Assembly: GCA_963810095.1 (NCBI GenBank)
Contig: CAWEMM010000002.1
Location: 192,001-256,000 of the forward strand
Length of the DNA: 64,000 bases
From: an uncultured Chloroflexia bacterium
GTDB lineage: Bacteria; Chloroflexota; Anaerolineae; CG2-30-64-16
Direction of reading: 5' to 3'
A model generated the notes under the pieces. That model had not been told where the DNA came from. It was given only the letters and a program-made list of their open reading frames with translations, and ran no database searches. Of the stretch, positions 1 through 64,000 are shown piece after piece; within the stretch, counting starts at the first letter, position 1; the number at the start of each line of letters is the position of its first letter. Both the position numbers and the translations under genes were made by a program.

Positions 1-201
1 CTCGAGCTACCCCCGGGCAGCCCATACCCGCAGCCCAGTGGCGAGCGGGTGCCCCTTGGCGTCTGGTACACTTATGAGTCGCCCAACCTCTTCGAGCTAC
101 TTGGCCAGACGCGGCCCGCCCGGATCAACAGCCTCACTATCTACGCCAACGGGCACGATTACGAGAGCCTCGTTTCTGACGTTGGGCTGACGGTCCAATA
201 A
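1..201 (+). CDS. 3' end of hypothetical protein (partial)
   Basis: Frame 1 is open from base 1 to TAA at 199-201 (LELPPGSPYPQ...ANGHDYESLVSDVGLTVQ*), followed by GGAG and the next gene start. Confidence 0.6.
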   Translation, partial: LELPPGSPYPQPSGERVPLGVWYTYESPNLFELLGQTRPARINSLTIYANGHDYESLVSDVGLTVQ

Positions 202-214
202 GGGGGGCTGGAGT

Positions 215-1970
215 TTGGCACCCGCCTCTGCATCGCACGCCGGACGGCAGGGCCGCGATGAGCGGCTGACCGCGGCGCCCGACGTCGCGTTGCGGCCTGT
301 CTCACGCGGCGCCCGGTTCGCGCCCGCGTTACGCGTGCTGCCCCTCGTCGTGGCACTCGCCCTGTTTCTGCTGGCCGGCGCGTACCAGTTGACGCTGCCC
401 GGCCTGCACTATGACGAGGCGAAGGAAGCCGGCGTCAACGCGATGCAGATTCTCACCGGCCAGCCCGTGACGGCCTTCCGCGACGCGACGGTGGGCCTTG
501 GACCGTGGCGTGTCCCGCTCATGGTGCAGGACTACATCGGCAACCTCAACGTCCTGCTGGCGGTCCCCTTCCTCGCCGTGGGCGGAATCAACACGGCTGC
601 CTTGCGGGCCCTGCCGCTGCTGATTGCAGCCTTCACGCTCGTGTTCACCTGGATGATCGCGAACCGCCTTGGGGGCCCGCTGGTCGCAGCCGCAGCCGCC
701 CTGCTCCTTGCCGTCAACCCGTCGTTCGTCTTCTGGAGCCGCCAGGGGATCTTCGTCACGAACAGCACCGCGCTGTTCTTCATGGCGAGCCTGTGGTTTG
801 GGCTGCTGTGGTGGCAAGGCCGGCGCCCGCTTCACCTGGTCCTGGCCGCGCTCTTCTGCGGGCTCGGCATCTATGCAAAGCTGCTGTTCGTCTGGGCTGC
901 GATCGCGCTGGTGGTGGTGGCCGTCGCTGCGCTGGCCTGGGAGCGCCGGACGCTCGGGCGCTGGCGACTGCCCACGCTGCCCGCCCTCGCCGGCGCGGCC
1001 GTAGCATTCGTTCTCCCACTCGCGCCGCTGATCCTCTACAATGTGCGCACGAGCGGCACACTGCTATCGGTCTTTGGTCACCTCGGTCGCTCGTATTACG
1101 GCGTCGACAACAGCGCGTACGGTAGCAATCTGCTGGCCCGCCTGAATCAGTTGTTTGTGCTCTTGCGAGCCGACCACTTCTGGTACCTCGGCGGCGTGCA
1201 CGCCAACGAGTATGCGACCCTGGCTCCTGCTTGCGCTCGTCCTCCTTGCCGCAGCCGGCTGGTTTGGCGCGAGGCTCGCCGGTGCTGCCAGTAGTCAGCC
1301 GGAGCGCCGCTTCTTCACTCCTGCCCTTCCGCTGGCCCTGCTGATCCTGATCGTCCTGCAGAGCGCTTTCACCGTGAGCGACCTTTTCATCACGCACTTT
1401 GCGCTCCTGACGCCGCTGATCCCACTGATCGCCGCACTTAGCTTCGGCGAGATTCTTCTCTGGGCGAAGGGCCGCAGGCGGGGTCTGCGGCGGTTGGCCG
1501 TTGCCACCGCAGCGGTCTTAATCACCGCCTGGTTCGCGACCGATGCCTACACGGTCGTGCTCTACCACCGCAGCCTGGCCGTGTCGGGGGGCTACCTGGC
1601 ACATTCCGACGCGATCTACCCGTTGGCCGCGTACCTGGATCAGCAGGGTTATCAGAGGCCAGTCGCGCTCGATTGGGGCATCGACGCACCTATCCGTTTC
1701 CTCACCGCCGACCGGGTGCAACCCATCGACGTGTTCGGCTACGACCGCCTGGATGCGCCTGATCCCGGGTTCATGAAGCGCATCAACCCGTACCTGGATA
1801 ACTCGGACACCATTTGGATCGCTCCGCCCCCTGGCAGGGCGGTGTTCAAGGGCCGGGTGGAGATGATCGAGGCGCTGACGGCGCAGGGGTCGAAGTGGCT
1901 GGAGCAGATCCGCTTCAGCCAGCGCAGCGGCGAGCCCGCCTACTTCGTGCGTCGCTTTTTCAGAAGGTAG
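215..1970 (+). CDS. ArnT/PMT-like (GT39-type) membrane glycosyltransferase, frameshift near 1217
   Basis: PGLHYDEA motif after the first TM, multi-TM body; ORFs 215-1294 and 1155-1970 join by one base at TATGCG(A)CCCTGG. Confidence 0.75.
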
Positions 1971-3147
1971 CTTTTTGGTGCTCGCGCATCGAGCACGATG
2001 ACCAGGGTCGCCAGCAGCGCGATCCCGGCCGAAACGAGCGTCACGCCCGCCAGATCGTGGGCGCCCCACAGCCGCGGGCCGCTCAGCGAGCCTATCACCC
2101 TGCCCAGCGACGCCGCAGTCACATTGAGCGCCAGCACAGTCCCACGTGCACCCGGCGCCACTTCGGAAATCAGGGGAATCGACGCCACGATGCTGAACTC
2201 GAAGGTGAGGAACATGAGGCCAACGCCGGCCAGCCCTCCCGCCAACCCGCCGCCGGCGAGGCGTGGGAGCAGGAGATAGGCCCCCACGCTTAGGACCATG
2301 CCGGCGAGCACCGAGCGCCGCTTGCCAAGGCGGTCCACAATGCCGGCGGACGTTAGCTCGCCTGTCAGTTCTGCGACGCTGATAACGAGCGAGGCGACAC
2401 CCACGGCTGCGACGGTCAGGCCGAACTGCGTCTCGAGCCAATCGCCATACACGACAAAGATATTCTCGTTGGCCAGGCAGACGAGCAGGGTGAAGCAGAG
2501 CAGCGGGACCGCCTGCCGCCAGGGCACCCGGCGGAAGCCGTCGAGCAGCCCCGCATCGCCGGTCCAGGCTGGGCTTGCGCCGCAATTAGGGCAGAGCTTG
2601 CCCAGGGCGACGATCGCCAGCGCACCCGCGAGTGAGATGAGCACAAACGGCGCGCGCCAGGTAAAGCCGGCGATGATGAAGCCGGCAAGCGGGACGCCGA
2701 TGAACCAGGATGCCGACCACGAGAGCTCGAGCAGGCTCATCACCCGGCCGCGCCGCTCATACGGCACCGCGTCGCCGATGTAGGCCAGCATCGCGGGATC
2801 AAACGCCGCTTTCGAGAAGCCCAGCAGCCCGAACGCGATCATTGCGATACCCATTCCCGGTGCGACCGCGGCCATTGCCGCCCCTGCCGCCAGCGCAGCG
2901 AGCCCGGCGAGCATGATGGGGCGCCTGCCGTACCGGTCTGCCGCCAGCCCGTAGACGGGACTGAACGCGCCCGCGAGCGAGCGGATGGTCAGCAGCAAGC
3001 TGGCTGTCGCCAGGGGCACATCCAGGCCACGGCTGATGGCCGGGAGGAACGGGTAGACGATGCGATACTGCAGGTTAAGGGTCGTCCGCGCGAAGAGCAG
3101 CACGATCAGGTTCGCGGCGAGTCGGCGGCGGGTGGTTGGGAGGCCAT
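1940..3147 (-). CDS. MFS transporter (true start probably ATG 3147 with a 1-nt indel; in-frame ORF starts at 3103)
   Basis: MFS motif A GLAADRYGRRP and GIVDRLGKRRS, about 12 TM; TGaTATAAT lies 8 nt upstream of ATG 3147. Confidence 0.85.
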
Positions 3148-3247
3148 AGGCGGAGATTATATCACGGCCGCGGCAGTCCTTTGCGGTTCTTCAAACCCGG
3201 GAGAGCTACGCGGTGCGGGCAACTTATCGCCGTCGCCCGACGTCGTG

Positions 3248-3253
3248 TATAAT
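3248..3253 (+). promoter_or_regulatory. Sigma70-type -10 box (TATAAT) for the lipoprotein gene
   Basis: Perfect TATAAT about 50 nt upstream of the AGGAGG RBS and start. Confidence 0.5.
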
Positions 3254-3304
3254 GAATACCCCAGTCTGTGAGCGGCATCACAGCCGCATCCTCAGGAGGA
3301 ATGA

Positions 3305-4634
3305 GTGACCAGCCATCTTAGAACACCCTTGATGTTCGTTCTTGTCGTCCTGGTGGCCTTTTCCGGCCTTGCCAGCGGCTGTTCGGCCGCGGCGCAGGCG
3401 GCAACCGCAACCCCGACCAAAACTCCGCGCGTAGAAGCTGCGCAGGCGACGGTGGCCCCGGCGACCGCAGCGCCGACGGAAGCCCTTCCGACAGTCGTAC
3501 CGGCCCCGGCCACCGAGGCCCCCACCGTCGAGGTCGCAGCCCCGACCGAAGCACCGGCTGCCGAATACTACCCCGGCGGCGTCAGCCGAGTCGGCCGCAT
3601 CCACGGCCAATACAGGCTCGACCGCCGCGCCCACGTCCGACCAGCAGGCAGCGGGACAGGGAACCGGCGCGCCCGTTCAGCTCGAGCCCGGCGTTTCGTT
3701 TCTGACCGGCCTGCGCCCGTCCGACCCCACTGTGTTGAACCGCCGGCCATTGGCGATCAAGGTCGATAACGAGCCCGAGGTTGTGCCGCAGTCGGGGCTG
3801 AATAAGGCCGACATCGTGGTGGAGCATCCCAAAGAGCGGTGCATGACGCGCTTCACCGCAATTTACCAAAGCCAGGATGCGCCGCGGGTCGGCTCGATCC
3901 GCAGCGCACGCATTGTCGACGTCGAACTGCCCGTGATCTTCGACGCGATCCTGGCGTTCTCGGGCAGCGTGGAGCCCGTGCGCCAGATGATCTACAAGTC
4001 GGACATCGGCAAGCAGGTTCTCGAGCAGGCCCGTGTCTCCGGCACGTTTGTCCGCGATCCAAATATTCGCATCCCGTTCAACCTCTTCGCCAACACCGGG
4101 ACCCTGTGGAAGGCGGCTACGCAGCGCGGCATCAATACGGCGCCCAAGCCGTCGGCCGCGTGGACGTTCTCCGAAGCGGCCCCGGCAGGCGGCAAGGCCG
4201 CGAGCAAGCTCGACATCCCGTATCCGCAGCTTTACAAGGCCCTCACGGTGGGCTGGCGGTGGGACGCAGCCAGCGGCCGGTGGGTGCGCACGCTGGCAGG
4301 TAAGCCGGCCATCGACAAGGCCGACGGCAAGCAGATCAGCGCCGCAAACGTGATTGTGCTCTCGACCAACACGGTCGAGACGCTGATCCCGGAACAGGGA
4401 ACGAAGCTCGTCCGCGGGGGCTGTCAATCTAACGCTTCGGTCGAGGTCCAGTTGTGGGGCCAGGGGCCGGTCAAGATCCTGCGTGACGGAAAAGTCTATG
4501 AGGGCAAGTGGGTTCGGGCCAACCGGCACGCACCCTTCAGGTTCGTCGATGCGCAGGGCAAGGACATCCCGCTTAAGCCGGGGAACAGCTGGTGGCAGAT
4601 CGTGCCGTCGAGCATGACGGCGACCGTTCAGTAG
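3305..4634 (+). CDS. DUF3048 (YerB-like) lipoprotein, frameshifted in the Ala/Thr/Pro linker
   Basis: Lipobox LASGC; LTGL..RRPLAIKVDN, PQSGLNKADIV, GSIRSAR, LKPGNSWWQIVP are typical DUF3048 motifs; ORFs 3305-3769 and 3732-4634. Confidence 0.8.
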
Positions 4635-4654
4635 GACCATTCCAGGCAGGACGA

Positions 4655-4695
4655 CAGACCTCCGGGCATGCAAAGCCGCGGAGGTCTGCTTTTTC
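4655..4695 (+). terminator. Intrinsic terminator of the DUF3048 gene
   Basis: CAGACCTCCG...CGGAGGTCTG stem followed by CTTTTT. Confidence 0.75.
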
Positions 4696-4751
4696 TGATC
4701 CAAAACTAAACCCGTCCTCACCTGGTATTAATCTTCAGGTGCGATACTACA

Positions 4752-4864
4752 GACACTTCGGGTGCGGGTTCGGGACAGCCCAAGCCCAAAGAAAACGGTT
4801 CCTCCTCCATAACTACAAATAGGCGTGCGAACCCCGGGCGGGTGGGCCTGGGGTTCGCGCTTTT
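4752..4864 (+). ncRNA. Candidate small RNA, copy 1 (CCUCCUCC motif plus terminator)
   Basis: TGcGATACT extended -10 at 4740-4748, 5' hairpins, single-stranded CCTCCTCC at 4801-4808, 15-bp terminator stem 4825-4860 plus TTTT. Confidence 0.65.
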
Positions 4865-4977
4865 AAGGGCCAGTGAGGAGGGCACGGAGAGGTTTCGAAA
4901 CCGGCGGGATGCTGCTCGCTCTGAGCGAAAACTAAACCCGTTCTCACGTTCAGTTAATCTTGCGCTGCGATACTATA

Positions 4978-5110
4978 GACACTTCGGGTGCGGGTTCGGG
5001 ACAGCCCAAGCCCAAGGAAAACGGTTCCTCCTCCATAACTACATAGGCGGTGTAGGGCATGGCCTTACACGACGCAAATCCCGGGTGGGTGGGCCCGGGA
5101 TTTGTGTTTT
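4978..5110 (+). ncRNA. Candidate small RNA, copy 2
   Basis: Same promoter and core as copy 1; extra hairpin GTGTAGGGC-ATG-GCCTTACAC; terminator 5072-5110 with compensatory changes relative to copy 1. Confidence 0.65.
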
Positions 5111-5149
5111 AAAGCGCCTGGGTTAAGGTGGAGCAGCCGCCCGAACGGT

Positions 5150-7648
5150 CTAGCGTGCGTAGAGGCGGCGATAGAACTCGTAATTTTGCCACACGGCCTG
5201 CACGTACACCCGGGTCTCATTAATGTTGATCAGGCCCGCGAACAGGTCGTCGTCCTTCGGTGCATCTTCCCACCACGCGCCTGCGTTCCCAGGTCCCCCA
5301 TTGTACGCGGCAAGCGCCGCGAAATGGCTGCCGTCGAAGTGCGTGAGCCATTGGCGCACGTAGTATGCCCCGAACGCAACGTTCACGTAGGGCCAGTAGG
5401 CTTGGTGATCCTCATACCCCGGCCATGCCATCTGGCGGGCGATCCCTGCGGCCGTACCCGGCATGACCTGCATCAGCCCCTGGGCGCCCGCCGACGAAGC
5501 GACGCCGGGCTCGAAGCGGCTCTCCTGCCGGATGATCGCAGCGAGCAGACGAGGGTCGAGTTTCTGGCGGGCCGCCTCCTGCCGGATCAGCTTCTCGTAA
5601 GGGAAGGGATAGATCAGCTTCTGGAGGGCGACCGGCGCCTCTCGCAGCGGCCGGCCGCGCAGGCCCTGCACGCCATCCGCGCTGAGCAGCGACAGACGGT
5701 TTGCGCCCAGGTCGCGGAAGGCAATGGAGAGCGCAGCGAGGGTCCACGGCTCTTTCTCGTGCGCCTTGCGGACCCGCTCCAGGTTCTGCAGGGCCTCGGT
5801 GCGCCGGCCGATCGACATGAGCGCGAGCCCGCGCTTCCAATCAGGGCTCGAAGTGACCGCAGCCGGCAGGGTCAGCGAGCCGGTCCCCGCCCATTCCTGC
5901 AGCCACCCGGCGATCTCGGTTTTCTCGTCTCCGGACTTCAGCGGCGCCGTCTCGGTCTTAGGTGCATCTTCGCGCACCCACGCCTCGGGCTTGCCGTCGA
6001 GCCACGCGGCCGAACGCAGGCCGTAATAGCTCTCGCCCAGCGCCTTCGCCGCTTCCCAGGCCCGGCTTGCGCCGTCCGCATCCCCCGCCGCGTGAAGAGC
6101 GCGCCCCTGCCAATAATATCCGACCGGCTTCGCAAATGCGGCCAAGGCGGGCGCAGCCGCCATCTCACCCCAGACCTCCGCCGCCCGGCGCCATTCGGCC
6201 CGCTGGAAGAATGCCATGCCCGCGGCGTAGTACGCACGCCAGCCTTCGTCCGCCGCTGGATAGCGGCGTGCGGCGTCCAGGTAGGCATCGGCTGCCTGGT
6301 CGGACAGAGCGTTGTCGAGGAGCAGAGCCGCCTGCCACAGGGCCTTCGGGGCCAGTGCGACGTCGGGCTTGCGCTGCGCCAGCTCGCGGTAGGCAGCAAC
6401 CGCGTCGCTCGTGCGTCCGGCCCGCGCCAGCGCGCGCGCCCGGGCCATGGCTGCGTCGGCCCACTGGGGGCTGGCGGGCCACCGGCTCATGAATGCATCC
6501 AACTCCTGGATCCCCCGGTCGTACTGGCCGAGCCCGATATAGCTGAGGCCGGCGTAATACCAGGCGAGTCCCTGCCGGCCGTCCGGCTCCGCCGCCCGCA
6601 GGCGGTCAAATGCGGCGATGGCCAGGTCGTAGACCTCGTTGGAGTAGTTCGCGACGCCCCGCTGGAAGTCGTCGACCGGCGCGCCCGCGTCGAGCAGTGC
6701 CACGATGGACGAGTGGGCGTACTTGGAGGTGGGGTCCGCGTCGACAGCCGCCTGCCAGCGCTTGAGGGCGTCGGGCGGGTAGGTGGGCGTAATGATGCCG
6801 GTCGATTTAATGGCGTTAGCCACCTGCGCGAGTGAATTGCCGGCCAGGTACTGCATCTCGGCGGCAAACGCGCCCTTGGTCGTGTTTCCACGCAGCGCGT
6901 CGTACTGGGCCGCGGCCTCCTTGCCGTTCCCTGCCTGGAGCGCGAGGTCGGCCAGGGCGCGCCGGATCGCCGTCGTGTTCGTCCAGTCGGGCGCCTTTGC
7001 CAGCGCCTGGCGGTAGGCCTCGGCCGCGCCGGTCGCGTTGCCTTGCGCCTGGCGCTGCGCGGCGATGCGCTGCCACGTCAGGTATTGCAGCTCGGGAGAC
7101 AGCGGTAGATACGCCTGGTAGGCGGCTTCGGCTTGCTTGTAGGCGCCCAGAGACGAAAGGGTCTCGCCGAGCAGGAATTGCGCGGGCGGGCGGTGCGGGT
7201 CGTTTGCCGGCGCAGTAGCAAGCAGGTCCTTAAGGGTAGCAAAAGCCTCCGAAGGGGCGTCGTCATGCAGGTAGCACTGGGCCATCCGGAAGTTCGCTTC
7301 GGCTGCAACCGGCCCTTGCGAGCCGCTGGCAAGGATGCCGGCGAAGATACGCCGCGCCTGGTCGCAGTTGCCGATCAACTGTTGAAACGCGCCTTCAGGC
7401 AGCCTAGCCGCAGCCTCTTTGCTCGGCTCGCGCGGTGCGACAGTGGCCGTCGCAGCAGGGGCGCGGGTGGCAGCCGGCGCGCGCGTCGCAGCCGGGGTCG
7501 GGCTGGGTGCGGCCGTCGAAGGGGCGCCCGTGCGGGTGGCCGCGCGCGGCGGCGTCGCCGTCTGTGCGGCTGCGGGCACGGCAGGCAGCGCAGAAGCAGC
7601 CATGCTGAGCAGCAGAGTAATGCCGATGAATATGGGTTTGGGATGCAA
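5150..7648 (-). CDS. Secreted TPR-containing soluble lytic transglycosylase (Slt-like)
   Basis: Signal peptide, TPR helices, SLT motifs IIRQESRF, GAQGLMQVMP, AAYNGGPG, ETRVYV. Confidence 0.9.
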   Translation of the reverse strand: MHPKPIFIGITLLLSMAASALPAVPAAAQTATPPRAATRTGAPSTAAPSPTPAATRAPAATRAPAATATVAPREPSKEAAARLPEGAFQQLIGNCDQARRIFAGILASGSQGPVAAEANFRMAQCYLHDDAPSEAFATLKDLLATAPANDPHRPPAQFLLGETLSSLGAYKQAEAAYQAYLPLSPELQYLTWQRIAAQRQAQGNATGAAEAYRQALAKAPDWTNTTAIRRALADLALQAGNGKEAAAQYDALRGNTTKGAFAAEMQYLAGNSLAQVANAIKSTGIITPTYPPDALKRWQAAVDADPTSKYAHSSIVALLDAGAPVDDFQRGVANYSNEVYDLAIAAFDRLRAAEPDGRQGLAWYYAGLSYIGLGQYDRGIQELDAFMSRWPASPQWADAAMARARALARAGRTSDAVAAYRELAQRKPDVALAPKALWQAALLLDNALSDQAADAYLDAARRYPAADEGWRAYYAAGMAFFQRAEWRRAAEVWGEMAAAPALAAFAKPVGYYWQGRALHAAGDADGASRAWEAAKALGESYYGLRSAAWLDGKPEAWVREDAPKTETAPLKSGDEKTEIAGWLQEWAGTGSLTLPAAVTSSPDWKRGLALMSIGRRTEALQNLERVRKAHEKEPWTLAALSIAFRDLGANRLSLLSADGVQGLRGRPLREAPVALQKLIYPFPYEKLIRQEAARQKLDPRLLAAIIRQESRFEPGVASSAGAQGLMQVMPGTAAGIARQMAWPGYEDHQAYWPYVNVAFGAYYVRQWLTHFDGSHFAALAAYNGGPGNAGAWWEDAPKDDDLFAGLININETRVYVQAVWQNYEFYRRLYAR

Positions 7649-7802
7649 AATGGGCCTCCGGGTGCGGGCGGGGCACGTTGCAGTGCCGCCGGCGCTCGCG
7701 GGTGAACGGAACCTGCGCAGAAGACGCAGAGACTCTATCTTCTAAACGCACGAGAGGTCGAGGAGGTTCCGAGGTCCGGGTTTTCCGGCGGAGACGGCGT
7801 CC

Positions 7803-8642
7803 TTATAAGTCCCGGGTCGCGAAGAGCCACATCGCAACCAGGAGCCCGACCACCACGTACACGACTGCGTATCCGACCATCAACGGGCTGGGCGTGCTGG
7901 CCGCGCCGAACGGTGTGGCATCAAAGCCCAGGTTGCTGAGCATGGGCGGCTGCAGCAGGAAGGCCGCGCGTTTCCACATGGCCTCGCTGGGGATCAACAG
8001 GCTGACGACGATGCCCGTATTGACGGCGGCCTCGTTGCGCAGCATCGCGCCGAACTGTTCGATCCAACCCGCGATGAAGGCAAGGCCGTAAAGCATGAAG
8101 ATCACGACGCCGTTCGCCAGCGCCGGCAGCCGGGTGCCGCCCAGGATCGACAGCGTCAGCACGACAAGGCCCTCGAGCACGATCAGCAGCACTGCGGGCA
8201 CAGGGTTGCGGGGCAGGTAGCCGGAGATGCCCGAAACGATGGCTACCAGCGCCGCGCACATCACCACGGTGAACAGGGCCAGCATAACTGCCAGGCCCAG
8301 CCACTTGCCGGCCACCACCTCCCAGCGCCGCAACGGCTTCGTCACGAGGGTCTGGATCGTGCCCGAGGCGATTTCGCCCGCGATCGTGTCCACGGAGATC
8401 AGTAGGGCGAGCGCCACCCCAAGAAACGCGATCCCGTAGAAGCCTGCCATGAGGAAGAAGTTGACCGGTTCGAGCGAACGGATGCTTGCGATGTCGTTGA
8501 AACGCCCCACCTCGCGCCACATGAAATAGAAGCCCGTGGAGAAAACCAGCAGAAACGCCAGACCCAGCAGGATCACGGCCCAGGCGATCTTGCGCCAGCG
8601 CGCCTCGGCGAAGGTGATGGCGGCGATCTTCAGCACGTTCAT
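7803..8642 (-). CDS. ABC-2 type exporter permease
   Basis: EIASGTIQTLVTKPLRRWEVVAGKWLG motif, about 6 TM, overlaps the ATPase stop. Confidence 0.85.
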   Translation of the reverse strand: MNVLKIAAITFAEARWRKIAWAVILLGLAFLLVFSTGFYFMWREVGRFNDIASIRSLEPVNFFLMAGFYGIAFLGVALALLISVDTIAGEIASGTIQTLVTKPLRRWEVVAGKWLGLAVMLALFTVVMCAALVAIVSGISGYLPRNPVPAVLLIVLEGLVVLTLSILGGTRLPALANGVVIFMLYGLAFIAGWIEQFGAMLRNEAAVNTGIVVSLLIPSEAMWKRAAFLLQPPMLSNLGFDATPFGAASTPSPLMVGYAVVYVVVGLLVAMWLFATRDL

Positions 8643-9556
8643 ACCGTCTCCTCGGCCATCACCCGCATGAACAGCTCTTCGAGCGAAGGCCGCAGCGACG
8701 CAAGCTGGTATAGTTGGGCGCCGTTGCCCACGAGGTAGGCGGCAATCTGGGGCAGCACACCTTCATCCTCGGTTTGGAGGTGCAGGTGGCGTATGCCGTC
8801 CTGGCCGCCGTCGGGCTCTGTGACCTCGCCCCACTTCGCCAGCCCGGCGACCAACGCTTCGCTCAAACCCGCCGCACGGATCTCAACGGCACTGGCGCCT
8901 CGCGTCAACTCGTTCAGCGTCCCCACGCGCATAAGCCGCCCGCCCTTGACGATGGCGACCCGGTCGCATGTCACCTCGACCTCGCTGAGGTAATGGGAAT
9001 TAAGGAAGACGGTCACGCCCTGGTCTCGCAGCTCACGGATGATCTCGCGCACTTCATAACGGCCCACGGGGTCGAGCCCCGAAGTCGGCTCGTCCAAAAA
9101 CACCAACGTGGGCCGGTTGAGCAGGGCTTGCGCGAGGCCTACCCGCTGCTGCATCCCCTTCGAGTACTCGCCGAGCTTGGAGCGCCCTCGGCCGCCTAGC
9201 CCGACGCGGTCAAGCAAGGACGGGATGCGCTCGCGGCGCTCGGCCGCGCTCATGCCATACAACTGCCCGTGCATGTCGAGGAAGTTCTGCGCCGTGAGCC
9301 AGGCGGGAAAGCGGAAATGCTCGGGAAGAAATCCGACGTGCCGCATGGCGTCTGGCTCGCCCGGCGGGCGGCCGAGCACGCGCGCCTCGCCCGCGGTCGG
9401 TCGCACGAGCCCGAGCAGCATCTTGACCGTGGTCGTTTTTCCTGCGCCGTTCGGACCTAAAAAGCCGAAGACCTCGCCCTCACTCACATGAAGATCGAGG
9501 TCGTCGACTGCGGTCAGCCGGCCGTATTCCTTGCGGAGCGCGGTGGTGTGAATCAC
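8639..9556 (-). CDS. ABC exporter ATP-binding protein
   Basis: GPNGAGKT, YSKGMQQ, VFLDEP, NSH. Confidence 0.95.
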   Translation of the reverse strand: MIHTTALRKEYGRLTAVDDLDLHVSEGEVFGFLGPNGAGKTTTVKMLLGLVRPTAGEARVLGRPPGEPDAMRHVGFLPEHFRFPAWLTAQNFLDMHGQLYGMSAAERRERIPSLLDRVGLGGRGRSKLGEYSKGMQQRVGLAQALLNRPTLVFLDEPTSGLDPVGRYEVREIIRELRDQGVTVFLNSHYLSEVEVTCDRVAIVKGGRLMRVGTLNELTRGASAVEIRAAGLSEALVAGLAKWGEVTEPDGGQDGIRHLHLQTEDEGVLPQIAAYLVGNGAQLYQLASLRPSLEELFMRVMAEETV

Positions 9557-9582
9557 GATGCTATTTTACGGCGGAGAGAGAC

Positions 9583-9710
9583 TGGAACGCGAAAGCGCGA
9601 GCATGACTGAAGGCGCGAAGCACGAAGACCACTCACACGTAGCCTTCGCGCTTCGTGTTTTCGTCCACCTTCGCGTCTTCGCGTTCCACGCACCTTCGTG
9701 TCTTCGCGTG
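9583..9710. repeat. Periodic hairpin repeat (CGCGAAG/CTTCGCG units)
   Basis: TGGAACGCGAAAGCGCGA...TTCGCGTCTTCGCGTTCCA imperfect inverted repeat built from about 9-nt units. Confidence 0.75.
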
Positions 9711-9722
9711 CCAAACCGGCTC

Positions 9723-10880
9723 CTACTGCAGCGAATCCGCCGCGTCCATCAGGACTCGCGAGTCGACCCGGCCCGTCAGCGCGTACAGCATGCCGTCTTT
9801 CTGCCAGATCAGGCTGCTTTCGCCCCGGCTTCGTCCGTTTACACCCTCCATGAGCAGACCCGTCACCCCATCGATCGTGACCTCGCGTGCTTGTACGGCA
9901 TCGGCCGGCAGCGGGATGACCAGGGTGGTCGTCCAGTCGATGCTGGCGGCCAAGCGCTTCGCATCCTCGGTCGGCATGCCCAGCAGCATGAAGGCGGATT
10001 CTGCGAGCGGCGTCGGGTTTAGTCCCTCGGGCAGATTGACGTGCGGGCTGGGCACCTGGACGAACTGCATCTTGGTCGCGCCCATCCCATACTCCTGCAT
10101 CGTGAAGTTCGCCACGTCGACATCCGCTGCGATCTTCTCAGTATCCGGCAGACCTTCTGTCGAAGCACCCGTGGCCTGCATCAGCGCAGCCAGGGTCGCG
10201 CGGTCCACCTCCATGTGCAAGGCCGGGCCGCTCTTTACGCTGAACTTCTGGAGGACTGCGCCTTGAGGCAGCCGCGACGGCGTACGCACGGCATAGCCGG
10301 CGAGCGAGGAGGCCTGGGCGGCGTCGCCGGCGGATTGCTCCGGGCCTTCTTCCCGCACGATCTGCGGCTTGCCCAAGGTCCCTTCGGCCTGGTTTGCCAG
10401 GTCGACCAGGCGGTTCATCTGCTGCTCGTTTAGCGGGATGACCGCGAACTTCTGAACGCGGAACAGGCTGAGGAAATCGGCCGCGGCCGTGCGTACAGGC
10501 GCAATGCTGAGTAACAGCGCCACCAACACGACCGCACCCAGTGCCGCCAGCGCGGGCCGCCAGCGCGGATCGCGTGCATTTCGCTTCGTCATGTCAAAAC
10601 TCCTCGTTACGTTCTTCCACCACCCCGCCGGGGTTGCGGCGGCAAGGCCGGCCGCCTCTGCCCGCCGGAAGCGCACGAGCGCGGCCTGGGGTGCGGGCGC
10701 GGCCGTCAGGCTTTCCAGCGCACCCAGGCCGGCCGATACGCTTGCCGCACGCCGCCCCAGCAGGTCGAGCCCGGCTGCGCACTCGGCGCACCGGTCTACG
10801 TGCGCCTTAACCCGCGCCATTTCCTCCGGTGCGAGTTCGCCGTCCAGAAAGGCCCGCAGATGAGCCGTTTCGTGTATCAT
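9723..10880 (-). CDS. Anti-sigma factor (zf-HC2, TM, extracellular DUF4367-like domain)
   Basis: HxxxCxxC (HVDRCAEC), single TM, C-terminal LIWQKDGMLYALTG; translationally coupled to the ECF sigma. Confidence 0.85.
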   Translation of the reverse strand: MIHETAHLRAFLDGELAPEEMARVKAHVDRCAECAAGLDLLGRRAASVSAGLGALESLTAAPAPQAALVRFRRAEAAGLAAATPAGWWKNVTRSFDMTKRNARDPRWRPALAALGAVVLVALLLSIAPVRTAAADFLSLFRVQKFAVIPLNEQQMNRLVDLANQAEGTLGKPQIVREEGPEQSAGDAAQASSLAGYAVRTPSRLPQGAVLQKFSVKSGPALHMEVDRATLAALMQATGASTEGLPDTEKIAADVDVANFTMQEYGMGATKMQFVQVPSPHVNLPEGLNPTPLAESAFMLLGMPTEDAKRLAASIDWTTTLVIPLPADAVQAREVTIDGVTGLLMEGVNGRSRGESSLIWQKDGMLYALTGRVDSRVLMDAADSLQ

Positions 10881-11443
10881 CGTTCCTCCTCCGCGTAAGC
10901 CTTCTCAAATGCCGCCTCTGCCCGGGCCAGCAGCGTACCGATTGATCCCGGTGCCAACGCCAGTGCCTCGGCCAGTTCCTTGTACGAAAGGCCGGCATGA
11001 CGCAACAGGAGCAGCTGCGCCTGTCGCTGCGGCAGCTTTAGCAGCGTTCGTCGCACCGCGAGCCGGCGTTCGACGACTTCCGCCACCTCGGCCGGATCGA
11101 CCTCGCTGCTGGGCACCCCGAACGCGCCGTCCTCGCGCCGCTGCCGCCGCCCCTGCCCCCTCGCACTGTTGTACGCGAGCCGCGTCACCACCTGGTACAG
11201 CCACGCACGCAGGCTTGCTTCAGCGGCGGTTTGCCAGACATTCGGCGACCGGTGCAGCCGCAGAAACGTCTCCTGCGCCAAGTCTTCAGCTTCTTCCCGC
11301 GTGCCGGCGATCCGGTACGCTAACCGGAACACGGCCTGGAAGTGGGCCAGGAACAGGGCGTCGAAGTCATTCGACAACGGTTGCTCTTCGGCTCGGGTCC
11401 GGCCACGCTGTTGCCCGGCCGGCTGAACGCTGACTGTGACCAT
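10877..11443 (-). CDS. ECF RNA polymerase sigma factor
   Basis: Region 2 AEDLAQETFLRL..AWLYQV; region 4 GLSYKELAEAL..GSIGTLLARA. Confidence 0.92.
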   Translation of the reverse strand: MVTVSVQPAGQQRGRTRAEEQPLSNDFDALFLAHFQAVFRLAYRIAGTREEAEDLAQETFLRLHRSPNVWQTAAEASLRAWLYQVVTRLAYNSARGQGRRQRREDGAFGVPSSEVDPAEVAEVVERRLAVRRTLLKLPQRQAQLLLLRHAGLSYKELAEALALAPGSIGTLLARAEAAFEKAYAEEER

Positions 11444-11477
11444 CCGGCGGCTTTCCTTGCAAGGTGGTTCCTACTCT

Positions 11478-11508
11478 ATTAAACACCGCTGCAAGGCACG
11501 ATGTGACA
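11478..11508 (-). promoter_or_regulatory. Candidate ECF autoregulatory promoter
   Basis: TGTCACA-N16-TGTTTAAT upstream of the ECF gene; spacing is typical of ECF promoters. Confidence 0.4.
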
Positions 11509-11520
11509 ACGAGGACGCGA

Positions 11521-11754
11521 TCAGCCTTGCCAGCCCGTGAAGGGCTGGTCGGCAACGACGCCGTCGGGCCCTTGCACGAGTTGGCGCACCCGCAGTTCGG
11601 CCCGATCGAGCAGCGCGTTGCACTGCTCGGCCAGTTGGATGCTGCGCTCAAAGAGTGCGAGCGATTCGGCCAGGGACAAATCCCCCGCTTCCAGCTTGCG
11701 GACCGTTTCGTCCAACTCGCCACAGAGTTCTTCGAATGTTCGTTCTTCGATCAT
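11521..11754 (-). CDS. xseB: Exodeoxyribonuclease VII small subunit
   Basis: TFEE...LEAGDLSLAESLALFERSIQL..C...LDRAELRV; GGAG RBS. Confidence 0.9.
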   Translation of the reverse strand: MIEERTFEELCGELDETVRKLEAGDLSLAESLALFERSIQLAEQCNALLDRAELRVRQLVQGPDGVVADQPFTGWQG

Positions 11755-11786
11755 AAAGGTCTCCGAGCCGTGTGCCCCCGGGTAGG

Positions 11787-12993
11787 TTATCCCGCGTTGA
11801 CTGTCGCGTCGAATGTGCCGTCGGCCACCCGAACCGTCACCAAATCGCCTCCGGCCACGTCGGCGATCGATCCGACAACCGCGCCCTCGCGCAGCACGAT
11901 GGCATAGCCCCGGTCGAGCACCCGAGCCGGGTCGAGGCGCGCCGAGCTGCAGCCGCACCCCGTCGAGCTGCATTCTGCGTTCCCGCAGGAGGTTCACGAT
12001 CGCAAGCTGCGAGCGCCGTGTCGTGTCGTCGACCCGCTGGCGGTTTTCGGCCAGGCGCCGGGCTGGGGATGCGCGCTGCGTGCGTCCGGCCAGGCGTGCC
12101 AGTTCATCCCGCTCGCCCGCGAGCCGCGCTTCGATTGCGCCGAGCGCTGCCTCGGCTGCCTCGACCACGCCGGGACGCAGCTCCCGCACGTCGGGCGTGC
12201 AGGCCGCCGCGGCTGCGGTGGGCGTCGGTGCCCGCAGGTCGGCGGTGAAGTCGGCGATGGTGAAGTCGGTTTCGTGTCCCACGCCGGTGACGATGGGCAC
12301 GGCCGACGCGACGATCGCCCGTGCGACCCGCTCGTCGTTGAAGGCCCACAACTCCTCGATCGAGCCGCCGCCCCGGGCGAGGATGATCACGTCCAGCCGG
12401 TCCCGCTCGGTCGACCAGCGATTGAGCAACTGGATCGCCGCGCAGATTGCTGGCGGGGCGTCCGCGCCCTGGACCGTGCAAGGCGCCAGCACGACGTCGG
12501 CCAATGGGTAGCGGGCGGACAGGGTGCGCAGGATGTCGCGCAGGGCCGCTGCGCTGGCAGAGGTGGCGACGCCGATGCGCTGCGGCTGCCGGGGTATCCC
12601 GCGTTTCCGCGTCTCGTCGAACAGCCCTTCTTCGGTCAGCCGGGCGCGCAGGCGCTCGAACTCCTGCCACAACTGCCCCGCGCCCGCGGCCTGCAGGCGG
12701 TCGACGTAGAACTGGTACGCGCCCTGGCTCTCGTAGACGGAGATGTAGCCGTGCGCGAGCACGGCGTCGCCGTCGCGCGGCAGGCTCAGGCCTCGGGCGG
12801 CGGTCCGCCAGATGACGCTCTTGAGACAAGCGTCGCCGTCCTTGAGCGTGAAATAGCAGTGTCCCGACGTGGCCTGCTTGAAGTTCGAGACCTCGCCGCT
12901 CACCCACACGTCGGCCAGCAGCGAGTCCATTGCGAACAGCGACTTGATGTAGGCCGTCACCTGGGAAACTGATAGCGTTTCACGCGCACTCAT
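11787..12993 (-). CDS. xseA: Exodeoxyribonuclease VII large subunit, frameshift near 11940
   Basis: GEVSNF..SGHCYFTLKD, ARGGGSIEELWAFN, GVGHETDFTIAD; the normal C-terminus LDPARVLDRGYAIV...NAG* continues in another frame to TAA at 11787. Confidence 0.92.
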
Positions 12994-13123
12994 CGGCCGG
13001 CGCCCCCGCAGTGTTCCATCCGCTCGTGCTGTGTTTGATCCATCGGCTTCGACTCTGATACAGGTGATTCATAGTCACGGCGAGAAGCACTTGCTGGAGT
13101 GTCTGGGCCGCCGCGCTATTTTA

Positions 13124-13438
13124 TCAAAGTATCGGCTTCTGGACCATCGCTGCCCCGCGGCGCAGCAACTCGACTGCCTGCCAGGCCAGGACGATGCTGC
13201 AGGCCGCCCAGAGTGCGCGCTCCCAGGCGGGCGTCGCGCCCCATAGCATGCTGACCGTGACCAGGATCAACCCGGCCGAAGCAGGAAGGCGGAAGGCAGG
13301 TGCGCGGAGTTGCTGGGCCAGGCGCGTGCCGTCCAGAGCGGCGCGCCAGCTGGCATGGCTGGCCGCCGCCAGCACGATCCCCAGTCCCGCAATCCACATC
13401 GCGTTCCGGGCAAGGCCGGCCCAGCCGATTGCGCTCAC
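13124..13438 (-). CDS. Small membrane protein (3 TM)
   Basis: GTG start overlaps the upstream TGA (GTGA); hydrophobic 104-aa product. Confidence 0.6.
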   Translation of the reverse strand: MSAIGWAGLARNAMWIAGLGIVLAAASHASWRAALDGTRLAQQLRAPAFRLPASAGLILVTVSMLWGATPAWERALWAACSIVLAWQAVELLRRGAAMVQKPIL

Positions 13439-14748
13439 GCTACTGGTCCCGGCCGCCGCGCGGATGGATCGTCTCGCGGTGTTTTGCGTAGGTTGTATGC
13501 GGCTGCGCACAGCCCCCAGAGTGCCCAAACGACCAGCGCCGAGTGCGCGCCCCAGACGGCCGCGTCGAGCAGGCCGTGGACCATCATCGCCACCTGACTG
13601 GCGAGAAGCCCGGCGCCGAGGCCGGCCGCCCACCGGTTACCCTCCCGCCGGCCTGACCGGTAAATCTGCCATGCGCTGAACGTCACGATGAACAGCAGGC
13701 CGAGCCATGCGATCAGGCCCGGGATGCCCAGGTCCAACGCTACCTGCAAGAAAAGGTTGTGTGCGTGGGGAATATCCGCGTCGGGACCCAACAGGAAAAA
13801 CGGAAAGAGCTTGTTGGTGACGTCGTGAAAGGCGCCCATCCCGATTCCCGTAAACGGAAAGGCACGCACCAGGTACAGGCCGCGGGTCCAAATCTCAAGC
13901 CGGCCCGGACCCCCGACAATCGCGCCGGTCGCGCTTAGCTTGTCGATCAATTGGCCGAGCCCGACCCGCCACAGCGCAAACCCGGCCAGTAGCGCGCTGA
14001 ACACGATGACGAGCCAGCCGCGGCGCCAGCGGAGCAGGCAAAGCAGGAGTACAGCGGCCGCACCCGCCAGCAGCGCGCCGCGGGACTTCGTCAGGACGAG
14101 GATCACGCCCATACTGGCGACCGCGCCGGCCATCGCGAAGCGTTCCCACTGCTGCATGCGGGACCCATCGAACAGGAGCAGGGCGAGCGGAATGGGCAGT
14201 GCCAGCACCAGCGCACCGGCCAGCACGTTCGGGTGAATGGGGTTCTCGGCAAGCAATGGGAGCCGGTCGTAGACTGTCTCGGGGATGACCGTCAACTTGA
14301 TGCTGGTGACCCACGTGACGGCGACCGGGGCGATCAGCGCGGCAGACAGGCCCGCCCCCACCAGGCATAGGACGATCGTGCGTTCCCGGCTGGCGCTAAC
14401 CATCCAGTTGGCGAAGGTGTAGTACACCACGATGCCCGACGCGAGCCAGAGCACCTGTTGCCGCGTGACATCGGGAAGCGGCGTGACCCACAGCGTGACC
14501 GGCAGCATGAGGACAAGGATGGCAACCGGCAGGTCGGCAGCGGTGCGCACAGTAAGGCGTCCCCATGCCACCCACCGGACAAGCCAGAAGAGCGCCGCAA
14601 TGGCCAGCGCCGGCGCCAACACGGCCGGCGCCATGAGGCCTGCGACGAGCAGCGGGCCCACCAGCCATAACTCGGCATCCGACAGCGCCCTGGCGAAGCC
14701 CCGGCTGCGCTCGAGTGCGCGGCCGATCGCAAGCTCAGTCGCTGCCAT
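13435..14748 (-). CDS. O-antigen ligase (Wzy_C) family protein
   Basis: HPNVLAG, LTKSRGA, RLEIW, PFTGIGMGAF, HAHNLFLQVALDLGIPGL. Confidence 0.9.
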   Translation of the reverse strand: MAATELAIGRALERSRGFARALSDAELWLVGPLLVAGLMAPAVLAPALAIAALFWLVRWVAWGRLTVRTAADLPVAILVLMLPVTLWVTPLPDVTRQQVLWLASGIVVYYTFANWMVSASRERTIVLCLVGAGLSAALIAPVAVTWVTSIKLTVIPETVYDRLPLLAENPIHPNVLAGALVLALPIPLALLLFDGSRMQQWERFAMAGAVASMGVILVLTKSRGALLAGAAAVLLLCLLRWRRGWLVIVFSALLAGFALWRVGLGQLIDKLSATGAIVGGPGRLEIWTRGLYLVRAFPFTGIGMGAFHDVTNKLFPFFLLGPDADIPHAHNLFLQVALDLGIPGLIAWLGLLFIVTFSAWQIYRSGRREGNRWAAGLGAGLLASQVAMMVHGLLDAAVWGAHSALVVWALWGLCAAAYNLRKTPRDDPSARRPGPVA

Positions 14749-14769
14749 CAGGGTATGCCTCCGGGGTCA

Positions 14770-15588
14770 TCATCTGAAGACCACCGTGCCTTGCCGGGGC
14801 GGATTCGTCCTGCTTGCGACCAAAGCGCGGCCCAACATTTCGTACGCCAGGTACTGCGGTCCGGCGCCGGTGTCCACGCTCGGGGGATACCGTGCGGCCG
14901 AGGCCCATGCCGCCTGCGCACAGTCCATTTTGTCCTCGTAATAGCACAGCAGGCCGCGATACAGCTCGCGCTGCGCCGACGGCGTCGGGTCGACCGCGAG
15001 CGCCCGCCGTATCATCTGGGCAGCCTTGTCCTGCTCGCCCAGTCGCCGCCAGTAGACAAACGCGGACGCGTAGTACGCTTTGGGGGCAGCCGGGTTGATC
15101 GTCGCGGAAAGCGAGTAATAGTAGAGGGCCTTCTGAGCGTCACCCGCGCTGTCGGCACGGTTGCCGAGCCTGTAGAAGTGGGCGGCCGCGTCCCGCGGCA
15201 GCGTCTCGAATTCGCGCGAGGCGTCCGCCTCCCGCCCCATGTCGTCGTACAGCTTGCCAATCAGAAAACGCCGCAAATCGGCGTGTTCGTCGCCGCTTCT
15301 GAAAGCCGTGACGGCTGCAGCAGTCTGGCCGAGTCCCGAGTACACCTGGCCGAGCCCGTAGGTTGCAGGTGCAGCTTGACAGCCAGCGACTAACGACTCG
15401 GAAAACCAGTGCTCCGCCGTCCTCAGCTGGGTGCGGGGAGGCGCCAGCGTCCCTTTTGCGAGATAAACATACCCCAGGTTCTCGTACAGACTGCATCTGT
15501 TCGGGGCAGCCGATACAAACCACACCAGCAGCGCGAGAACGGGGACCAGAAAAGCGCCCCCGAATATTATGCTGCGTTTACTACCCAT
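14770..15588 (-). CDS. Membrane-anchored TPR protein
   Basis: N-terminal TM, helical repeats (YGLGQVY, ALAVDP). Confidence 0.7.
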   Translation of the reverse strand: MGSKRSIIFGGAFLVPVLALLVWFVSAAPNRCSLYENLGYVYLAKGTLAPPRTQLRTAEHWFSESLVAGCQAAPATYGLGQVYSGLGQTAAAVTAFRSGDEHADLRRFLIGKLYDDMGREADASREFETLPRDAAAHFYRLGNRADSAGDAQKALYYYSLSATINPAAPKAYYASAFVYWRRLGEQDKAAQMIRRALAVDPTPSAQRELYRGLLCYYEDKMDCAQAAWASAARYPPSVDTGAGPQYLAYEMLGRALVASRTNPPRQGTVVFR

Positions 15589-15830
15589 TGCTTCCTGCCC
15601 GCTATTCCATCTCGATACGTCGTGAATTTGCCAAGCCGCCCACTTAAGTTTCGGTGGCCGGCGTGGCTATCTCAGCAAAAACGATATCAGCAGGCGAATG
15701 GTTCCACCCCTACTATCGTACGCGGGGATCGCTTATAATGGCGGTCCGCGTGTGCCAGCACAATGAGGGGCGCGATTTGGTGCTGTCATGCCAGCGGGCG
15801 AGATCGACGAAGTGCGGAGGAATTGGGGAG

Positions 15831-16226
15831 ATGGATATCAAGCGAAGTGGCTCACAGCCCTCGGGCAAAGGATCGGCGGAGTGGTTCGACGGCAGCGTGC
15901 GTGTGGACCCGTTATTCGAGGCGCCCGAGCCGGCGCGCGTCCGGGGGGCCAGCGTGACTTTCGAGCCCGGTGCGCGCACGGCATGGCACACCCATCCACT
16001 CGGCCAGACGCTCATCGTAACGTCGGGCTGCGGGCGGGCCCAGCGCTGGGGTGGCCCGATCGAGGAGATCCGGCCGGGCGACGTGGTGTGGTTCGCGCCA
16101 GGCGAGAAGCACTGGCATGGCGCGGCGCCCAGCACCGGGATGTCGCACATCGCAATCCAGGAGGCGCTCGATGGCAGGGCGGTCGACTGGCTGGAACACG
16201 TCAGCGACGCGCAATACGGCGGCTGA
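15831..16226 (+). CDS. Cupin domain protein
   Basis: [20 protein letters not shown] and GEKHWHGA cupin motifs; GGGGAG RBS; TATAAT at 15734. Confidence 0.92.
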
Positions 16227-16299
16227 TTGCTGGCAGAGCGGTTGGATAACCAAATGACGGTGGTTGGCAACCAATCTCAGACGGAGATGCTCGCGTTTG

Positions 16300-16350
16300 G
16301 GCCGGGGGCGCCGTTGGGCACGTGCCCAACGGCGCCCCCGGCCGGCTTTT
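16300..16350. terminator. 44-bp perfect palindrome, probable terminator or REP between convergent genes
   Basis: GGCCGGGGGCGCCGTTGGGCAC|GTGCCCAACGGCGCCCCCGGCC then GGCTTTT. Confidence 0.7.
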
Positions 16351-16351
16351 G

Positions 16352-17416
16352 TCAATGGAAGCTGGGCACCTGGAGGAAGAAGAACGCCAGCGCGAGGATG
16401 ACGTACAGCACCAGCAACTGGGCGCCTTCCAGCCAGTTGCTTTCGCCGTCCATAGCCACGAATGCGGCGATGATGCTGCCCGCAAACAGGGCCACGATCT
16501 CGAACTGGTTGAAGACGAGCGTCAACGGGTTGCCCAAAAGCAGGCTCACGAATACCAGCACCGGGGCCACGAACAGCGCGATCTGCAGGCTCGAGCCCAG
16601 CGACACGGCCATGCTCAGTTCCATCTTGTTTTTGAGCGCCGTCTGCACCGCGACCAGGTGCTCGGCCACGTTGCCAATCAGGGGCACGACGATAATGCCG
16701 ATGAAGAATTCGGACACGCCGAGCGCGGCGACCGTCGGCTCCACCGAAGCCACCAACAACTCGCTCAAGACCGCAATCAGCACGGTGGCGCCTAGCAAGT
16801 ACAGCACTGACTTCCGGATCGGCCAGGCGCCGTGATGTTCGGCCTGGGCTTCTTGTCCGAGTGCCGGCTCCGGATTGATGAAGCGGAAAGCAAACACCAG
16901 CCCCAGCACGTAGATGACCAGCATGGCAATGGCCGTGCCGATGCTGAGCGATTCGACCGGGCCATTTGTTTCCGTGTGGGCGAAGAAGAAGAGCGAGGGG
17001 ATCATCAGGGCCAACACGGCGAGGATCAATTGTACAGCGTTCGCGCCCGCTTGTGTCCGGTCGAAGCGCTGCACGCCGTTTTTCAGGCCGCCCGCCAGGA
17101 TGCTGAGGCCCATAACCAGGAGGATGTTGCCGAGGATCGAGCCGGTGATCGAGGCCTTCACCAGTTGCAGCAGGCCTGCACGGATGGCAAAGAGCGTGAT
17201 AATCAGTTCGGCGGCATTACCGAGCGTCGCGTTGAGCAGCCCGCCCACGCGCGGCCCGGTGTGGACGGCGAGTTCTTCTGTGGCCTGGCCGAGCAGCCCT
17301 GCGGTCGGGATCACGGCCAGCGACGAGGTGACGAAGATGATCGTCGGCGACCAGCCCAGGAATCGTCCCAGGATGGCGATCGGAGCGAAAATCAGCAGGA
17401 CGTTCAGATACTTCAC
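16352..17416 (-). CDS. cax: Calcium/proton antiporter (CAX family)
   Basis: Alpha-repeats GNAAE and GNVAEH, GSILGNILL, GSSLQIALF; GTG start after an AGAGGAG RBS. Confidence 0.92.
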   Translation of the reverse strand: MKYLNVLLIFAPIAILGRFLGWSPTIIFVTSSLAVIPTAGLLGQATEELAVHTGPRVGGLLNATLGNAAELIITLFAIRAGLLQLVKASITGSILGNILLVMGLSILAGGLKNGVQRFDRTQAGANAVQLILAVLALMIPSLFFFAHTETNGPVESLSIGTAIAMLVIYVLGLVFAFRFINPEPALGQEAQAEHHGAWPIRKSVLYLLGATVLIAVLSELLVASVEPTVAALGVSEFFIGIIVVPLIGNVAEHLVAVQTALKNKMELSMAVSLGSSLQIALFVAPVLVFVSLLLGNPLTLVFNQFEIVALFAGSIIAAFVAMDGESNWLEGAQLLVLYVILALAFFFLQVPSFH

Positions 17417-17430
17417 CTGGCGGCTCCTCT

Positions 17431-18471
17431 CTAGTAATGTTCCGGCCGGATTGCGTTTTGCACGTCGCGGGCGACCCGCTGCATCCACTCGACGGCCGTT
17501 TCCTTGGCGTCGCCTCGGGCTAGGCTCTCGCTGAAGAGGGTTGCCGGGGCCTGGGTCGGCGTCAACAGACGCAGCGCACGGGGCAGGCACTCGATCACGA
17601 CCGGCGTCTCCCCGACGAAGTCGCCGTCGATTTGCACGGGCATGGGCTTGCTGGTGGTTATCTCCAGGCGGCGCGCGCGATAGATATCTACTGCAGGGTC
17701 GTCTATGTGACGGTTGGCGAGCAGCCTGACGGCATGAAGCAAGGCGCGCCAGGGACTGTCGCCGCGGAACCCGTACAGATCGAAGCACCCGTCGTCGATT
17801 ACGGCATGCTGGGCCATGCGGAAGATGATCCCGTACAGCTGGATATTGTTGGCCACCAGCATGAGCATGCGGCGGCTGACGGGGTGCCCGTCCATGCGGA
17901 GGCGAAAGGGCGTGCCTCGGAAATCGCGCAGAATCAGGAAGCCGGACAGGGCGAACGCAAAGGGCCCCAGTTGCTTCTTGCGTACCGGATCATCCTTGAG
18001 CGTGCGGCTGATCTGGGCATCGAACCCCACGCCCGCCCATGCGAGGAAGTAGCGCTCAAGTCCGGGGCTCAGTGCCAGGCGGCCGACGTCTACGGCGCGC
18101 ACGTTGCCGCACAGGAGCATCCGGGCCGCCTCAATCAGGGGCTTGGGGTGCAGCGGTCCTGCAACCGGCAGCCCCAGTTGGCGGGCAAACACGTTGCCCG
18201 TGCCGCCCGGCAGAATTGCGAGGGCCGTGTCCGAATTCAGCAGACCCTCGGCGGCCACCCCGATGGTACCGTCGCCGCCCGACAGGAAGACCACGTCGCA
18301 TCCGAGGGCAACGGCTTCCTGCGCGAACACGGCCGCATCCCGTGGCCCGACAGCCGCCTTTGTCGCGACGACCTCGACGTTCTCCGTCTGGAGGAAGCGA
18401 ATCGTCTCGGCGATCTCTGCTTCTGAGTAATGGAGGCCCGCGGCGGGATTGTGAATGAAATAAGCCCTCAT
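17431..18471 (-). CDS. Diacylglycerol kinase family lipid kinase (YegS/BmrU-like)
   Basis: NPAAG, GGDGT, PGGTGNVFAR, QIDGD. Confidence 0.9.
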   Translation of the reverse strand: MRAYFIHNPAAGLHYSEAEIAETIRFLQTENVEVVATKAAVGPRDAAVFAQEAVALGCDVVFLSGGDGTIGVAAEGLLNSDTALAILPGGTGNVFARQLGLPVAGPLHPKPLIEAARMLLCGNVRAVDVGRLALSPGLERYFLAWAGVGFDAQISRTLKDDPVRKKQLGPFAFALSGFLILRDFRGTPFRLRMDGHPVSRRMLMLVANNIQLYGIIFRMAQHAVIDDGCFDLYGFRGDSPWRALLHAVRLLANRHIDDPAVDIYRARRLEITTSKPMPVQIDGDFVGETPVVIECLPRALRLLTPTQAPATLFSESLARGDAKETAVEWMQRVARDVQNAIRPEHY

Positions 18472-18487
18472 CGTGCGCCCGTCCCGC

Positions 18488-19501
18488 CTATGAGCTGCAT
18501 GGATATGCTGCAAGGAGTTGATCGACCGCGGAGTAGGGGTCGCTTTCCCGCTGCGCCACGCCTGCCGCCAGGCGGGCGAGATAGCCGGGCGGCAAGCGCC
18601 CCACGAACTCGGCCAGGAGTGCGTCCCGCAGGATGTGGTCAAGCTCGGCGGCCGCGCGCGCCTCTTCACGCCGGCCAAGCTGGCCGGTCGCGGCCAAATA
18701 CTCGGCGTGTCGCTCGATCCAGTCGCACAACACGTCGATGCCTTCCCCGCGCATTGCCACGGTCTTAATGATGGGTGGCAGCCAACTGCCATCGCCCTGG
18801 GCGCCCGGCTGTTGGTGTCCGTGTCCTCCAGCGCCCCCGGCCTTGTGGTGCGCGGTAGGGGCCGGCGCGAGACCCTGCATCATCTGCAGCGCCATGGCCG
18901 TATGATCGGCGCCTTCCCGGTCCGCTTTGTTGACGGCGAACACATCCGCGATTTCGAGCACACCCGCCTTGATGGCCTGGACCTCATCCCCTAAGCCGGG
19001 CGCCTCGACGACGATCGTGGTGTGCGCCGCACTGGCGATGTCGATCTCGGCCTGGCCGACTCCGACCGTCTCGATCAAAATCCGGTCAAACCCCGCTGCA
19101 TCAAGGACCGTCAGCACGTCGGCCGTGGTGCGCGCCAGGCCCCCGAGGCTGCCGCGGGTTGCCATGCTGCGGATGAAGACCCCCGGATCGCCGGCGAGGT
19201 CGCGGATGCGCACCCGGTCGCCCAATAGTGCGCCGCCCGAGAATGGGCTGGTGGGGTCGACGGCAATAATGCCAACCGTCTTGCCGCCGGCCCGATACAC
19301 CCGCGCCAGCGCGTTGACGAGCGTCGACTTGCCCGTGCCAGGCGCGCCGGTGACGCCGACGATGTGGGCCCGGCCGGTGTGCGGGAAGAGCGCGGCCAGC
19401 AGCTCACGACTGCTCGGCGTCTGATCTTCGACCTCCGAGATCGTGCGCGCAAGGGCTCGGCGGCTGCCGGCCAGCAAGGGTTCGACGAGTTCTGTCCCCA
19501 T
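18488..19501 (-). CDS. meaB: Mutase-associated GTPase MeaB
   Basis: GAPGTGKST, VDPTSPFSGGALLGDRVR, ETVGVGQ, NKAD. Confidence 0.95.
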   Translation of the reverse strand: MGTELVEPLLAGSRRALARTISEVEDQTPSSRELLAALFPHTGRAHIVGVTGAPGTGKSTLVNALARVYRAGGKTVGIIAVDPTSPFSGGALLGDRVRIRDLAGDPGVFIRSMATRGSLGGLARTTADVLTVLDAAGFDRILIETVGVGQAEIDIASAAHTTIVVEAPGLGDEVQAIKAGVLEIADVFAVNKADREGADHTAMALQMMQGLAPAPTAHHKAGGAGGHGHQQPGAQGDGSWLPPIIKTVAMRGEGIDVLCDWIERHAEYLAATGQLGRREEARAAAELDHILRDALLAEFVGRLPPGYLARLAAGVAQRESDPYSAVDQLLAAYPCSS

Positions 19502-19502
19502 G

Positions 19503-19913
19503 CTAAGCGCTCGCCGGCTGGCCCGCTTCCCGGCGAACGAAGTCGATAATATCCTGCGTGCTCGTGCCTGGCCCGAAGACGCCTTTGACGCCCATGGTTC
19601 TCAGGGGCTCGACATCCTCATCCGGGATAATCCCGCCGAGCAGCACGACCACGTCGTCGAGCCCGTTGGCCCGGAGCAACTCGATGATGCGCGGGCAGAG
19701 CGCCATGTGCGCGCCCGAAAGGATCGAGAGCCCCACGACGTCGACGTCCTCCTGCAGCGCGGCCTCGGCAATCATCTCGGGCGTCTGCCGGATGCCCGTG
19801 TAGATGACCTCCATCCCGGCGTCGCGCAGCGCGCGGGCGACCACCTTGGCCCCGCGATCATGCCCGTCTAGCCCTGGCTTGGCCACCAGGACCCGAATCT
19901 TGCGGTCGGTCAT
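19503..19913 (-). CDS. Acyl-CoA mutase small (B12-binding) subunit
   Basis: GLDGHDRG (DxHxxG), SILSGAH, GGIIP. Confidence 0.95.
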
Positions 19914-20065
19914 TACGATTCCTCGCTCCTCACTCTATGGTGGGCGGCACGGCGAACCGGCCTGCCAGACGTCAGAACCCAAGGTGAATGTGGCACCCCG
20001 GCTGGGCGCTGACTGCGGCGCCTCCACCAGCACCGTCGCATTTTATTACAACACTGCCGGCTTCG

Positions 20066-21745
<1,680 letters not shown>

Positions 21746-21864
21746 GCTCGCCCTCCCCCTCCATATTGCCGCAGTGACCCCAGGAACAGCAGAGGAGTCG
21801 GGGTGAATGCCCGGTCGCCCCGCTCCTCGACGTTCCCTCTAAGCCCCTAGGGTCAGCAAGACCT

Positions 21865-23133
21865 TCAGTTACGCCATTCGCCTGTAATCGCGGCGTCGAG
21901 GCACTGGTCCACGTCGCCGAACCGCATTTTCACGCCACTGTGCATGGGCGCATAGCAGGCCATCTTGCCCGCGTTCGTCGCCATCGTCTTCACGTCCAGC
22001 ATGCGCATGGGCGCCACGACCGCGCATGTGTCGGCCACCACTTCCCCGCCGGCCGCTTCGATCGCCTGCACGTAGCCCAGCTCGGCCGCCCGCTCACGGG
22101 TAATCGCGCCAGTTGTCACCCACAGCCGCGTTGCCAGCCGCTTGCCCGCGAGATACTCTGCCACCTGCTGGATCTCCGAAAGGCTGGCGTGCGGACACCC
22201 GATGGTGACCAGGTCGATCTTGCGCAGTTCGGGGTCCGCGTCCATCACCCGGTAAGCCGTTTCCAGGCTGTCGACCACCAGGCGCCGTGCGTCCGGACGG
22301 AGCAGCGTCTCGCCGCCGTCTTTCGCCTCGGGGGTGTACCCCGCGATGTGATAAACCGCCACGGCCCCGTAAGCGGCCAGCCCCGCACCGAGCGTCTTAA
22401 GCCGGTCGCCCGCCGGGCCGCCGAGCGTGAGGTCATGGGGCAGGGGCGGCAGCGAGCCGGCCAGGTCGGCAAACCAGGGCAGGCCGCTCCCCACTGCCTT
22501 CCCCACCGTGTAGCTCAGTGCGCCGAAGTCTGCCACCGACTTCAGCGGGGCCCGCACTTCGACAACCCAGTTCGCACGCCGGTTTTCGTCCAGGTGGTAG
22601 CCGTAGCGGGCGGTCCGGCCCACGATGGCGGCCGCGATGGCGCTCGGCCCACCTTCGCGGTTGCTGCGCGCGCCGATAACCGAGTTCGCAAATGCGACGG
22701 CGCTCGACTCGGCCCAGGCGAGCGCATCTCCTCGCTGCGGCTTGTAATCGGGGAACAGGTACGGCGTGCAACTCATGGTCGGGGTCACGCCCATTTCGGC
22801 AAACGCGTCGATCACACCGAGTTGGGGTGTCGCGAAGCTTGGCTGGATGCCCCAGCCCTCCCACTTGCCCCGCTCCATGCCCATCGGGTTGAGCGTGGTG
22901 GGCACCCGCACTCGTGCGCCCTCGGCGGCCCACTGTGCCAAGAACTCCAGCCCCGCGTTGCCCAGGTTCTTGTACGAGACGCCCGCGATTTGGACGTGCC
23001 TGACGGAGACAAGGTCGGCCGCGCCGTAAATGCGCGCGAGCGCAACGACGATTTCCATCGCGCGCCGTACGCCCGGCCCGGCTTCGCCACCCAGCATGGC
23101 TTGTTCATCAGCAGTGAGGATAAGTTCTTTCAT
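21865..23133 (-). CDS. Aconitase X catalytic subunit (DUF521); phosphomevalonate dehydratase large subunit-like
   Basis: GVSYKNLG, SCTPY, WAESSAV.FANSVIGARSNREG, IGCPH, DTC, TNAGK. Confidence 0.88.
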   Translation of the reverse strand: MKELILTADEQAMLGGEAGPGVRRAMEIVVALARIYGAADLVSVRHVQIAGVSYKNLGNAGLEFLAQWAAEGARVRVPTTLNPMGMERGKWEGWGIQPSFATPQLGVIDAFAEMGVTPTMSCTPYLFPDYKPQRGDALAWAESSAVAFANSVIGARSNREGGPSAIAAAIVGRTARYGYHLDENRRANWVVEVRAPLKSVADFGALSYTVGKAVGSGLPWFADLAGSLPPLPHDLTLGGPAGDRLKTLGAGLAAYGAVAVYHIAGYTPEAKDGGETLLRPDARRLVVDSLETAYRVMDADPELRKIDLVTIGCPHASLSEIQQVAEYLAGKRLATRLWVTTGAITRERAAELGYVQAIEAAGGEVVADTCAVVAPMRMLDVKTMATNAGKMACYAPMHSGVKMRFGDVDQCLDAAITGEWRN

Positions 23134-23304
23134 GCCGCCCATTCTAGCATGACATGGACTGATGTAAAGGAAGCCAGCTATCAGCAGTGCAGAATTGGAA
23201 GCAGAAACACTATACAAACCATATACATATGCTATATTTCAAATCAAGTTTGTCAAATGTTAGTTGAAGCGGCAAACAGACTTCAGAGAAGGAGCTACTG
23301 AACG

Positions 23305-24120
23305 ATGAATCGGAAGAAGTTCTACTCGATCATGGTCCTTGCGACGGCCGTGGCACTGCTTGCTACGACTGCGGTCACCTTTGCAGCTGATAACGCCCGT
23401 GTGCGGGTGGTGCATGCTTCCCCTGATGCGCCCGCGGTTGACGTGCTGGTGAACGAACAACCCGCCTTCACTAATCTTGCTTTCAAGGCTGTGGCGCCCT
23501 ATGCGGCACTGCCCGCAGGTTCGTATGGCGTCGCGGTGGTTCCGACTGGGAAGACCGAGCCGAAGGTCATCACCGCTACCCTGCCGCTTGATGCCGGCAA
23601 GGACTACACCGTCATTGCGCTGAATACCCTGGCTAACATCGAGCCACTCGTGCTGACCGACAACAACTCGGCGCCTGCCGACGGCAAAGCGCACGTCCGC
23701 TTCGTGCATGCCTCACCGGATGCGCCGGCCGTGGATGTGGCCGTGAAGGGCGGGCCCGTGATCTTCTCGAACGTAGCGTTCAAGGGCGTCGGTGACTACA
23801 CGCCGGTTGACGCCGGCACGTACGATCTTGAAGTCCGCCTGGCGGGGACGAACACCGTCGCCCTGGAAGTACCCAACGTGACCCTCAGCAACGGCTCCGT
23901 CTACACGGTCTTTGCGATGGGGTTGGCGGCCGGCCAGCCGGCGCTGACTGCAGTCCTCAGCGAGGACGCCAAGGCGCAGGCGGCTACGAGTGCCGCTTCT
24001 CCCGCAAGCCTGCCTGCCACGGGCGGCAACAACTGGCTGCTGGTTATGCTGGCGACGGGCGCAGCACTCCTGATCGTCGGCGGAGTCCAGCGACTGTCGA
24101 CTGCAACCCAGAAGCGCTAA
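23305..24120 (+). CDS. DUF4397 domain surface protein with LPXTG sorting signal
   Basis: Two VRVVHASPDAPAVDV repeats, signal peptide, LPATG plus TM plus basic tail. Confidence 0.9.
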   Translation: MNRKKFYSIMVLATAVALLATTAVTFAADNARVRVVHASPDAPAVDVLVNEQPAFTNLAFKAVAPYAALPAGSYGVAVVPTGKTEPKVITATLPLDAGKDYTVIALNTLANIEPLVLTDNNSAPADGKAHVRFVHASPDAPAVDVAVKGGPVIFSNVAFKGVGDYTPVDAGTYDLEVRLAGTNTVALEVPNVTLSNGSVYTVFAMGLAAGQPALTAVLSEDAKAQAATSAASPASLPATGGNNWLLVMLATGAALLIVGGVQRLSTATQKR

Positions 24121-24172
24121 CTGCGTACTACCTGGTGACGACGAGATAGTTTTCTCCTCCTTGTGGTGTGGG

Positions 24173-24210
24173 TGAGAGGGTCGGAAGGGGCGCCGGCCCT
24201 CTCATCGTTT
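24173..24210 (+). terminator. Probable intrinsic terminator
   Basis: TGAGAGGGTCGG...CCGGCCCTCTCA stem followed by TCGTTT. Confidence 0.6.
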
Positions 24211-24419
24211 AAAGCATGGTCGGCCTTCCTTATCGGACGTCAAGCGGGCGATCGCTGCGCTTCGCGCGACACGGTGGGACGGTGCGCAGAGTGCCACGGC
24301 CACGCGGTCGAACGATGGTCCCGACCCACTCGTCAATACATAAATCGAGCGTTGTTTGACAGCGAATGGCACGAACGACTATACTTGTACAAGTTTTTAC
24401 GCTCGAAGGAACTGATTCG

Positions 24420-24539
24420 ATGGCCCGAAAGAAGACCCCGCGCCGCGACTGGCGGATGACCCTGTTCTTGGCGATTTCCCTGATCATCATCGTCTCGATG
24501 GTTTTGGGTTCGTTCATAATGGCCGCCAACATAAAGTAA
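24420..24539 (+). CDS. 39-aa single-pass membrane microprotein
   Basis: AAGGAA RBS; MARKKTPRRDWRMTLFLAISLIIIVSMVLGSFIMAANIK*; ends 3 nt before the next gene. Confidence 0.7.
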   Translation: MARKKTPRRDWRMTLFLAISLIIIVSMVLGSFIMAANIK

Positions 24540-24542
24540 GGG

Positions 24543-25427
24543 ATGGCGCAACCGGTAGAAGGTTCTGAACCGGCCGCGGGTGCTCGCAGCGGGGTTTTGC
24601 TGGCGCTCGCGGCCGTCGTCATGTTCAGCACCAGCCCGGTATTCGTGCTGTTGGCGCGGCCGCTCAGCCCGTACGAGATCACGTTTGGGCGGCTGGCCAT
24701 CGCAGCCTTGCTTGTGATCGCGCTCGGCCGGCGCAGCGGACAGGCACTGTTGCCTGCCCGGATGCACCTGCCGATCTTTGTCGTATTTGGCCTCATCACC
24801 GCCGTCCACTTTCTCAGCTACATCGCATCGCTTAACTATACGACGATCGCGCACTCGCTGGCCCTCGTCTACACTGCGCCGATCTTCGTGACGCTCTTCT
24901 CGGCGTGGTTCCTGAGAGAACGCATCACCCGGCGCAAGTGGTTGGGCGTGCTGGTGGTAGTTGTGGGGATCGCGGTGCTGGCGGGGTTCGAGCCGCGCTG
25001 GAGCGACCAGATGTTGCTCGGCGACCTGCTGGCCCTCGTCTCGGCGATTACGTTCGGCCTGTACTCGGTCGCCGGGCGCTCGCAGCGTGAGCGTTACGGC
25101 CTGTTTACCTACACCGGCACCGTGTACGGCTTCGGGGCGTTGTGGGCGCTGCCCGCGGCGCTGTTGTTCCTGTCGCCCGCGGGTTACAATCCTAAGTCGC
25201 TGCTGGCGCTGCTGCTGGCGGGGTTGATTCCCCTGGGGCTGGGGCACACGTTTTACAATGCGGCGCTGCGGCGGACGCATGCGACGACAGTTAATCTCAT
25301 CGCCACTCAGGAAGTCGTGGGCGGCATTCTGCTGGGCGCGCTGTTCTTGAACCAGATGCCCCAGCCGAACGAAATCGCCGGCGCGCTGATTGCGCTGGCC
25401 GGCATTGCATTAGTATTGAAGTCGTAG
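24543..25427 (+). CDS. DMT/EamA family transporter
   Basis: About 10 TM; YTAPIFVTL..FLRERIT and GDLLAL motifs. Confidence 0.9.
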   Translation: MAQPVEGSEPAAGARSGVLLALAAVVMFSTSPVFVLLARPLSPYEITFGRLAIAALLVIALGRRSGQALLPARMHLPIFVVFGLITAVHFLSYIASLNYTTIAHSLALVYTAPIFVTLFSAWFLRERITRRKWLGVLVVVVGIAVLAGFEPRWSDQMLLGDLLALVSAITFGLYSVAGRSQRERYGLFTYTGTVYGFGALWALPAALLFLSPAGYNPKSLLALLLAGLIPLGLGHTFYNAALRRTHATTVNLIATQEVVGGILLGALFLNQMPQPNEIAGALIALAGIALVLKS

Positions 25428-25454
25428 AGGCGAGGCCGGATGCCTCGCCCTTAC
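25424..25454. repeat. GTAG-type REP-like palindrome
   Basis: GTAGAGGCGAGGC-CGGAT-GCCTCGCCCTTAC. Confidence 0.6.
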
Positions 25455-25465
25455 CAGAAGGATTT

Positions 25466-25780
25466 GTGTCTGTGGCGAAACCAGTTGATTGCCCGTACTT
25501 TTTTGGAGACTATCATCGCGGCCGGGACATCGAGAAGTGCCGGTTGATCGAACGCAACCCGGAAAACACCCGGCCGTGGAAGCGGCCGCTTTGCGACACC
25601 TGCCCGGTGCCCGGCATCCTGCGCCGCACGACCTGCAAGGACCTGGCCCTGGAGGGGTCCGTCGTGAAGAAGATGCTGCTGCTGGAACGCGTCGAGGTGT
25701 ACGCGGTCTGCCTCGAGCATGTCGCGGAGCTAAAAGATCCCAACCACTGCCCGCAGTGCGAGGCTGAAAGCACCGGTTAA
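25466..25780 (+). CDS. Cys-rich hypothetical protein
   Basis: CPYFFGDYHRGR...C...CDTC...C...CLEH...CPQC; AGAAGG RBS (start may be GTG 25472). Confidence 0.75.
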   Translation: MSVAKPVDCPYFFGDYHRGRDIEKCRLIERNPENTRPWKRPLCDTCPVPGILRRTTCKDLALEGSVVKKMLLLERVEVYAVCLEHVAELKDPNHCPQCEAESTG

Positions 25781-25844
25781 CCACAAAGACACGAAGGCAC
25801 AGAGGCCCACAAAGGTGACGCTGTGAACTTCGTGTCTCTGTAGT
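25779..25844. repeat. CACAAAGA-type periodic hairpin repeat
   Basis: CCACAAAGACACGAAGGCACAGAGG...CTTCGTGTCTCTGTAG between convergent genes. Confidence 0.8.
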
Positions 25845-26944
25845 CAGAGCGCCTTTAGCGCCTCGACAAAGTTCCTTCGCCCCAACCCCACCCGAAAGTG
25901 TCCCGGCATATCGAACATCTCTCCCGGCGCGATCATCACCCCGCGCTCGCGCACGGCCGCGTCCGCAAATTCCAGGGACGACCCCGGCAGCCGTAGCCGC
26001 GGGAACGCGACCGGCCCAGCCAGCGGGGCAAGCCACTCAAACGCGTCCGGCCGGCTGGCAAACCAACGCTCGGCATGGTCGACGTTCGACCGCACAATTT
26101 GCCGGTTGCGCGCCACGATGCGGGCCATGGCCCGCAGGGCCACGATGCTGAGCACCTCGCTCGGCGCGCTGCTGCAGATCGTCGTGTAATCCTTCATCTC
26201 GCCGGCCCTGCGTAGAAGCTCGCTATCGCGCGTCGCCAGCCAGCCGGTGCGCAGGCCGGGCAGCCCGAAGGATTTGGACAGGCCCGACAGCGTCACTGCC
26301 TTCTCGTAAGTTTCACACGCTGACGGCAGCCGCTGCGCCTCGTCGTACTCCAGCCCGCGGTACATTTCGTCGGAGAAGAGCGTGATGCCGTGCTCTTCCG
26401 CAGTGCCAACGATGCTGTGCCAGGTCTCATGCTCGGGCAGGTAACCCGTGGGATTGTGCGGGAAGTTGACGGTGATCAACTTCGTGCGGCTCGTGATCAA
26501 TTCGTGCAACTCGTCCGGGTCAAGGCGCCATGCGCCGTTCTCGGCGTGCAGCTGCCACCGCTCAATCTGGCACCCGAGCGAACGGGCGATTTCTTCGAGC
26601 GATTGGTAACACGGCCACGTCAGCACGACCTCGTCGCCCGGCTCGAGCAGCGCGTGCATCAGGATGAAGATGGCTTCTTCGGGTGCGGCGACCAGCACGT
26701 CAGCGGCCTCCACCCCCGCATACAGCTCGGCGATCTGCTCGCGCAGCAGCGGGTGGCCTGCAGATTCCGTATAGCCCAGCCATAGCCGTTCCCACAGCCC
26801 CCGCGTTTCCTCGTCGGCCAGGGCCAGCAACTCGGGCAGCGTCATGCTCTCGCAGTCCGACGCGCTCAGCAGGTGCCGGGCAGTGAACTCGTGCTCGGCA
26901 AAATAGCGTTCCAGCTTGAAAGTTTTGAGCTGCATGTCACTCAC
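25844..26944 (-). CDS. PLP-dependent aminotransferase class I/II
   Basis: NFPHNPTG, SDEMY, SGLSKSFGLPGLRTGW. Confidence 0.93.
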   Translation of the reverse strand: MSDMQLKTFKLERYFAEHEFTARHLLSASDCESMTLPELLALADEETRGLWERLWLGYTESAGHPLLREQIAELYAGVEAADVLVAAPEEAIFILMHALLEPGDEVVLTWPCYQSLEEIARSLGCQIERWQLHAENGAWRLDPDELHELITSRTKLITVNFPHNPTGYLPEHETWHSIVGTAEEHGITLFSDEMYRGLEYDEAQRLPSACETYEKAVTLSGLSKSFGLPGLRTGWLATRDSELLRRAGEMKDYTTICSSAPSEVLSIVALRAMARIVARNRQIVRSNVDHAERWFASRPDAFEWLAPLAGPVAFPRLRLPGSSLEFADAAVRERGVMIAPGEMFDMPGHFRVGLGRRNFVEALKAL

Positions 26945-26948
26945 TTCT

Positions 26949-27010
26949 TAACACAAAGACACAAAGCCACAAGGATTAGCAGCGCCCTCGTGTCTTTGTG
27001 TCTTCGTGTT
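26949..27010. repeat. CACAAAGA-type periodic hairpin repeat
   Basis: AACACAAAGACACAAAGCCACAAGG...CCTCGTGTCTTTGTGTCTTCGTGTT. Confidence 0.85.
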
Positions 27011-27019
27011 TTCGTTCGA

Positions 27020-29065
27020 TTACTGGCCTAGCAGACCATCCAGCGTCTGGCTGAACTGCTGGAAGGGCAGCGCGCCTGAGAGCGGCGTTGGGCTGCCCGT
27101 CTCCTTGCCGTCCTGCATCTTGTACAGGAAGAATGCCGGGGTGCCGCGCACGCCGAGGGCGGCCCCGTCCTTCATGTCCTTGTCGAGCTGCGCCTGGGTC
27201 TTCGGATCGGCGATACAGGCGTCATACTTCGCCCCGTCGGCGCCAAGTGCAACGGCCTGGGTGCGGAATTGCGCCGCGGCCTCATTCGTCCCCAGCCCTT
27301 GCCACGAGTTTTGATTCTCGAACAGCCAGTCGTGCATCTCCCAGAACAGTTTCGGGTCCTGGTCGCCCGTGCAGAGCCCGGCCTTCGCCGCGCCCGGCGC
27401 GTTCGGATGGATGTCGAGCGGGAAGTTCCGATAAACCTGTACTACTTTGCCCGTTTTCATGTACGCTTCATACAGAAGCGGTTCCGTCTGCTGCGCATGA
27501 CGGCCACAGAACGGTCACTGGAAGTCCGAGAAGTCGACGAGCTTCACCGGCGCATTCGGATCACCCCGGTAGAAGTTCCCGTCCGCATCCCGTCCCACCT
27601 GCAGGCTCGCCAACTCAGACTTTGAGATCGAAGGCGGCGGGGTGGGCGTGGGCGTCGGCGGGACCGAGATGTCCTTGACTGCCTGGATGAACTGGTCCAG
27701 CGTCACCGCACCTACCAGGGGCTTCGAGTTCTCGGGCTTGCCCTCTGCGTTCAGCTTCAGCAGCAGGTACGCGGGCGCCTGGGGCACCCCGATGTCCTTC
27801 TGGCTGAAGGCAGTGTAGTTGTCGATGGTCGCCTGGGTCTTCTCGTCCTTCAGGCACGCGGTGAAGGCCGCTTCGTCCAGGCCGAGGCTCTTGGCGTAGG
27901 CCTGCATGGCCGCGTCGTCGCCCTCTTGCCACTCCGCCTGCTTGGTCAGGAGCAGGTCTCGGAACTCGAAGTATTTGCCCTGTTGGCCGGCGCAGTAGGT
28001 TGCGATGGCCGCCTTGGGCGATGCCAACGCAAAGATCTGCGAGACGAAGCGCACCTGGCCCTTGTCGATGAAATCGGACTTCAGCTGCGGCTGCACGTTC
28101 TTGGCGAACTCGGCGGAATCGGGGCTCTTGAAATCCTCGAACGCCAGGATGACGACCGGCGCTTTCGCGTCGCCCAGGTAGAAGCTGCCGTCGAAGTTGC
28201 GGCCGGCCCGCTGCGGATCCGTCTGCCAGAACTCAACGCCCTGGGGCAGCGGCGTAGGCGAGGGCGGCGGCTTCTGGCCGGCTTTCGCCTTCGCGATGTA
28301 GCTATCGAACTCCTCCACAGGCAGCGCGCCCAGGACGAGCCAGTCGTTGATGTAGAACGATGGGGTGCTCTGGACGCCAAGCTGCTGCGCGGCCTGGGTC
28401 TCCTGCTGCACCTTCTGTGTGTACTTGCCCGAGTCCAGGCACTGGTCGAAATCGGCCGTCTTCAGGCCGAGGTCCTTGGCGAATCCCTTCAGCTTGTCCT
28501 TGGCAAATGCGCCTTGGTTCTCGCCGTTCTGGCTCTCGAACAGCTTGTCGTGATACTGCCAGAATTGTCCCTGGTCGCCCGCGCACTCGCTGGCTTCCGC
28601 GGCCCACTGGGACTCTTCGCCCAGGAAGGCCATGTGCATGTAACCGAACCGAACATCACCCGACTTGACGTACTTTTCCTCGATCTGGCGACCCGCGCCA
28701 GTGGCCCAGCGGCCGCAGAACGGTCACTGGAAGTCGCTGATCTCGATAATGGCGACCTTTGCGTTGGGGTCACCTTTCCAGTGCGTCGTATACTTCGCAG
28801 CGGGGTTGATGCCCGCCGAGGCACCGGCTTCCTGGCTCCCCGGCTCGGCGGTGCCTGCCGGTACGACCGGGCCGGTGGCCGTGGTTGCCTGGGGCCCGGG
28901 CTGCACGGTTGCGCCGGGGGTCGTTTGCGCAGCCGCCGTGGGGGCCGGCGCGCTGGGCGGCGCGGTGCAGGCTGCCACCAGCAGCGCGACCACCAGCAAG
29001 CCCGCGGCCAGGGTGCCCCGGCCGGCCTGCCTGAGCCTGGCACGAGACTGGGTTTTCCTCATCAA
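27020..29065 (-). CDS. Three-domain DsbA/thioredoxin-fold lipoprotein, candidate selenoprotein with two in-frame UGA codons (681 aa)
   Basis: ORFs 28724-29065, 27515-28639 and 27020-27460 share one frame and are separated only by TGA at 28724-28726 and 27515-27517, each within SDFQ*PFC; lipobox LVAAC; cis-Pro motifs STP/GTP. Confidence 0.85.
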
Positions 29066-29113
29066 GTCCTCCTTTTGGACTGGGCGGGCGCCGAGCAGGG
29101 CAGAGCGCCGCCA

Positions 29114-30290
29114 TCAATACACAAACTCGCGGATATCATAGCGCGCCAACTGGGGCCCGCTTTCGCCGGCCCGCCCGAGCGCCGCTCGCAGCGCCGCTTC
29201 CTGCGCCAGCGTGTCCTGGGCCGAGAGCGCTTGCACGCCGGCCTGCTGCGCGAGCGCGCCGTATTCAGAACCGGGTTGCTCGAAGAACGGCGAGAAGTAG
29301 ACGATGTCGCCGGTTCCCAGCGGCATTGCGGCGAGCGCCTCCACCGTGTAACGCACATGGTTGGGCGCAAAGCGTCCACCGCCAATGCCGGTCATCACGA
29401 TCACGCTGACCGCGACGCCGGCCGCCTTCAGCGTGCCGACGGCGTCGACCACGTCGGCGGCCGACCCGGGCTTGCGCAGAAATTGCAGCAGCTCGTCGTC
29501 GCCGCTCTCCATGCCGATGTAGACCCGACGCAAACCCCGACCGGCCAGTTCCGCCCACTCTGCCGTAGACTTCCTGCCCACGTCAAACGCGTCGATAAAT
29601 GAGAAGACGCCCCCCGGCCGGCGCACGCCCGCGGCATCGATCACGTCCAACCACTCGCGAATGCGGGGCATGGGTGCGACCAGGGCGTTCGCGTCGGCCA
29701 GAAAAAGCGACTTGCGCAGGCCGGCGGCCGGGCCAAAAAACGCCTGCACATCGGCGACATGTCGCTTCAGCTCGTCCGCGCTTTTTATGCGGAACGGCCG
29801 CCCGCGATAGAAATCGCAGAACGTACACCTGTTATACGAACAGCCCTCTGTCGCCTGGATCACCAGCGCCAGGTATTGGTCGGGTGGCAGGATGCTGACG
29901 GGCCGGTAGATGCGGGTAAACTCGCGCGCGTCCTCGGTCAGCCGCTCGGGCGTCCACCCTGTCAGAACGTCGAGCCGGCGGTCATTCAGGGATAGGGCCG
30001 CCGCTTCGGCCAGCGCATACACTTCCCGCACAAACCGGCCCGCCTCGCCGGCCGCCAACCACCGGCGCTCGCGCCCCTGCGCGCCCGGCCACTTGCGCAG
30101 CACGCGGCCGTCTCAGCGCGCGGCGATAGTTGTAGCCGTCGACAAACGCGCCGACCAATCGCCCGGCGAGGTCGAAGGAGTAGCTCGGCTGCTCATCCCC
30201 GACAAGGACGTTAATCGCGACGGGCCGCAGCCGCACGGCCACCGGCCCGTAACCTGGTAAGGTGCAGTTAAATATCTCCGTGGGCATCAT
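29114..30290 (-). CDS. Radical SAM protein, frameshift near 30113
   Basis: CSYNRCTFC motif, FLADANAL, IGMESGD; N-terminal ORF 29982-30290 joins by one base. Confidence 0.85.
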
Positions 30291-30343
30291 CCGACCCTGT
30301 GACAGACAGTCGGGCTATTATAAACGAAGCAGTCTAAATATCC

Positions 30344-30370
30344 AACCGGGTTTCTCAGACGAACCCGGTT
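30344..30370. repeat. REP-like palindrome
   Basis: AACCGGGTTTC-TCAGAC-GAACCCGGTT in a divergent intergenic region. Confidence 0.5.
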
Positions 30371-30457
30371 CGTTAACGGTGGACGCGCGCATGTAGTCTG
30401 AAAATCGAATACATCCTGCATCTCATGGTATAATGGCCGCTTGGAGTATCAGGGATC

Positions 30458-32386
30458 ATGTCACTGCTAGTCGCAACGGGCCTCGCTAAGGCGTTTGGCG
30501 CGCATGATGTATTCACGAGTATCGACCTGCGCATCGAGGCGGGGGACCGGATTGGGTTTGTCGGCGCAAACGGAGCGGGTAAGACCACGGTGCTGCGGAT
30601 CCTGGCGGGGGTCGAGGCGCAGACCGCCGGCGAGGTCGCGCGCAAGCGCGGCCTGACGGTCGGGTATCTCCCTCAGGACCCGCCGCCTCCGCGCGACCTG
30701 ACCCTGCACGCGGCCATGCTGGAGGTGTTTGCACCCGTCCTCGAGCAAGCGGCAGCGCTGCGGGCGATGGAACACCGGCTGGCCGACGCGGCGGCCCGCG
30801 GCGCGGGCAACTACGAGGAACTCCTGGCAGACTACGGCCACGCGCAGACCGATTTCGAGGTCGCGGGCGGCTATGACTACGAAACGCGCATCCGCCAGGT
30901 CCTCGGAGGGCTGGGGTTCAACGAGGACGAGCACGACAAGCAGCTGGCGCATCTGAGCGGCGGCGAGCGCACCCGTGCGCTGTTGGCGCAGCTGCTGCTC
31001 CAGCGGCCCGACCTGCTGCTCCTCGACGAGCCGACGAACCACCTGGACCTGGAAGCGGTCGAATGGCTGGAAGACACGATGCTGCGCTGGCCCGGCGCGC
31101 TGGTCGTCGTTGCCCACGACCGCTACTTCTTGGACAAGGTTGCCAATCGCGTCTGGGACATGAACTTTGGACGGCTCGAAGCGTACCGCGGCAACTACTC
31201 CTCGTTCCATACGCAAAAGGAGATGCGGCTTGACCGGCAGCGCCAGGAGTGGGAGTCGCAGCAGGAGTTCATCGAGAAGACCGAGGAGTTCATTCGGCGC
31301 AACCTGGCCGGCCAGCGCACCAAAGAAGCCCAGGGTCGCCGTACCCGGCTCGAGCGCTTTTTGCGCGACGAGGCGCTCGACCGTCCGTTGGATCAGCAGC
31401 AGGTGCGCCTGGGGCTGACGACGCAAATCCGGTCAGGCGACCTGGTGCTGGCGACCAAGGACTTGGCGGTCGGCTACGACCGGCCGCTGTTCTACGCCGA
31501 GGACGGCGAGATCCGGCGCGGGGACCGAGTCGCCTTGATCGGGCCGAACGGAGCCGGCAAGACTACCTTGCTGAAGACCGTGCTCGGCCAAATTCCACCG
31601 CTGCAGGGCAAAGTGCGTTTCGGCGCCAGCGTCGAGGTGGGTTATTTGGCGCAGGCGCAGGCAGGGCTGGATCCGGACGAAACGGTCCTCGACTCGATCC
31701 TGGACGTGCGCAACCTGCCGCTGGCCCAAGCGCGGAACTTTCTGGGGCAGTTTTTGTTCCGGGGCGATGACGTCTTCCGGACCGTTGGGACGTTGAGCGG
31801 CGGGCAGCGGAGCCGGGTGGCGCTGGCGCGGCTGACCCTGCAAGGCGCCAACTTCCTGCTGCTGGACGAGCCGACAAACCATCTCGACCTGGATACGCAG
31901 GAGATTCTGGAGCAGGTGCTCAAGCAGTTTCCCGGTACGGCCCTGCTCGTCACCCATGACCGCTGGCTCGTGCAGTCGCTGGCCACCCAGGTGTGGCGGG
32001 TCGACGGCGACGAGATGCGCGCATACAAGGGCAATTACGAGGAATACCTGAAGCTGCGCGTGGCCGAAGCGGGCGGGGGGGTCAAGCCTAACGGCGACGA
32101 AGACAAACAGCCCGCCATTGATGCCGACCGGGAGCGGGCCCTGGAGCGCGAGCGCTCGAAAGAAGAGCGCCGCCAGCGCAAGGCGGCCGAGAAGCGTGCC
32201 GAAGCCGCTGCGGCAATGGAGCAGCGGATCCACGAGTTGGAGGCAAAGCTCGGCGGCCTAAGCAACCAGCTCGAGGCCGCGAGCCTCGCGGGCGATGTCA
32301 CGAAGGTCCAGCGATTGGGCGTCGAATACCAGCAGACGGACGCGGAACTGCACCGCGTCATGTCAGAGTGGGCAGAGCTGGCATAA
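30458..32386 (+). CDS. ABC-F family ATP-binding protein
   Basis: Two NBDs (GANGAGKT, LSGGE, LDEPTNHLD twice), linker, C-terminal coiled coil, no TM; TGgTATAAT upstream. Confidence 0.95.
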   Translation: MSLLVATGLAKAFGAHDVFTSIDLRIEAGDRIGFVGANGAGKTTVLRILAGVEAQTAGEVARKRGLTVGYLPQDPPPPRDLTLHAAMLEVFAPVLEQAAALRAMEHRLADAAARGAGNYEELLADYGHAQTDFEVAGGYDYETRIRQVLGGLGFNEDEHDKQLAHLSGGERTRALLAQLLLQRPDLLLLDEPTNHLDLEAVEWLEDTMLRWPGALVVVAHDRYFLDKVANRVWDMNFGRLEAYRGNYSSFHTQKEMRLDRQRQEWESQQEFIEKTEEFIRRNLAGQRTKEAQGRRTRLERFLRDEALDRPLDQQQVRLGLTTQIRSGDLVLATKDLAVGYDRPLFYAEDGEIRRGDRVALIGPNGAGKTTLLKTVLGQIPPLQGKVRFGASVEVGYLAQAQAGLDPDETVLDSILDVRNLPLAQARNFLGQFLFRGDDVFRTVGTLSGGQRSRVALARLTLQGANFLLLDEPTNHLDLDTQEILEQVLKQFPGTALLVTHDRWLVQSLATQVWRVDGDEMRAYKGNYEEYLKLRVAEAGGGVKPNGDEDKQPAIDADRERALERERSKEERRQRKAAEKRAEAAAAMEQRIHELEAKLGGLSNQLEAASLAGDVTKVQRLGVEYQQTDAELHRVMSEWAELA

Positions 32387-33018
32387 TGACCCTGGTGATC
32401 GGTCTTACCGGCGGAATCGGCTGCGGGAAGAGCCACGTACGCGAGACGCTCGTGGCGCTCGGTGCGGAAGGCATCGATGCGGACAAGGTCGCGCACGACG
32501 TCATGGCGCCCGGTGCAGCCGCGTATGCGCCGTTGGTTGCGGCGTTCGGGCCGGAATTCGTGCAGCCCGACGGCGAGATTGACCGGGCGAAGCTGGGAGC
32601 ACTCGTGTTCCGCGATACGGCAGCACTGGCGAAGCTCGAAGCGACCGTCCATCCTGCCGTCTACGAGGCGATCAGGACGCGGGTCGAGCGCAGCACCGCG
32701 CCCGTCGTCGTCATCGAGGCGATCAAGCTGCTCGAGGCCGGGCTCAGCGTCACGCTGTGCGACCGGGTGTGGATCGTGGTCTGCAGCGAAGCGGCGCAGC
32801 TGGAGCGTTTGGCGCGCAGCCGAGGGATGAGCGAGGCAGAAGTGGGCCGTCGGCGCGCGAACCAAATGCCTCCCGAACAGATGGCGCGGGAAGCGGACCT
32901 GGTCATCGACACGAACGGGACGCTGGTCGAGACTGAAGAAAAAGTGCGGCGGGCCTGGCAGCAGTTGGGGCTGCCGCTGCCGTCGAAGGCAGGTGAGAAT
33001 GCGAAAACTGTGGAATAA
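32386..33018 (+). CDS. coaE: Dephospho-CoA kinase
   Basis: IGLTGGIGCGKS, IDADKVAH, IDRAKLG, HPAV. Confidence 0.93.
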   Translation: MTLVIGLTGGIGCGKSHVRETLVALGAEGIDADKVAHDVMAPGAAAYAPLVAAFGPEFVQPDGEIDRAKLGALVFRDTAALAKLEATVHPAVYEAIRTRVERSTAPVVVIEAIKLLEAGLSVTLCDRVWIVVCSEAAQLERLARSRGMSEAEVGRRRANQMPPEQMAREADLVIDTNGTLVETEEKVRRAWQQLGLPLPSKAGENAKTVE

Positions 33019-33286
33019 TCATCCTAATCTCATCTCGTGGGCCGTGCTGGCCATCGGCATGGTCATCATCGTCGTTTTTTCAGCCCGGAACGTGGGCTTT
33101 CAGCCGGCGCAGTGGGCTGCGGTCATCGTCGCAACTGTCCTGCTGGCCGGCTTGTGCGTGTGGATCGTTAGTTGGGAAGACTCGACCGACGAGCAGCAGG
33201 ATGCACCTGCGGTCGACGAGACATCATTGCCTGGTAAGGAGCAAGATTCTGCGCCCCGGCAACCGGCGCGCAGTGGGGATCTATGA
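32999..33286 (+). CDS. Small 2-TM membrane protein
   Basis: Two hydrophobic helices; overlaps the coaE end and dnaJ start; AGGTGA RBS. Confidence 0.7.
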
Positions 33287-34431
33287 GCAAGCGCGATTAT
33301 TACGAAGTATTGGGCGTGCCGCGCGATGCGGATGACAGCGCGATCAAGGGCGCTTATCGCCGCTTGGCGCGCCAGTATCATCCCGATGTGAACAAGGCGG
33401 CAGACGCCGAGGAACGCTTCAAGGAGATCAACGAAGCGTACGAGGTGTTGAGCGACGCAGACCGGCGGGCCGCCTACGACCGCTATGGCCATGCGGCGAC
33501 CCAGGGCTTCCCGGGGGCCGGTGGTGGCGGCTTTGGCGGTTCCGGATTCCCCGACCTGAACGACATCTTTGGCGAGTTCTTTGGTGGGTTCGGCGGCTCT
33601 CGTGGGGGCGCGGCGTCGCGCGGCCCCGCCCGCGGCGCTGACCTCCGCTACGACCTGGAGATCACCTTCCAGGAAGCAGTGTTCGGTGCGGAGAAGGAAA
33701 TCGAAATCCAGCGGCAGGAGCCCTGCCCGGTGTGCAACGGCTCGGGCGCAGAGCCGGGTACCAAGCCGGTCCGCTGCCCCCAGTGCAATGGCACCGGTGA
33801 GGTGCGCCGCGCCCAGCAGACCATTCTCGGCCAGTTCGTGAGCGTGACGACGTGCCCGCGCTGTAACGGCGAGCGTGAGATCGTCACGTCGCCTTGCTCG
33901 AATTGCCGGGGCGCCAAGCGGGTGCGCGTGAGCCGGAAGATCATGGTCAACATCCCCGCCGGCGTCGACGACGGGATGCGCGTCCGGCTGACGAACGAAG
34001 GCGAGCCGGGTGAGCGCGGCGGCCCCGCAGGTAGCCTCTTTATCGTCTTGAGTGTTAGGCCGCACGCGCTGTTCCAGCGGCAAGAGAACGACATCGTCCT
34101 CGAATTGCCCGTCAACATCGTGCAGGCCGCGCTCGGCGCCGAGATCGAAGCGCCCACTGTCGACGGGACCGAGAAGATCAACGTCAAGCCGGGCGCCCAA
34201 CACGGCGACGTGATTCGCTTGAAGGGCAAGGGCGTGCCGGTCTTGCACACCAACGGCCGCCGCGGCGACCAGTTGATCGTCGTCAAGGTGGTCGTCCCCG
34301 AGCGGCTGAATGAAAAGCAGAAGAAGCTGCTGATGGAGCTGGGCCAGTCGTTGGGCCTGGAGTCACTGGGGAAGGACAACCGCAACCTGTTTGAGCGGTT
34401 TGTGGACGCGGTCGGGGACGCGTTGGGGTAA
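33283..34431 (+). CDS. dnaJ: Molecular chaperone DnaJ
   Basis: J domain with HPD, G/F region, four CxxCxGxG-type motifs. Confidence 0.97.
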
Positions 34432-34433
34432 GC

Positions 34434-35363
34434 ATGGACTGGATCGAGATCAGCGTTGCCGCGGATGGGGAAGCTGCCGAGGCAGTGAGCGAGCTTTTCA
34501 ACCGCCTCAATTCGCGGCCCGACGGCCAGGGCGGCGCCGTGACCGAGGTGGGCGGCTGGGACCCGGTCGGCGAGGACCATCACATAGCCGTCACGGTCAA
34601 GACTTACCTGGCCGCGGACGAGCCAACCACGGCCGATACGCAGCGCCAGATCGAAGAGGGCCTGTGGTTCCTGGGCCGCGTGTACCCGCTCGGCGAACCG
34701 CAAATCCGGCCGCTCAAGGAAGAGGACTGGGCCAATTCCTGGAAAGCCGGCTATAAGCCGCTGCAGGTGGGCCGGTTCCTGATCATTCCTTCGTGGGAGC
34801 GCGAGGATGTCGTCCCGCCCCCGGGCGTCCTGCCGCTTATTCTCGACCCCGGCATGGCCTTCGGCACCGGGCTGCATCCAAGCACGCAGTTGTGCCTGCT
34901 CGGCATGGATGGGGTTGTGGGCCCCGGCACGCGAGTGCTGGATGCCGGGTGCGGCTCGGGTATCCTGAGCATCGCGGCCGCGCGCCTGGGCGCGACGGAG
35001 ATCGACGGCTTCGACATCGACCCCATCGCCGTGCGCGCCACTGGCGAGAACGCCGCCCTTAACGATCTTCCCGGCCCCATCAACGTGGTCACCAGCAGCG
35101 GGCCGGACGAAGCTGCGTTCTGGTACGCCCCGGACGGTGCGGCGCGCACCTGGGACGTCCTGCTCGTGAACATCCTGCCCCACGTCATCACCGCGCTCCT
35201 GGATCAAGGGCTGGCGCAGCACATGGCGCCGGGCGGCAAGATGATCCTGGCCGGGATCATCGAGGAGCGCGAGCCCGACCTCCGCGCCTACCTGGCCGGT
35301 AAGGGCCTGCGTGTGGCACGGCGCCTGGTCCAGGGCGACTGGGTCTCCCTCACTGTCGCATGA
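34434..35363 (+). CDS. prmA: Ribosomal protein L11 methyltransferase
   Basis: EEDWANSWK, LDPGMAFGTGLHPST, LDAGCGSGILS; synteny with dnaJ. Confidence 0.95.
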   Translation: MDWIEISVAADGEAAEAVSELFNRLNSRPDGQGGAVTEVGGWDPVGEDHHIAVTVKTYLAADEPTTADTQRQIEEGLWFLGRVYPLGEPQIRPLKEEDWANSWKAGYKPLQVGRFLIIPSWEREDVVPPPGVLPLILDPGMAFGTGLHPSTQLCLLGMDGVVGPGTRVLDAGCGSGILSIAAARLGATEIDGFDIDPIAVRATGENAALNDLPGPINVVTSSGPDEAAFWYAPDGAARTWDVLLVNILPHVITALLDQGLAQHMAPGGKMILAGIIEEREPDLRAYLAGKGLRVARRLVQGDWVSLTVA

Positions 35364-36136
35364 AGGCGGCCTACCCGATCCTGGAGTTTGATCCCTCGCC
35401 ACGTGCGGTCATCGAGCCGCACTGCCCCCTGCCGGTTGCTCCGCCGCCATTCGCTTGCGTCCTCTGCTTTTTCGGCGAGGTGATTCGCAAGCTGAACCGC
35501 CAGAAACGGCTGCGCCGCCTGATGACGCTGCGGAGCGAAATGGGCCCGCACCACCTGTATGAGATGGAGGTCGGCCGGCAGCGGCTGGGCCTGTTTCATG
35601 CCGCCGTCGGCGCGCCGTTGGCGGCCGGGCTCCTCGACGAAGTGATCGCTTACGGGTGTCGGGCGTTCATAGCGTGCGGCAGTGCGGGCGTGCTCGACCG
35701 CGAGATCGCCGTCGGGCACGTCGTCGTTCCCACCAGTGCAGTGCGCGATGAGGGCACCTCGTACCATTATGCACCACCGGGCCGGGAGATCGAGCCGAGC
35801 CCTGACGCGGTGGCGGCCATCGAACGGACTTTGCTCGACCGGGATGTGCCCTACATCCTGGCGAAGACCTGGACGACCGATGCGTTCTACCGCGAGACGC
35901 CCGCGAAGGTGGCGCTGCGCCGCGCCGAGGGCTGCCTGACGGTCGAAATGGAAGCCGCCGCGTTCTTTGCCGTCGCGCGGTTTCGCAACGTGACTTTCGG
36001 GCAGATGCTTTACGGGGGCGACGACGTGAGCGGCGAGGAGTGGGATACGCGCAGCTGGCATTCGCGGACCAGTGCGCGGGAGGCGCTGTTCTGGCTGGCG
36101 GTTGAGGCGGCGCAGCGCCTGGACCACGAGGGCTGA
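35360..36136 (+). CDS. Nucleoside phosphorylase (PNP_UDP family)
   Basis: RDEGTSYHY, WTTDAFYRET, VEMEAAA. Confidence 0.9.
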   Translation: MKAAYPILEFDPSPRAVIEPHCPLPVAPPPFACVLCFFGEVIRKLNRQKRLRRLMTLRSEMGPHHLYEMEVGRQRLGLFHAAVGAPLAAGLLDEVIAYGCRAFIACGSAGVLDREIAVGHVVVPTSAVRDEGTSYHYAPPGREIEPSPDAVAAIERTLLDRDVPYILAKTWTTDAFYRETPAKVALRRAEGCLTVEMEAAAFFAVARFRNVTFGQMLYGGDDVSGEEWDTRSWHSRTSAREALFWLAVEAAQRLDHEG

Positions 36137-36137
36137 G

Positions 36138-36882
36138 ATGCATCGCTTCTTTATCGCGCCCCACCTTCTGGCGCGCGAACCTGTGGTGCTCACGGGCGAG
36201 GTGGCCCACCAGATGCGGCGAGTGCTGCGGTTGGCGCCCGGCGACTGCGTCCTGCTGCTCGACGGCGAGGGCCTGAGCTGTGAGGCCGAAGTGCTGGCAA
36301 TCACAGGCAAGGACGTCCGGCTGACGGTCAGGAGCCGCGCCCTGGCTGGGGGCGAGCCGCGCGGTGCACATCACGCTGTACCAGGCGGTGCTGAAGGGCG
36401 AGCGTTTTGCGTGGGCGCTGCAGAAGGGCACGGAGGTCGGCGTTGCGGCATTCGTGCCGCTCATCACGGAGCGCAGCATTATCGACGACCTGCACGTCGT
36501 CGAGGCGAAGGCCGAGCGCTGGCAGCGCATCATCCAGGAGGCTGCCGAGCAGTGCGGCCGGGGCAAGGTGCCGCAGCTCTATCCGGGCCAGATGCTGCGC
36601 CAGGCCCTCAAGACGCCGGGTTGGCCGGGCGCGCGGCGGATCATCCCTTGGGAAGGGGAGCACGGCGTCGCCCTATCTGAGGCGCTGGCCGAGTGTAACC
36701 TTAACGAGGGCGCGCGCATCGAAGTGTTTGTAGGCCCCGAAGGGGGCTTCACCGCAGCGGAGATCGATTGGGCGCGGGGGCACGATGTGCTGCCTGTGAC
36801 GCTCGGGTCGCGCATTCTCCGCGCCGAAACCGCCGGGCTCGTCGCCGCGGTGGGGATCATGTATCAAGCGGGCGAGTTTTGA
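36138..36882 (+). CDS. rsmE: 16S rRNA m3U1498 methyltransferase, frameshift near 36363
   Basis: MHRFF, HQMRRVLRL, QKGTEVGV, EAAEQCGR, VGPEGGF, LGSRILRAETA split over two frames. Confidence 0.92.
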
Positions 36883-36884
36883 GA

Positions 36885-36921
36885 AGCCTCCGGGGTTTTG
36901 AAACCCAGGGGCTTGCTTTTT
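36885..36921. repeat. REP-like hairpin after rsmE
   Basis: AAGCCTCCGGGGTTTTGAAACCCAGGGGCTT-GCTTTT. Confidence 0.5.
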
Positions 36922-36936
36922 GGAGGACACCTCGAC

Positions 36937-38010
36937 ATGCAGGACGGACTGAACTTTAATCTGAACATGGGCGGCGCGGCCGGCGAGCGGCAGTTTGAAG
37001 AACTGGCAGCGCCAGAGCTGGATCAGGCGCCCCGGCCCGAGATTGAGAACGTGATCATCGTGGGCAGCGGGCCGGCCGGCTGGTCGGCCGCCATCTACAC
37101 TGCCCGCGCCAACCTGCGACCCCTGCTGATCACGGGGAACGAGTTGGGCGGTCAGATCGCGCTGACAACCGAGGTGGAGAACTTCCCCGGCTTTGAGCAG
37201 ATCCAGGGCCCGGAACTGGTCGAGCGGATGCAGAAGCAGGCCGAGCGTTTCGGCACGGAAGTGCTGATCGACTACGTGACGGAAATCGACGTCGACGGGC
37301 CGCCCTTCACGGTGCGCACGGCGTCCGGCCGCGAGTTCAAGACCAAGGGGATTATCGCTGCGACGGGCGCGGCGCCCCGGCGCATGGGCGTGCCCGGCGA
37401 AGACGAACTCATCGGCCGCGGCGTCAGCTACTGCGCCACCTGCGACGGCTTCTTCTTCCGCAACAAGGACGTGGTCGTCGTCGGCGGCGGCGACAGCGCG
37501 CTGCAGGAAGGGCTGTTCCTGACCAAGTTTGCCTCGCGCGTGCGCATCATCCATCGCCGGGATCAACTGCGGGCCGGCGCGGTGCTGCAGCGCCGGGCAA
37601 AGGAAAACCCGAAGATCGAGTTTGTCTGGAATACCGTCGTCGAGAAGGTCAGTGGCGCGGAGAAGGTGAACGGTCTCGCGCTGCGCAACCTCGTGACCGG
37701 CGAGGTCAGTGAGACCAAGACCGATGGCGTCTTCGTGTATATCGGCCACCTGCCGAACAACTCGCTGTTTGCGGATAAGCTGGCGATGGACGACGAAGGC
37801 TACCTGGTCACCGACAAGCTCATGCGGACGAGCGTACCGGGCATTTTCGCGGCCGGCGAGATCCAGGACCATCGTTTCAAGCAGGCGGCGACCTCCGCCG
37901 GTCAGGGCGTGTCGGCGGCGATGGAGGTCGAAAAGTACCTGGCCGACCTGGAAGACCGCACGTATCCGGGGCGGGAAGAGACCTATAAGGAAGTCGAGCT
38001 CGCAGCGTAG
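36937..38010 (+). CDS. trxB: Thioredoxin reductase
   Basis: GSGPAG, GGQ, VENFPGF, CATCDG, GGGDSA, HRRD; GGAGG RBS. Confidence 0.96.
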
Positions 38011-38018
38011 GGCGAGAT

Positions 38019-38095
38019 CACACCACAAAGACACAAAGACACAAAGACACAAGGCTCGATTGCGCTCCTTCGTGTCTTTGTGTCTTTGTGTTTTA
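38019..38095. repeat. CACAAAGA-type periodic hairpin repeat (best conserved copy)
   Basis: (CACAAAGA)x3-CACAAGG...CCTTCGTGTCTTTGTGTCTTTGTG. Confidence 0.9.
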
Positions 38096-38104
38096 ATACC
38101 CTGC

Positions 38105-38882
38105 ATGAACGAACTCATTCCATTGCTCCAGGCATACCTGCGGAAATCGGCCGGGCACACCCGCACGGTCGTCGCGCATCCGCCCTTCCATCTGTACATC
38201 CATCCAACCGACCGGTTCCGGTTCTTCAACTACGCGATTCCGGATTTGCCGGTCGAGGCGCTGAGCAGGTCCGAGCTCGAAGGCCTGGCCGCGGCGTTCG
38301 CCTCCCACAACCGCTCGCTGCGCTTCGAGTTTCTGCACGAATACGCGCCCCGGCTGGGCGGCCTGCTCGACGCGCTCGGCGTGCCGCAGGAGGGTGAGAA
38401 CCCGCTGCTGGTGGCCACGCCCGAGACCTTCAAGGAGGTGGCTCACCCCGACGGCCTGGTGATACGCCGCCTCACGCCCGGCTCGCCCGATGCAGAACTG
38501 GCCGCGCAAATCGATGTGGCGAGCCGGGGGTTCGGCGACGAAGGACGCGACGCGACGCCCGAGCGCATCGCGGACCTGCGGCGCCGGTTGGGGCTGGGGG
38601 GCGCGTACTTTGGGGCCTGGTTGGGCGCGCAGGCCGGCCGGCGTCGGCGCCTACACCGTGCCGCTGGATGGCTTCACCGAGTTGGTGGGGATTGCCACGC
38701 TGCCGGAATACCGCCGGCGGGGGATTGCGGGCGCCGTGACCGCGGAAATGACGCGGGCCGCGTTTGAGGAAGGCGTGCGGACCGCGTTTCTGACGGCCGA
38801 GGACGACGCTGCTAGCCGGGTGTACCAGCGAGCCGGGTTCTACAGGATCGGGACGGGCCTGGCGTACGGGGTCGAGGAATAG
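38105..38882 (+). CDS. GNAT family acetyltransferase, frameshift near 38632
   Basis: C-terminal IATLPEYRRRGIAG and YQRAGF motifs; N-terminal part in ORF 37709-38767. Confidence 0.8.
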
Positions 38883-38885
38883 AAG

Positions 38886-38962
38886 GCAGATTCGACTGAT
38901 TGAACTGATCTTGGTGATCTTGCGGGAAGACCAGGGTGATCAGTTCAATCAGTTCGATCAGC
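38886..38962. repeat. ACTGAT/ATCAGT periodic hairpin repeat between convergent genes
   Basis: GCAGATTCGACTGATTGAACTGATC...GATCAGTTCAATCAGTTCGATCAGC. Confidence 0.75.
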
Positions 38963-38968
38963 GGGCCG

Positions 38969-40192
38969 TTAGCGCGCCTGTCTGCGCGTCGTCACGTCGA
39001 AGATCACGGCGAGCGCAAGCACGAGGCCGCGCACGATGTACTGCCACGAGATGTCGACGCCCATCAGGTTCATGCCGCTGGTCAGTGACATGTAAACCAG
39101 CGCGCCGATGAGCGAACCGATAATCGTCCCGATGCCGCCGGCCGGCGAAGCGCCGCCGATAAACGCGGCCGCGATGGCGTCAAGCTCGAACAGGTTGCCT
39201 GCTTGCGGTGTCGCCGAGCGCAGCCGGGACGCGAAGAGCATGCCGGCCAGCGCCGTCAGGAAGCCCATCGACATGAAGACGAAGAAGGTAATGCGCTTAA
39301 CGTTGACGCCGCTAAGCGCCGCGGCCTCGGGGTTGCCGCCCAAGGCGTAGATGTGCCGGCCGAGGACCGTCTTCGTGGTCATGAAATGGTACACGCCGAC
39401 CACGATCAGCATGATCACGACGGTCCATGAGAGGCCGTTATACCCCGCCAGGATCCAGGTAATCACGCCAAACAACAGCGACAGCAACACCAGCTTCAGA
39501 ATGAACAGGTTGGTCGACAGCACCTCGAAGCCATACGAGATCTTCGTCCGGCGGCTGCTAATCTGGCTGAAGATGAATAACACGATCGCGAGGAGCCCCA
39601 GCAACAGTGTCAAGATGTGCATGCTGGGCAGGAACGCTCTATCCTTGCCCAGAATATCCGGAATGTAGCTATTGCCCAGATCGTTGAAGAACTTGTTGTT
39701 GATGATCACCGTGCCGGTGCCCGCCAGGACGAGCAGGAGCACGCCGCGGTAGGCGAGCCAGCCGGCCAGGGTCGCGACGAAGGCAGGGATGCCGACCTTC
39801 GCCACCAGGAAGCCGGTGAGTGAGCCTGCGGCAATACCCACAAGGAACGTGATCGGCAGGACCACCCACGGCGACAGGCCATACGTGGTGAGGCCAATGG
39901 CGGCAATCGCGCCGCACAGGCCGGCCAGGAAGCCAACGGACAGGTCGATGTGCCGGATGATGATGACGAGCGTCATGCCGCAGGCCAGAACGGCGATGTA
40001 GCCGGTCTGATTCAGCAGGTTGCTGATATTGCGCGGGGTCAGGAAGAGGCCCTTCGTCGTGATCTGGAAGACGATCATGATGACGGCCAGGGCGATATAC
40101 ATGCCGTAGTCGCGGGCATTCTGTCGCATCATCTTGCCGAACGTCGTGGTCGAGGCTGGCGCTGCACCAGCCGGAGTAGAGGTAGCAGACAC
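38969..40192 (-). CDS. Monosaccharide ABC transporter permease (GguB/MmsB-like)
   Basis: HIDLSVG, GIPAFVATLAG, GRHIYALGGNPEAAALSG, ELDAIAAAFIGG. Confidence 0.93.
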   Translation of the reverse strand: MSATSTPAGAAPASTTTFGKMMRQNARDYGMYIALAVIMIVFQITTKGLFLTPRNISNLLNQTGYIAVLACGMTLVIIIRHIDLSVGFLAGLCGAIAAIGLTTYGLSPWVVLPITFLVGIAAGSLTGFLVAKVGIPAFVATLAGWLAYRGVLLLVLAGTGTVIINNKFFNDLGNSYIPDILGKDRAFLPSMHILTLLLGLLAIVLFIFSQISSRRTKISYGFEVLSTNLFILKLVLLSLLFGVITWILAGYNGLSWTVVIMLIVVGVYHFMTTKTVLGRHIYALGGNPEAAALSGVNVKRITFFVFMSMGFLTALAGMLFASRLRSATPQAGNLFELDAIAAAFIGGASPAGGIGTIIGSLIGALVYMSLTSGMNLMGVDISWQYIVRGLVLALAVIFDVTTRRQAR

Positions 40193-40203
40193 TGTGGGCC
40201 TCC

Positions 40204-41745
40204 TTAGTAGGTCGTTGCCAGAGCCATGATGTTTTCCTGCGTTGCCTGCTCGATGGGCAGTTCCCCTGCAATACGCCCCGCGGAGACAACGTAGACGCGA
40301 TCGCTCATGCCCAGCACCTCGGGCAACTCGGACGAGATCATGATGATGCTCATGCCCTGTTGAACCAGCCCGGCCATGATGGTGTAGATTTCGAACTTAG
40401 CGCCGACGTCGATGCCGCGGGTGGGTTCGTCAAGGATCAGCACGTCGGGGCCCACGAACAACCACTTCGCCACCGAGACCTTCTGCTGGTTGCCGCCGCT
40501 GAGGTTCACCACTTTTTGCTCGATACTCGGCGTCTTGATGTTGAGCGATTTCCGGTACTCCTCGGCGATCTTGATTTCTGCGTTGTTGTTCACGACCGCA
40601 TTGCTCGCGATCTTGCGCAGGTTTGCTAACGTGATGTTCTGCTTGACGTCCTGGATGAGGATTAGCCCGGCCGCTTTCCGGTCTTCGGTCGCATAAGCGA
40701 TGCCGGAACGAATGGCCGACTCGGGCAGGTTGAACTGCACCTTCTTCCCCTTGACGTACACGTCGCCGTGGATTTTGTACCCCTTCGAGTTGCCGAACAG
40801 GCTCAGCGCCAGCTCGGTGCGCCCCGACCCCATCAGCCCGGCAAAGCCGACAATCTCCCCCTTCTTGACGTTAAAGTTGACGTCTTGCAGGATCGTGCGG
40901 CCCAGTGCCGGATCGTAGGCGCCCCAGTTCTTCACCTCCAAGACCACTTCGTCGGTCACGACACGCTCGCGCGGCGGGTAGATGTTGGTGATCTCGCGCC
41001 CCACCATGTTTTTGATTAAGGCTGTCTCGGTGACCTGGCCCTTGGTTGCGTCAAGGGTGACGATGGTCTGTCCATCGCGCAATACGGTCACCTTGTCCGC
41101 GATGGCGATGACTTCGCGCAGCTTGTGGGAGATCAGGACGGAGGTTACCCCGTGTTCTTTGAGCTCGCGGATGAGCTGGAGCAGGTTCTCGCTGTCGTCT
41201 TCGTTCAGGGCCGCGGTCGGCTCGTCCAGGATCAGCAGCTTAACATCCTTGCTCAGCGCCTTGGCGATTTCCACGAGCTGCTGTTTGCCAACGCCCAGGT
41301 TCTTGACCTGCGTCGCGGGGTTGACGTTCAGCTTCACTTTGTGCAGGGCATCTACGGACCGCTTGATCGTCTCGTTCCAGTCGATCGTGATGCCCTTCTT
41401 GATCTCGTTGCCGAGGAAGATGTTCTCGTAGACGGTCAGCTCGGGAACCAGGGCCAACTCCTGGTAGATGATGGCGATGCCGGCCCGCTCGCTATCGCGA
41501 ATGCTCGCGAATTTTTGCTCCTGGCCGCTAAAAATGATTTCGCCGGAGTAGGAACCGTGTGGATAAACGCCGCTCAGCACCTTCATGAGCGTCGACTTGC
41601 CCGCGCCGTTCTCGCCGACCAGGCAATGGATCTCCCCCTGTTCCACCTGGAAGCTCACGTTGCTCAGAGCTTTCACGCCGGGGAAGGTCTTGGTGATGTT
41701 TTTCATCTCTAGGATGGGAGCCATCTTGAGGATGGGTTCGCTCAT
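40204..41745 (-). CDS. Monosaccharide ABC transporter ATP-binding protein (GguA/MmsA-like)
   Basis: Two-domain CUT2 ATPase: [27 protein letters not shown]. Confidence 0.95.
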
Positions 41746-41783
41746 AGCCCTCTGCCTCCACTCAACGAACGGAGCGCCCTAGT

Positions 41784-41886
41784 GCAGACCCCGCGAAGCA
41801 CCGAGAGATGGTGCTTCGCGTGGGCCTGCCGTTGCAAGGGCTGCAGGAGTAGCTTGTTCTCGCAGGGCGGTTGGGCTACTCCTGCA
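41784..41886 (-). other. Two strong intercistronic hairpins after the binding-protein gene
   Basis: Stems CGCGAAGCACC/GGTGCTTCGCG and TGCAGGAGTAGC/GCTACTCCTGCA; likely mRNA-stabilising or partial terminators. Confidence 0.55.
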
Positions 41887-41902
41887 TGTCAGCTATACGC
41901 TC

Positions 41903-44158
41903 TTACTGCAGCCCGGTGAAGTCGCTGGCGGGCCAGTAGCCGGAGTCGATGACGGCTTCCTTGACGTTGTCCTTGGTAACGGTGACGATGGCGGACGGCT
42001 TGGCCGGCACGTCGATCTTGCCGTTGTTGTAGGTCGTGGTCTTCTCAGGCGTCTTGCCGGTCAGGAAGGCGACGGCGGCCGCGATGGCGTCGTCGGCCAG
42101 CGTGCGGGTGTCCTTGAGGACGGTCATCGACTGCTTGCCGTCGATGATGTACTGGATGGAGGCCTTTTCGGCGTCCTGGCCGGTGATCCAATACTTGGAG
42201 ACGTCCTTATCGGCGGCGAAGGCATCGGCGATCGAGCGGGCGGTGCCGTCGTTGGGGGCCAGGATGAAGACCTCGCCCTTGTCGGCCGCGGTGGTGGCGG
42301 TGAGGTTCGACTCGGCCAGGTTCTTGGCGACGTCGAACTTCCAGTCGGTGGTGGTCTGGCCGATGATCTTGGCCATCTCGTCGCGGGTCAGCTTGGCCTT
42401 GTCCTTGAGGGCGATGGCTTCCTGCGAGTTCTTGACGACGAAGGTGCCATCGGCGATCTTGGGCTGCAGCTTGTTCCAGGCGCCCTCGAAGAAGAGGAAG
42501 GCGTTGTTGTCAGACGCGGCGCCGGTGTAGAGGTACAGCGGGAGGCCGGTGCGGCCGGCGGCCTGCTTGATCAGGAAATCGCCCCAGGCTTCGCCGACGG
42601 CGACCGAGTCGAAGGTGACGTAGTAATCGACGGCGTCGGTCTCGCGGATCAGGCGGTCATAGGAGATGACCTTGATACCCGCATCGCGGGCTTCCTGAGC
42701 CGCCGCGGCAGCGGCCGTGGCATCCTGCGGGGTGATGACGATGACCTTGACGCCCTGGCTAATCAGCGCCTCGACGTTGGCCTTTTCCTTGGCCGAGTCG
42801 CCCTGGCTAAACAGGATCTGCGCATTGTAGCCGGCCTTCTTGAAGGCATCCTCAAAGCGGGCCTGGTCCTGCAACCAGCGGGGTTCGTCCTTGGTCGGCA
42901 GGATGATGCCAACCGAGCCACCGGCTGCAGCGGCCGGGGCGGTCGTCGCCGCAGGCGCCGTGCCGAGCGTATCGAGCCCGGTGAAGTCGCTGGCGGGCCA
43001 GTAGCCGGAGTCGATGACGGCTTCCTTGACGTTGTCCTTGGTGACGGTGACGATGGCGGACGGCTTGGCCGGCACGTCGATCTTGCCGTTGTTGTAGGTC
43101 GTGGTCTTCTCAGGCGTCTTGCCGGTCAGGTAAGCGACGGCAGCCGCGATGGCGTCGTCGGCCAGCGTGCGGGTGTCCTTGAGGACGGTCATCGACTGCT
43201 TGCCGTCGATGATGTACTGGATGGAGGCCTTTTCGGCGTCCTGGCCGGTGATCCAATACTTGGAGACGTCCTTATCGGCGGCGAAGGCATCGGCGATCGA
43301 GCGGGCGGTGCCGTCGTTGGGGGCCAGGATGAAGACCTCGCCCTTGTCAGCCGCGGTGGTGGCGGTGAGGTTCGACTCGGCCAGGTTCTTGGCGACGTCG
43401 AACTTCCAGTCGGTGGTGGTCTGGCCGATGATCTTGGCCATCTCGTCGCGGGTCAGCTTGGCCTTGTCCTTGAGGGCGATGGCTTCCTGCGAGTTCTTGA
43501 CGACGAAGGTGCCATCGGCGATCTTGGGCTGCAGCTTGTTCCAGGCGCCCTCGAAGAAGAGGAAGGCGTTGTTGTCAGACGCTGCGCCGGTGTAGAGGTA
43601 CAGCGGGAGGCCGGTGCGGCCGGCGGCCTGCTTGATCAGGAAGTCGCCCCAGGCTTCGCCGACGGCGACCGAGTCGAAGGTGACGTAGTAATCGACGGCG
43701 TCAGTCTCGCGGATCAGGCGGTCATAGGAGATGACCTTGATACCCGCATCGCGGGCTTCCTGAGCCGCCGCGGCAGCGGCCGTGGCATCCTGCGGGGTGA
43801 TGACGATGACCTTGACGCCCTGGCTAATCAGCGCCTCGACGTTGGCCTTTTCCTTGGCCGAGTCGCCCTGGCTGAACAGGATCTGCGCATTGTAGCCGGC
43901 CTTCTTGAAGGCATCCTCGAAGCGGGCCTGGTCCTGCAACCAGCGGGGTTCGTCCTTGGTCGGCAGGATGATGCCAACCGAGCCGGCAGCCGCGGCTACC
44001 GGGGCGGTCGTCGCCGCGGGCGCCGTCGTGGCTTGGGCTACCGGGGCGGTCGTCGCCGCGGGCGCGGCCGTGGGCTGGGCTGCCGGGGCGCCGCAGCCGA
44101 AGAGTACGCTGGCAACGGTTACCAGCAGCAGGGCGGTGAAGATCCAACGCTTGTTCAT
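41903..44158 (-). CDS. Sugar-binding lipoprotein (ChvE/XylF-like) with two near-identical tandem domains
   Basis: Lipobox LFGC; PTKDEPRW, ISYDRLI, APNDGTA, ITGQDAE each occur twice. Confidence 0.93.
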   Translation of the reverse strand: MNKRWIFTALLLVTVASVLFGCGAPAAQPTAAPAATTAPVAQATTAPAATTAPVAAAAGSVGIILPTKDEPRWLQDQARFEDAFKKAGYNAQILFSQGDSAKEKANVEALISQGVKVIVITPQDATAAAAAAQEARDAGIKVISYDRLIRETDAVDYYVTFDSVAVGEAWGDFLIKQAAGRTGLPLYLYTGAASDNNAFLFFEGAWNKLQPKIADGTFVVKNSQEAIALKDKAKLTRDEMAKIIGQTTTDWKFDVAKNLAESNLTATTAADKGEVFILAPNDGTARSIADAFAADKDVSKYWITGQDAEKASIQYIIDGKQSMTVLKDTRTLADDAIAAAVAYLTGKTPEKTTTYNNGKIDVPAKPSAIVTVTKDNVKEAVIDSGYWPASDFTGLDTLGTAPAATTAPAAAAGGSVGIILPTKDEPRWLQDQARFEDAFKKAGYNAQILFSQGDSAKEKANVEALISQGVKVIVITPQDATAAAAAAQEARDAGIKVISYDRLIRETDAVDYYVTFDSVAVGEAWGDFLIKQAAGRTGLPLYLYTGAASDNNAFLFFEGAWNKLQPKIADGTFVVKNSQEAIALKDKAKLTRDEMAKIIGQTTTDWKFDVAKNLAESNLTATTAADKGEVFILAPNDGTARSIADAFAADKDVSKYWITGQDAEKASIQYIIDGKQSMTVLKDTRTLADDAIAAAVAFLTGKTPEKTTTYNNGKIDVPAKPSAIVTVTKDNVKEAVIDSGYWPASDFTGLQ
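41910..43984. repeat. Intragenic direct repeat of about 1010 bp, period 1065 bp
   Basis: 41910-42919 vs 42975-43984 are nearly identical, with scattered synonymous differences and one F/Y change. Confidence 0.95.
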
Positions 44159-44296
44159 GCTTACTTCTCCTCTTGATTATGGAAATCGGCTTCGATCGTT
44201 TTGTCAGATCTGCGGTATGTTAGCGCCTGCTGGACCTCCTACTCTGACCGGCGAGAACGCAAGCGCGGTCGGCAGCGATTCCCGGGATCAAAGATG

Positions 44297-44384
44297 AATA
44301 TAGCACAGATGTCGAGCCACTGGTACGACCAACCGCAGCCCCCGCTATCGGATTCCCCATACTGGCGTTAGGGGGAAACCCTTA
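44297..44384 (-). promoter_or_regulatory. Promoter of the sugar importer with paired 16-bp palindromes
   Basis: TGcTATATT extended -10 (44297-44305); TATCGGATTCCCCATA (44346-44361) and TAGGGGGAAACCCTTA (44369-44384). Confidence 0.55.
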
Positions 44385-44391
44385 AGGCTAT

Positions 44392-45993
44392 CTAGAGTTC
44401 TTCTTTGGGTTCGCTGCGGCGATAGGGCACGTCGACCTGAATGAGGGCTCCGCCTTCCGGTCGATTCTGCAACCTCCATTGTCCGCCCAACAGGGCCACG
44501 CGCTCTGTAATTCCCAACACACCGTAGTGCCCCTGCTCTGATAGCTGCGCAAGGTCGAAGTCCTTGGGCAGGCCGCGACCATCGTCGGCGATGGACAGCA
44601 TGATCCGCCTTGGCGACCGGGACTCCAAGCGGACCTCGACCGACTTGGCGCCCGAGTGTTTCCGCACGTTGTTCAGCCCTTCCTGGACGATTCTGAAGAT
44701 GGAGAGCTCCGTCGACTCCGCCAACCTCCCCAGCGCCGGATCGAGGGTGAGCGTGACGCGTACGCCCGTGCGCTTGCTCCACTCGTATGTGTAGGACTGG
44801 AGCGCCGAACCGAGACCCAGGCTGTCGATGGTCGGCGGGCGGAGCGTGCCGCAGATCTGCCGCAAGTCGGTGATGGCGCCGTGCACGCTGCTGCGGATGG
44901 TCTGCAGCTCCGCTGCCACCGGCGACCCGGCGTCCGTGTCGGCCTGGAGCTCCTCCAACTGGTAACCCACCCCCAGCAGGTCCTGAATGACCTGGTCGTG
45001 GATCTCGCGCGCCAGCCGCTTGCGCTCTTGCTCCAGTTCGGTGAGGAGGCGCCGCTGCGCATCCTGGAGTGCCAGGTTGGCCCGATCGAGCGCATTGATC
45101 TGGTCCGCCAGCTGGTCGAAGAGCTGCTGTTCGATCCCGTTGCGCGACTGCAGCTCGCGCTCGAGCAGCGATTGGCGCTGGTAGAGCTTCTCGGCTCGCT
45201 CTCGGGCCCGGTAGTAGCTGTCGAGCGCCCAGATGATCGGGGTGAGCTGCTGTTGGTTCGTCGCGCCGACCATCGCCCCCAGGATCTCCTCGCGCGTGAC
45301 GGCGTCCGTCTGGTATTCGGCGGTGCAATTGCCGTGTCGCAGGACGAGGATGCGGTCCGTGACGCCCATGAGGTGGTCGACGTTGTCGCTGGCGAAGAGG
45401 ACGGCCGCGCCTTGCCGCTGCCACTCCTGCACCAGCGCAAGCAGTCGCTGCTGGTACGGGTAGCTGAGGACAACACCGGGATCGTCGATGACGATCAACC
45501 GGCGAGGATGGGTCATCGCCCGGGCGATCGCAATCAGTTGACGCTGTTCGATCGAGAGGTCGGACACGCCGGAGCGCAGCGAGGGATAGCGCATGCCTAG
45601 CTCTGCCAGGATCCGAGCGGCCTCGCGGTCCATCTCGTGCAGGTTGGGCACCCGCAGCCACCGACCCGCCACACTCCAGCCGAGCTCGCCCCCCAGGAAG
45701 ACGTTGTGCGTGATATCGAGGTTCTCGGCCATCTCCGGCTGCTGGCCCACGACTTCGATGCCCAGCCGTCGGGCCTGGAAGGGCCAGCGGACCTTGCGGC
45801 CCTCGAAGTACAGTTCCCCCGCGTCGGGTGCGTGGCTGCCCGCCAGCAGCGTGGCGACCGTGGTCTTGCCCGCGCCACTCTGCCCGGCCAGGCCGACGAC
45901 CTCGCCGGGGAGGATATCGAAGCTGAGATTCTGGATTCGCGAGAGCCGGCCCACATATTGGGACAGCTTAATCGCCCGCAGCAGTGGCTCCAC
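44392..45993 (-). CDS. Fusion of sugar-ABC ATP-binding domain, HisKA_3 and HATPase (histidine kinase)
   Basis: N-terminal Walker A GQSGAGKT; C-terminal ERKRLAREIHD H-box, IVQEGLNNVRKHS N-box, DDGRG, HYGVLGITER; one continuous ORF with no TM. Confidence 0.9.
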   Translation of the reverse strand: MEPLLRAIKLSQYVGRLSRIQNLSFDILPGEVVGLAGQSGAGKTTVATLLAGSHAPDAGELYFEGRKVRWPFQARRLGIEVVGQQPEMAENLDITHNVFLGGELGWSVAGRWLRVPNLHEMDREAARILAELGMRYPSLRSGVSDLSIEQRQLIAIARAMTHPRRLIVIDDPGVVLSYPYQQRLLALVQEWQRQGAAVLFASDNVDHLMGVTDRILVLRHGNCTAEYQTDAVTREEILGAMVGATNQQQLTPIIWALDSYYRARERAEKLYQRQSLLERELQSRNGIEQQLFDQLADQINALDRANLALQDAQRRLLTELEQERKRLAREIHDQVIQDLLGVGYQLEELQADTDAGSPVAAELQTIRSSVHGAITDLRQICGTLRPPTIDSLGLGSALQSYTYEWSKRTGVRVTLTLDPALGRLAESTELSIFRIVQEGLNNVRKHSGAKSVEVRLESRSPRRIMLSIADDGRGLPKDFDLAQLSEQGHYGVLGITERVALLGGQWRLQNRPEGGALIQVDVPYRRSEPKEEL

Positions 45994-47068
45994 GGTGAGC
46001 TCCTCGCCGTTTCCGCCGCCAATAGTCCAGCAGGACGGCTACCAGGATTGCCGCGCCAATAATCGTGATCTGCCAATCCGAAGGGCCGCCGAGCAGCACC
46101 AGCCCGTTGTAGAGCATCTGGGTGATGCCCGCGCCGAGCAAGACGCCCAGGGCCGCGCCCACCCCGCCGAACAAGCTTGCGCCGCCAATCACCGAAGCGG
46201 CCACGACGTCGATCTCGTAGCCGATCGCAGCAGTTGGCTGCGCGACGCCCAGCCTGGCAGCGAAGACCAACCCGCCGAGCGCGGCCAGCAGCCCACACAA
46301 CGTGTACACCAGCACCTTCAGCCGCTTGACGTTGACGCCCGTAACCGTCAGCGCACGTTCGCCGCTGCTTACTGCGTAGATGTCGCCGCCCAGAACCGTG
46401 CGTGTGAGCAAGAGCTTGACCAGCAGGGCCACGAGCAGCGCGAGCACGAACGGCGCCGGCAGGATCCACGGGCCGAGCGCGAGGTCGGTCTGGCCGAGCC
46501 GGACAAACTGGGGGGGCAGGTTCGTCACCGGCCAGCCGCGGGTGAGGTTGTACGCAAAGCCCCGGGCGATGCTCATGGTCGCCAGCGTGACGACGAAGGC
46601 CGGCAGCCGGATGTGCGCGGTCAGCATCCCGTTCACCCAGCCAATGACCAGTCCGACGCTCAGGCCGATCGCAACGGCGAGCGGCACGGCTGCGCCCAAC
46701 TGCATCGAGCGCGATGCCATGAGTCCCGCCAAGGCCATGGTTGCACCGACCGACAGGTCGATGCCGCCGATGATGATGACCAGGCTTTCGCCCAACGCGA
46801 CGATGGCCAGCCAGGAGATATTGCGCAGCAGGCCGGCGATGTTCTGAGGCGTGAGAAACGTCTCGCTTTTGAGGCTCAGGAAGGTGAAGACCACGAAAAA
46901 GACAAGGCCGATCAGAAAGACCTCGCGGGCGAACACCAGCCGCCAGGCGCGGCGAAGCAACTCCCCCAGGCGGGCAGTCTCCAGGGTCCTCCGTTCGGCC
47001 GATGTCTTCGGAGCGATCGCCAATGACTCTCCCTGAAAGATTTCGGGTGGTGCTGCCGGTTCGGCCAC
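45968..47068 (-). CDS. RbsC-like sugar ABC permease
   Basis: GGIDLSVG, LPAFVVTLA, YEIDVVAASVIGGASLFGG; overlaps the kinase start. Confidence 0.9.
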   Translation of the reverse strand: MAEPAAPPEIFQGESLAIAPKTSAERRTLETARLGELLRRAWRLVFAREVFLIGLVFFVVFTFLSLKSETFLTPQNIAGLLRNISWLAIVALGESLVIIIGGIDLSVGATMALAGLMASRSMQLGAAVPLAVAIGLSVGLVIGWVNGMLTAHIRLPAFVVTLATMSIARGFAYNLTRGWPVTNLPPQFVRLGQTDLALGPWILPAPFVLALLVALLVKLLLTRTVLGGDIYAVSSGERALTVTGVNVKRLKVLVYTLCGLLAALGGLVFAARLGVAQPTAAIGYEIDVVAASVIGGASLFGGVGAALGVLLGAGITQMLYNGLVLLGGPSDWQITIIGAAILVAVLLDYWRRKRRGAHRGATAAGD

Positions 47069-47089
47069 TGCGCCGGGCGTGGCCGGGCC

Positions 47090-48130
47090 TTACGCGAGCA
47101 CGTCGTCGATCATCAAGCGCAGGCTCGCAGCGTCCAGGTCTTTCTTGTCGAGCAGGGCAGATGCGCCCGCCGCGATGCCGAGGCGGCGAAACTCGCGGTC
47201 GGGGTAGGCCGTGATCAGGACGATGCGCGAGTGGGGCCACGAGGCCTTGATGCGCCGGGCGCATTGGATCCCGTCTTCTTCGCCCAAAATCACGTCGACC
47301 AGCACAAGCTTGGGCATGACCTCCTCGGTCAGGCGAATGGCTTCGCTCGTGTTGCCCGCTTCGTAGATGACCGCCTGCGGGTATGCCCGGCCCAACATGC
47401 GCCGCAGCTGGTTCCGATAACGCGGGTTATCGTCTACGAGCAGCGTCGCCAAGCCGCTGCGCGGGAGCAAATCCGCGACACTTAACCCCGCGGAAGGTTG
47501 GTTGAGCACCTCGGGGTGTTCCGTCACGTAACGCACGGCTTCGAGGCGGCTCTGCACATTCAGGTGCCGGTAGATGCGCGTGAGATGGTTCTCGATGGTC
47601 TTGACGCTCAGGCCCGTCTCGCGGGCGAGGCTCTGGTTATCATGACCCTGGCTCAGCAGGGCCAGGATTTCCCGCTGGCGTTCGGTGAGGGTCGACGAAG
47701 ACGAGGTGAACTCGGCATAGCTGAGCAGTTTGCCGATGAGATGGCTGCTGATCCAGCGCTCGCCGTCGAGCACCCGCTGCACCGCGAGGCGCAGGTCGCT
47801 CAGCGGCTGGTCCTTAAGGTGGTACCCGTCGACTCCCACGCCGAGCAGGCCCTGCACGTACGCGTCGTCGTCATATGCGCTGACGACGAGGATCTTGAGG
47901 GCCGGGTAGCGCCGGCGTATCTCGCGCATGGCCCCGATTGGTTCAAAGTGGGGCATGGTCACGTCGATGACCAGCAGGTCAGGTTGCAGGCGTTCGAGCG
48001 CCGGGGTCAGGGTTGGGCCGTCGCCCACTTCACCCACGACCTCCAGGTTGTCCAGTCCCTCCAGCGCATTCCGGATGCCCGACCGGACGACTGCGTGGTC
48101 ATCTGCTAACAGTACCCGCACGTTTTCCAT
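47090..48130 (-). CDS. Response regulator REC-LuxR HTH-REC
   Basis: N-terminal REC (ADDH, IDVTMP, K), LTERQREIL..SVKTIENHLTRIY HTH, second REC (VDDN, VDVIL, K). Confidence 0.9.
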   Translation of the reverse strand: MENVRVLLADDHAVVRSGIRNALEGLDNLEVVGEVGDGPTLTPALERLQPDLLVIDVTMPHFEPIGAMREIRRRYPALKILVVSAYDDDAYVQGLLGVGVDGYHLKDQPLSDLRLAVQRVLDGERWISSHLIGKLLSYAEFTSSSSTLTERQREILALLSQGHDNQSLARETGLSVKTIENHLTRIYRHLNVQSRLEAVRYVTEHPEVLNQPSAGLSVADLLPRSGLATLLVDDNPRYRNQLRRMLGRAYPQAVIYEAGNTSEAIRLTEEVMPKLVLVDVILGEEDGIQCARRIKASWPHSRIVLITAYPDREFRRLGIAAGASALLDKKDLDAASLRLMIDDVLA

Positions 48131-48136
48131 AATGAT

Positions 48137-48224
48137 ATTCTAGCATCGGCATCGCCGTCTGCCAATGGGGCTTCGCTCTTCGCAGTGCGGCATTACCCAC
48201 GTGACCTTTGAGGGATTTCCCCCA
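48137..48224 (-). promoter_or_regulatory. Leaderless promoter of the regulator with paired 16-bp palindromes
   Basis: TGcTAGAAT 6 nt before ATG; GTGCGGCATTACCCAC (48185-48200) and TGAGGGATTTCCCCCA (48209-48224). Confidence 0.5.
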
Positions 48225-48238
48225 TGCTAGTGCCCGCC

Positions 48239-49252
48239 TCAGGGCGTCCAGCCGCTCGTAGTCCACTCGTGCGGAATGCGCCGGTTGTCCAGTTGGGCTT
48301 CATACTCGCGCAGGTTCTGGGCCGTCACCACATCCACCCCCGTGCTGATCACGCCATCCACGGCGCCCAATTCGTTCAGCGCCGCGTCCTTGCCCTTTCG
48401 GCGGATCAAGTCGATGATTTGCACGGATTGGTAGCCCATGTCGTACTCGCGCTGCGCGACGACCGCGTCGATGCTGCCTGTCTTGATGCCGCTAATGCTG
48501 TCGGACGTGGCGTCGAAGCACACCACTTTGATCTCGCCCGCCGCGTTCGCCTCGCCGATCGCTGTCGCCCATGCCGGCCCGTTATAGGCGTAGACGCCGA
48601 AAGCGCCGGCCAGGTCGGGGTGCGTCAGCAAGATTGAATTGGAGAGCTGCAGCGCCACCGCGGCGTCCTCGCGATCGTTGAGCGGGGGCAGCGCCTCGAT
48701 CCCACTGCCCGCCACCGCGGCCTTGAACCCATCCGTTCGCTGCAGCGCGTTGAGCGCCGTGTCTGAGCCGCGCACGATGCCGACCTTCCCGCCCTTCGGG
48801 AGCAGGCGCGCCATGGTCTCGCCTGCAATGCGGCCCGCTGCGAGGTTGTCCGTCCCGATGTAGGCGTTCGACACGCTTCCGTCGACGGGCGGGGTGTCCA
48901 GGGTAGTGACGATAATCCCGGCGCCGGTCGCCTTCCGCATCACCTGCTCCAGCGCTTCGGGGTTCGAGGGCGCGATGGCAATGCCCGTCACCCGCTGCGC
49001 GATGTACGTCTCCATTAGTTGGATCTGCGCGGCCACGTTTTCTTGCGGGGGCACGACAAGGGTCGCGTCGACGCCCAGGTCCCTGCCGGCTACCAGCACG
49101 CCCTTTTCGACGTTGGTCCAATAAGGGTTCATCGACTTGCCGATGACCACGATCTTGGGGCGCGGGGCCGCACTGGCCGGCGCGGGACCACTGCACGCCG
49201 CGGCCGCCGAGACGACCGTGAGGGTGAGAACCAGGATGAGGGCGTGCCGCAT
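48239..49252 (-). CDS. Sugar-binding lipoprotein (RbsB-like)
   Basis: Lipobox AAAC; NPYW, IAIAP, YIGTDN, RTDGF, VCFD, VAQ. Confidence 0.9.
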
Positions 49253-49263
49253 TCCCCGGCGCC

Positions 49264-50121
49264 TTACGCGAACAGCGGGGTCATCTGCCGGCCAGCCGCC
49301 ATTCTCTGCATTTCTTCTTCGCTCGGCGCAGCTTGGAACCGGCTTGCGGCGTCCAGCACCTTCGGCAGCAAGTTCACGTCGCCTGCCGTGTTCAGAAACA
49401 CGCCGGGCTGCCCCAGCACGAACCACACGGCGCGGTCCAGGTCGGCCTGGTCCTCGAGCGTCTCGTACCAGGTCGTGCGCGTGTGGGGCTTCTCGCCCCA
49501 CGGTCCAACCGCCACCGATTTGATGATCTGCACGGCAACGTTCCGGGTCCGACAGGTGTCGAGCAGCGTCTCGAATTCCTGTTGATAGGCCGGGTTTTGG
49601 CTCAACGGGTAGTTGTAGGGCAGGAGCACGGCGTCGAAGTCGTGCCGCGCCAGGCTGCGCAGGTGCATGCGTGGGACAGCAAGCTCATGCCCCGTCACGC
49701 CAACGAAGCGCGTCAGCCCTTGCGCCTGCGCTTCCAGCACCGCCTCCAGTGCACCGTCGGCGCCCATCGCCGTTTGCCATTCACCCTCATCCACCAGGAA
49801 GTGCAGCTGCAGGAGGTCGACGTGGTCGGTCTGCAGCCGGTCGAGGGAGCGCCGGAACTCGTCCCAGGCCTTCGTCTTTGTCCGTTCGCCGGTCTTGGTC
49901 GCGAGGAAGAACTGGTCCCGGTGCCGCTTCATCCACGGGCCAATCCGGTCCTCCGCAGCGCCGTAAGAAGCCGCGGTGTCGATGTGGTTAACCCCGTACT
50001 CCAACAGCACGTCGAGCGTGCGGTCGGCCGTCTCCTGCGAGACGTCCCAAAACGCCGCCGCGCCGAACACGGCCCGCGTGCTTTCATGTCCCGTCCGACC
50101 AAACATCGCCTTCTCGATCAT
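49264..50121 (-). CDS. Aldo/keto reductase
   Basis: [39 protein letters not shown]. Confidence 0.92.
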
Positions 50122-50154
50122 CTGCCATCCTCTCTCCAAACGCAGTCTCTACGA

Positions 50155-50227
50155 CCGCCGAGAAACCAGGTCACAAAGTTCCAGAAAGCTGTGCTGCAGT
50201 GTCTGGTCCTTCGTGGCTCACTCTGTG
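50155..50227. repeat. Degenerate periodic hairpin repeat
   Basis: CACAAAG...CCTTCGTGG...CTCTGTGG units. Confidence 0.4.
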
Positions 50228-50235
50228 GAAGGCCC

Positions 50236-51094
50236 CTATTTCTTGCTGTAATCGTAGAAGCCCGCGGCCGCTCTTGCGGCCCAGCCAGCCCGCGCTCACC
50301 ATGCGGCGGAGCAGCGGCGGCGCGGCGAAGCGCGGATCCTTGGTCTCATCAAACACGGCGTCTGCCACAAACAACGTCGTGTCGAGCCCGACGAAGTCGA
50401 GCAGGGTGAAGGGGCCCATGGGGTGGTTCAATCCGAGCCGGATCGCCGTGTCAAAGTCTTCCTTGGTTGCAACGCCCTTTTCGAGCTCGGCGATGGCCTG
50501 CAGGAGATAGGGGATCAGCAGCAAGTTGACGATAAAGCCGGGCGTATCCTTGCTGACCACGATGGTCTTGCCCAGATTCTCGCCGAAAGCCTTGGCCGTC
50601 TGGAACGTCTCTTCGCTGGTGAGAAACGTGCGCACCATCTCCAGCAGGGGCATGACGGGCACGGGCTGCATGAAGTGCAGGCCCAGCACCTTGTCGGGGC
50701 GCTTGGTTGCTGCGGCCATGTCGGTGATGGCGAGCGAAGAGGTATTGGACGCGAGGATAGCATGGGGCGGCGTCACCGCATCCAGCTCGGCGAAGATCTT
50801 GCGTTTGAGGTCCAGGTTTTCGACGGCGGCCTCGATCACGAGGTCGCAGTCAGCGAAGGCATTGATGTCCGTCGTCCCGATGATGCGGAGCTGCGCCGCG
50901 TCCCGGTCTTCGGCGGCCAGCTTGCCCTTGGCAACCGCGCGGTCGAGAGAGTCTGTCAGGCGCTTCATCCCCGCGTTCAGCAGGTCGGGGGTTTGCTCAC
51001 GCACGATGACGGTGTAGCCGCCCTTGGCGACGACCTCCGCGATACCCGAACCCATCAGGCCGCAGCCCACCACGCCCACTCGTTCGATAGCCAT
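50236..51094 (-). CDS. hbd: 3-hydroxybutyryl-CoA dehydrogenase, extra base near 50262 at the 3' end
   Basis: GCGLMGSG, IEAAVEN, ASNTSS, GLHF, PMGP; the conserved GRKSGRGFYDY* is restored by removing one G. Confidence 0.92.
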
Positions 51095-51362
51095 GTTCAG
51101 CCCTCCTTGGCCAACAGATAGCGATCCACGACCGCGCCAGTATAGCGTCTTGCGGCGCGCATGACAAGCGTTTAGATTCCTCAGCGAATTCTTGACCGTC
51201 ATTAATCCAAAGCACGGCCTTTATTCGTACTTTGTTGAGGTTGCCGCTGCGCGCAGCAGCGGTCGGCAACGCTCGTTACAGTCGTTAGTGTGCCAAAGCG
51301 CGATCATGACGCTCGTTCTCGCGGCGTCCCCGCGCAAAACCCCCTTAGTAAGGAGAACTCGT

Positions 51363-51896
51363 ATGGTTCGTGTGCGTGATGGTAAGCGGATGGCGGGTAA
51401 GCTCGCGTTCGGTGTCGTGTTGGTGACACTGGCAGCCCTCCTGGGCGCTTGCGCGGCTCCCACCGGTTCGGGCTCTGCCGCCAGTGGCGGCCAACCCGCA
51501 GCCCCCACCGCGGCCCCGGCGGCCACGGCTGCCCCGGCTGCAACGGAAGCCCCGGCCCAGGCCCCGGCTGCGACGGAAGCGCCGGCTGCAACCGCAGCGC
51601 CGGCCGCGGCCGCAGGCGTAAGCTTCAGCAAGGACGTCATGCCGATCTTCGAGAAGACGTGCATCAAGTGCCACGGCGGGCCTGACGGCAGCAAGGGCGG
51701 CCTGAGCCTGAAGACGTACGACGACATGATGAAGGGCGGCGAGGACGGTGCGGTGATCGTTCCCGGCGACGCCAGCGGCAGCCTGCTCGTGAAGCAGATC
51801 CAAAACGGCAAGATGCCGAAGCGCGCCCCGAAGCTGCCGCAGGATCAGATCGACCTGATTGCCAAGTGGGTGACCGAAGGCGCGCAGAACAACTAG
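51363..51896 (+). CDS. Monoheme c-type cytochrome lipoprotein (PSCyt1-like domain)
   Basis: Lipobox LGAC, VSFSKDVMPIF, CIKCH, PGDASGSLL, KMP, WVTEGA. Confidence 0.88.
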   Translation: MVRVRDGKRMAGKLAFGVVLVTLAALLGACAAPTGSGSAASGGQPAAPTAAPAATAAPAATEAPAQAPAATEAPAATAAPAAAAGVSFSKDVMPIFEKTCIKCHGGPDGSKGGLSLKTYDDMMKGGEDGAVIVPGDASGSLLVKQIQNGKMPKRAPKLPQDQIDLIAKWVTEGAQNN

Positions 51897-52094
51897 GCGC
51901 GTCGTGTTGGTGTGCGCTGGGGCCGGTCTCCGGCCGTGCCCCCCGGCCCGGTCACAACCGGCCCCAGCTGCTACATCCTGCGTGCGGCTTTAGGTGCCCC
52001 GTTCACTTCAAGCGATTTCCCGTTCCACCCTCCCCCGTTGTACAATCTCCATCGCAACTTGTACTTCCGTTAGTGGTTAACGTGGTTGGGCTCT

Positions 52095-53054
52095 ATGCAG
52101 GTCTCACTGGTCACGCGCATGCTCTTGCGGCGCTCCCTGATGCTACAGGCGGCCGGGGCTGCTCTGGCCGTAGGCGGCGCCGCCTACTACTTCACGCACC
52201 CCCAGCGTATCGTCGCCGAGCTTCCCGATTCGATCCAAGCCAACGCTCATAGCGTTACGCTGACCGCTGTCGACGGTGCGGCGCTCCATGGCACCTGGAT
52301 TCCTGGACGTGGCCCGCACGGCCGGCCGTTCGACCGCACCATCGTGCATCACCACGGCTTCAACAGCTGCGGCGGCGTGCTGCTTGCCCGGCGTGCGCTC
52401 TTTCAGCGGATGGCCGTGCCCTTGCCGTGGGCCGAGCAGCGCGACGCCCTCTGTGCCTGGCCGTTGGTGCAGGCCGGCCTGGCACGCGGGTACAACTTTC
52501 TCCTGCTCGATGCCCGGGCGCATGGCAAGTCGGGCGGCGCGTGGGATCCCTCGGGAATCCTCGCCGTTTCGGATGCTGCCCTCTGGGCCCGCTGGCTGCG
52601 GGATGAGCACCGGCAGCTCTGGGCCGGCTTTTGGGGCAACTCGTTCGGGGGCGGGGTCGGCCTGGCATTGGCCGTGCGCGCTTCGGGCGGCGGATACGAC
52701 GCGATGGTGCTCGACAGCCCGGTCGTGATGGCCGACGGCGTGTATTCGGGCGCAGTGCAGCCGGCGCTCTACGCCGCGATCCGCCCGGTCATCCAGCGGC
52801 TGGGCAACCGGGAGCTTTATCCCGCGCTGCAGACCCACCGGCCCTGGATGCCCATCCTGCTGATCCACGGCACGGCCGACGGCCATGTACCGCCGTGGCA
52901 GAGCGAACAAGTCTACGATCTGATTCGAGACCCCGCGCATCCCGAGCGGACGGACCTATGGTTGGTTCCCGGTGCGGAGCACCTCCAGTCGTTCGAGGTG
53001 GCGGAAGAGGAATATATCCGGCGCACGCTGGATTGGTTCGATAAGTGGTTGTAG
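52095..53054 (+). CDS. Alpha/beta hydrolase
   Basis: DARAHGKSGG, GNSFG nucleophile elbow, IHGTAD, GAEH. Confidence 0.85.
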   Translation: MQVSLVTRMLLRRSLMLQAAGAALAVGGAAYYFTHPQRIVAELPDSIQANAHSVTLTAVDGAALHGTWIPGRGPHGRPFDRTIVHHHGFNSCGGVLLARRALFQRMAVPLPWAEQRDALCAWPLVQAGLARGYNFLLLDARAHGKSGGAWDPSGILAVSDAALWARWLRDEHRQLWAGFWGNSFGGGVGLALAVRASGGGYDAMVLDSPVVMADGVYSGAVQPALYAAIRPVIQRLGNRELYPALQTHRPWMPILLIHGTADGHVPPWQSEQVYDLIRDPAHPERTDLWLVPGAEHLQSFEVAEEEYIRRTLDWFDKWL

Positions 53055-53133
53055 CAGGCTGGTGTGTTCTTGGGGCGGGCCGTACCGGGCATAGAAGGTC
53101 ACCGCAAGAGCGAGAAGGTTCGGAGGCGATTTC

Positions 53134-53850
53134 TTGAGCAGACCCCTTGCCGGCATCGCACGTTGGCTGGTTGCGCTGGCCATGCCTGCGCTGATCGTGC
53201 TCCTGTGGGTGCGAATCATCTGGAATCCGTGGTTCGTCGTGTGGGAATACAGCCGGCCGGGATTTCCGCCCGACCAGTACGGCTTCACGAACCAGCAGCG
53301 GATCGAATACATCCTCCAGTGGATCGACTACTATAACGGCGACCAAAGCCCCGAAGAGGGTGCACAGTTCTTCGGCCAGCTGCGGCTGCCCGGCACCGAC
53401 CAGCCGGTCTACACTGAATACGACGTCAAGCACATGATCGACGTCCGGCACGTGCTCGACACGGCCTGGCGGGTGCTGGCCGTGTCCGCATTCATCGTGA
53501 TCGTTGGGTTGCTGGCGCTGCTCATTCCCAAGGCGACGCGCCGCGACGGGTACGCTGCGATCTTCATGGGCGGCCTGATAACGACACTGTTCCTGCTCGC
53601 GATGATCTTGTTTCTCGCGCTGTCGTGGCGCACCTTCTTCATCACATTCCACGAGGTGCTCTTCCCAGAAGGCGGCTGGACCTTTGACTGGACGAGCACC
53701 CTCATTCGCATTTTCCCCGACCGTTTCTGGTTCGATGGGTTCCTGCTAGGGGTGGGCGTTCCACTGGTCACGGGCGTGATTGTCGCACTGACGGGATGGC
53801 TGTTAGGCCGGCATGCGAGGCGTAAGGAGGCTTATGGGACACCAGGGTAA
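53134..53850 (+). CDS. DUF1461 (TIGR01906-like) membrane protein
   Basis: [25 protein letters not shown]. Confidence 0.8.
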
Positions 53851-55384
53851 GATCACGGCGCTGCGAGATTTGAAGTACGCCTCGGGGTTAGGGGGCGGGG
53901 AAGACCGCATCAAGGCCCAGCATGCCAAGGGCAAGCTGACCGCCCGCGAGCGACTCGAGCTGCTGCTGGACAAAGGGTCGTTCATGGAGCTCGATCGCTT
54001 CGTGATCCAGCGCGGGGGCGACGTCAGCAATCTGCCCGGCCAGGTGCTGGGCGATGGCGTAGTCACCGGGTATGGCACGATCGACCGCCGGCTCGTCTAC
54101 GTGTTTTCGCAGGACTTTACGGTCGTCGGCGGCTCGCTGGGCGAAGCGCACGCCGAGAAGATCTGCAAGATCATGGACCTGGCGATGAAGAACGGCGCCC
54201 CGGTCATCGGCCTCAACGACTCGGGCGGCGCCCGCATCCAGGAGGGCGTATTCTCCTTGGGCGGCTATGCCGACATCTTCCTGCGCAACACGCTGGCTTC
54301 CGGCGTCGTCCCGCAGATCAGCATGATCCTTGGCCCATCGGCCGGCGGCGCCGTCTACTCCCCGGCCCTGACCGACTTCATCGTGATGGTGAAGGACTCG
54401 TCCAACATGTTCGTGACCGGGCCAGACGTGGTCAAGGCCGTGACGCACGAGAGTGTGACGTTTGAGGAACTGGGCGGGGCGCTGACGCATGCGTCCACGT
54501 CGGGCGTCGCCCACTTCGCCGCCGACGGCGAAGAAGACGCCGTCTTCCTGGTGCAGCGCTTGCTCTCCTACCTGCCCTCGAACAACATGGAAGACCCGCC
54601 GACCGTTCGCTCGGAGGACGACCCGCTGCGCACCGACGAAAAGCTCAACGAGGTGATTCCCGACGAGCCGAACAAGCCCTACGACATGCACGACGTGATC
54701 TGCAAGGTCGTCGACAACGGCGAGTTTCTGGAGATCATGCAGAACTGGGCCGGCAACATCCTCATCGGTTACGCCCGGCTCGACGGGCGAGCGGTGGGCA
54801 TTGTGGCGAACCAGCCTGCTGTGCTGGCTGGAGTGCTCGATATCAACGCCAGCGTGAAGGCGGCGCGGTTCGTCCGTTTCTGCGACTGCTTCAACATCCC
54901 GATCGTGACGTTCGTCGACGTGCCCGGCTTCCTCCCCGGCACGGTGCAGGAGCACGGCGGCATCATCCGGCATGGCGCCAAGCTGATTTATGCCTATGCG
55001 GAGGCTACGGTGCCGAAGCTGACCGTGGTCACGCGCAAGGCATATGGCGGTGCTTACTGCGTCATGTCCTCCAAGCACATGCGCGGTGACATCAACCTGG
55101 CCTGGCCCACGGCAGAAATTGCCGTCATGGGACCGGAAGGCGCAGTCAACATCGTGCATCGCCGCGAAATCCAGGCTTCGACTACGCCTCAAGAGACCAA
55201 AGCCAACCTGGTCGCCGAGTATCGCGAGAAGTTCGCGAATCCCTACGTGGCCGCCTCGCGGGGGTACGTGGATGCGGTCATCGAGCCGAAGGAAACCCGG
55301 CCGCGCCTGATCAACGCGCTGGAAATGCTGCAGAACAAGCGGGACACGAACCCGCCCAAGAAGCATGGAAACATCCCGCTGTGA
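53834..55384 (+). CDS. pccB: Acyl-CoA (propionyl-CoA) carboxylase carboxyltransferase subunit
   Basis: [51 protein letters not shown]. Confidence 0.93.
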
Positions 55385-55401
55385 GCAGGTGTCTACAGGA
55401 A

Positions 55402-55464
55402 GAACCGAAGAGCCGAAGGCTCGCCAAGCTTACCAGCCTTCGTGGCACTTTGTTCCTTCGGTCC
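55402..55464. repeat. Degenerate periodic hairpin repeat
   Basis: GAACCGAAG...CCTTCGTGGCACTTTGTTCCTTCGGTCC. Confidence 0.45.
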
Positions 55465-55500
55465 TTATTGTATCCGTAGGGCTACAGTAGTGAGGCGAGT

Positions 55501-57033
<1,533 letters not shown>

Positions 57034-57041
57034 AGGCGCTT

Positions 57042-57126
57042 AACACAAAGACACAAGGGCACGAAGATTGCGGCCGCGGCCTTCGCAAGGCTTTTCAGCC
57101 CATTGTGCCGTGGTGCCTTTGTGTTT
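57042..57126. repeat. CACAAAGA-type periodic hairpin repeat
   Basis: AACACAAAGACACAAGGGCACGAAG...TTGTGCCGTGGTGCCTTTGTGTT. Confidence 0.8.
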
Positions 57127-57165
57127 GAGCTCCGGCCGCGATGCGAGCGTACTCAGGAGAGCAGG

Positions 57166-57672
57166 ATGAAGTATTTTGCGACGGTGAACGACCAGACCTA
57201 CGAGATCGACATCGACCACCATGGCCGGGTGACGGTCGATGGCAACGAGCTTGCCGCCGATATGCGGCTGGTTGGCGGAAACAATCTCTATTCCCTGCTC
57301 GTGAACAGCGCCTCCTACGAGGTGGTGCTCGATCCCGAGAGCGACAGCCATTCCAGCTACCGGGTGATGACACGCGGGCTGCAGTATGTCGTGCGCGTGC
57401 AGGACGAGCGCTCGCGGCGCCTGGCGCTGGTCGATCGCAACTTGCGCCCGCCAGATGGCGAACTGCTCATCAAGGCCCCGATCCCCGGCCTGGTGGTGAA
57501 GACGCCTGTCCAGCCAGGGCAGGAGGTGGCCGAGGGTGACACGCTCGTGATCCTGGAGGCCATGAAGATGGAGAACGAGCTGCGCGCACCCCGGGCGGGC
57601 GTCGTCCACGACGTGAAAATTGCGCCCGGCGCCCAGGTGCAGCTGGGGCAGACCCTGCTGACGCTCAAATGA
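57166..57672 (+). CDS. Biotin carboxyl carrier protein
   Basis: APIPG, LEAMKMENE. Confidence 0.93.
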   Translation: MKYFATVNDQTYEIDIDHHGRVTVDGNELAADMRLVGGNNLYSLLVNSASYEVVLDPESDSHSSYRVMTRGLQYVVRVQDERSRRLALVDRNLRPPDGELLIKAPIPGLVVKTPVQPGQEVAEGDTLVILEAMKMENELRAPRAGVVHDVKIAPGAQVQLGQTLLTLK

Positions 57673-57739
57673 TTCGTATCAGCGGCCGGCCAAGTGCGCC
57701 GGCCCCTGACACCCATCCCATGCAAAGGAGTCCCACCTA

Positions 57740-58436
57740 ATGGCACAATCGGCCAAGGCCGAGCGCGGCAAAGCAGCCGCCCCGCACCCCACACACGGCA
57801 AATACTACCGAGATCAATCACTCGGACGTCCCCATCCGGCTGTTCAAGTCAGACTTTCTCGAGTTCTTCACGCACATCAGCCCGGTCGCGGTGTTGATCA
57901 TCTGGGTGCCTGTCATCATCTTCTTCCTCGCGCGCTCGGTCGTTCAGGCGTCAAGCTACGGGGGGTGGGTCTACATCCCCGTTGGCATCCTCGCCGGCAT
58001 ATTCCTCTGGACGTTCGCCGAGTACACGATCCATCGCTTCGTATTTCACTACGATCCAAAGTCGGAGCGCGTCGCCAAGATCTGGTTCATGTTCCACGGC
58101 GTACACCATGCCCAGCCCCAGCTCAAGACCCGGCTGGTGATGCCGCCGGCGCTGAGCATCCCGCTTGCCGTCGTCTTCTACTTCCTTTTCTACTTCGTGA
58201 TCGGCAAGGTGCTGGGCGCGCCGCAGTGGGTGGACCCCACGTTTGCCGGCTTCATGACCGGCTACCTGATCTACGACATGACGCACTATGCCACGCACCA
58301 CTGGCCGATGCGGTCGCCCGTCGCGAAGTATCTGAAGCGATACCACATGATTCACCACTTCAAGACGCCGCAGGCGCGTTTTGGGGTCAGCTCGCCCTTG
58401 TGGGATGTCGTGTTCCGGACCAAGCCGGCCGCCTAA
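57740..58436 (+). CDS. Fatty acid hydroxylase (FA2H/Scs7-like diiron), frameshift near 57808
   Basis: RLFKSDFLEFFT, EYTIHRFVFH, HGVHH, RLVMPP, YDMTHYATHH, HMIHHF, FGVSSPLWD; AAGGAG RBS before ATG 57740. Confidence 0.85.
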
Positions 58437-58450
58437 CCGGTCAGGGGCCC

Positions 58451-58519
58451 CACCACGGAGGCACGAAGGCACCGAGGCTCACAATGCTTCTTCGTGTACC
58501 TTCGTGACTTCGTGGTGAA
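58451..58519. repeat. CACGAAGG-type periodic hairpin repeat
   Basis: CACCACGGAGGCACGAAGGCAC...CTTCGTGTACCTTCGTGACTTCGTGGTG. Confidence 0.8.
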
Positions 58520-58649
58520 TCCCACGGCGCCACGGAGCTTTTCTGACTTGAATCATTGACGCGATCCGGTATTGCGAGTATCCTCGCTGCAGACCATGAT
58601 GACCGGCGCCCGTCGCAAGCGCCGGTCATTTAGCGCGTAGGAGAGTTGT

Positions 58650-59366
58650 GTGAACGTATTGGATAACCTGCCCTTCCAGATCGACGTCCCTGCACTGCTG
58701 CGGGAGATGCACGTCCGCCCTGGCAGCCGCCACGAACCCGAAATCCTGGAGCTGGTCAAGCAGGCCGAGGGCATCGCGCGGCCCAAGGCCGTTTTCAAGC
58801 TCGTCTTCATCGACGCTAAAGGCGCGGAGACGATCCAGGCCGAAGGCGTCGAGTTCAAAAGCCGGGTGATGCGGGTGCACCTGGACAAGCTGGAGCGGTT
58901 CTTCGCCTACGTCTGCACCTCCGGGGTCGAGCTCCAGGGCTGGGCCGACAGCTATGCCGACGACCTGTTGGCAGGATTCTATGCCGACGCGATTAACCAA
59001 GCCGTGCTCAAGAGCGCGTTCGGCGGGTTTGTCAATCACCTCGCGAACGCGTATAGCCTGGTAAACCCGTCTGCCATGAACCCGGGCTCGCTGGGCGATT
59101 GGCCGATTCAGCAGCAGCGGCCGTTGTTCGACTTGCTGGGCGACGTGGAGGGCACCATCGGCGTGTACCTCAAGGAGAGCTTCCTGATGGTGCCGACCAA
59201 GTCGGTCTCGGGCATCCTCTTCCCGGCTGAAGAATCCTTCGCCAGCTGCCAGCTTTGCCCGCGCGACAACTGTCCCAACCGACGCGCCCCTTACGACCCT
59301 GAGCTGTTCGAGCGCAAGTTCCGCACGCCCGTCGTCCAATCGGACACAGAGGTGCCGTTGTGTTAA
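58650..59366 (+). CDS. Stand-alone methionine synthase activation-domain-like protein
   Basis: NPGSLGDWPIQQQRPLF, ESFLMVPTKSVSGI, CQLCPRDNCPNRRA. Confidence 0.8.
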   Translation: MNVLDNLPFQIDVPALLREMHVRPGSRHEPEILELVKQAEGIARPKAVFKLVFIDAKGAETIQAEGVEFKSRVMRVHLDKLERFFAYVCTSGVELQGWADSYADDLLAGFYADAINQAVLKSAFGGFVNHLANAYSLVNPSAMNPGSLGDWPIQQQRPLFDLLGDVEGTIGVYLKESFLMVPTKSVSGILFPAEESFASCQLCPRDNCPNRRAPYDPELFERKFRTPVVQSDTEVPLC

Positions 59367-59374
59367 GGGGCCGT

Positions 59375-59450
59375 TCACAGGAAGACGCAAAGGATCTAAG
59401 CCTCACAAAGCCTTTGTGCATCTTGGTGTCCTTTGTGTGCTTCTGTTGAA
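59375..59450. repeat. Degenerate periodic hairpin repeat
   Basis: GACGCAAAGG..CACAAAGCCTTTGTG..CCTTTGTGT. Confidence 0.55.
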
Positions 59451-59489
59451 GAACCGGCTCGCCGTTGTGCAATTCTTCCGGAGTAGGAA

Positions 59490-61160
59490 ATGACATTAGC
59501 AGAGCGCAAAGCTGCTTGGGAGCAGAAGAGCATCGCCAAAGTCCTGGCGAAGGCGCCAGAGCGTTCGAGCAAGTTCGAGACGTCGTCGGAGATCCCCGTC
59601 GAGCGGGTCTACACGCCCGACCATGAAGCGGACCTGTGCCCGGCTTTGGGTGACGAATACCTCGAAAAGCTCGGTCTGCCCGGCGAGTACCCCTACACCC
59701 GGGGGGTCCAGCCCACGATGTACCGCGGCCGCTTCTGGACGATGCGGCAGTACGCCGGCTTCGGCACGGCCGCCGAGAGCAACCAGCGCTACCGCTACCT
59801 GCTGGCCCAAGGGCAAACGGGCCTGAGCGTTGCGTTCGATCTGCCCACGCAGATTGGGTACGATGCAGATGATCCGCTCGCGCTGGGCGAGGTGGGCAAG
59901 GTGGGCGTCGCGATCTCGTCGCTGGCCGACATGGAAGTGCTGCTCGACCAGATCCCGCTGGACAAGGTCTCGATTTCCATGACCATCAACGCGCCGGCAA
60001 GCATCTTGCTGGCAATGGTCATCGCGGTCGCACGCAAGCAGGGCGTGCCCGAGGCCGGCTTGCGCGGCACGGTGCAGAACGACATCCTGAAGGAATATAT
60101 CGCGCGCGGCACCTATATCTTTCCGCCCGCGCCCTCCATGCGCCTCATCACCGACCTGTTCCGCTACTGTGCGGCCAACGTACCCCATTGGAACACGATC
60201 AGCATCTCCGGCTACCACATCCGCGAGGCGGGCAGCACGGCCGCGCAGGAAATCGCGTTCACCCTGGCCGATGCGATCGAGTACGTGAAGGCTGCCATCG
60301 ACGCGGGCCAGAAGGTCGACGAATTCGGGCCACAGCTGGCGTTCTTCTTCAACGCGCACAACAACTTCCTGGAGGAAGTGGCCAAGTTCCGGGCGGCTCG
60401 GCGCATCTGGGCCAAGATCATGCGCGAGCGATTCGGCGCGCAGGACCCGAAAAGCTGGCAGCTCCGCTTCCACACGCAGACGGCGGGCTCGACACTGACG
60501 GCACAGCAGCCGGAGAACAATGTCGTGCGCGTGACGCTGCAAGCCCTGGCGGCGGTTCTCGGCGGCACGCAGTCGCTGCACACCAACTCGCGCGACGAGG
60601 CGCTGGCCTTGCCTTCGCAGAATGCGGTCGAGGTGGCGCTCCGCACGCAGCAGATTATCGCTTACGAGTCGGGCGTGGCCGACACGATTGATCCCCTGGC
60701 CGGCTCATTCTACGTCGAGGCCCTGACGGACGAGTTGGAGAAGCGCGCGCTGGCGTACATCGAACGGATCGACGCGATGGGCGGCGCGGCCAAGGCCATC
60801 GAGGCGGGTTACGTCCAGAACGAAATCCAGGACGCGGCCTACGGCGCACTGCGCGCGATCGAAGGCGGGGAGCAGGTCGTGGTCGGCGTGAACAAGTTCC
60901 AGCGCCAGCACGATGGGCTGCCGTCCGATCTCCTGCGGATCGACGAAAAGGTGCAGGCCGAGCAGATCGCAAATCTCCGTCAGGTCCGGGCAAGGCGGGA
61001 CCAGGCCGCAGTCGACACGCTCCTGTCGCGGATTCGTGCGGCCGCGCAAGACCCCGGCGCTCCACTGATGCCGCTTTTTGTCGAGGCCGTGTCTGCCTAC
61101 GCGACCCTTGGCGAGATCTGCAACACCTTGCGCGGAGTGTTCGGGGAATACCGGCCGTAA
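59490..61160 (+). CDS. Methylmalonyl-CoA mutase large (substrate-binding) subunit
   Basis: WTMRQYAG (Tyr) and KEYIARGT (Arg) residues; no fused B12 domain; clustered with pcc and mce. Confidence 0.92.
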
Positions 61161-61164
61161 CGAG

Positions 61165-61680
61165 ATGAAAAAACAACCTACCAGTCGCATGTGTTTTATC
61201 TGTGGGGAACGCAACCCGGGCGGCGTGCATCTGCACTTCTACGAGCAGGACGACGGTACGATCCTGGGCAAGTTCACCGGGCAGGACATCCACCAGAGTT
61301 ACCCGGGCCGTATGCACGGGGGCGTGATTACTGCTGCGCTCGACGAAACGATTGGCCGCGCGATCATGATCCGCTACGGCGAAGCGATCTGGGGCGTGAC
61401 CGTCGAGCTCAACGTGCGCTTTCTGAAGCCCGTGCCGCTCGGCGTGCCCTTGACCATCCTGGGACGCGTCACGAGCGACAAATCGCGCATTTTCGAAGGC
61501 TCGGGCGAGCTGATCCTGCCGGACGGGTCGGTTGCCGCCGACTGCGTGGGCAAGTATGTCAAAATGGACATCACGAAGATCGCGGACTTTGACTACGAGC
61601 GCGAGGAATGGTACGTCCGGCCCGACCCGGAGCCGGCAGCCGGCGACGCGACAGCTACACCCGAAGAGGCAGCCTCATGA
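61165..61680 (+). CDS. PaaI family thioesterase
   Basis: CFICGERNPGG, HGGVITAALDE, LNVRFLKPVP. Confidence 0.9.
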   Translation: MKKQPTSRMCFICGERNPGGVHLHFYEQDDGTILGKFTGQDIHQSYPGRMHGGVITAALDETIGRAIMIRYGEAIWGVTVELNVRFLKPVPLGVPLTILGRVTSDKSRIFEGSGELILPDGSVAADCVGKYVKMDITKIADFDYEREEWYVRPDPEPAAGDATATPEEAAS

Positions 61681-62078
61681 CCATCAAGAAGATCGACCAC
61701 ATTGCCATTGTGGTGGAGAACCTGGAGAACGCACTGGGCGTCTATCGCGACGCGCTGGGCATGACCGTGACCGACGTGCGCGAGATGCCCGAGCAGGACG
61801 TCAAGATGGCGTTCCTGCCCGCGGGTGACAGCGAGATCGAGCTGCTCGAACCACTCCACGCGGACAGCGGGATCGGCAAGTACCTGGCGAAGCGGGGGGA
61901 AGGGCTGCACCACGTGTGCCTGGAGGTCGACGACATCGACGCGACCCTGGCCGACCTCAAGGCCAAGGGTGCGCAACTAATCGACGAGACCCCCAAGCAG
62001 GGCGCGTATGGCCGCATTGCCTTCATCCATCCGAAGGGCGCGCACGGCGTGCTCGTGGAACTGGTGCAGCGCGACTGA
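61677..62078 (+). CDS. mce: Methylmalonyl-CoA epimerase
   Basis: IDHIAIVV, IELLEP, GEGLHHVCLEV, FIHPK..HGVLVELVQ. Confidence 0.95.
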   Translation: MTIKKIDHIAIVVENLENALGVYRDALGMTVTDVREMPEQDVKMAFLPAGDSEIELLEPLHADSGIGKYLAKRGEGLHHVCLEVDDIDATLADLKAKGAQLIDETPKQGAYGRIAFIHPKGAHGVLVELVQRD

Positions 62079-62079
62079 G

Positions 62080-63390
62080 ATGAAAAGCGCTCCTCGCCGG
62101 CTGAGCCCGCTACGGGACAGCGTGCGCGCCATGCGGTGGCAAAGCTTACTGGCGCTCAACCGGCCGCCGGACCAAGCGCTGACGCCGGCCCAGGTTGAGG
62201 CCAACATCCGTCACCTCGTCGGCGACATCGCGTGGTTCGGTGTGGTGTGGGGCAGCATCGTGTCGTTTCTCCAGGTGTACACGGTGCGCCTCGGCGCGTC
62301 GTCGCTGCTCGTCGGCGCGATCACCTATGGCCCGGCGCTGATCGCCATCTTCTGGCAGATCCCTGCCGGCCGGCTCATCACCCGCCGCGGTCACCGGATG
62401 CGCTGGGTGCTGCTGAGCGGCCTCGCTTACCGCGGCATCTTCCTATCTGTCAGCCTGATCCCGTTCTTCGTCGCCAGCGTCACTGCCCAGGCCACCGCTA
62501 TGATCTGGGTGCTGTCGGCCTTCATCACAAGCATCAGCAACGTCTCCTTTCTTTCCATGATGGCCGACGCGGTCACTGCAGACCGCCTGGCGCGGATGGT
62601 CGCGCTGCGTTTTGCCGCGTTCGGGCTCACGAGCACCCTGACCGTCTTGCTGGCCGGCCCTCTGCTTGGGCGGCTGCCTTTCCCTCTCAACTACCAGGTG
62701 CTCTTTTTCCTCGGCTTTCTGGGCTCGATGGTGAGCTGGTGGCACGTCAACCAGATGCACGTGCCCGACCCCGCGCCGCAATCCGGCGTACAGCCGGCCT
62801 TCTGGCGCGAGTTCAGAGGCATCATCCGTTATCCGCGATTCCTCCGTTTTCTCGTGTCGGTGTTTGTCTTGCAGCTGGCTCTCGGTATGATCGCGCCGCT
62901 CTTGCCCTTGTATTGGGTGCGAACGCTAGGCGCGACGGATCAGCAGGTGAGCCTGGTGCTCAGCACCGCCACAGGGATGATGGTAGTGGGGTCCTTGTTG
63001 ATGCGGCGGGCGGTGAGCCGCGTCGGTCGGGAGGCGGCCCTGGGTTTCGGCGCGCTCGGCTACGCCTTCTATCCGCTGCTCACGTCGCTGACGACCTCGG
63101 TATGGATGTTGATTCCGTGGGCCGCGATCGCCGGGCTGTTCAGCGCGGCTATCAACGTCAACCTGTTCGACAACGTTGTGGCCGTGACGCCGGACGAGGA
63201 GCGGACGAACTATATGTCCGTTTACAACACGGCACAAAACAGCGGTCTGTTCGTGGGACCGCTGATTGCCGGCCTGCTTGCCCAAACGGCCGGCGGGCCG
63301 GCGCTCGGGCTGCAGGTTGCCGCGGGCGCGACGATTGCGGCTGCGGCGCTGCTGCTGTCCAGGGCGAAACGCGGCGAGATCGGCCGCTGA
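62080..63390 (+). CDS. MFS transporter
   Basis: About 12 TM, LGASSLLVG, PFPLNYQVLF, VGPLIAG. Confidence 0.85.
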   Translation: MKSAPRRLSPLRDSVRAMRWQSLLALNRPPDQALTPAQVEANIRHLVGDIAWFGVVWGSIVSFLQVYTVRLGASSLLVGAITYGPALIAIFWQIPAGRLITRRGHRMRWVLLSGLAYRGIFLSVSLIPFFVASVTAQATAMIWVLSAFITSISNVSFLSMMADAVTADRLARMVALRFAAFGLTSTLTVLLAGPLLGRLPFPLNYQVLFFLGFLGSMVSWWHVNQMHVPDPAPQSGVQPAFWREFRGIIRYPRFLRFLVSVFVLQLALGMIAPLLPLYWVRTLGATDQQVSLVLSTATGMMVVGSLLMRRAVSRVGREAALGFGALGYAFYPLLTSLTTSVWMLIPWAAIAGLFSAAINVNLFDNVVAVTPDEERTNYMSVYNTAQNSGLFVGPLIAGLLAQTAGGPALGLQVAAGATIAAAALLLSRAKRGEIGR

Positions 63391-63462
63391 TGCAACTGAT
63401 CGCATTGATCTGCCCGATCTTCGTGGATATACCGGATATCAGCAGGTCGGTCACACCAGTTA
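63388..63462. repeat. Degenerate ACTGAT-type hairpin repeat between convergent genes
   Basis: AACTGATCGCATTGATCTG...ATCAGCAGGTCGG..ACCAGTT. Confidence 0.4.
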
Positions 63463-64000
63463 AATGGGCTGTCCATTCTTATCCACGGGCACGCTGAAGC
63501 GGAACGTGCTCCCCTTGCCGGGTTCGCTCTCCACCGTGATCGTCCCGCCGTGCGCCTGAACCAGCTGCTTCACGATGGCCAGCCCTAACCCGTAGCCGCC
63601 TGTTTGGCGGGCGCGTGACCGGTCGGCCCGGTAGAAGCGGTCGAACACGTGCGGCAGATCCTCGGGCGTGATGCCCTCACCCGTATCGCACACAGAAACC
63701 CACACGCTGCCGTTCTCACCGAGCGCTGAAACGCCGATTTCTCCGCCCCCGGGCGTGTGCGCCAGCGCGTTATTCAGCAGGTTGCGCAGCACCTGGCCGA
63801 TCCGTTCCCGATCAATGTCGACTTCAGGCAGGCCGGTCGGGACATCAACCGCCAGGGTGACACCCTTGGCGTCGGACTGGGGGCGCAGGATTTCGACCGC
63901 CTGCGCAACCACGTCGGACAGCGGCGTGGGAGTGCGCACGAGCGTGAGCTGCCCTGCCTCGGCCTGCGCCAGTTCATGGAGGTCGAGGACCAGGCGGTTG
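63460..64000 (-). CDS. Sensor histidine kinase (BaeS-like), C-terminal part
   Basis: QVLRNLLNNA, DTGEGI, FDRFYRADRSR, GYGLGLAI, GKGSTF; runs off the window end. Confidence 0.92.
   Translation of the reverse strand, partial: NRLVLDLHELAQAEAGQLTLVRTPTPLSDVVAQAVEILRPQSDAKGVTLAVDVPTGLPEVDIDRERIGQVLRNLLNNALAHTPGGGEIGVSALGENGSVWVSVCDTGEGITPEDLPHVFDRFYRADRSRARQTGGYGLGLAIVKQLVQAHGGTITVESEPGKGSTFRFSVPVDKNGQPI

Follow-up and report, generated by a model that had tools for sequence, protein, structure and literature searches.

A triple-DsbA lipoprotein gene with two in-frame UGA codons, a probable double selenoprotein in an Anaerolineae bacterium

A single reading frame of 681 codons, counted from a TTG, occupies positions 27020-29065 on the minus strand of the window (the whole 64,000-nucleotide stretch of DNA that was analysed), and its only interruptions are TGA at codons 114 and 517. 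All features with coordinates given below lie on this strand. The original prediction had joined three called ORFs into one frame broken by the two TGAs only, and the translation agrees with this. An ATG at 29062-29060, with a Shine-Dalgarno-like GGAGG read from the sequence 5 nt upstream (29068-29072), is a likelier start than the TTG. The complete coding sequence then spans 27020-29062, comprising 680 codons plus a TAA stop (27020-27022), and orthologs align with it end to end. With ATG-based numbering, the two TGAs, which we read as selenocysteine (Sec), become codons 113 (28724-28726; site 1) and 516 (27515-27517; site 3). Both lie in the context GAC TTC CAG TGA CCG TTC TGY (DFQ-U-PFC), the shared setting described in the original prediction. 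The 11 full-length orthologs show 44-59% identity throughout, with conservation uninterrupted over both TGAs; in their alignment, the mean column identity was 66%, and invariant residues flank each UGA on both sides, indicating that coding conservation continues downstream. The frame after the first TGA stays open for 567 codons, and neither fragment downstream of a TGA has its own signal peptide.

The product had been described as a triple-DsbA lipoprotein, and the profile matches and the export signal bear this out. The lipoprotein signal peptide (residues 1-32; 28967-29062) has a basic n-region, a hydrophobic core, and the lipobox V-A-A-C with Cys32. Across the 11 orthologs, Cys32 is invariant and A31 nearly so, and a lipobox was present in 12/12 orthologs whose start was found. 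Pfam PF13462 (Thioredoxin_4) matched three stretches of the protein (E 5.7e-83, 277.5 bits against a cut-off of 23.2), and the match of PF01323 (DSBA) reached 108 bits. Domain 1, a DsbA/Thioredoxin_4 domain designated type A (residues 93-258; 28289-28786), carries the predicted active site U113-P-F-C116, and domain 3, of the same fold and designated type C (27038-27595), carries U516-P-F-C519. Domains 1 and 3 thus have a CxxC-type redox motif, whereas the DsbA-like domain 2 (27668-28195) is redox-inactive, with S313-P-D-S316 at 28115-28126, in the DFKSPDS stretch that had been picked out beforehand. Domain 2 nevertheless retains the cis-Pro position and the Cys pair of the helical domain. Among 17 related loci, all from one bacterial family of Anaerolineae, its motif was non-CxxC in 13 and CPxC in 4.

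In the DsbA fold, a conserved cis-Pro sits in the loop opposite the active site; T233-P234, P430, and T641-P642 are invariant in the 11-ortholog alignment. An AlphaFold model (mean pLDDT 78.8) and its best fold match, BdbD (target TM 0.83, rmsd 2.1 Å), show a thioredoxin fold into which a helical domain is inserted. Helices in the model begin at residues 114 and 517, which places U-P-F-C at the N-terminal end of the first helix in domains 1 and 3. Shorter isoforms under selenium limitation, as suggested in the original prediction, are speculative, and a product ending at codon 113 would be without a complete fold.

Of the 33 long non-overlapping frames in the window, 15 end in TGA, which means that the codon has kept its standard meaning, as had been argued from its use as an ordinary stop; the gene itself stops at TGA in 5 of the 11 orthologs with a readable stop. 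The in-frame TGAs might still be TGC/TGT codons misread in sequencing or assembly, or the ORFs might be three separate genes. Indel errors do occur in this assembly, but the errors seen, in selA and in an fdhA-type gene, are indels and not substitutions, in line with the original prediction. Furthermore, independent assemblies keep both codons (the same TGA was found in 16 others at site 3 and in 8 at site 1), and short-read contigs from other public runs span both TGAs, with none of the differences listed falling at either codon, 8 more lying outside the listing (contigs were compared, the best-matching DNA runs carry only 0.29 of the sampled words, and no RNA run with this stretch was listed). 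Since, in addition, the pieces after the TGAs lack a signal peptide and amino-acid conservation spans both codons, errors or separate genes are extremely improbable.

A search for Cys/TGA pairs in relatives, which had been proposed as a check, revealed such pairs at exactly the two positions. In the 17 related loci, site 1 was TGA in 9, TGC or TGT in 6, N-masked in 1, and off the contig in 1 (15 readable), and site 3 was TGA in 16 and TGC in 1. Among the database fragments, a relative with 76% identity carries Cys at site 3, and other relatives carry it at site 1. Close relatives provide natural U/U, C/U, U/C, and C/C versions, a ready-made series on the contribution of Sec to an extracytoplasmic DsbA-type enzyme. 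Distant bacterial homologs have Cys at these positions, and all active-site motifs were Cys in 78 of 80 loci, although the scan that gave these loci used the Cys-containing peptide pattern DFQCPFCG, so that they are skewed to Cys forms and uninformative on the frequency of Sec forms. At both sites the UGA aligned with a Cys of homologs, and solely with the first Cys of CxxC, which is the classic Sec position.

Hairpins lie downstream of both UGAs. The CTGGCG-CGGGT-CGCCAG candidate, originally marked by eye, exists at 28685-28701 as a SECIS-like hairpin with a 6-bp stem (CUGGCG/CGCCAG), a CGGGU loop, and a UGA-to-loop distance of 28 nt, and it proved conserved and covarying. It is kept in 5/5 type-A genes, being identical in 4 and having two compensated pairs in G030, and 100% of its cells are paired, compared with 20-63% if slid. 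Two hairpins follow site 3. The first, H1 (27484-27503; CCGUC..GACGG), is a conserved helix with a variable loop, and the second, H2 (27464-27480; CGCUUC-UGUAU-GAAGCG), lies 40 nt past the UGA, has the invariant loop U-G-G/U-A-U/A, and is the most conserved hairpin of the three, although it was absent from the original prediction. Within the same domain type, H2 was intact at 23/23 Sec sites but at 0/8 Cys sites, and the H1 core at 22/23 Sec sites but at 1/8 Cys sites.

In the 24 Sec-site sequences, 93% of cells were paired, compared with 33-41% when slid, and 10 of 15 pairs had changes on both sides, a result reached by 0/500 shuffles; the independent covariation events are few, namely a complete H1 compensation in the G015 paralog and one H1 pair in G020, three H2 pairs in G004/G007, and the G030 pairs at site 1. 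RNAalifold recovered both site-3 helices unaided. Single-sequence folding energies were unexceptional (z -0.33 at site 1 and -1.62 at site 3), and the RNA case therefore rests on the comparison between sequences. The codon entropy at conserved residues was 0.44 in codons +1 to +18 and 0.95 elsewhere (14 versus 175 columns, one-sided Mann-Whitney p 2e-4), and the lowest value among 176 sliding windows was that of codons -1 to +17, showing that synonymous variation is least just past the UGA.

An Rfam scan of 27000-29100 with E up to 5 matched no family, as expected, since to our knowledge no general model of bacterial SECIS elements exists. The bSECIS model, as given in the Fig 2 legend of PMC13188914, has a loop of 3-9 nt, a stem of 4-16 bp, a G in loop positions 1-2, and a distance of 16-37 nt from the UGA. 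The site-1 hairpin fits it in stem, loop, and spacing. H2 satisfies the stem and loop rules, whereas its spacing lies outside the 16-37 nt range. H1 lies 17 nt from the UGA, and it was rejected as a SelB site on account of its loop, which varies and has no conserved G. Judged on sequence, H2 appears the likelier SelB site, as its invariant G-containing loop fits the published bacterial loop rule, and H1 is probably a spacer helix. The CCGTC..GACGG candidate of the original prediction is thus real and conserved, but the SECIS role assigned to it passes more plausibly to H2. A tandem-hairpin element ~40 nt from the UGA suggests that current bSECIS searches set their limits too tightly for this lineage.

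The genome contains tRNA-Sec, SelA, SelB, and SelD genes, all four of which had been named as a check on Sec decoding, with selA frameshifted. The tRNA-Sec scored 72.6 bits and was called SeC with anticodon tca by ARAGORN; the profile matches were 302 bits for selB, 378 bits for selD, which has its own in-frame U in ACAGUASK, and 365 + 186 bits in two frames for selA. There are also two Sec-type formate dehydrogenase genes, with U at ...AR[LV]UHSA... and hairpin loops GGUCU or GUU. On the contig of the window, selA lies some 8-9 kb upstream, and its frame breaks between YGLA and REPLV, with a TGA soon after in the old frame. If this frameshift were real, the strain would be unable to make Sec, and the triple-DsbA gene might be a dead or truncated relic whose translation ends at codon 113 after Sec decoding was lost with the broken selA; a genome completeness of only 88.5% (4.8% contamination) also speaks for this. 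However, the frameshift is probably an assembly indel error, because selA is split at a different place in G002 (another few-contig assembly), is intact in 4 of the 5 relatives checked, and has company in an fdhA-type gene of this genome that is also split between frames. The 567 codons after the first TGA show no decay, the SECIS-like elements of both sites are intact and agree with their counterparts in relatives, and an in-frame TGA is also kept in selD and in two fdhA-type genes. A relic is thus very unlikely.

The neighbourhood was considered as a source of a redox partner, which was rejected, the flanking genes encoding a radical SAM protein and an aminotransferase. VKOR and CcdA homologs are encoded elsewhere in the assembly, on contigs other than this one; a search for DsbB in the 88.5%-complete genome gave no match.

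Recoding or readthrough without Sec, through near-cognate insertion of Trp or Cys or a local code change, could appeal to the position of H2 beyond the canonical spacing, but the use of TGA as a true stop, both in the window (15/33) and for the same gene in relatives, its alignment with no residue other than the first Cys of CxxC, the full Sec machinery, and hairpins that accompany TGA and not TGC/TGT make this very unlikely. The locus is very probably one gene for an exported triple-DsbA lipoprotein, in which both UGAs are recoded to Sec via embedded stem-loops. The double selenoprotein originally proposed is supported by the Sec machinery, the Cys/TGA interchange, the conserved hairpins, and the independent assemblies, and the assignment of UGAs 113 and 516 as catalytic Sec residues in domains 1 and 3 is, at the level of sequence, well supported.

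In the mechanism that we propose, each UGA would be recoded by SelB with Sec-tRNA(Sec), directed by its own stem-loop inside the coding sequence just downstream: one hairpin with a CGGGU loop at site 1, and a hairpin pair, the second with a G-containing loop, at site 3. The product would be secreted unfolded, lipidated on Cys32, and presumably anchored to the cytoplasmic membrane on its outer side, where thiol-disulfide exchange by domains 1 and 3 may proceed via a U-P-F-C selenenylsulfide, in an oxidase, isomerase, or reductase reaction. Domain 2, whose redox motif appears to have been lost in this genus, may serve as a non-catalytic spacer or a substrate-binding module.

In bacteria, each UGA requires its own SECIS within the coding sequence. 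The gene illustrates a solution for acquiring several Sec residues, with a domain duplicated or swapped along with its embedded SECIS. An overview in PMC13188914 counts 119 prokaryotic selenoprotein families, mostly with one Sec and with "a small subset" having 2-3 Sec. For annotation, it matters that the close relatives found in public protein sets (at least 50% identity) are all fragments, 374 to 537 residues long and with a maximum coverage of 79%. We tentatively put forward a broader reading, which is possible though doubtful as a whole, in which the domain, its Sec codon, and its SECIS form a copyable module. Tandem duplication and domain swapping of this module would have produced an active-inactive-active selenoenzyme outside the cytoplasmic membrane, resembling protein disulfide isomerase, and the site-3 element would represent a distinct bipartite SECIS class, in which a spacer hairpin precedes a G-loop hairpin at ~40 nt from the UGA. 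As the standard 16-37 nt model would miss such a class, metagenome annotation would then systematically undercount multi-Sec exported proteins.

Among curated families, the NCBIfam entry NF041057, "Rcas_1661 family thioredoxin-like (seleno)lipoprotein", comes closest. The whole protein scored 409 bits against it (cut-off 190), though only as the sum of three domains; singly, all three stayed below the cut-off, with 163, 102, and 150 bits for domains 1, 2, and 3, domain 1 being the closest. The two have in common a lipoprotein signal, a thioredoxin fold of the DsbA/DsbG type, a UxxC motif that opens with Sec, and the phylum Chloroflexota, as judged partly from the model name. NF041057 has a single domain of ~247 residues and one Sec, whereas three fused domains and two Sec are found here, and the element downstream of site 3 in domain 3 differs in having two hairpins. 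The family is listed as "DsbG-like protein" (UxxC, 1 Sec) in a table of the 2026 review PMC13188914, and DsbG-like selenoproteins are also tabulated in PMC1794560. DsbA-like selenoprotein form 1 (PF01323, UxxC, 1 Sec), whose first report came from Sargasso Sea metagenome data (PMC1088965), likewise has Sec for the first Cys of the DsbA CxxC and widespread Cys homologs. It is a one-domain protein of the COG2761/FrnE type, unlike the present exported lipoprotein, whose domains best match PF13462/BdbD.

The best sequence matches were BdbD of Bacillus subtilis and DsbA/TsdA/MdbA of Corynebacterium (E 9e-22 to 6e-21; PDB structures 3eu3/3eu4, 4pwp, and 7unn). These are extracytoplasmic thiol-disulfide oxidoreductases from bacteria without DsbB-type partners. 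They are single-domain, all-Cys proteins, whereas the present three-domain protein combines two Sec domains with an inactive one. Myxococcota and other groups also have exported tandem DsbA proteins, all-Cys "DsbA family proteins" with three or four domains and a similar length (~650-670 aa), but these have CPFC in every domain, no Sec, and only 27-36% identity. In eukaryotic protein disulfide isomerase (a-b-b'-a'), catalytic thioredoxin-fold domains flank non-catalytic ones, and the present domain order, with catalytic domains around a non-catalytic domain of the same fold, may be likened to it by analogy only; protein disulfide isomerase belongs to an unrelated lineage and consists of plain thioredoxin domains, with neither the DsbA helical insert nor Sec. 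Literature searches found no account of a multi-domain or two-Sec DsbA-type selenoprotein. The UxxC/SxxS/UxxC arrangement, which had been called unusual, is so in the literature but is the norm within this family of Anaerolineae, for which the three-domain, two-Sec form is typical; the selenoprotein family is already known, and its tandem three-domain, two-Sec form is new.

Translation of the minus strand at window positions 27020-29065 fully confirmed the original prediction of a single reading frame interrupted only by two TGA codons, at codons 114 and 517 when numbered from a TTG. The ATG at 29062-29060 was a better start, with GGAGG 5 bases before it; from this codon, the gene (27020-29062) has 680 codons, and the TGAs are codons 113 (28724-28726) and 516 (27515-27517), hereafter site 1 and site 3 of domains 1 and 3. 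The shared context described for both TGAs, GAC TTC CAG TGA CCG TTC TGY (DFQ-U-PFC), and the DFKSPDS motif of domain 2 were present in the translated frame. In short-read contigs from three other runs covering one or both TGAs, neither codon was among the differences listed, a list that leaves out 8 others. TGA is a normal stop in the window, ending 15 of 33 long nonoverlapping frames, in line with the earlier statement that the code is not globally reassigned. A start was found in 12 orthologs of the gene, one of which runs off its contig; TGA terminated 5 of the 11 with a readable stop codon, indicating that UGA recoding depends on context.

The genome containing the window (G000, Anaerolineae, Chloroflexota; 6.13 Mb, 16 contigs, 88.5% complete) encodes the Sec machinery, and the proposed check for selA, selB, selD, and tRNA-Sec located all four, with selA split in the assembly. 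The tRNA-Sec, at 72.6 bits, exceeded the gathering score of 47 and was assigned by ARAGORN as SeC with anticodon tca; the protein scores were 302.5 bits for SelB (345.6 including the C-terminal part), 378 bits for SelD, and 365 + 186 bits for SelA. The selD gene (C6:1337268-1338194, L019) has its own in-frame TGA at ...ACAGUASK..., after which come two neighboring hairpins; the loop of the second is GUC, about 33 nt downstream. In-frame TGAs were also found in two fdhA-type genes (C10:75996-77796, L148 and L150; C9:671923-673239, L149) at the classic AR[LV]UHSA position (...ARLUHSATV... and ...ARVUHSASV...), with GGUCU- and GUU-loop hairpins 18-19 nt downstream of the UGA. Together, the machinery and the two fdhA-type genes indicate that the Sec trait is in use. 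The selA gene (C2:182884-184214, L017), upstream of the window by about 8-9 kb, lies in two frames split between ...SPYGLA and REPLVTES...; the old frame soon runs into a TGA. Because selA was intact in four of five relatives checked (G005, G024, G014, and G017), was split at a different position in G002, another few-contig assembly, and the fdhA-type gene on C10 is likewise broken between two frames, this frameshift is probably an assembly indel error.

Of 41 genomes from the family and class, including that of the window, 39 contained a match to the protein (P0001), and every one of the 24 same-family genomes had one, many with an in-frame TGA. The three-domain gene was read, whole or in part, at 17 loci, comprising the window's genome and 16 relatives (G001-G007, G009, G010, G014, G016, G017, G020, G021, G022, and G024). 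TGA alternated with TGC/TGT at both sites: site 1 was TGA at nine loci and TGC/TGT at six, being N-masked in G003 and beyond the contig end in G006, and site 3 was TGA at 16 loci and TGC/TGT at one (G022). The middle site, SPDS in the window, was never TGA; it was CPxC at four loci and a non-CxxC motif, mostly SxxS or SxxA, at 13. In public data, the three-domain gene is mis-annotated as fragments, and close relatives in protein sets appeared only as such: 374-residue pieces between the two TGAs, 504- to 508-residue pieces with Cys at site 1 that end at site 3, and 528- to 537-residue pieces that start after site 1 and carry Cys at site 3, one of them 76% identical to the query. Among the matches listed, no relative of at least 50% identity covered more than 79% of the query, and the full-length public matches were all-Cys proteins sharing 27-36% identity with it, some of them from Myxococcota. 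The loci and fragments together indicate that U/U, C/U, U/C, and C/C versions are all natural, some within one genus. In the same-genus genome G001, the ortholog (L039) is cut by many frameshifts with both TGAs and both hairpin sets intact, which looks like error-prone assembly rather than gene decay.

The 63 nt from the UGA were aligned for 24 Sec sites of the type-C domain, the type of the window's domain 3. The first hairpin (H1) pairs columns 15-19 with 30-34 (CCCGUC/GACGGG), and the second (H2) pairs columns 38-43 with 49-54 (CGCUUC-UGKAU-GAAGCG). In this structure, 93.1% of cells pair, compared with 33-41% when the partner was slid by 1-3 columns; both-sided changes occurred in 10 of 15 pairs, the observed values were reached by none of 500 shuffles, and RNAalifold recovered both hairpins unaided. 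The independent covariation events behind these values are few: four H1 core pairs (16-33 to 19-30) and the flanking pair 14-35 are replaced in a G015 paralog, a single H1 pair is changed in G020, and three H2 pairs are changed, with two amino acids altered, in G004 and G007 of one genus. The association of the hairpins with the Sec codon was sharp. Among type-C domains, picked by [UC]P[FY]C[AGLS]RH so as to leave out type-A domains (the type of the window's domain 1), middle domains, and divergent paralogs, all 23 TGA sites had a complete H2 and none of the 8 Cys sites did; the H1 core was complete at 22 and 1 of these sites, respectively. Synonymous variation pointed the same way: in 15 orthologs (G022 and the frameshifted G001 left out), codon entropy at conserved residues was 0.44 at +1 to +18 after the UGA compared with 0.95 elsewhere (14 versus 175 columns; one-sided Mann-Whitney p 2e-4), and the lowest of 176 sliding windows was -1 to +17. 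The single-sequence folding energy was unremarkable (z -1.62), and Rfam gave no match anywhere in the gene.

A 2026 review quotes a bSECIS model in which a stem of 4-16 bp carries a loop of 3-9 nt, a G falls within the first two loop positions (mostly N-G-[G/U]-N-N), and the UGA-to-loop spacing is 16-37 nt (PMC13188914). The loops of this genome, GGUCU and GUU (fdhA types), GUC (selD), CGGGU (site 1), and UGUAU (H2), all fit the loop rule. Since the H2 loop fits and the H1 loop varies across orthologs without a conserved G, we infer that SelB would bind the apex formed by H2 and that H1 would serve as a structured spacer. The UGA-to-H2 spacing of 40 nt exceeds the upper limit of the model by 3 nt. 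The two-hairpin layout also follows the selD UGA of this genome, and other Sec-DsbA subfamilies of the class (G037, G039, and G026) have a variable hairpin and then a GGU/GUU-loop hairpin at about 38-40 nt.

Other families of the class contain Sec single-domain DsbA-like subfamilies with their own conserved hairpins (L122-L135; 16 Sec versus 3 Cys sites in regions picked for a flagged TGA, which hence give no frequency). The UPYCGQF... subfamily has CCGGCU-CGUGA-AGCCGG; in UPxCAG.../UPYCGQL..., the first hairpin is variable and the second is GCGUCU-GGU/GUU-AGACGC, in which changes are compensated. Further paralogs with the unusual Sec motifs DFL-U-GAC and DFQ-U-PGC lie downstream of the main gene in G014 (L033) and G015 (L034), the latter with a CGYC domain after the Sec domain.

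The site-1 hairpin, CUGGCG-CGGGU-CGCCAG, was identical in the window, G001, G019, and G015 and was retained in G030, where two pairs are compensated and one is G-U. Pairing extends to all cells and drops to 20-63% on sliding, and the observed values were reached by 22 of 500 shuffles; comparative support from these five sequences is modest, and the single-sequence folding energy was unremarkable (z -0.33). With the Sec machinery, the Cys/TGA pairs in relatives, and the Sec-linked hairpins, the double-selenoprotein interpretation holds; the finding is real, and the gene is predicted to encode a two-Sec, three-domain selenoprotein. Among same-genus genomes, the type-A domain 1 (UPFCGRWATGAGRQ; window 28289-28786) was present only in the window's and G001's protein, and domain 1 of the other five was a copy of the domain-3 type (same-genus loci L022, L024, L025, and L027; also compared, L031 and L034). 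In G019 and G015, the type-A and middle domains form a separate two-domain gene beside another multi-domain DsbA gene. This distribution and the neighboring two-domain genes suggest that domains may have been swapped between neighboring paralogs.

Pfam detected three Thioredoxin_4/DSBA stretches (PF13462, 277.5 bits) behind a lipoprotein signal ending V-A-A-C32. An AlphaFold model with 11 orthologs as input (mean pLDDT 78.8) showed three thioredoxin folds with helical inserts and Pro/Thr-rich linkers between them; the pTM of 0.39 leaves the relative domain arrangement undefined. The best structural matches, BdbD (target TM 0.83, rmsd 2.1 A), Corynebacterium DsbA/TsdA, and Wolbachia alpha-DsbA1, were also the solved structures closest by sequence. 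Invariant in orthologs were the lipobox Cys32, the C/U-P-x-C sites of domains 1 and 3, T-P (domains 1 and 3) and P430 (domain 2) where DsbA has its cis-proline loop, and one further Cys pair per helical insert (160/208, 357/403, and 564/616). These pairs are probably structural, comparable to what we take to be a structural Cys pair in alpha-DsbA1. The flanking genes encode an aminotransferase and a radical SAM protein, neither an obvious redox partner; the latter gene (29114-30103, minus strand; PF04055, CxxxCxxC, weak similarity to PhpK/B12-rSAM families) lies about 50 nt upstream of the DsbA gene in the same orientation and is conserved in position in G003 and G010. Other contigs encode a VKOR homolog and CcdA/DsbD-type proteins, indicating that oxidizing and reducing electron paths are both available; DsbB was not found in the 88.5%-complete genome.

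The selenoprotein kind itself is already known, with UxxC DsbA-like and DsbG-like members reported since 2005-2006 (PMC1088965, PMC1794560). The 2026 review counts 119 families, most with one Sec and a small subset with 2-3, and lists NF041057, the 'Rcas_1661 family thioredoxin-like (seleno)lipoprotein', as 'DsbG-like protein, UxxC, 1 Sec' (PMC13188914). Against this curated NCBIfam model (cut-off 190), the whole protein scored 409 bits, reached only by summing three domains; domains 1, 2, and 3 alone scored 163, 102, and 150 bits, each below the cut-off, and the protein is therefore a close relative of the family rather than a plain member. When 121 genomes were sampled evenly across the phylum, 32 had a match at E <= 1e-30, and five of these, the window's included, had in-frame-TGA matches. 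The three-domain two-Sec form is characteristic of one Anaerolineae family. A literature search of available article text found no multi-domain or two-Sec DsbA-type selenoprotein described. Whereas the NF041057 family is listed with one Sec, the protein here has three domains and two predicted Sec residues, and this tandem form, with two different putative SECIS solutions in one gene, is new.

Follow-up and report, generated by a model that had tools for sequence, protein, structure and literature searches.

The locus described here raises the question of what a histidine kinase can sense when its only input domain is the ATPase domain of a sugar transporter. It lies within a 64,000-nucleotide stretch of a contig from an uncultured Chloroflexia bacterium (hereafter, the window), in which an uninterrupted ORF of 533 aa occupies positions 44392-45993 of the minus strand. 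A first-pass annotation described this ORF as a CUT2-type nucleotide-binding domain (NBD) joined to a HisKA_3/HATPase kinase with no transmembrane or sensor domain, and proposed that it acts with a permease and a binding protein of its own as a receptor that induces a neighboring importer. The best reading of the present analysis is likewise a transporter-docked sugar sensor kinase inducing the neighboring importer, to which we assign a probability of roughly 0.55.

Domain Architecture of the Fusion Protein

A Pfam search of the 533-aa protein located ABC_tran at aa 21-172 (E 1.9e-23), HisKA_3 at aa 323-387 (E 1.1e-14), and HATPase_c at aa 429-525 (E 3.1e-9), in agreement with the annotated layout. 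Its regions are as follows.

45259..45993, minus strand: NBD (aa 1-245), with Walker A GQSGAGKT (K43), Q-loop Q84, LSIEQ, and Walker B D170
45028..45258, minus strand: linker and long helix (aa 246-322), bridging NBD and kinase
44419..45027, minus strand: HisKA_3 and HATPase_c region, with HisKA_3 at aa 323-387 (H332) and the catalytic domain at aa 394-525

The first 250 residues resemble the N-terminal halves of the CUT2 sugar ATPases RbsA, YtfR, AraG, and XylG, and the remainder resembles the HisKA_3 kinases MctS, UhpB (E 6.5e-29), and NarX, all of these being NCBIfam matches far under their cut-offs. No hydrophobic stretch was detected in the fusion, whose highest 19-residue Kyte-Doolittle mean was 0.92; none of its windows exceeded 1.6, as compared with 81 in the neighboring permease. 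By these sequence measures, the fusion is a soluble protein without a membrane or other sensor domain.

The motifs GQSGAGKT, LSIEQ, LIVIDDP, and FASDN, on which the annotation had relied, were all found in the ORF. D171 stands in place of the catalytic Glu and D203 in place of the switch His, and these two residues align with the canonical DE and SH columns of a distant homologue, P0178. The AF2 model gave a pLDDT of approximately 80-93 across most of aa 1-245, for which the top Foldseek matches were exclusively ABC NBDs. Helices were modeled at aa 247-283 and 289-352, and the best-conserved segment of the family, LTPIIWALDSYYRAREQAEKL (aa 250-270), lies within this linker. The HATPase_c domain carries N442, D470, G472, and G474. 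The kinase module is 55% identical to that of P0145, a conventional dCache-HAMP-HisKA_3 kinase, which fits a swap of the input domain. The fusion gene is present as a single copy in the genome to which the window belongs.

Distribution and Residue Conservation of the Family

The ABC_tran+HisKA_3+HATPase_c fusion defines a family that is confined to Chloroflexota among the records examined. The search for this architecture, suggested by the annotation, recovered all three domains in 118 of the 120 best homologue matches. A relative is encoded in 139 GTDB species genomes, a full-length match was obtained in 22 of 300 sampled Chloroflexota genomes, and every one of the 80 loci kept is from this phylum. 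In the following, residue tallies refer to 81 family members, and gene-order counts refer to 80 fetched loci from different assemblies.

The kinase module is intact, since H332, N442, D470, G472, and G474 are each present in 81/81 members. On the NBD side, residues of the ATP-binding and permease-facing motifs are retained, with K43 in 79/81, Q84 in 78/81, P86 in 81/81, and D170 in 81/81. The Q-loop region faces the permease in ABC importers. The linker helix is constrained as well, with W255 in 81/81 and both P252 and R264 in 80/81. The H-loop (switch) His is missing in 80/81 members, as the annotation would predict; its second criterion, replacement of the catalytic Glu by Asp, holds for only 39/81, as position 171 is Glu in another 39 and Asn in 3. 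This position changed at least 4 times on the tree, and E171 is found in the Chloroflexia clades that branch first on a tree rooted on one very long outgroup branch. The family-wide lesion is hence the loss of the H-loop His, not the Glu-to-Asp change. Sequence comparison characterizes the family as soluble HisKA_3 kinases whose sole input domain is a single CUT2-type NBD without the switch histidine, and the NBD in the window's clade as lacking the catalytic glutamate also. Two distant members depart from this pattern: P0178, a singleton fusion, has the canonical Glu and His, and P0134 has lost Walker A too. The design therefore does not require that hydrolysis be lost, because 39/81 members keep the Glu and P0178 keeps both residues. 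Homologues with intact catalytic residues and normal transport had been named as evidence against the proposal; as regards the motifs, a "dead NBD inside a dedicated receptor" appears to fit the clade of the window, not the whole family. PMC7544095 describes a missing catalytic Glu as the hallmark of degenerate sites, which cannot sustain transport. The Asp at position 171 might permit residual turnover.

Gene Neighborhood and Candidate Operator

The fusion gene is preceded by three genes and followed by importer genes, all on the same strand.

48239..49252, minus strand: RbsB-like substrate-binding lipoprotein, candidate sensor SBP (Peripla_BP_4, E 1.2e-53; signal peptide and lipobox)
48137..48165, minus strand: promoter-like site TTGGCA-17-TAGAAT with TG (10/12 consensus matches)
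47090..48130, minus strand: response regulator of 346 aa, REC, GerE/LuxR HTH, and second REC (Response_reg in 2 stretches; GerE at 147-201)
45968..47068, minus strand: RbsC/AraH-like ABC permease (BPD_transp_2, E 1.8e-38)
44369..44384, no strand assigned: degenerate palindrome copy TTAGGGGGAAACCCTTAA, candidate operator of the regulator (pair-of-half-sites match)
41903..44158, minus strand: ChvE-like SBP of the presumed target importer, tandem double SBP of 751 aa (ChvE 501.7 bits, above the cut-off of 460, in 2 stretches)
40204..41745, minus strand: GguA-like tandem-NBD ATPase with canonical motifs (774.7 bits, below the GguA cut-off of 810)
38969..40192, minus strand: GguB-like permease of the presumed target importer (420.2 bits, below the GguB cut-off of 450)

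The annotated lipoprotein, permease, and downstream importer were all recognized, and the regulator proved to be a REC-GerE-REC protein, not a plain one. The lipoprotein gene starts with an ATG at 49252, 11 nt beyond the stop of an aldo/keto-reductase-like gene. Its product has 2h3h/2qvc/3c6q as nearest solved relatives (E 5e-77), and orthologues with 61-74% identity adjoin the regulator in 12 loci. The promoter-like site sits in the 108-nt gap ahead of the regulator gene and is a consensus match only, since the scan gave 2 sites overall against 1.5 expected. REC-LuxR-REC regulators were found as 66 ORFs among the 80 loci, and the best NCBIfam match of the window's copy is of MctR/NarL type, under the cut-off. 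Invariant in 62/62 are Asp11, Ser84, and Lys106 of REC1 and Asp233, Asp234, Asp279, and Lys329 of REC2, a tally that leaves out the column of the REC1 acceptor Asp56; position 307 in REC2 is Ser or Thr (n=62). The permease has AraH/GguB/RbsC as its best NCBIfam matches, under their cut-offs, and is only approximately 40% identical to GguB across the C-terminal part; the end of its gene shares 26 nt with the beginning of the kinase gene, and its orthologues (n=21) show a mean column identity of 67%. The four-gene cluster of SBP, regulator, permease, and NBD-kinase contains no other ATPase gene, and in the window the fusion has, as annotated, a permease and a binding protein of its own. The two halves of the ChvE-like protein are identical at 347/350 positions, with a DNA repeat spacing of 1065 nt.

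This synteny is shared in part across the family. The permease lies directly upstream of the NBD-kinase in 42/80 loci, the window included. In 16/80, the regulator alone is upstream with no permease in the operon; in 6/80, the NBD-kinase shares its operon with an SBP, a canonical single-NBD ATPase, and a permease, all encoded ahead of it; and in 2/80 (L071 and L073), an SBP and a GguB-like permease accompany an NBD-kinase with Glu, without other ATPase. In seven further loci, the 400 bp ahead of the NBD-kinase contain no gene on its strand. For the loci without a permease, the docking partner is encoded elsewhere, or docking does not occur. In the gene-order table, ChvE-, GguA-, or GguB-type genes lie on the opposite strand in 15 of the 16 permease-less loci, and a ChvE-type gene lies downstream in five of the seven lone-kinase loci (L067, L068, L069, L078, and L079), followed in three by GguA and GguB.

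A palindrome, TAGGGG-N2-6-CCCCTA, was found as 41 strict sites in 38/80 loci, as compared with 0.55 in shuffles. All sites are intergenic, 4 being flagged within over-extended regulator ORF calls; 25 immediately precede the regulator gene, 7 precede a ChvE-type gene, and 4 follow directly on the kinase stop. The strict form is absent from the window's 6.1-Mb genome. Between the kinase and chvE genes lies the degenerate copy TTAGGGGGAAACCCTTAA, separated by 8 nt from the kinase stop and by approximately 210 nt from the chvE start. It is the sole pair-of-half-sites match within the 64-kb window and, genome-wide (6.1 Mb), one of 2 matches with a score of 16.7 or higher, where shuffled genomes give 3-6; the chance of such a match within the 233-nt kinase-chvE gap is approximately 2e-4 (approximately 5 expected per 6.1 Mb shuffled). 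A look-alike ahead of the regulator gene (48209-48225) scored under the half-site threshold. The location of these sites upstream of regulator and ChvE-type genes lends support to the proposed link to the downstream importer, and their position suggests that the regulator may bind them.

Predicted Permease-NBD Complex

The permease-NBD part of the complex that the annotation had proposed was modeled with permease residues 40-366 and NBD residues 1-250. An ipSAE of 0.44 was obtained (runs 0.44, 0.42, and 0.44), as compared with 0.00 for the best control; at least 95% of contacts agreed between runs, and partner pLDDT was at least 77. The ipSAE mark is passed by 58/80 solved complexes and 2/110 mismatches, and passes scoring 0.60 or under comprise only 7 of the 80 solved complexes together with both mismatches. 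Since NBD-permease pairs resemble solved complexes, the pass may reflect this likeness only, and the model weakly suggests docking.

Proposed Mechanism and Alternative Explanations

From the observed architecture, conservation, motif states, synteny, and conserved palindrome, we infer the docking, the absence of transport, the switch direction, the binding of the palindrome by the regulator, and the ligand of the following scheme. The DHp helices would dimerize the kinase and bring together two NBDs, which would dock onto the homodimeric RbsC-like permease, whose gene directly precedes that of the kinase. The glucose/xylose-type lipoprotein would bind sugar extracellularly and dock on the permease, favoring ATP-dependent closure of both NBDs as in an ordinary ABC importer. 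With hydrolysis crippled, this closure would be a conformational signal, not a power stroke, and slow hydrolysis would perhaps serve as a reset timer. The invariant helix that follows the NBD (aa 250-270) and a coiled coil may relay the signal to the DHp bundle, where it would toggle kinase versus phosphatase activity. Phosphate would then be transferred to the REC-LuxR-REC regulator, which would bind TAGGGG-N2-6-CCCCTA both ahead of its own operon and ahead of the genes for the ChvE/GguAB-type monosaccharide importer; this importer would perform the actual uptake. A whole transporter thus seems turned into a sugar receptor, a design conserved across one phylum and apparently unstudied.

The NBD-kinase could instead be a real, if slow, motor of its permease, so that the kinase reports transport in a working importer as BceS does for BceAB. 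The absence of another ATPase gene from the four-gene cluster, the retained Walker A, Q-loop, and Walker B Asp, and the Glu kept in 39/81 members agree with such a flux reporter, as do L071, L073, and the canonical P0178. We consider it unlikely, however, because the H-loop His is missing in 80/81 members and the window lacks the Glu too, a complete importer with canonical motifs adjoins, and a second motor would be redundant beside the canonical single-NBD ATPase of the six loci. These six loci, which would suit a kinase riding on a working transporter, also count against the main reading. They speak for a slightly less probable arrangement, in which the NBD, instead of or besides using a private permease, docks on GguB or pairs with a true ATPase domain and senses or throttles the cycle of the neighboring importer; the fusion NBD is 33-36% identical to the single-NBD ATPases of these loci, and the importer-type genes near 15 of the 16 permease-less and five of the seven lone-kinase loci point the same way. 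A separate permease placed directly upstream in the window and 41 other loci, overlapping the kinase gene in the window and well conserved among orthologues, would not be expected from that arrangement.

The solubility of the protein, the loci without an adjacent permease, and P0134, which implies that the domain can drift from transporter chemistry, would also be explained by a free cytoplasmic sensor whose NBD binds ATP or ADP and which signals the energy state independently of any permease. This is improbable in view of the tight, recurrent association with CUT2 permease and SBP genes (permease directly upstream in 42 + 6 + 2 of 80 loci), the conserved permease-facing Q-loop region (Q84 and P86), and the palindrome linking the system to sugar-importer promoters. 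An artefact, in which a frameshift, lost stop codon, or chimeric assembly joined ATPase and kinase genes, has in its favor that the window comes from a draft genome (16 contigs, 88.5% complete) and that the gene is not covered end to end by any one contig built from reads. The junction is nevertheless matched, without a mismatch or indel, by contigs of runs X1 and X3 (45038-45328 and 45049-45258), two runs of a single study that may represent the source sample. The same open fusion, approximately 530 aa long, recurs in many assemblies (80 loci), several times on contigs >1 Mb, and in one-contig genomes; conservation within the protein is highest at the junction helix. The family-wide fusion (118/120 matches, 80 loci) refutes the artefact for practical purposes.

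Comparison with Known Systems

In E. coli UhpABC, the transporter-like receptor UhpC, the HisKA_3 kinase UhpB, and the NarL-type regulator UhpA induce the real transporter UhpT. The scheme proposed here shares the transporter homologue as receptor, the HisKA_3 kinase, the LuxR/NarL-type regulator, and the induction of a true transporter; UhpC, however, belongs to the MFS and not to an ABC system, and the Uhp proteins are not fused to one another, with UhpB residing in the membrane. In ChvE-VirA, LuxP-LuxQ, and TorT-TorS, a periplasmic sugar- or solute-binding protein contacts the kinase's own periplasmic domain. A binding protein of the same fold class would likewise signal to a two-component kinase here, but the NBD-kinase has no periplasmic or membrane part.

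According to excerpts of PMC6978683, the kinase of BceAB-BceS (Bacillota) also lacks its own ligand-binding domain, reads the state of an ABC transporter, and has an output that induces a transporter. The Bce proteins are separate, the membrane-embedded kinase contacts the permease BceB, and the transporter, of exporter type, is active and uses no binding protein, whereas the NBD-kinase is soluble, has the NBD covalently attached, and would partner a binding-protein-dependent CUT2 sugar permease. In PstSCAB-PhoU-PhoR, the importer state at or near the ATPase PstB sets kinase versus phosphatase activity (sections of PMC6978683), but the signal travels non-covalently through the adaptor PhoU, the importer works, and PhoR is membrane-anchored.

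No description of such an NBD-kinase fusion was found in the literature searched, in line with the annotation, which knew of no characterized covalent example. A transporter module and a histidine kinase do share one polypeptide in CbrA and CrbS (SLC5-STAC-kinase; parts of PMC7096432, PMC5715377, and PMC11109136). In these, the fused part is a secondary carrier's membrane transport domain, whereas the NBD-kinase carries a soluble domain, the ATPase of a primary ABC transporter, and leaves the membrane part as a separate gene. Part of an ABC transporter is also recruited as kinase input in the S-component-like 5TMR sensor kinases, or "prokaryotic transceptors", where the membrane-embedded S-component fold was taken over from ECF transporters; PMC11109136 defines transceptors strictly as membrane folds, and its text contains 0 occurrences of "nucleotide-binding" and "NBD". 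The degenerate sites of ABC exporters such as TAP1 and ABCB11 resemble the window's NBD in having lost the catalytic Glu and kept ATP binding, and such sites cannot sustain transport (sections of PMC7544095 and PMC7756269). A TAP1/ABCB11-type site pairs with an active site in a working heterodimer, whereas a homodimer of the NBD-kinase would have two impaired sites, with the domain fused to a signaling output.

Domain Architecture of the NBD-Kinase and Its Neighboring Genes

By membership tests, the 533-aa NBD-kinase is an ABC NBD joined to a HisKA_3 kinase. Pfam located ABC_tran (PF00005) at residues 21–172 (E = 1.9e-23, 84 bits against a cut-off of 25), HisKA_3 (PF07730) at residues 323–387 (E = 1.1e-14, 55.2 bits against 24), and HATPase_c (PF02518) at residues 429–525 (E = 3.1e-9, 37.7 bits against 26.4). 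In NCBIfam, residues 2–252 resembled the N-terminal halves of the CUT2 ATPases RbsA, YtfR, AraG, XylG, AlsA, and GguA, and residues 270–525 resembled the HisKA_3 kinases MctS, UhpB, NarX, and LiaS, with every one of these matches well under its equivalog cut-off. A CUT2-importer ATPase has two tandem NBDs in about 500 aa, whereas a single NBD was found here, and the RbsA match scored 118.7 bits against a 745-bit cut-off. No segment of the protein is hydrophobic: the top 19-residue Kyte-Doolittle mean was 0.92, and no such window exceeded 1.6, compared with 81 in the adjacent permease. Pfam (E ≤ 0.01) and hydrophobicity detected no TM, HAMP, PAS, GAF, Cache, or other sensor input. The first-pass annotation had described an NBD-HisKA_3-HATPase_c fusion lacking TM and sensor domains, which is borne out by these two analyses, and the motifs it quoted (GQSGAGKT, LSIEQ, LIVIDDP, and FASDN) are all found in the translation. 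An AlphaFold2 model constructed from an 18-row alignment (mean pLDDT 73.4) gave a confident NBD at residues 1–245, long helices at 247–283, 289–352, and 358–384, and an α/β catalytic domain at 394–525. When this model was compared with the PDB using Foldseek, the top matches were ABC NBDs only, and neither Foldseek nor the sequence search found a PDB chain spanning both the NBD and kinase halves.

The genes of this region are all minus-strand and are arranged as follows:

48239–49252 (−), RbsB-like lipoprotein, a binding protein (SBP)
47090–48130 (−), response regulator
45968–47068 (−), RbsC-like permease
44392–45993 (−), NBD-kinase, uninterrupted translation of 533 aa
41903–44158 (−), ChvE-like SBP
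40204–41745 (−), GguA-like ATPase
38969–40192 (−), GguB-like permease

The lipoprotein gene starts at the ATG at 49252, 11 nt past an aldo/keto-reductase-like stop, and its product contains Peripla_BP_4 (E = 1.2e-53). Its nearest solved relatives are 2h3h, 2qvc, and 3c6q (E = 5e-77), which are labeled “sugar ABC transporter, periplasmic sugar-binding protein” and which we take to be the glucose/xylose-binding protein of Thermotoga maritima. For the BPD_transp_2 permease encoded directly upstream of the kinase, the best NCBIfam matches were AraH, GguB, and RbsC, each under its cut-off, and the permease stop overlaps the NBD-kinase start by 26 nt. On the 3′ side of the NBD-kinase, the ChvE-like SBP scored 501.7 bits against an NCBIfam cut-off of 460. 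It is followed by a tandem-NBD ATPase with canonical motifs, for which GguA was the best match (774.7 bits against 810), and by a permease for which GguB was the best NCBIfam match (420.2 bits against 450). No Rfam match was found within 38000–51000, and a promoter/terminator scan of the region gave no excess over shuffles.

A Conserved Family in Chloroflexota

All three Pfam domains were detected in 118 of the 120 best matches from a collection of 5.8 billion proteins (60–100% identity, ~530 aa); the remaining two are shorter and lack HATPase_c. Few of these 120 carry a name, which is just “ATP-binding cassette domain-containing protein” (of Anaerolineae or Chloroflexi) or “signal transduction histidine kinase”, and annotation would gain from a description of the fusion. 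A GTDB search, as the first-pass annotation had proposed, returned a conserved family. With each GTDB species represented by a single genome, a relative is encoded by 139 stretches, and the 80 loci kept (L handles below) are all from Chloroflexota, including Anaerolineae, Caldilineae, Chloroflexia with Roseiflexaceae, Thermoflexia, Ardenticatenaceae, Promineifilaceae, and others. Among 300 other genomes sampled evenly across the phylum, 22 gave a full-length match (E ≤ 1e-80); these matches are patchy by family, with 12 of 18 genomes in one family, and some of the matching genomes are single-contig. The genome containing the window (6.1 Mb, 16 contigs, 88.5% complete) has the NBD-kinase in single copy, and its other 84 matches cover the NBD part alone or the kinase part alone. 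An exhaustive HMMER search added distant full-length members from the wider representative set (P handles), namely P0132, P0134, P0135, and P0136 at 40–48% identity and P0178 at 32%.

The junction between the NBD and the kinase, at 45100–45300, had been singled out for verification. Contigs of two public runs were identical to the window at 45038–45328 and 45049–45258 with no indel; both runs belong to one study and may represent the source sample, and their contigs are short, none spanning the gene and 44791–44961 being uncovered. It is considered exceedingly improbable that the NBD-kinase fusion is an artefact. The kinase module is 55% identical to P0145, a conventional dCache-HAMP-HisKA_3 kinase, which suggests that the family arose via exchange of a periplasmic sensor for an NBD.

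Two proteins of the wider search, P0161 (ABC_tran with MalT-type TPR and LuxR HTH) and P0157 (ABC_tran with GAF, HisKA, and HATPase_c), at first seemed to establish the NBD as a portable input module serving other outputs, but both were dropped because each is a single sequence on a ~2 kb contig. P0161 used as the query led to a further large set of NBD-HisKA_3 proteins, which made up all 119 of its other best matches; they align to its first 55–66% only, and it was regarded as a probable chimera. Beyond the Chloroflexota clusters, the ESM Atlas contained two Bacillota clusters of ~613–616 aa with HisKA_2 and HATPase_c, in which ABC_tran was detected in 83% and 45% of members (120 and 58 members) with scores of 0.86, under 0.9. 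As a lead only, these may reflect a separate origin of NBD-kinase fusion, in which the DHp belongs to another family.

Residue Conservation and Catalytic State

The window protein was aligned with the 80 locus-encoded proteins (n = 81). In the kinase, H332, N442, D470, G472, G474, and G491 are each present in 81/81, which provides the H-box His and the N, G1, and G2 boxes of HATPase_c that characterize a HisKA_3 kinase. In the NBD, the Walker A Lys (K43, 79/81), Q-loop Gln (Q84, 78/81), Pro86 (81/81), and Walker B Asp170 (81/81) are kept, and the window has K43, Q84, and D170. Of the features of a competent ABC ATPase, the window hence retains Walker A, the Q-loop, and Walker B, but lacks the catalytic Glu and the switch His, which are replaced by D171 and D203. 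Across the alignment, column 171 contains D in 39, E in 39, and N in 3 proteins, and column 203 contains N in 40, D in 13, T in 8, Q in 6, G in 5, P in 4, K and S in 2 each, and H in a single member, encoded at locus L039. This assignment of the two columns is supported because P0178 reads ...MDEPT... and ...VSHRL... there; that protein, in which both residues are canonical, is a lone sequence from a 1,976-nt contig and was used to fix the columns and as a caution.

As judged from this alignment, the family-wide lesion is the loss of the switch His. The His-to-Asp change noted by the first-pass annotation is present in the window, and the His is missing in 80/81. Its Glu-to-Asp change was also found in the window but is not a family trait, with E in 39/81 and D limited to the window's clade and one other. 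In a quick maximum-likelihood tree of 86 sequences, at least 4 changes between Glu and non-Glu are required at 171, and, with P0178 as the root, the first clades to diverge, which belong to Chloroflexia, carry Glu. An ancestral catalytic Glu, lost on more than one occasion, is suggested tentatively, given the quick tree search and the one very long branch used as its root. Conservation across the protein peaks in the helix leaving the NBD, LTPIIWALDSYYRAREQAEKL (250–270), with W255 (81/81), P252 (80/81), and R264 (80/81). Together, these residues and domains show a soluble kinase with its phosphotransfer apparatus intact, for which the sole input is a single ATP-binding, catalytically impaired NBD. 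In the distant member P0134, a full-length metagenome protein of 536 aa, Walker A is destroyed and His replaces the catalytic Glu, with the kinase H-box intact; ATP binding by its NBD has probably been lost.

Gene Context across the Family

The genes around each NBD-kinase were classified by tblastn using the window's seven proteins.

Gene context of the NBD-kinase at 80 loci (number of loci; arrangement; residue 171). At six of the 80 loci the upstream DNA is too short, and L008 is ambiguous.
42; RbsC-like permease directly upstream, with or without an intervening second SBP gene; D19, E21, N2
16; regulator only upstream, operon without permease; D15, N1
8 (L008 ambiguous); nothing on the same strand within 400 bp upstream; D1, E7
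6; SBP, short ATPase, GguB-like permease, then NBD-kinase; all E
2; SBP, GguB-like permease, then NBD-kinase, without ATPase; both E
6; context not assessable; –

No statistics were drawn, since the context classes follow clades. A private permease and SBP beside the NBD-kinase, as the first-pass annotation had pictured, hold for the window and are the commonest arrangement, but they are not universal. Opposite-strand ChvE-, GguA-, or GguB-type genes were found in 15 of the 16 regulator-only loci (gene-order table). Among the eight loci with nothing upstream, a ChvE-type gene lies downstream in five (L067, L068, L069, L078, and L079), followed by GguA and GguB in three, and a divergent regulator gene occurs in six (the same five and L077). 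The short ATPases (249–279 aa) have a single NBD with canonical motifs, such as GDNGAGKS, IMDEPTAAL, and SH or TH, and are 33–36% identical to the NBD of the kinase. In some lineages, the NBD-kinase shares an operon with a complete, apparently working transporter. Canonical single-NBD CUT2-like ATPases replace the usual tandem-NBD ATPase beside GguB-like permeases in L029, L036, L038, L039, L045, L046, L052, L065, L070, L072, L075, and L080. These loci suggest a paralogous relationship between the kinase NBD and such a motor, and the single-NBD ATPases may have been its source. At three loci (L013, 6859–8991; L014, 4073–6211; L019, 2748–4865), the upstream permease is fused to a second RbsB-like domain in one ORF of 705–712 aa, the RbsB-like domain being ~30% identical to the window SBP.

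Response Regulator and a Conserved Palindrome

A regulator accompanies the NBD-kinase, with 66 regulator-class ORFs in the 80 loci. The response regulator reported by the first-pass annotation is indeed present in the window, though not in a plain NarL-type layout, since its 346 aa form REC-GerE-REC. This REC-LuxR HTH-REC order is unusual. In the columns tallied for the window protein and 61 orthologues, Asp11, Ser84, and Lys106 of REC1 and Asp233, Asp234, Asp279, and Lys329 of REC2 are invariant (62/62), and position 307 of REC2 is Ser or Thr. REC2 has hence kept its acidic pocket, acceptor Asp, Ser/Thr, and Lys throughout, and it may be a second phosphorylation site, a phosphate sink, or the target of another kinase.

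The palindrome TAGGGG-N2–6-CCCCTA was first spotted by inspection of the DNA ahead of chvE-type genes and subsequently tested across the full set of loci; simple k-mer enrichment upstream of the chvE genes did not exceed shuffles, with 8-mers in at most 12 of 15 sequences against a shuffle maximum of 11. Across the loci (1.09 Mb), 41 sites were detected in 38 of the 80, compared with a mean of 0.55 and a maximum of 2 in 20 block shuffles. All 41 are intergenic; four were flagged within regulator ORFs because the ORF calls begin at the earliest possible start codon. Twenty-five sites lie 23–220 nt upstream of the regulator gene, 7 lie upstream of a ChvE-type gene, 4 directly past the kinase stop, and 5 elsewhere. 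The window contains the following site:

44369–44384, degenerate copy of the palindrome, TTAGGGGGAAACCCTTAA, 8 nt beyond the kinase stop and ~210 nt ahead of chvE

It is the sole inverted-pair match in the 64 kb when a half-site matrix derived from the family sites is used, and one of two matches scoring at least 16.7 in the 6.1-Mb genome. Shuffled genomes give 3–6 such matches, so one would land in that 233-nt gap with a probability of ~2e-4. Weighing against this site, the strict gapped pattern gave no match in the 6.1-Mb genome, and the 17-nt consensus with up to 3 mismatches gave none within the window. An imperfect G-run/C-run palindrome at 48209–48225 resembles that of the family and precedes the regulator start by ~80 nt, immediately ahead of a promoter-like site, but it scored below the half-site threshold. 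A palindrome of 16–18 nt fits a dimeric LuxR-type HTH. The regulator is presumed to bind this family-specific palindrome, and its conserved positions would link the NBD-kinase system to importer promoters.

Predicted Docking, Proposed Mechanism, and Alternatives

The complex of permease residues 40–366 and NBD residues 1–250 was predicted using 21-row alignments for each partner and three controls. An ipSAE of 0.44 was obtained (0.44, 0.42, and 0.44 in the individual runs) against 0.00 for the best control, a score that shows likeness more than binding because NBD-permease pairs resemble many solved complexes. Among 80 solved complexes and 110 mismatched pairs, 58 and 2, respectively, reached the ipSAE mark, with just 7 of the 80 and both mismatches at 0.60 or under. 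The runs shared at least 95% of contacts, and partner pLDDT was at least 77. The prediction lends weak support to docking of the NBD on this permease.

For the window, we favor a transporter-docked sugar sensor, with a probability of roughly 55%. The DHp dimer would present two NBDs to a permease homodimer, on which the sugar-loaded SBP would favor ATP-dependent closing of the NBDs. This closure would be relayed via the invariant 250–270 helix and the coiled coil into the DHp bundle, and, with hydrolysis impaired, it would act as a signal, possibly with a slow reset, rather than as a power stroke. The phosphorylated regulator would then turn on its own operon and the ChvE/GguAB-like importer.

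The same components could instead form a slow yet real importer whose kinase reports flux. The NBD retains its ATP-binding residues and, in the window, lacks both the catalytic Glu and the switch His; we regard such an importer as unlikely. The NBD-kinase might also dock on the true importer next door, which has a canonical ATPase of its own. Kinase operons without a permease exist, and the window kinase gene overlaps that of a permease; this alternative is given somewhat less weight again. A soluble chain with an ATP-binding NBD could, finally, be a free nucleotide sensor, which we consider improbable.

The first-pass annotation had combined the SBP, the permease, and a dead NBD into a membrane receptor that switches the kinase and induces the real importer. 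The fusion, the window permease and SBP, and the adjacent importer agree with this interpretation, but the Glu-to-Asp change and the private permease do not stand as family traits. That a complete binding-protein-dependent ABC importer became a non-transporting receptor, in which the ATP-dependent closing of two hydrolysis-impaired NBDs, brought about by the sugar-loaded SBP, is wired by a conserved helix to a fused histidine kinase, is put forward tentatively, at somewhat short of even odds. The impaired catalytic motifs and the presence of a second, complete importer alongside offer indirect evidence of a receptor that has lost, or can do without, transport. Such a receptor would be a prokaryotic ABC “transceptor” with covalent output and would naturally report the NBD closure step that all ABC transporters share. 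The family could then be seen as stages of a conversion, from a kinase on a working transporter, through a private permease and SBP, to loss of the catalytic Glu.

Relation to Known Transporter-Coupled Kinases

UhpABC follows a similar logic with separate proteins. BceAB-BceS and Pst-PhoU-PhoR (PMC6978683) share this logic and likewise use separate proteins. A Bce-type module has a BceB-type permease with a large extracellular domain and a separate intramembrane-sensing kinase, whereas the window has an RbsC/AraH-type BPD_transp_2 permease and a soluble, NBD-fused kinase. Covalent transporter-kinase fusions are described in PMC7096432 and PMC5715377 for CbrA and CrbS, and in PMC11109136 for S-component-like 5TMR kinases, but they are made through the membrane domain; in the last of these papers, transceptors are defined as membrane folds and NBDs go unmentioned. 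Degenerate NBDs without the catalytic Glu are well known in exporters (PMC7544095 and PMC7756269). The first-pass annotation knew of no characterized NBD-kinase fusion, and none was found described in open-licence PMC papers or bioRxiv, nor is one mentioned in the available portions of PMC11109136, PMC1183210, and PMC6978683. We class the family as transporter-coupled two-component sensing achieved by covalent fusion of an ATPase domain; it is widespread within one phylum and apparently uncharacterized.

Transfer from transporter to signaling is known mainly from non-covalent cases (BceAB-BceS, Pst-PhoU-PhoR, and UhpC-UhpB), for which the contact and the transmitted motion are difficult to define. 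Here, the ATPase domain and the kinase form one chain via an invariant helix, so that the signal path is fixed by sequence and is testable with one purified protein and one permease. If the sensor reading is true, ABC NBD closure would be reusable as a switch without transport, giving a new class of input domain for two-component systems and a compact sugar-sensing module with a candidate operator for engineering. The members with or without the catalytic Glu, and with or without a private permease, would then provide a natural series on the change from transporter to receptor.

Duplicated and Inserted Binding-Protein Domains

The ChvE-like SBP gene (41903–44158, minus strand) encodes a tandem double SBP in one 751-aa ORF, with halves identical at 347 of 350 aa and a DNA repeat spacing of 1065 nt at 99–100% identity. 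Among the long ChvE-like ORFs elsewhere in the loci, 11 of 12 are double, with halves 90–99% identical; such double SBPs also occur in L005, L036, L038, L039, L047, L052, L065, L076, L079, L004 (16807–18663), and L032. Despite their near-identical halves, the orthologues are merely 25–75% identical across genomes, which suggests repeated duplication or homogenization of the halves, not assembly error. In two close relatives (L002, 7360–9921; L004, 12138–14699), the GguA-like ATPase is a single 853-aa ORF in which a ChvE-like domain of the periplasmic-binding-protein fold, 58% identical to the window ChvE, lies in frame between both NBDs, and this insert would be a cytoplasmic sugar-binding domain within an ABC ATPase.
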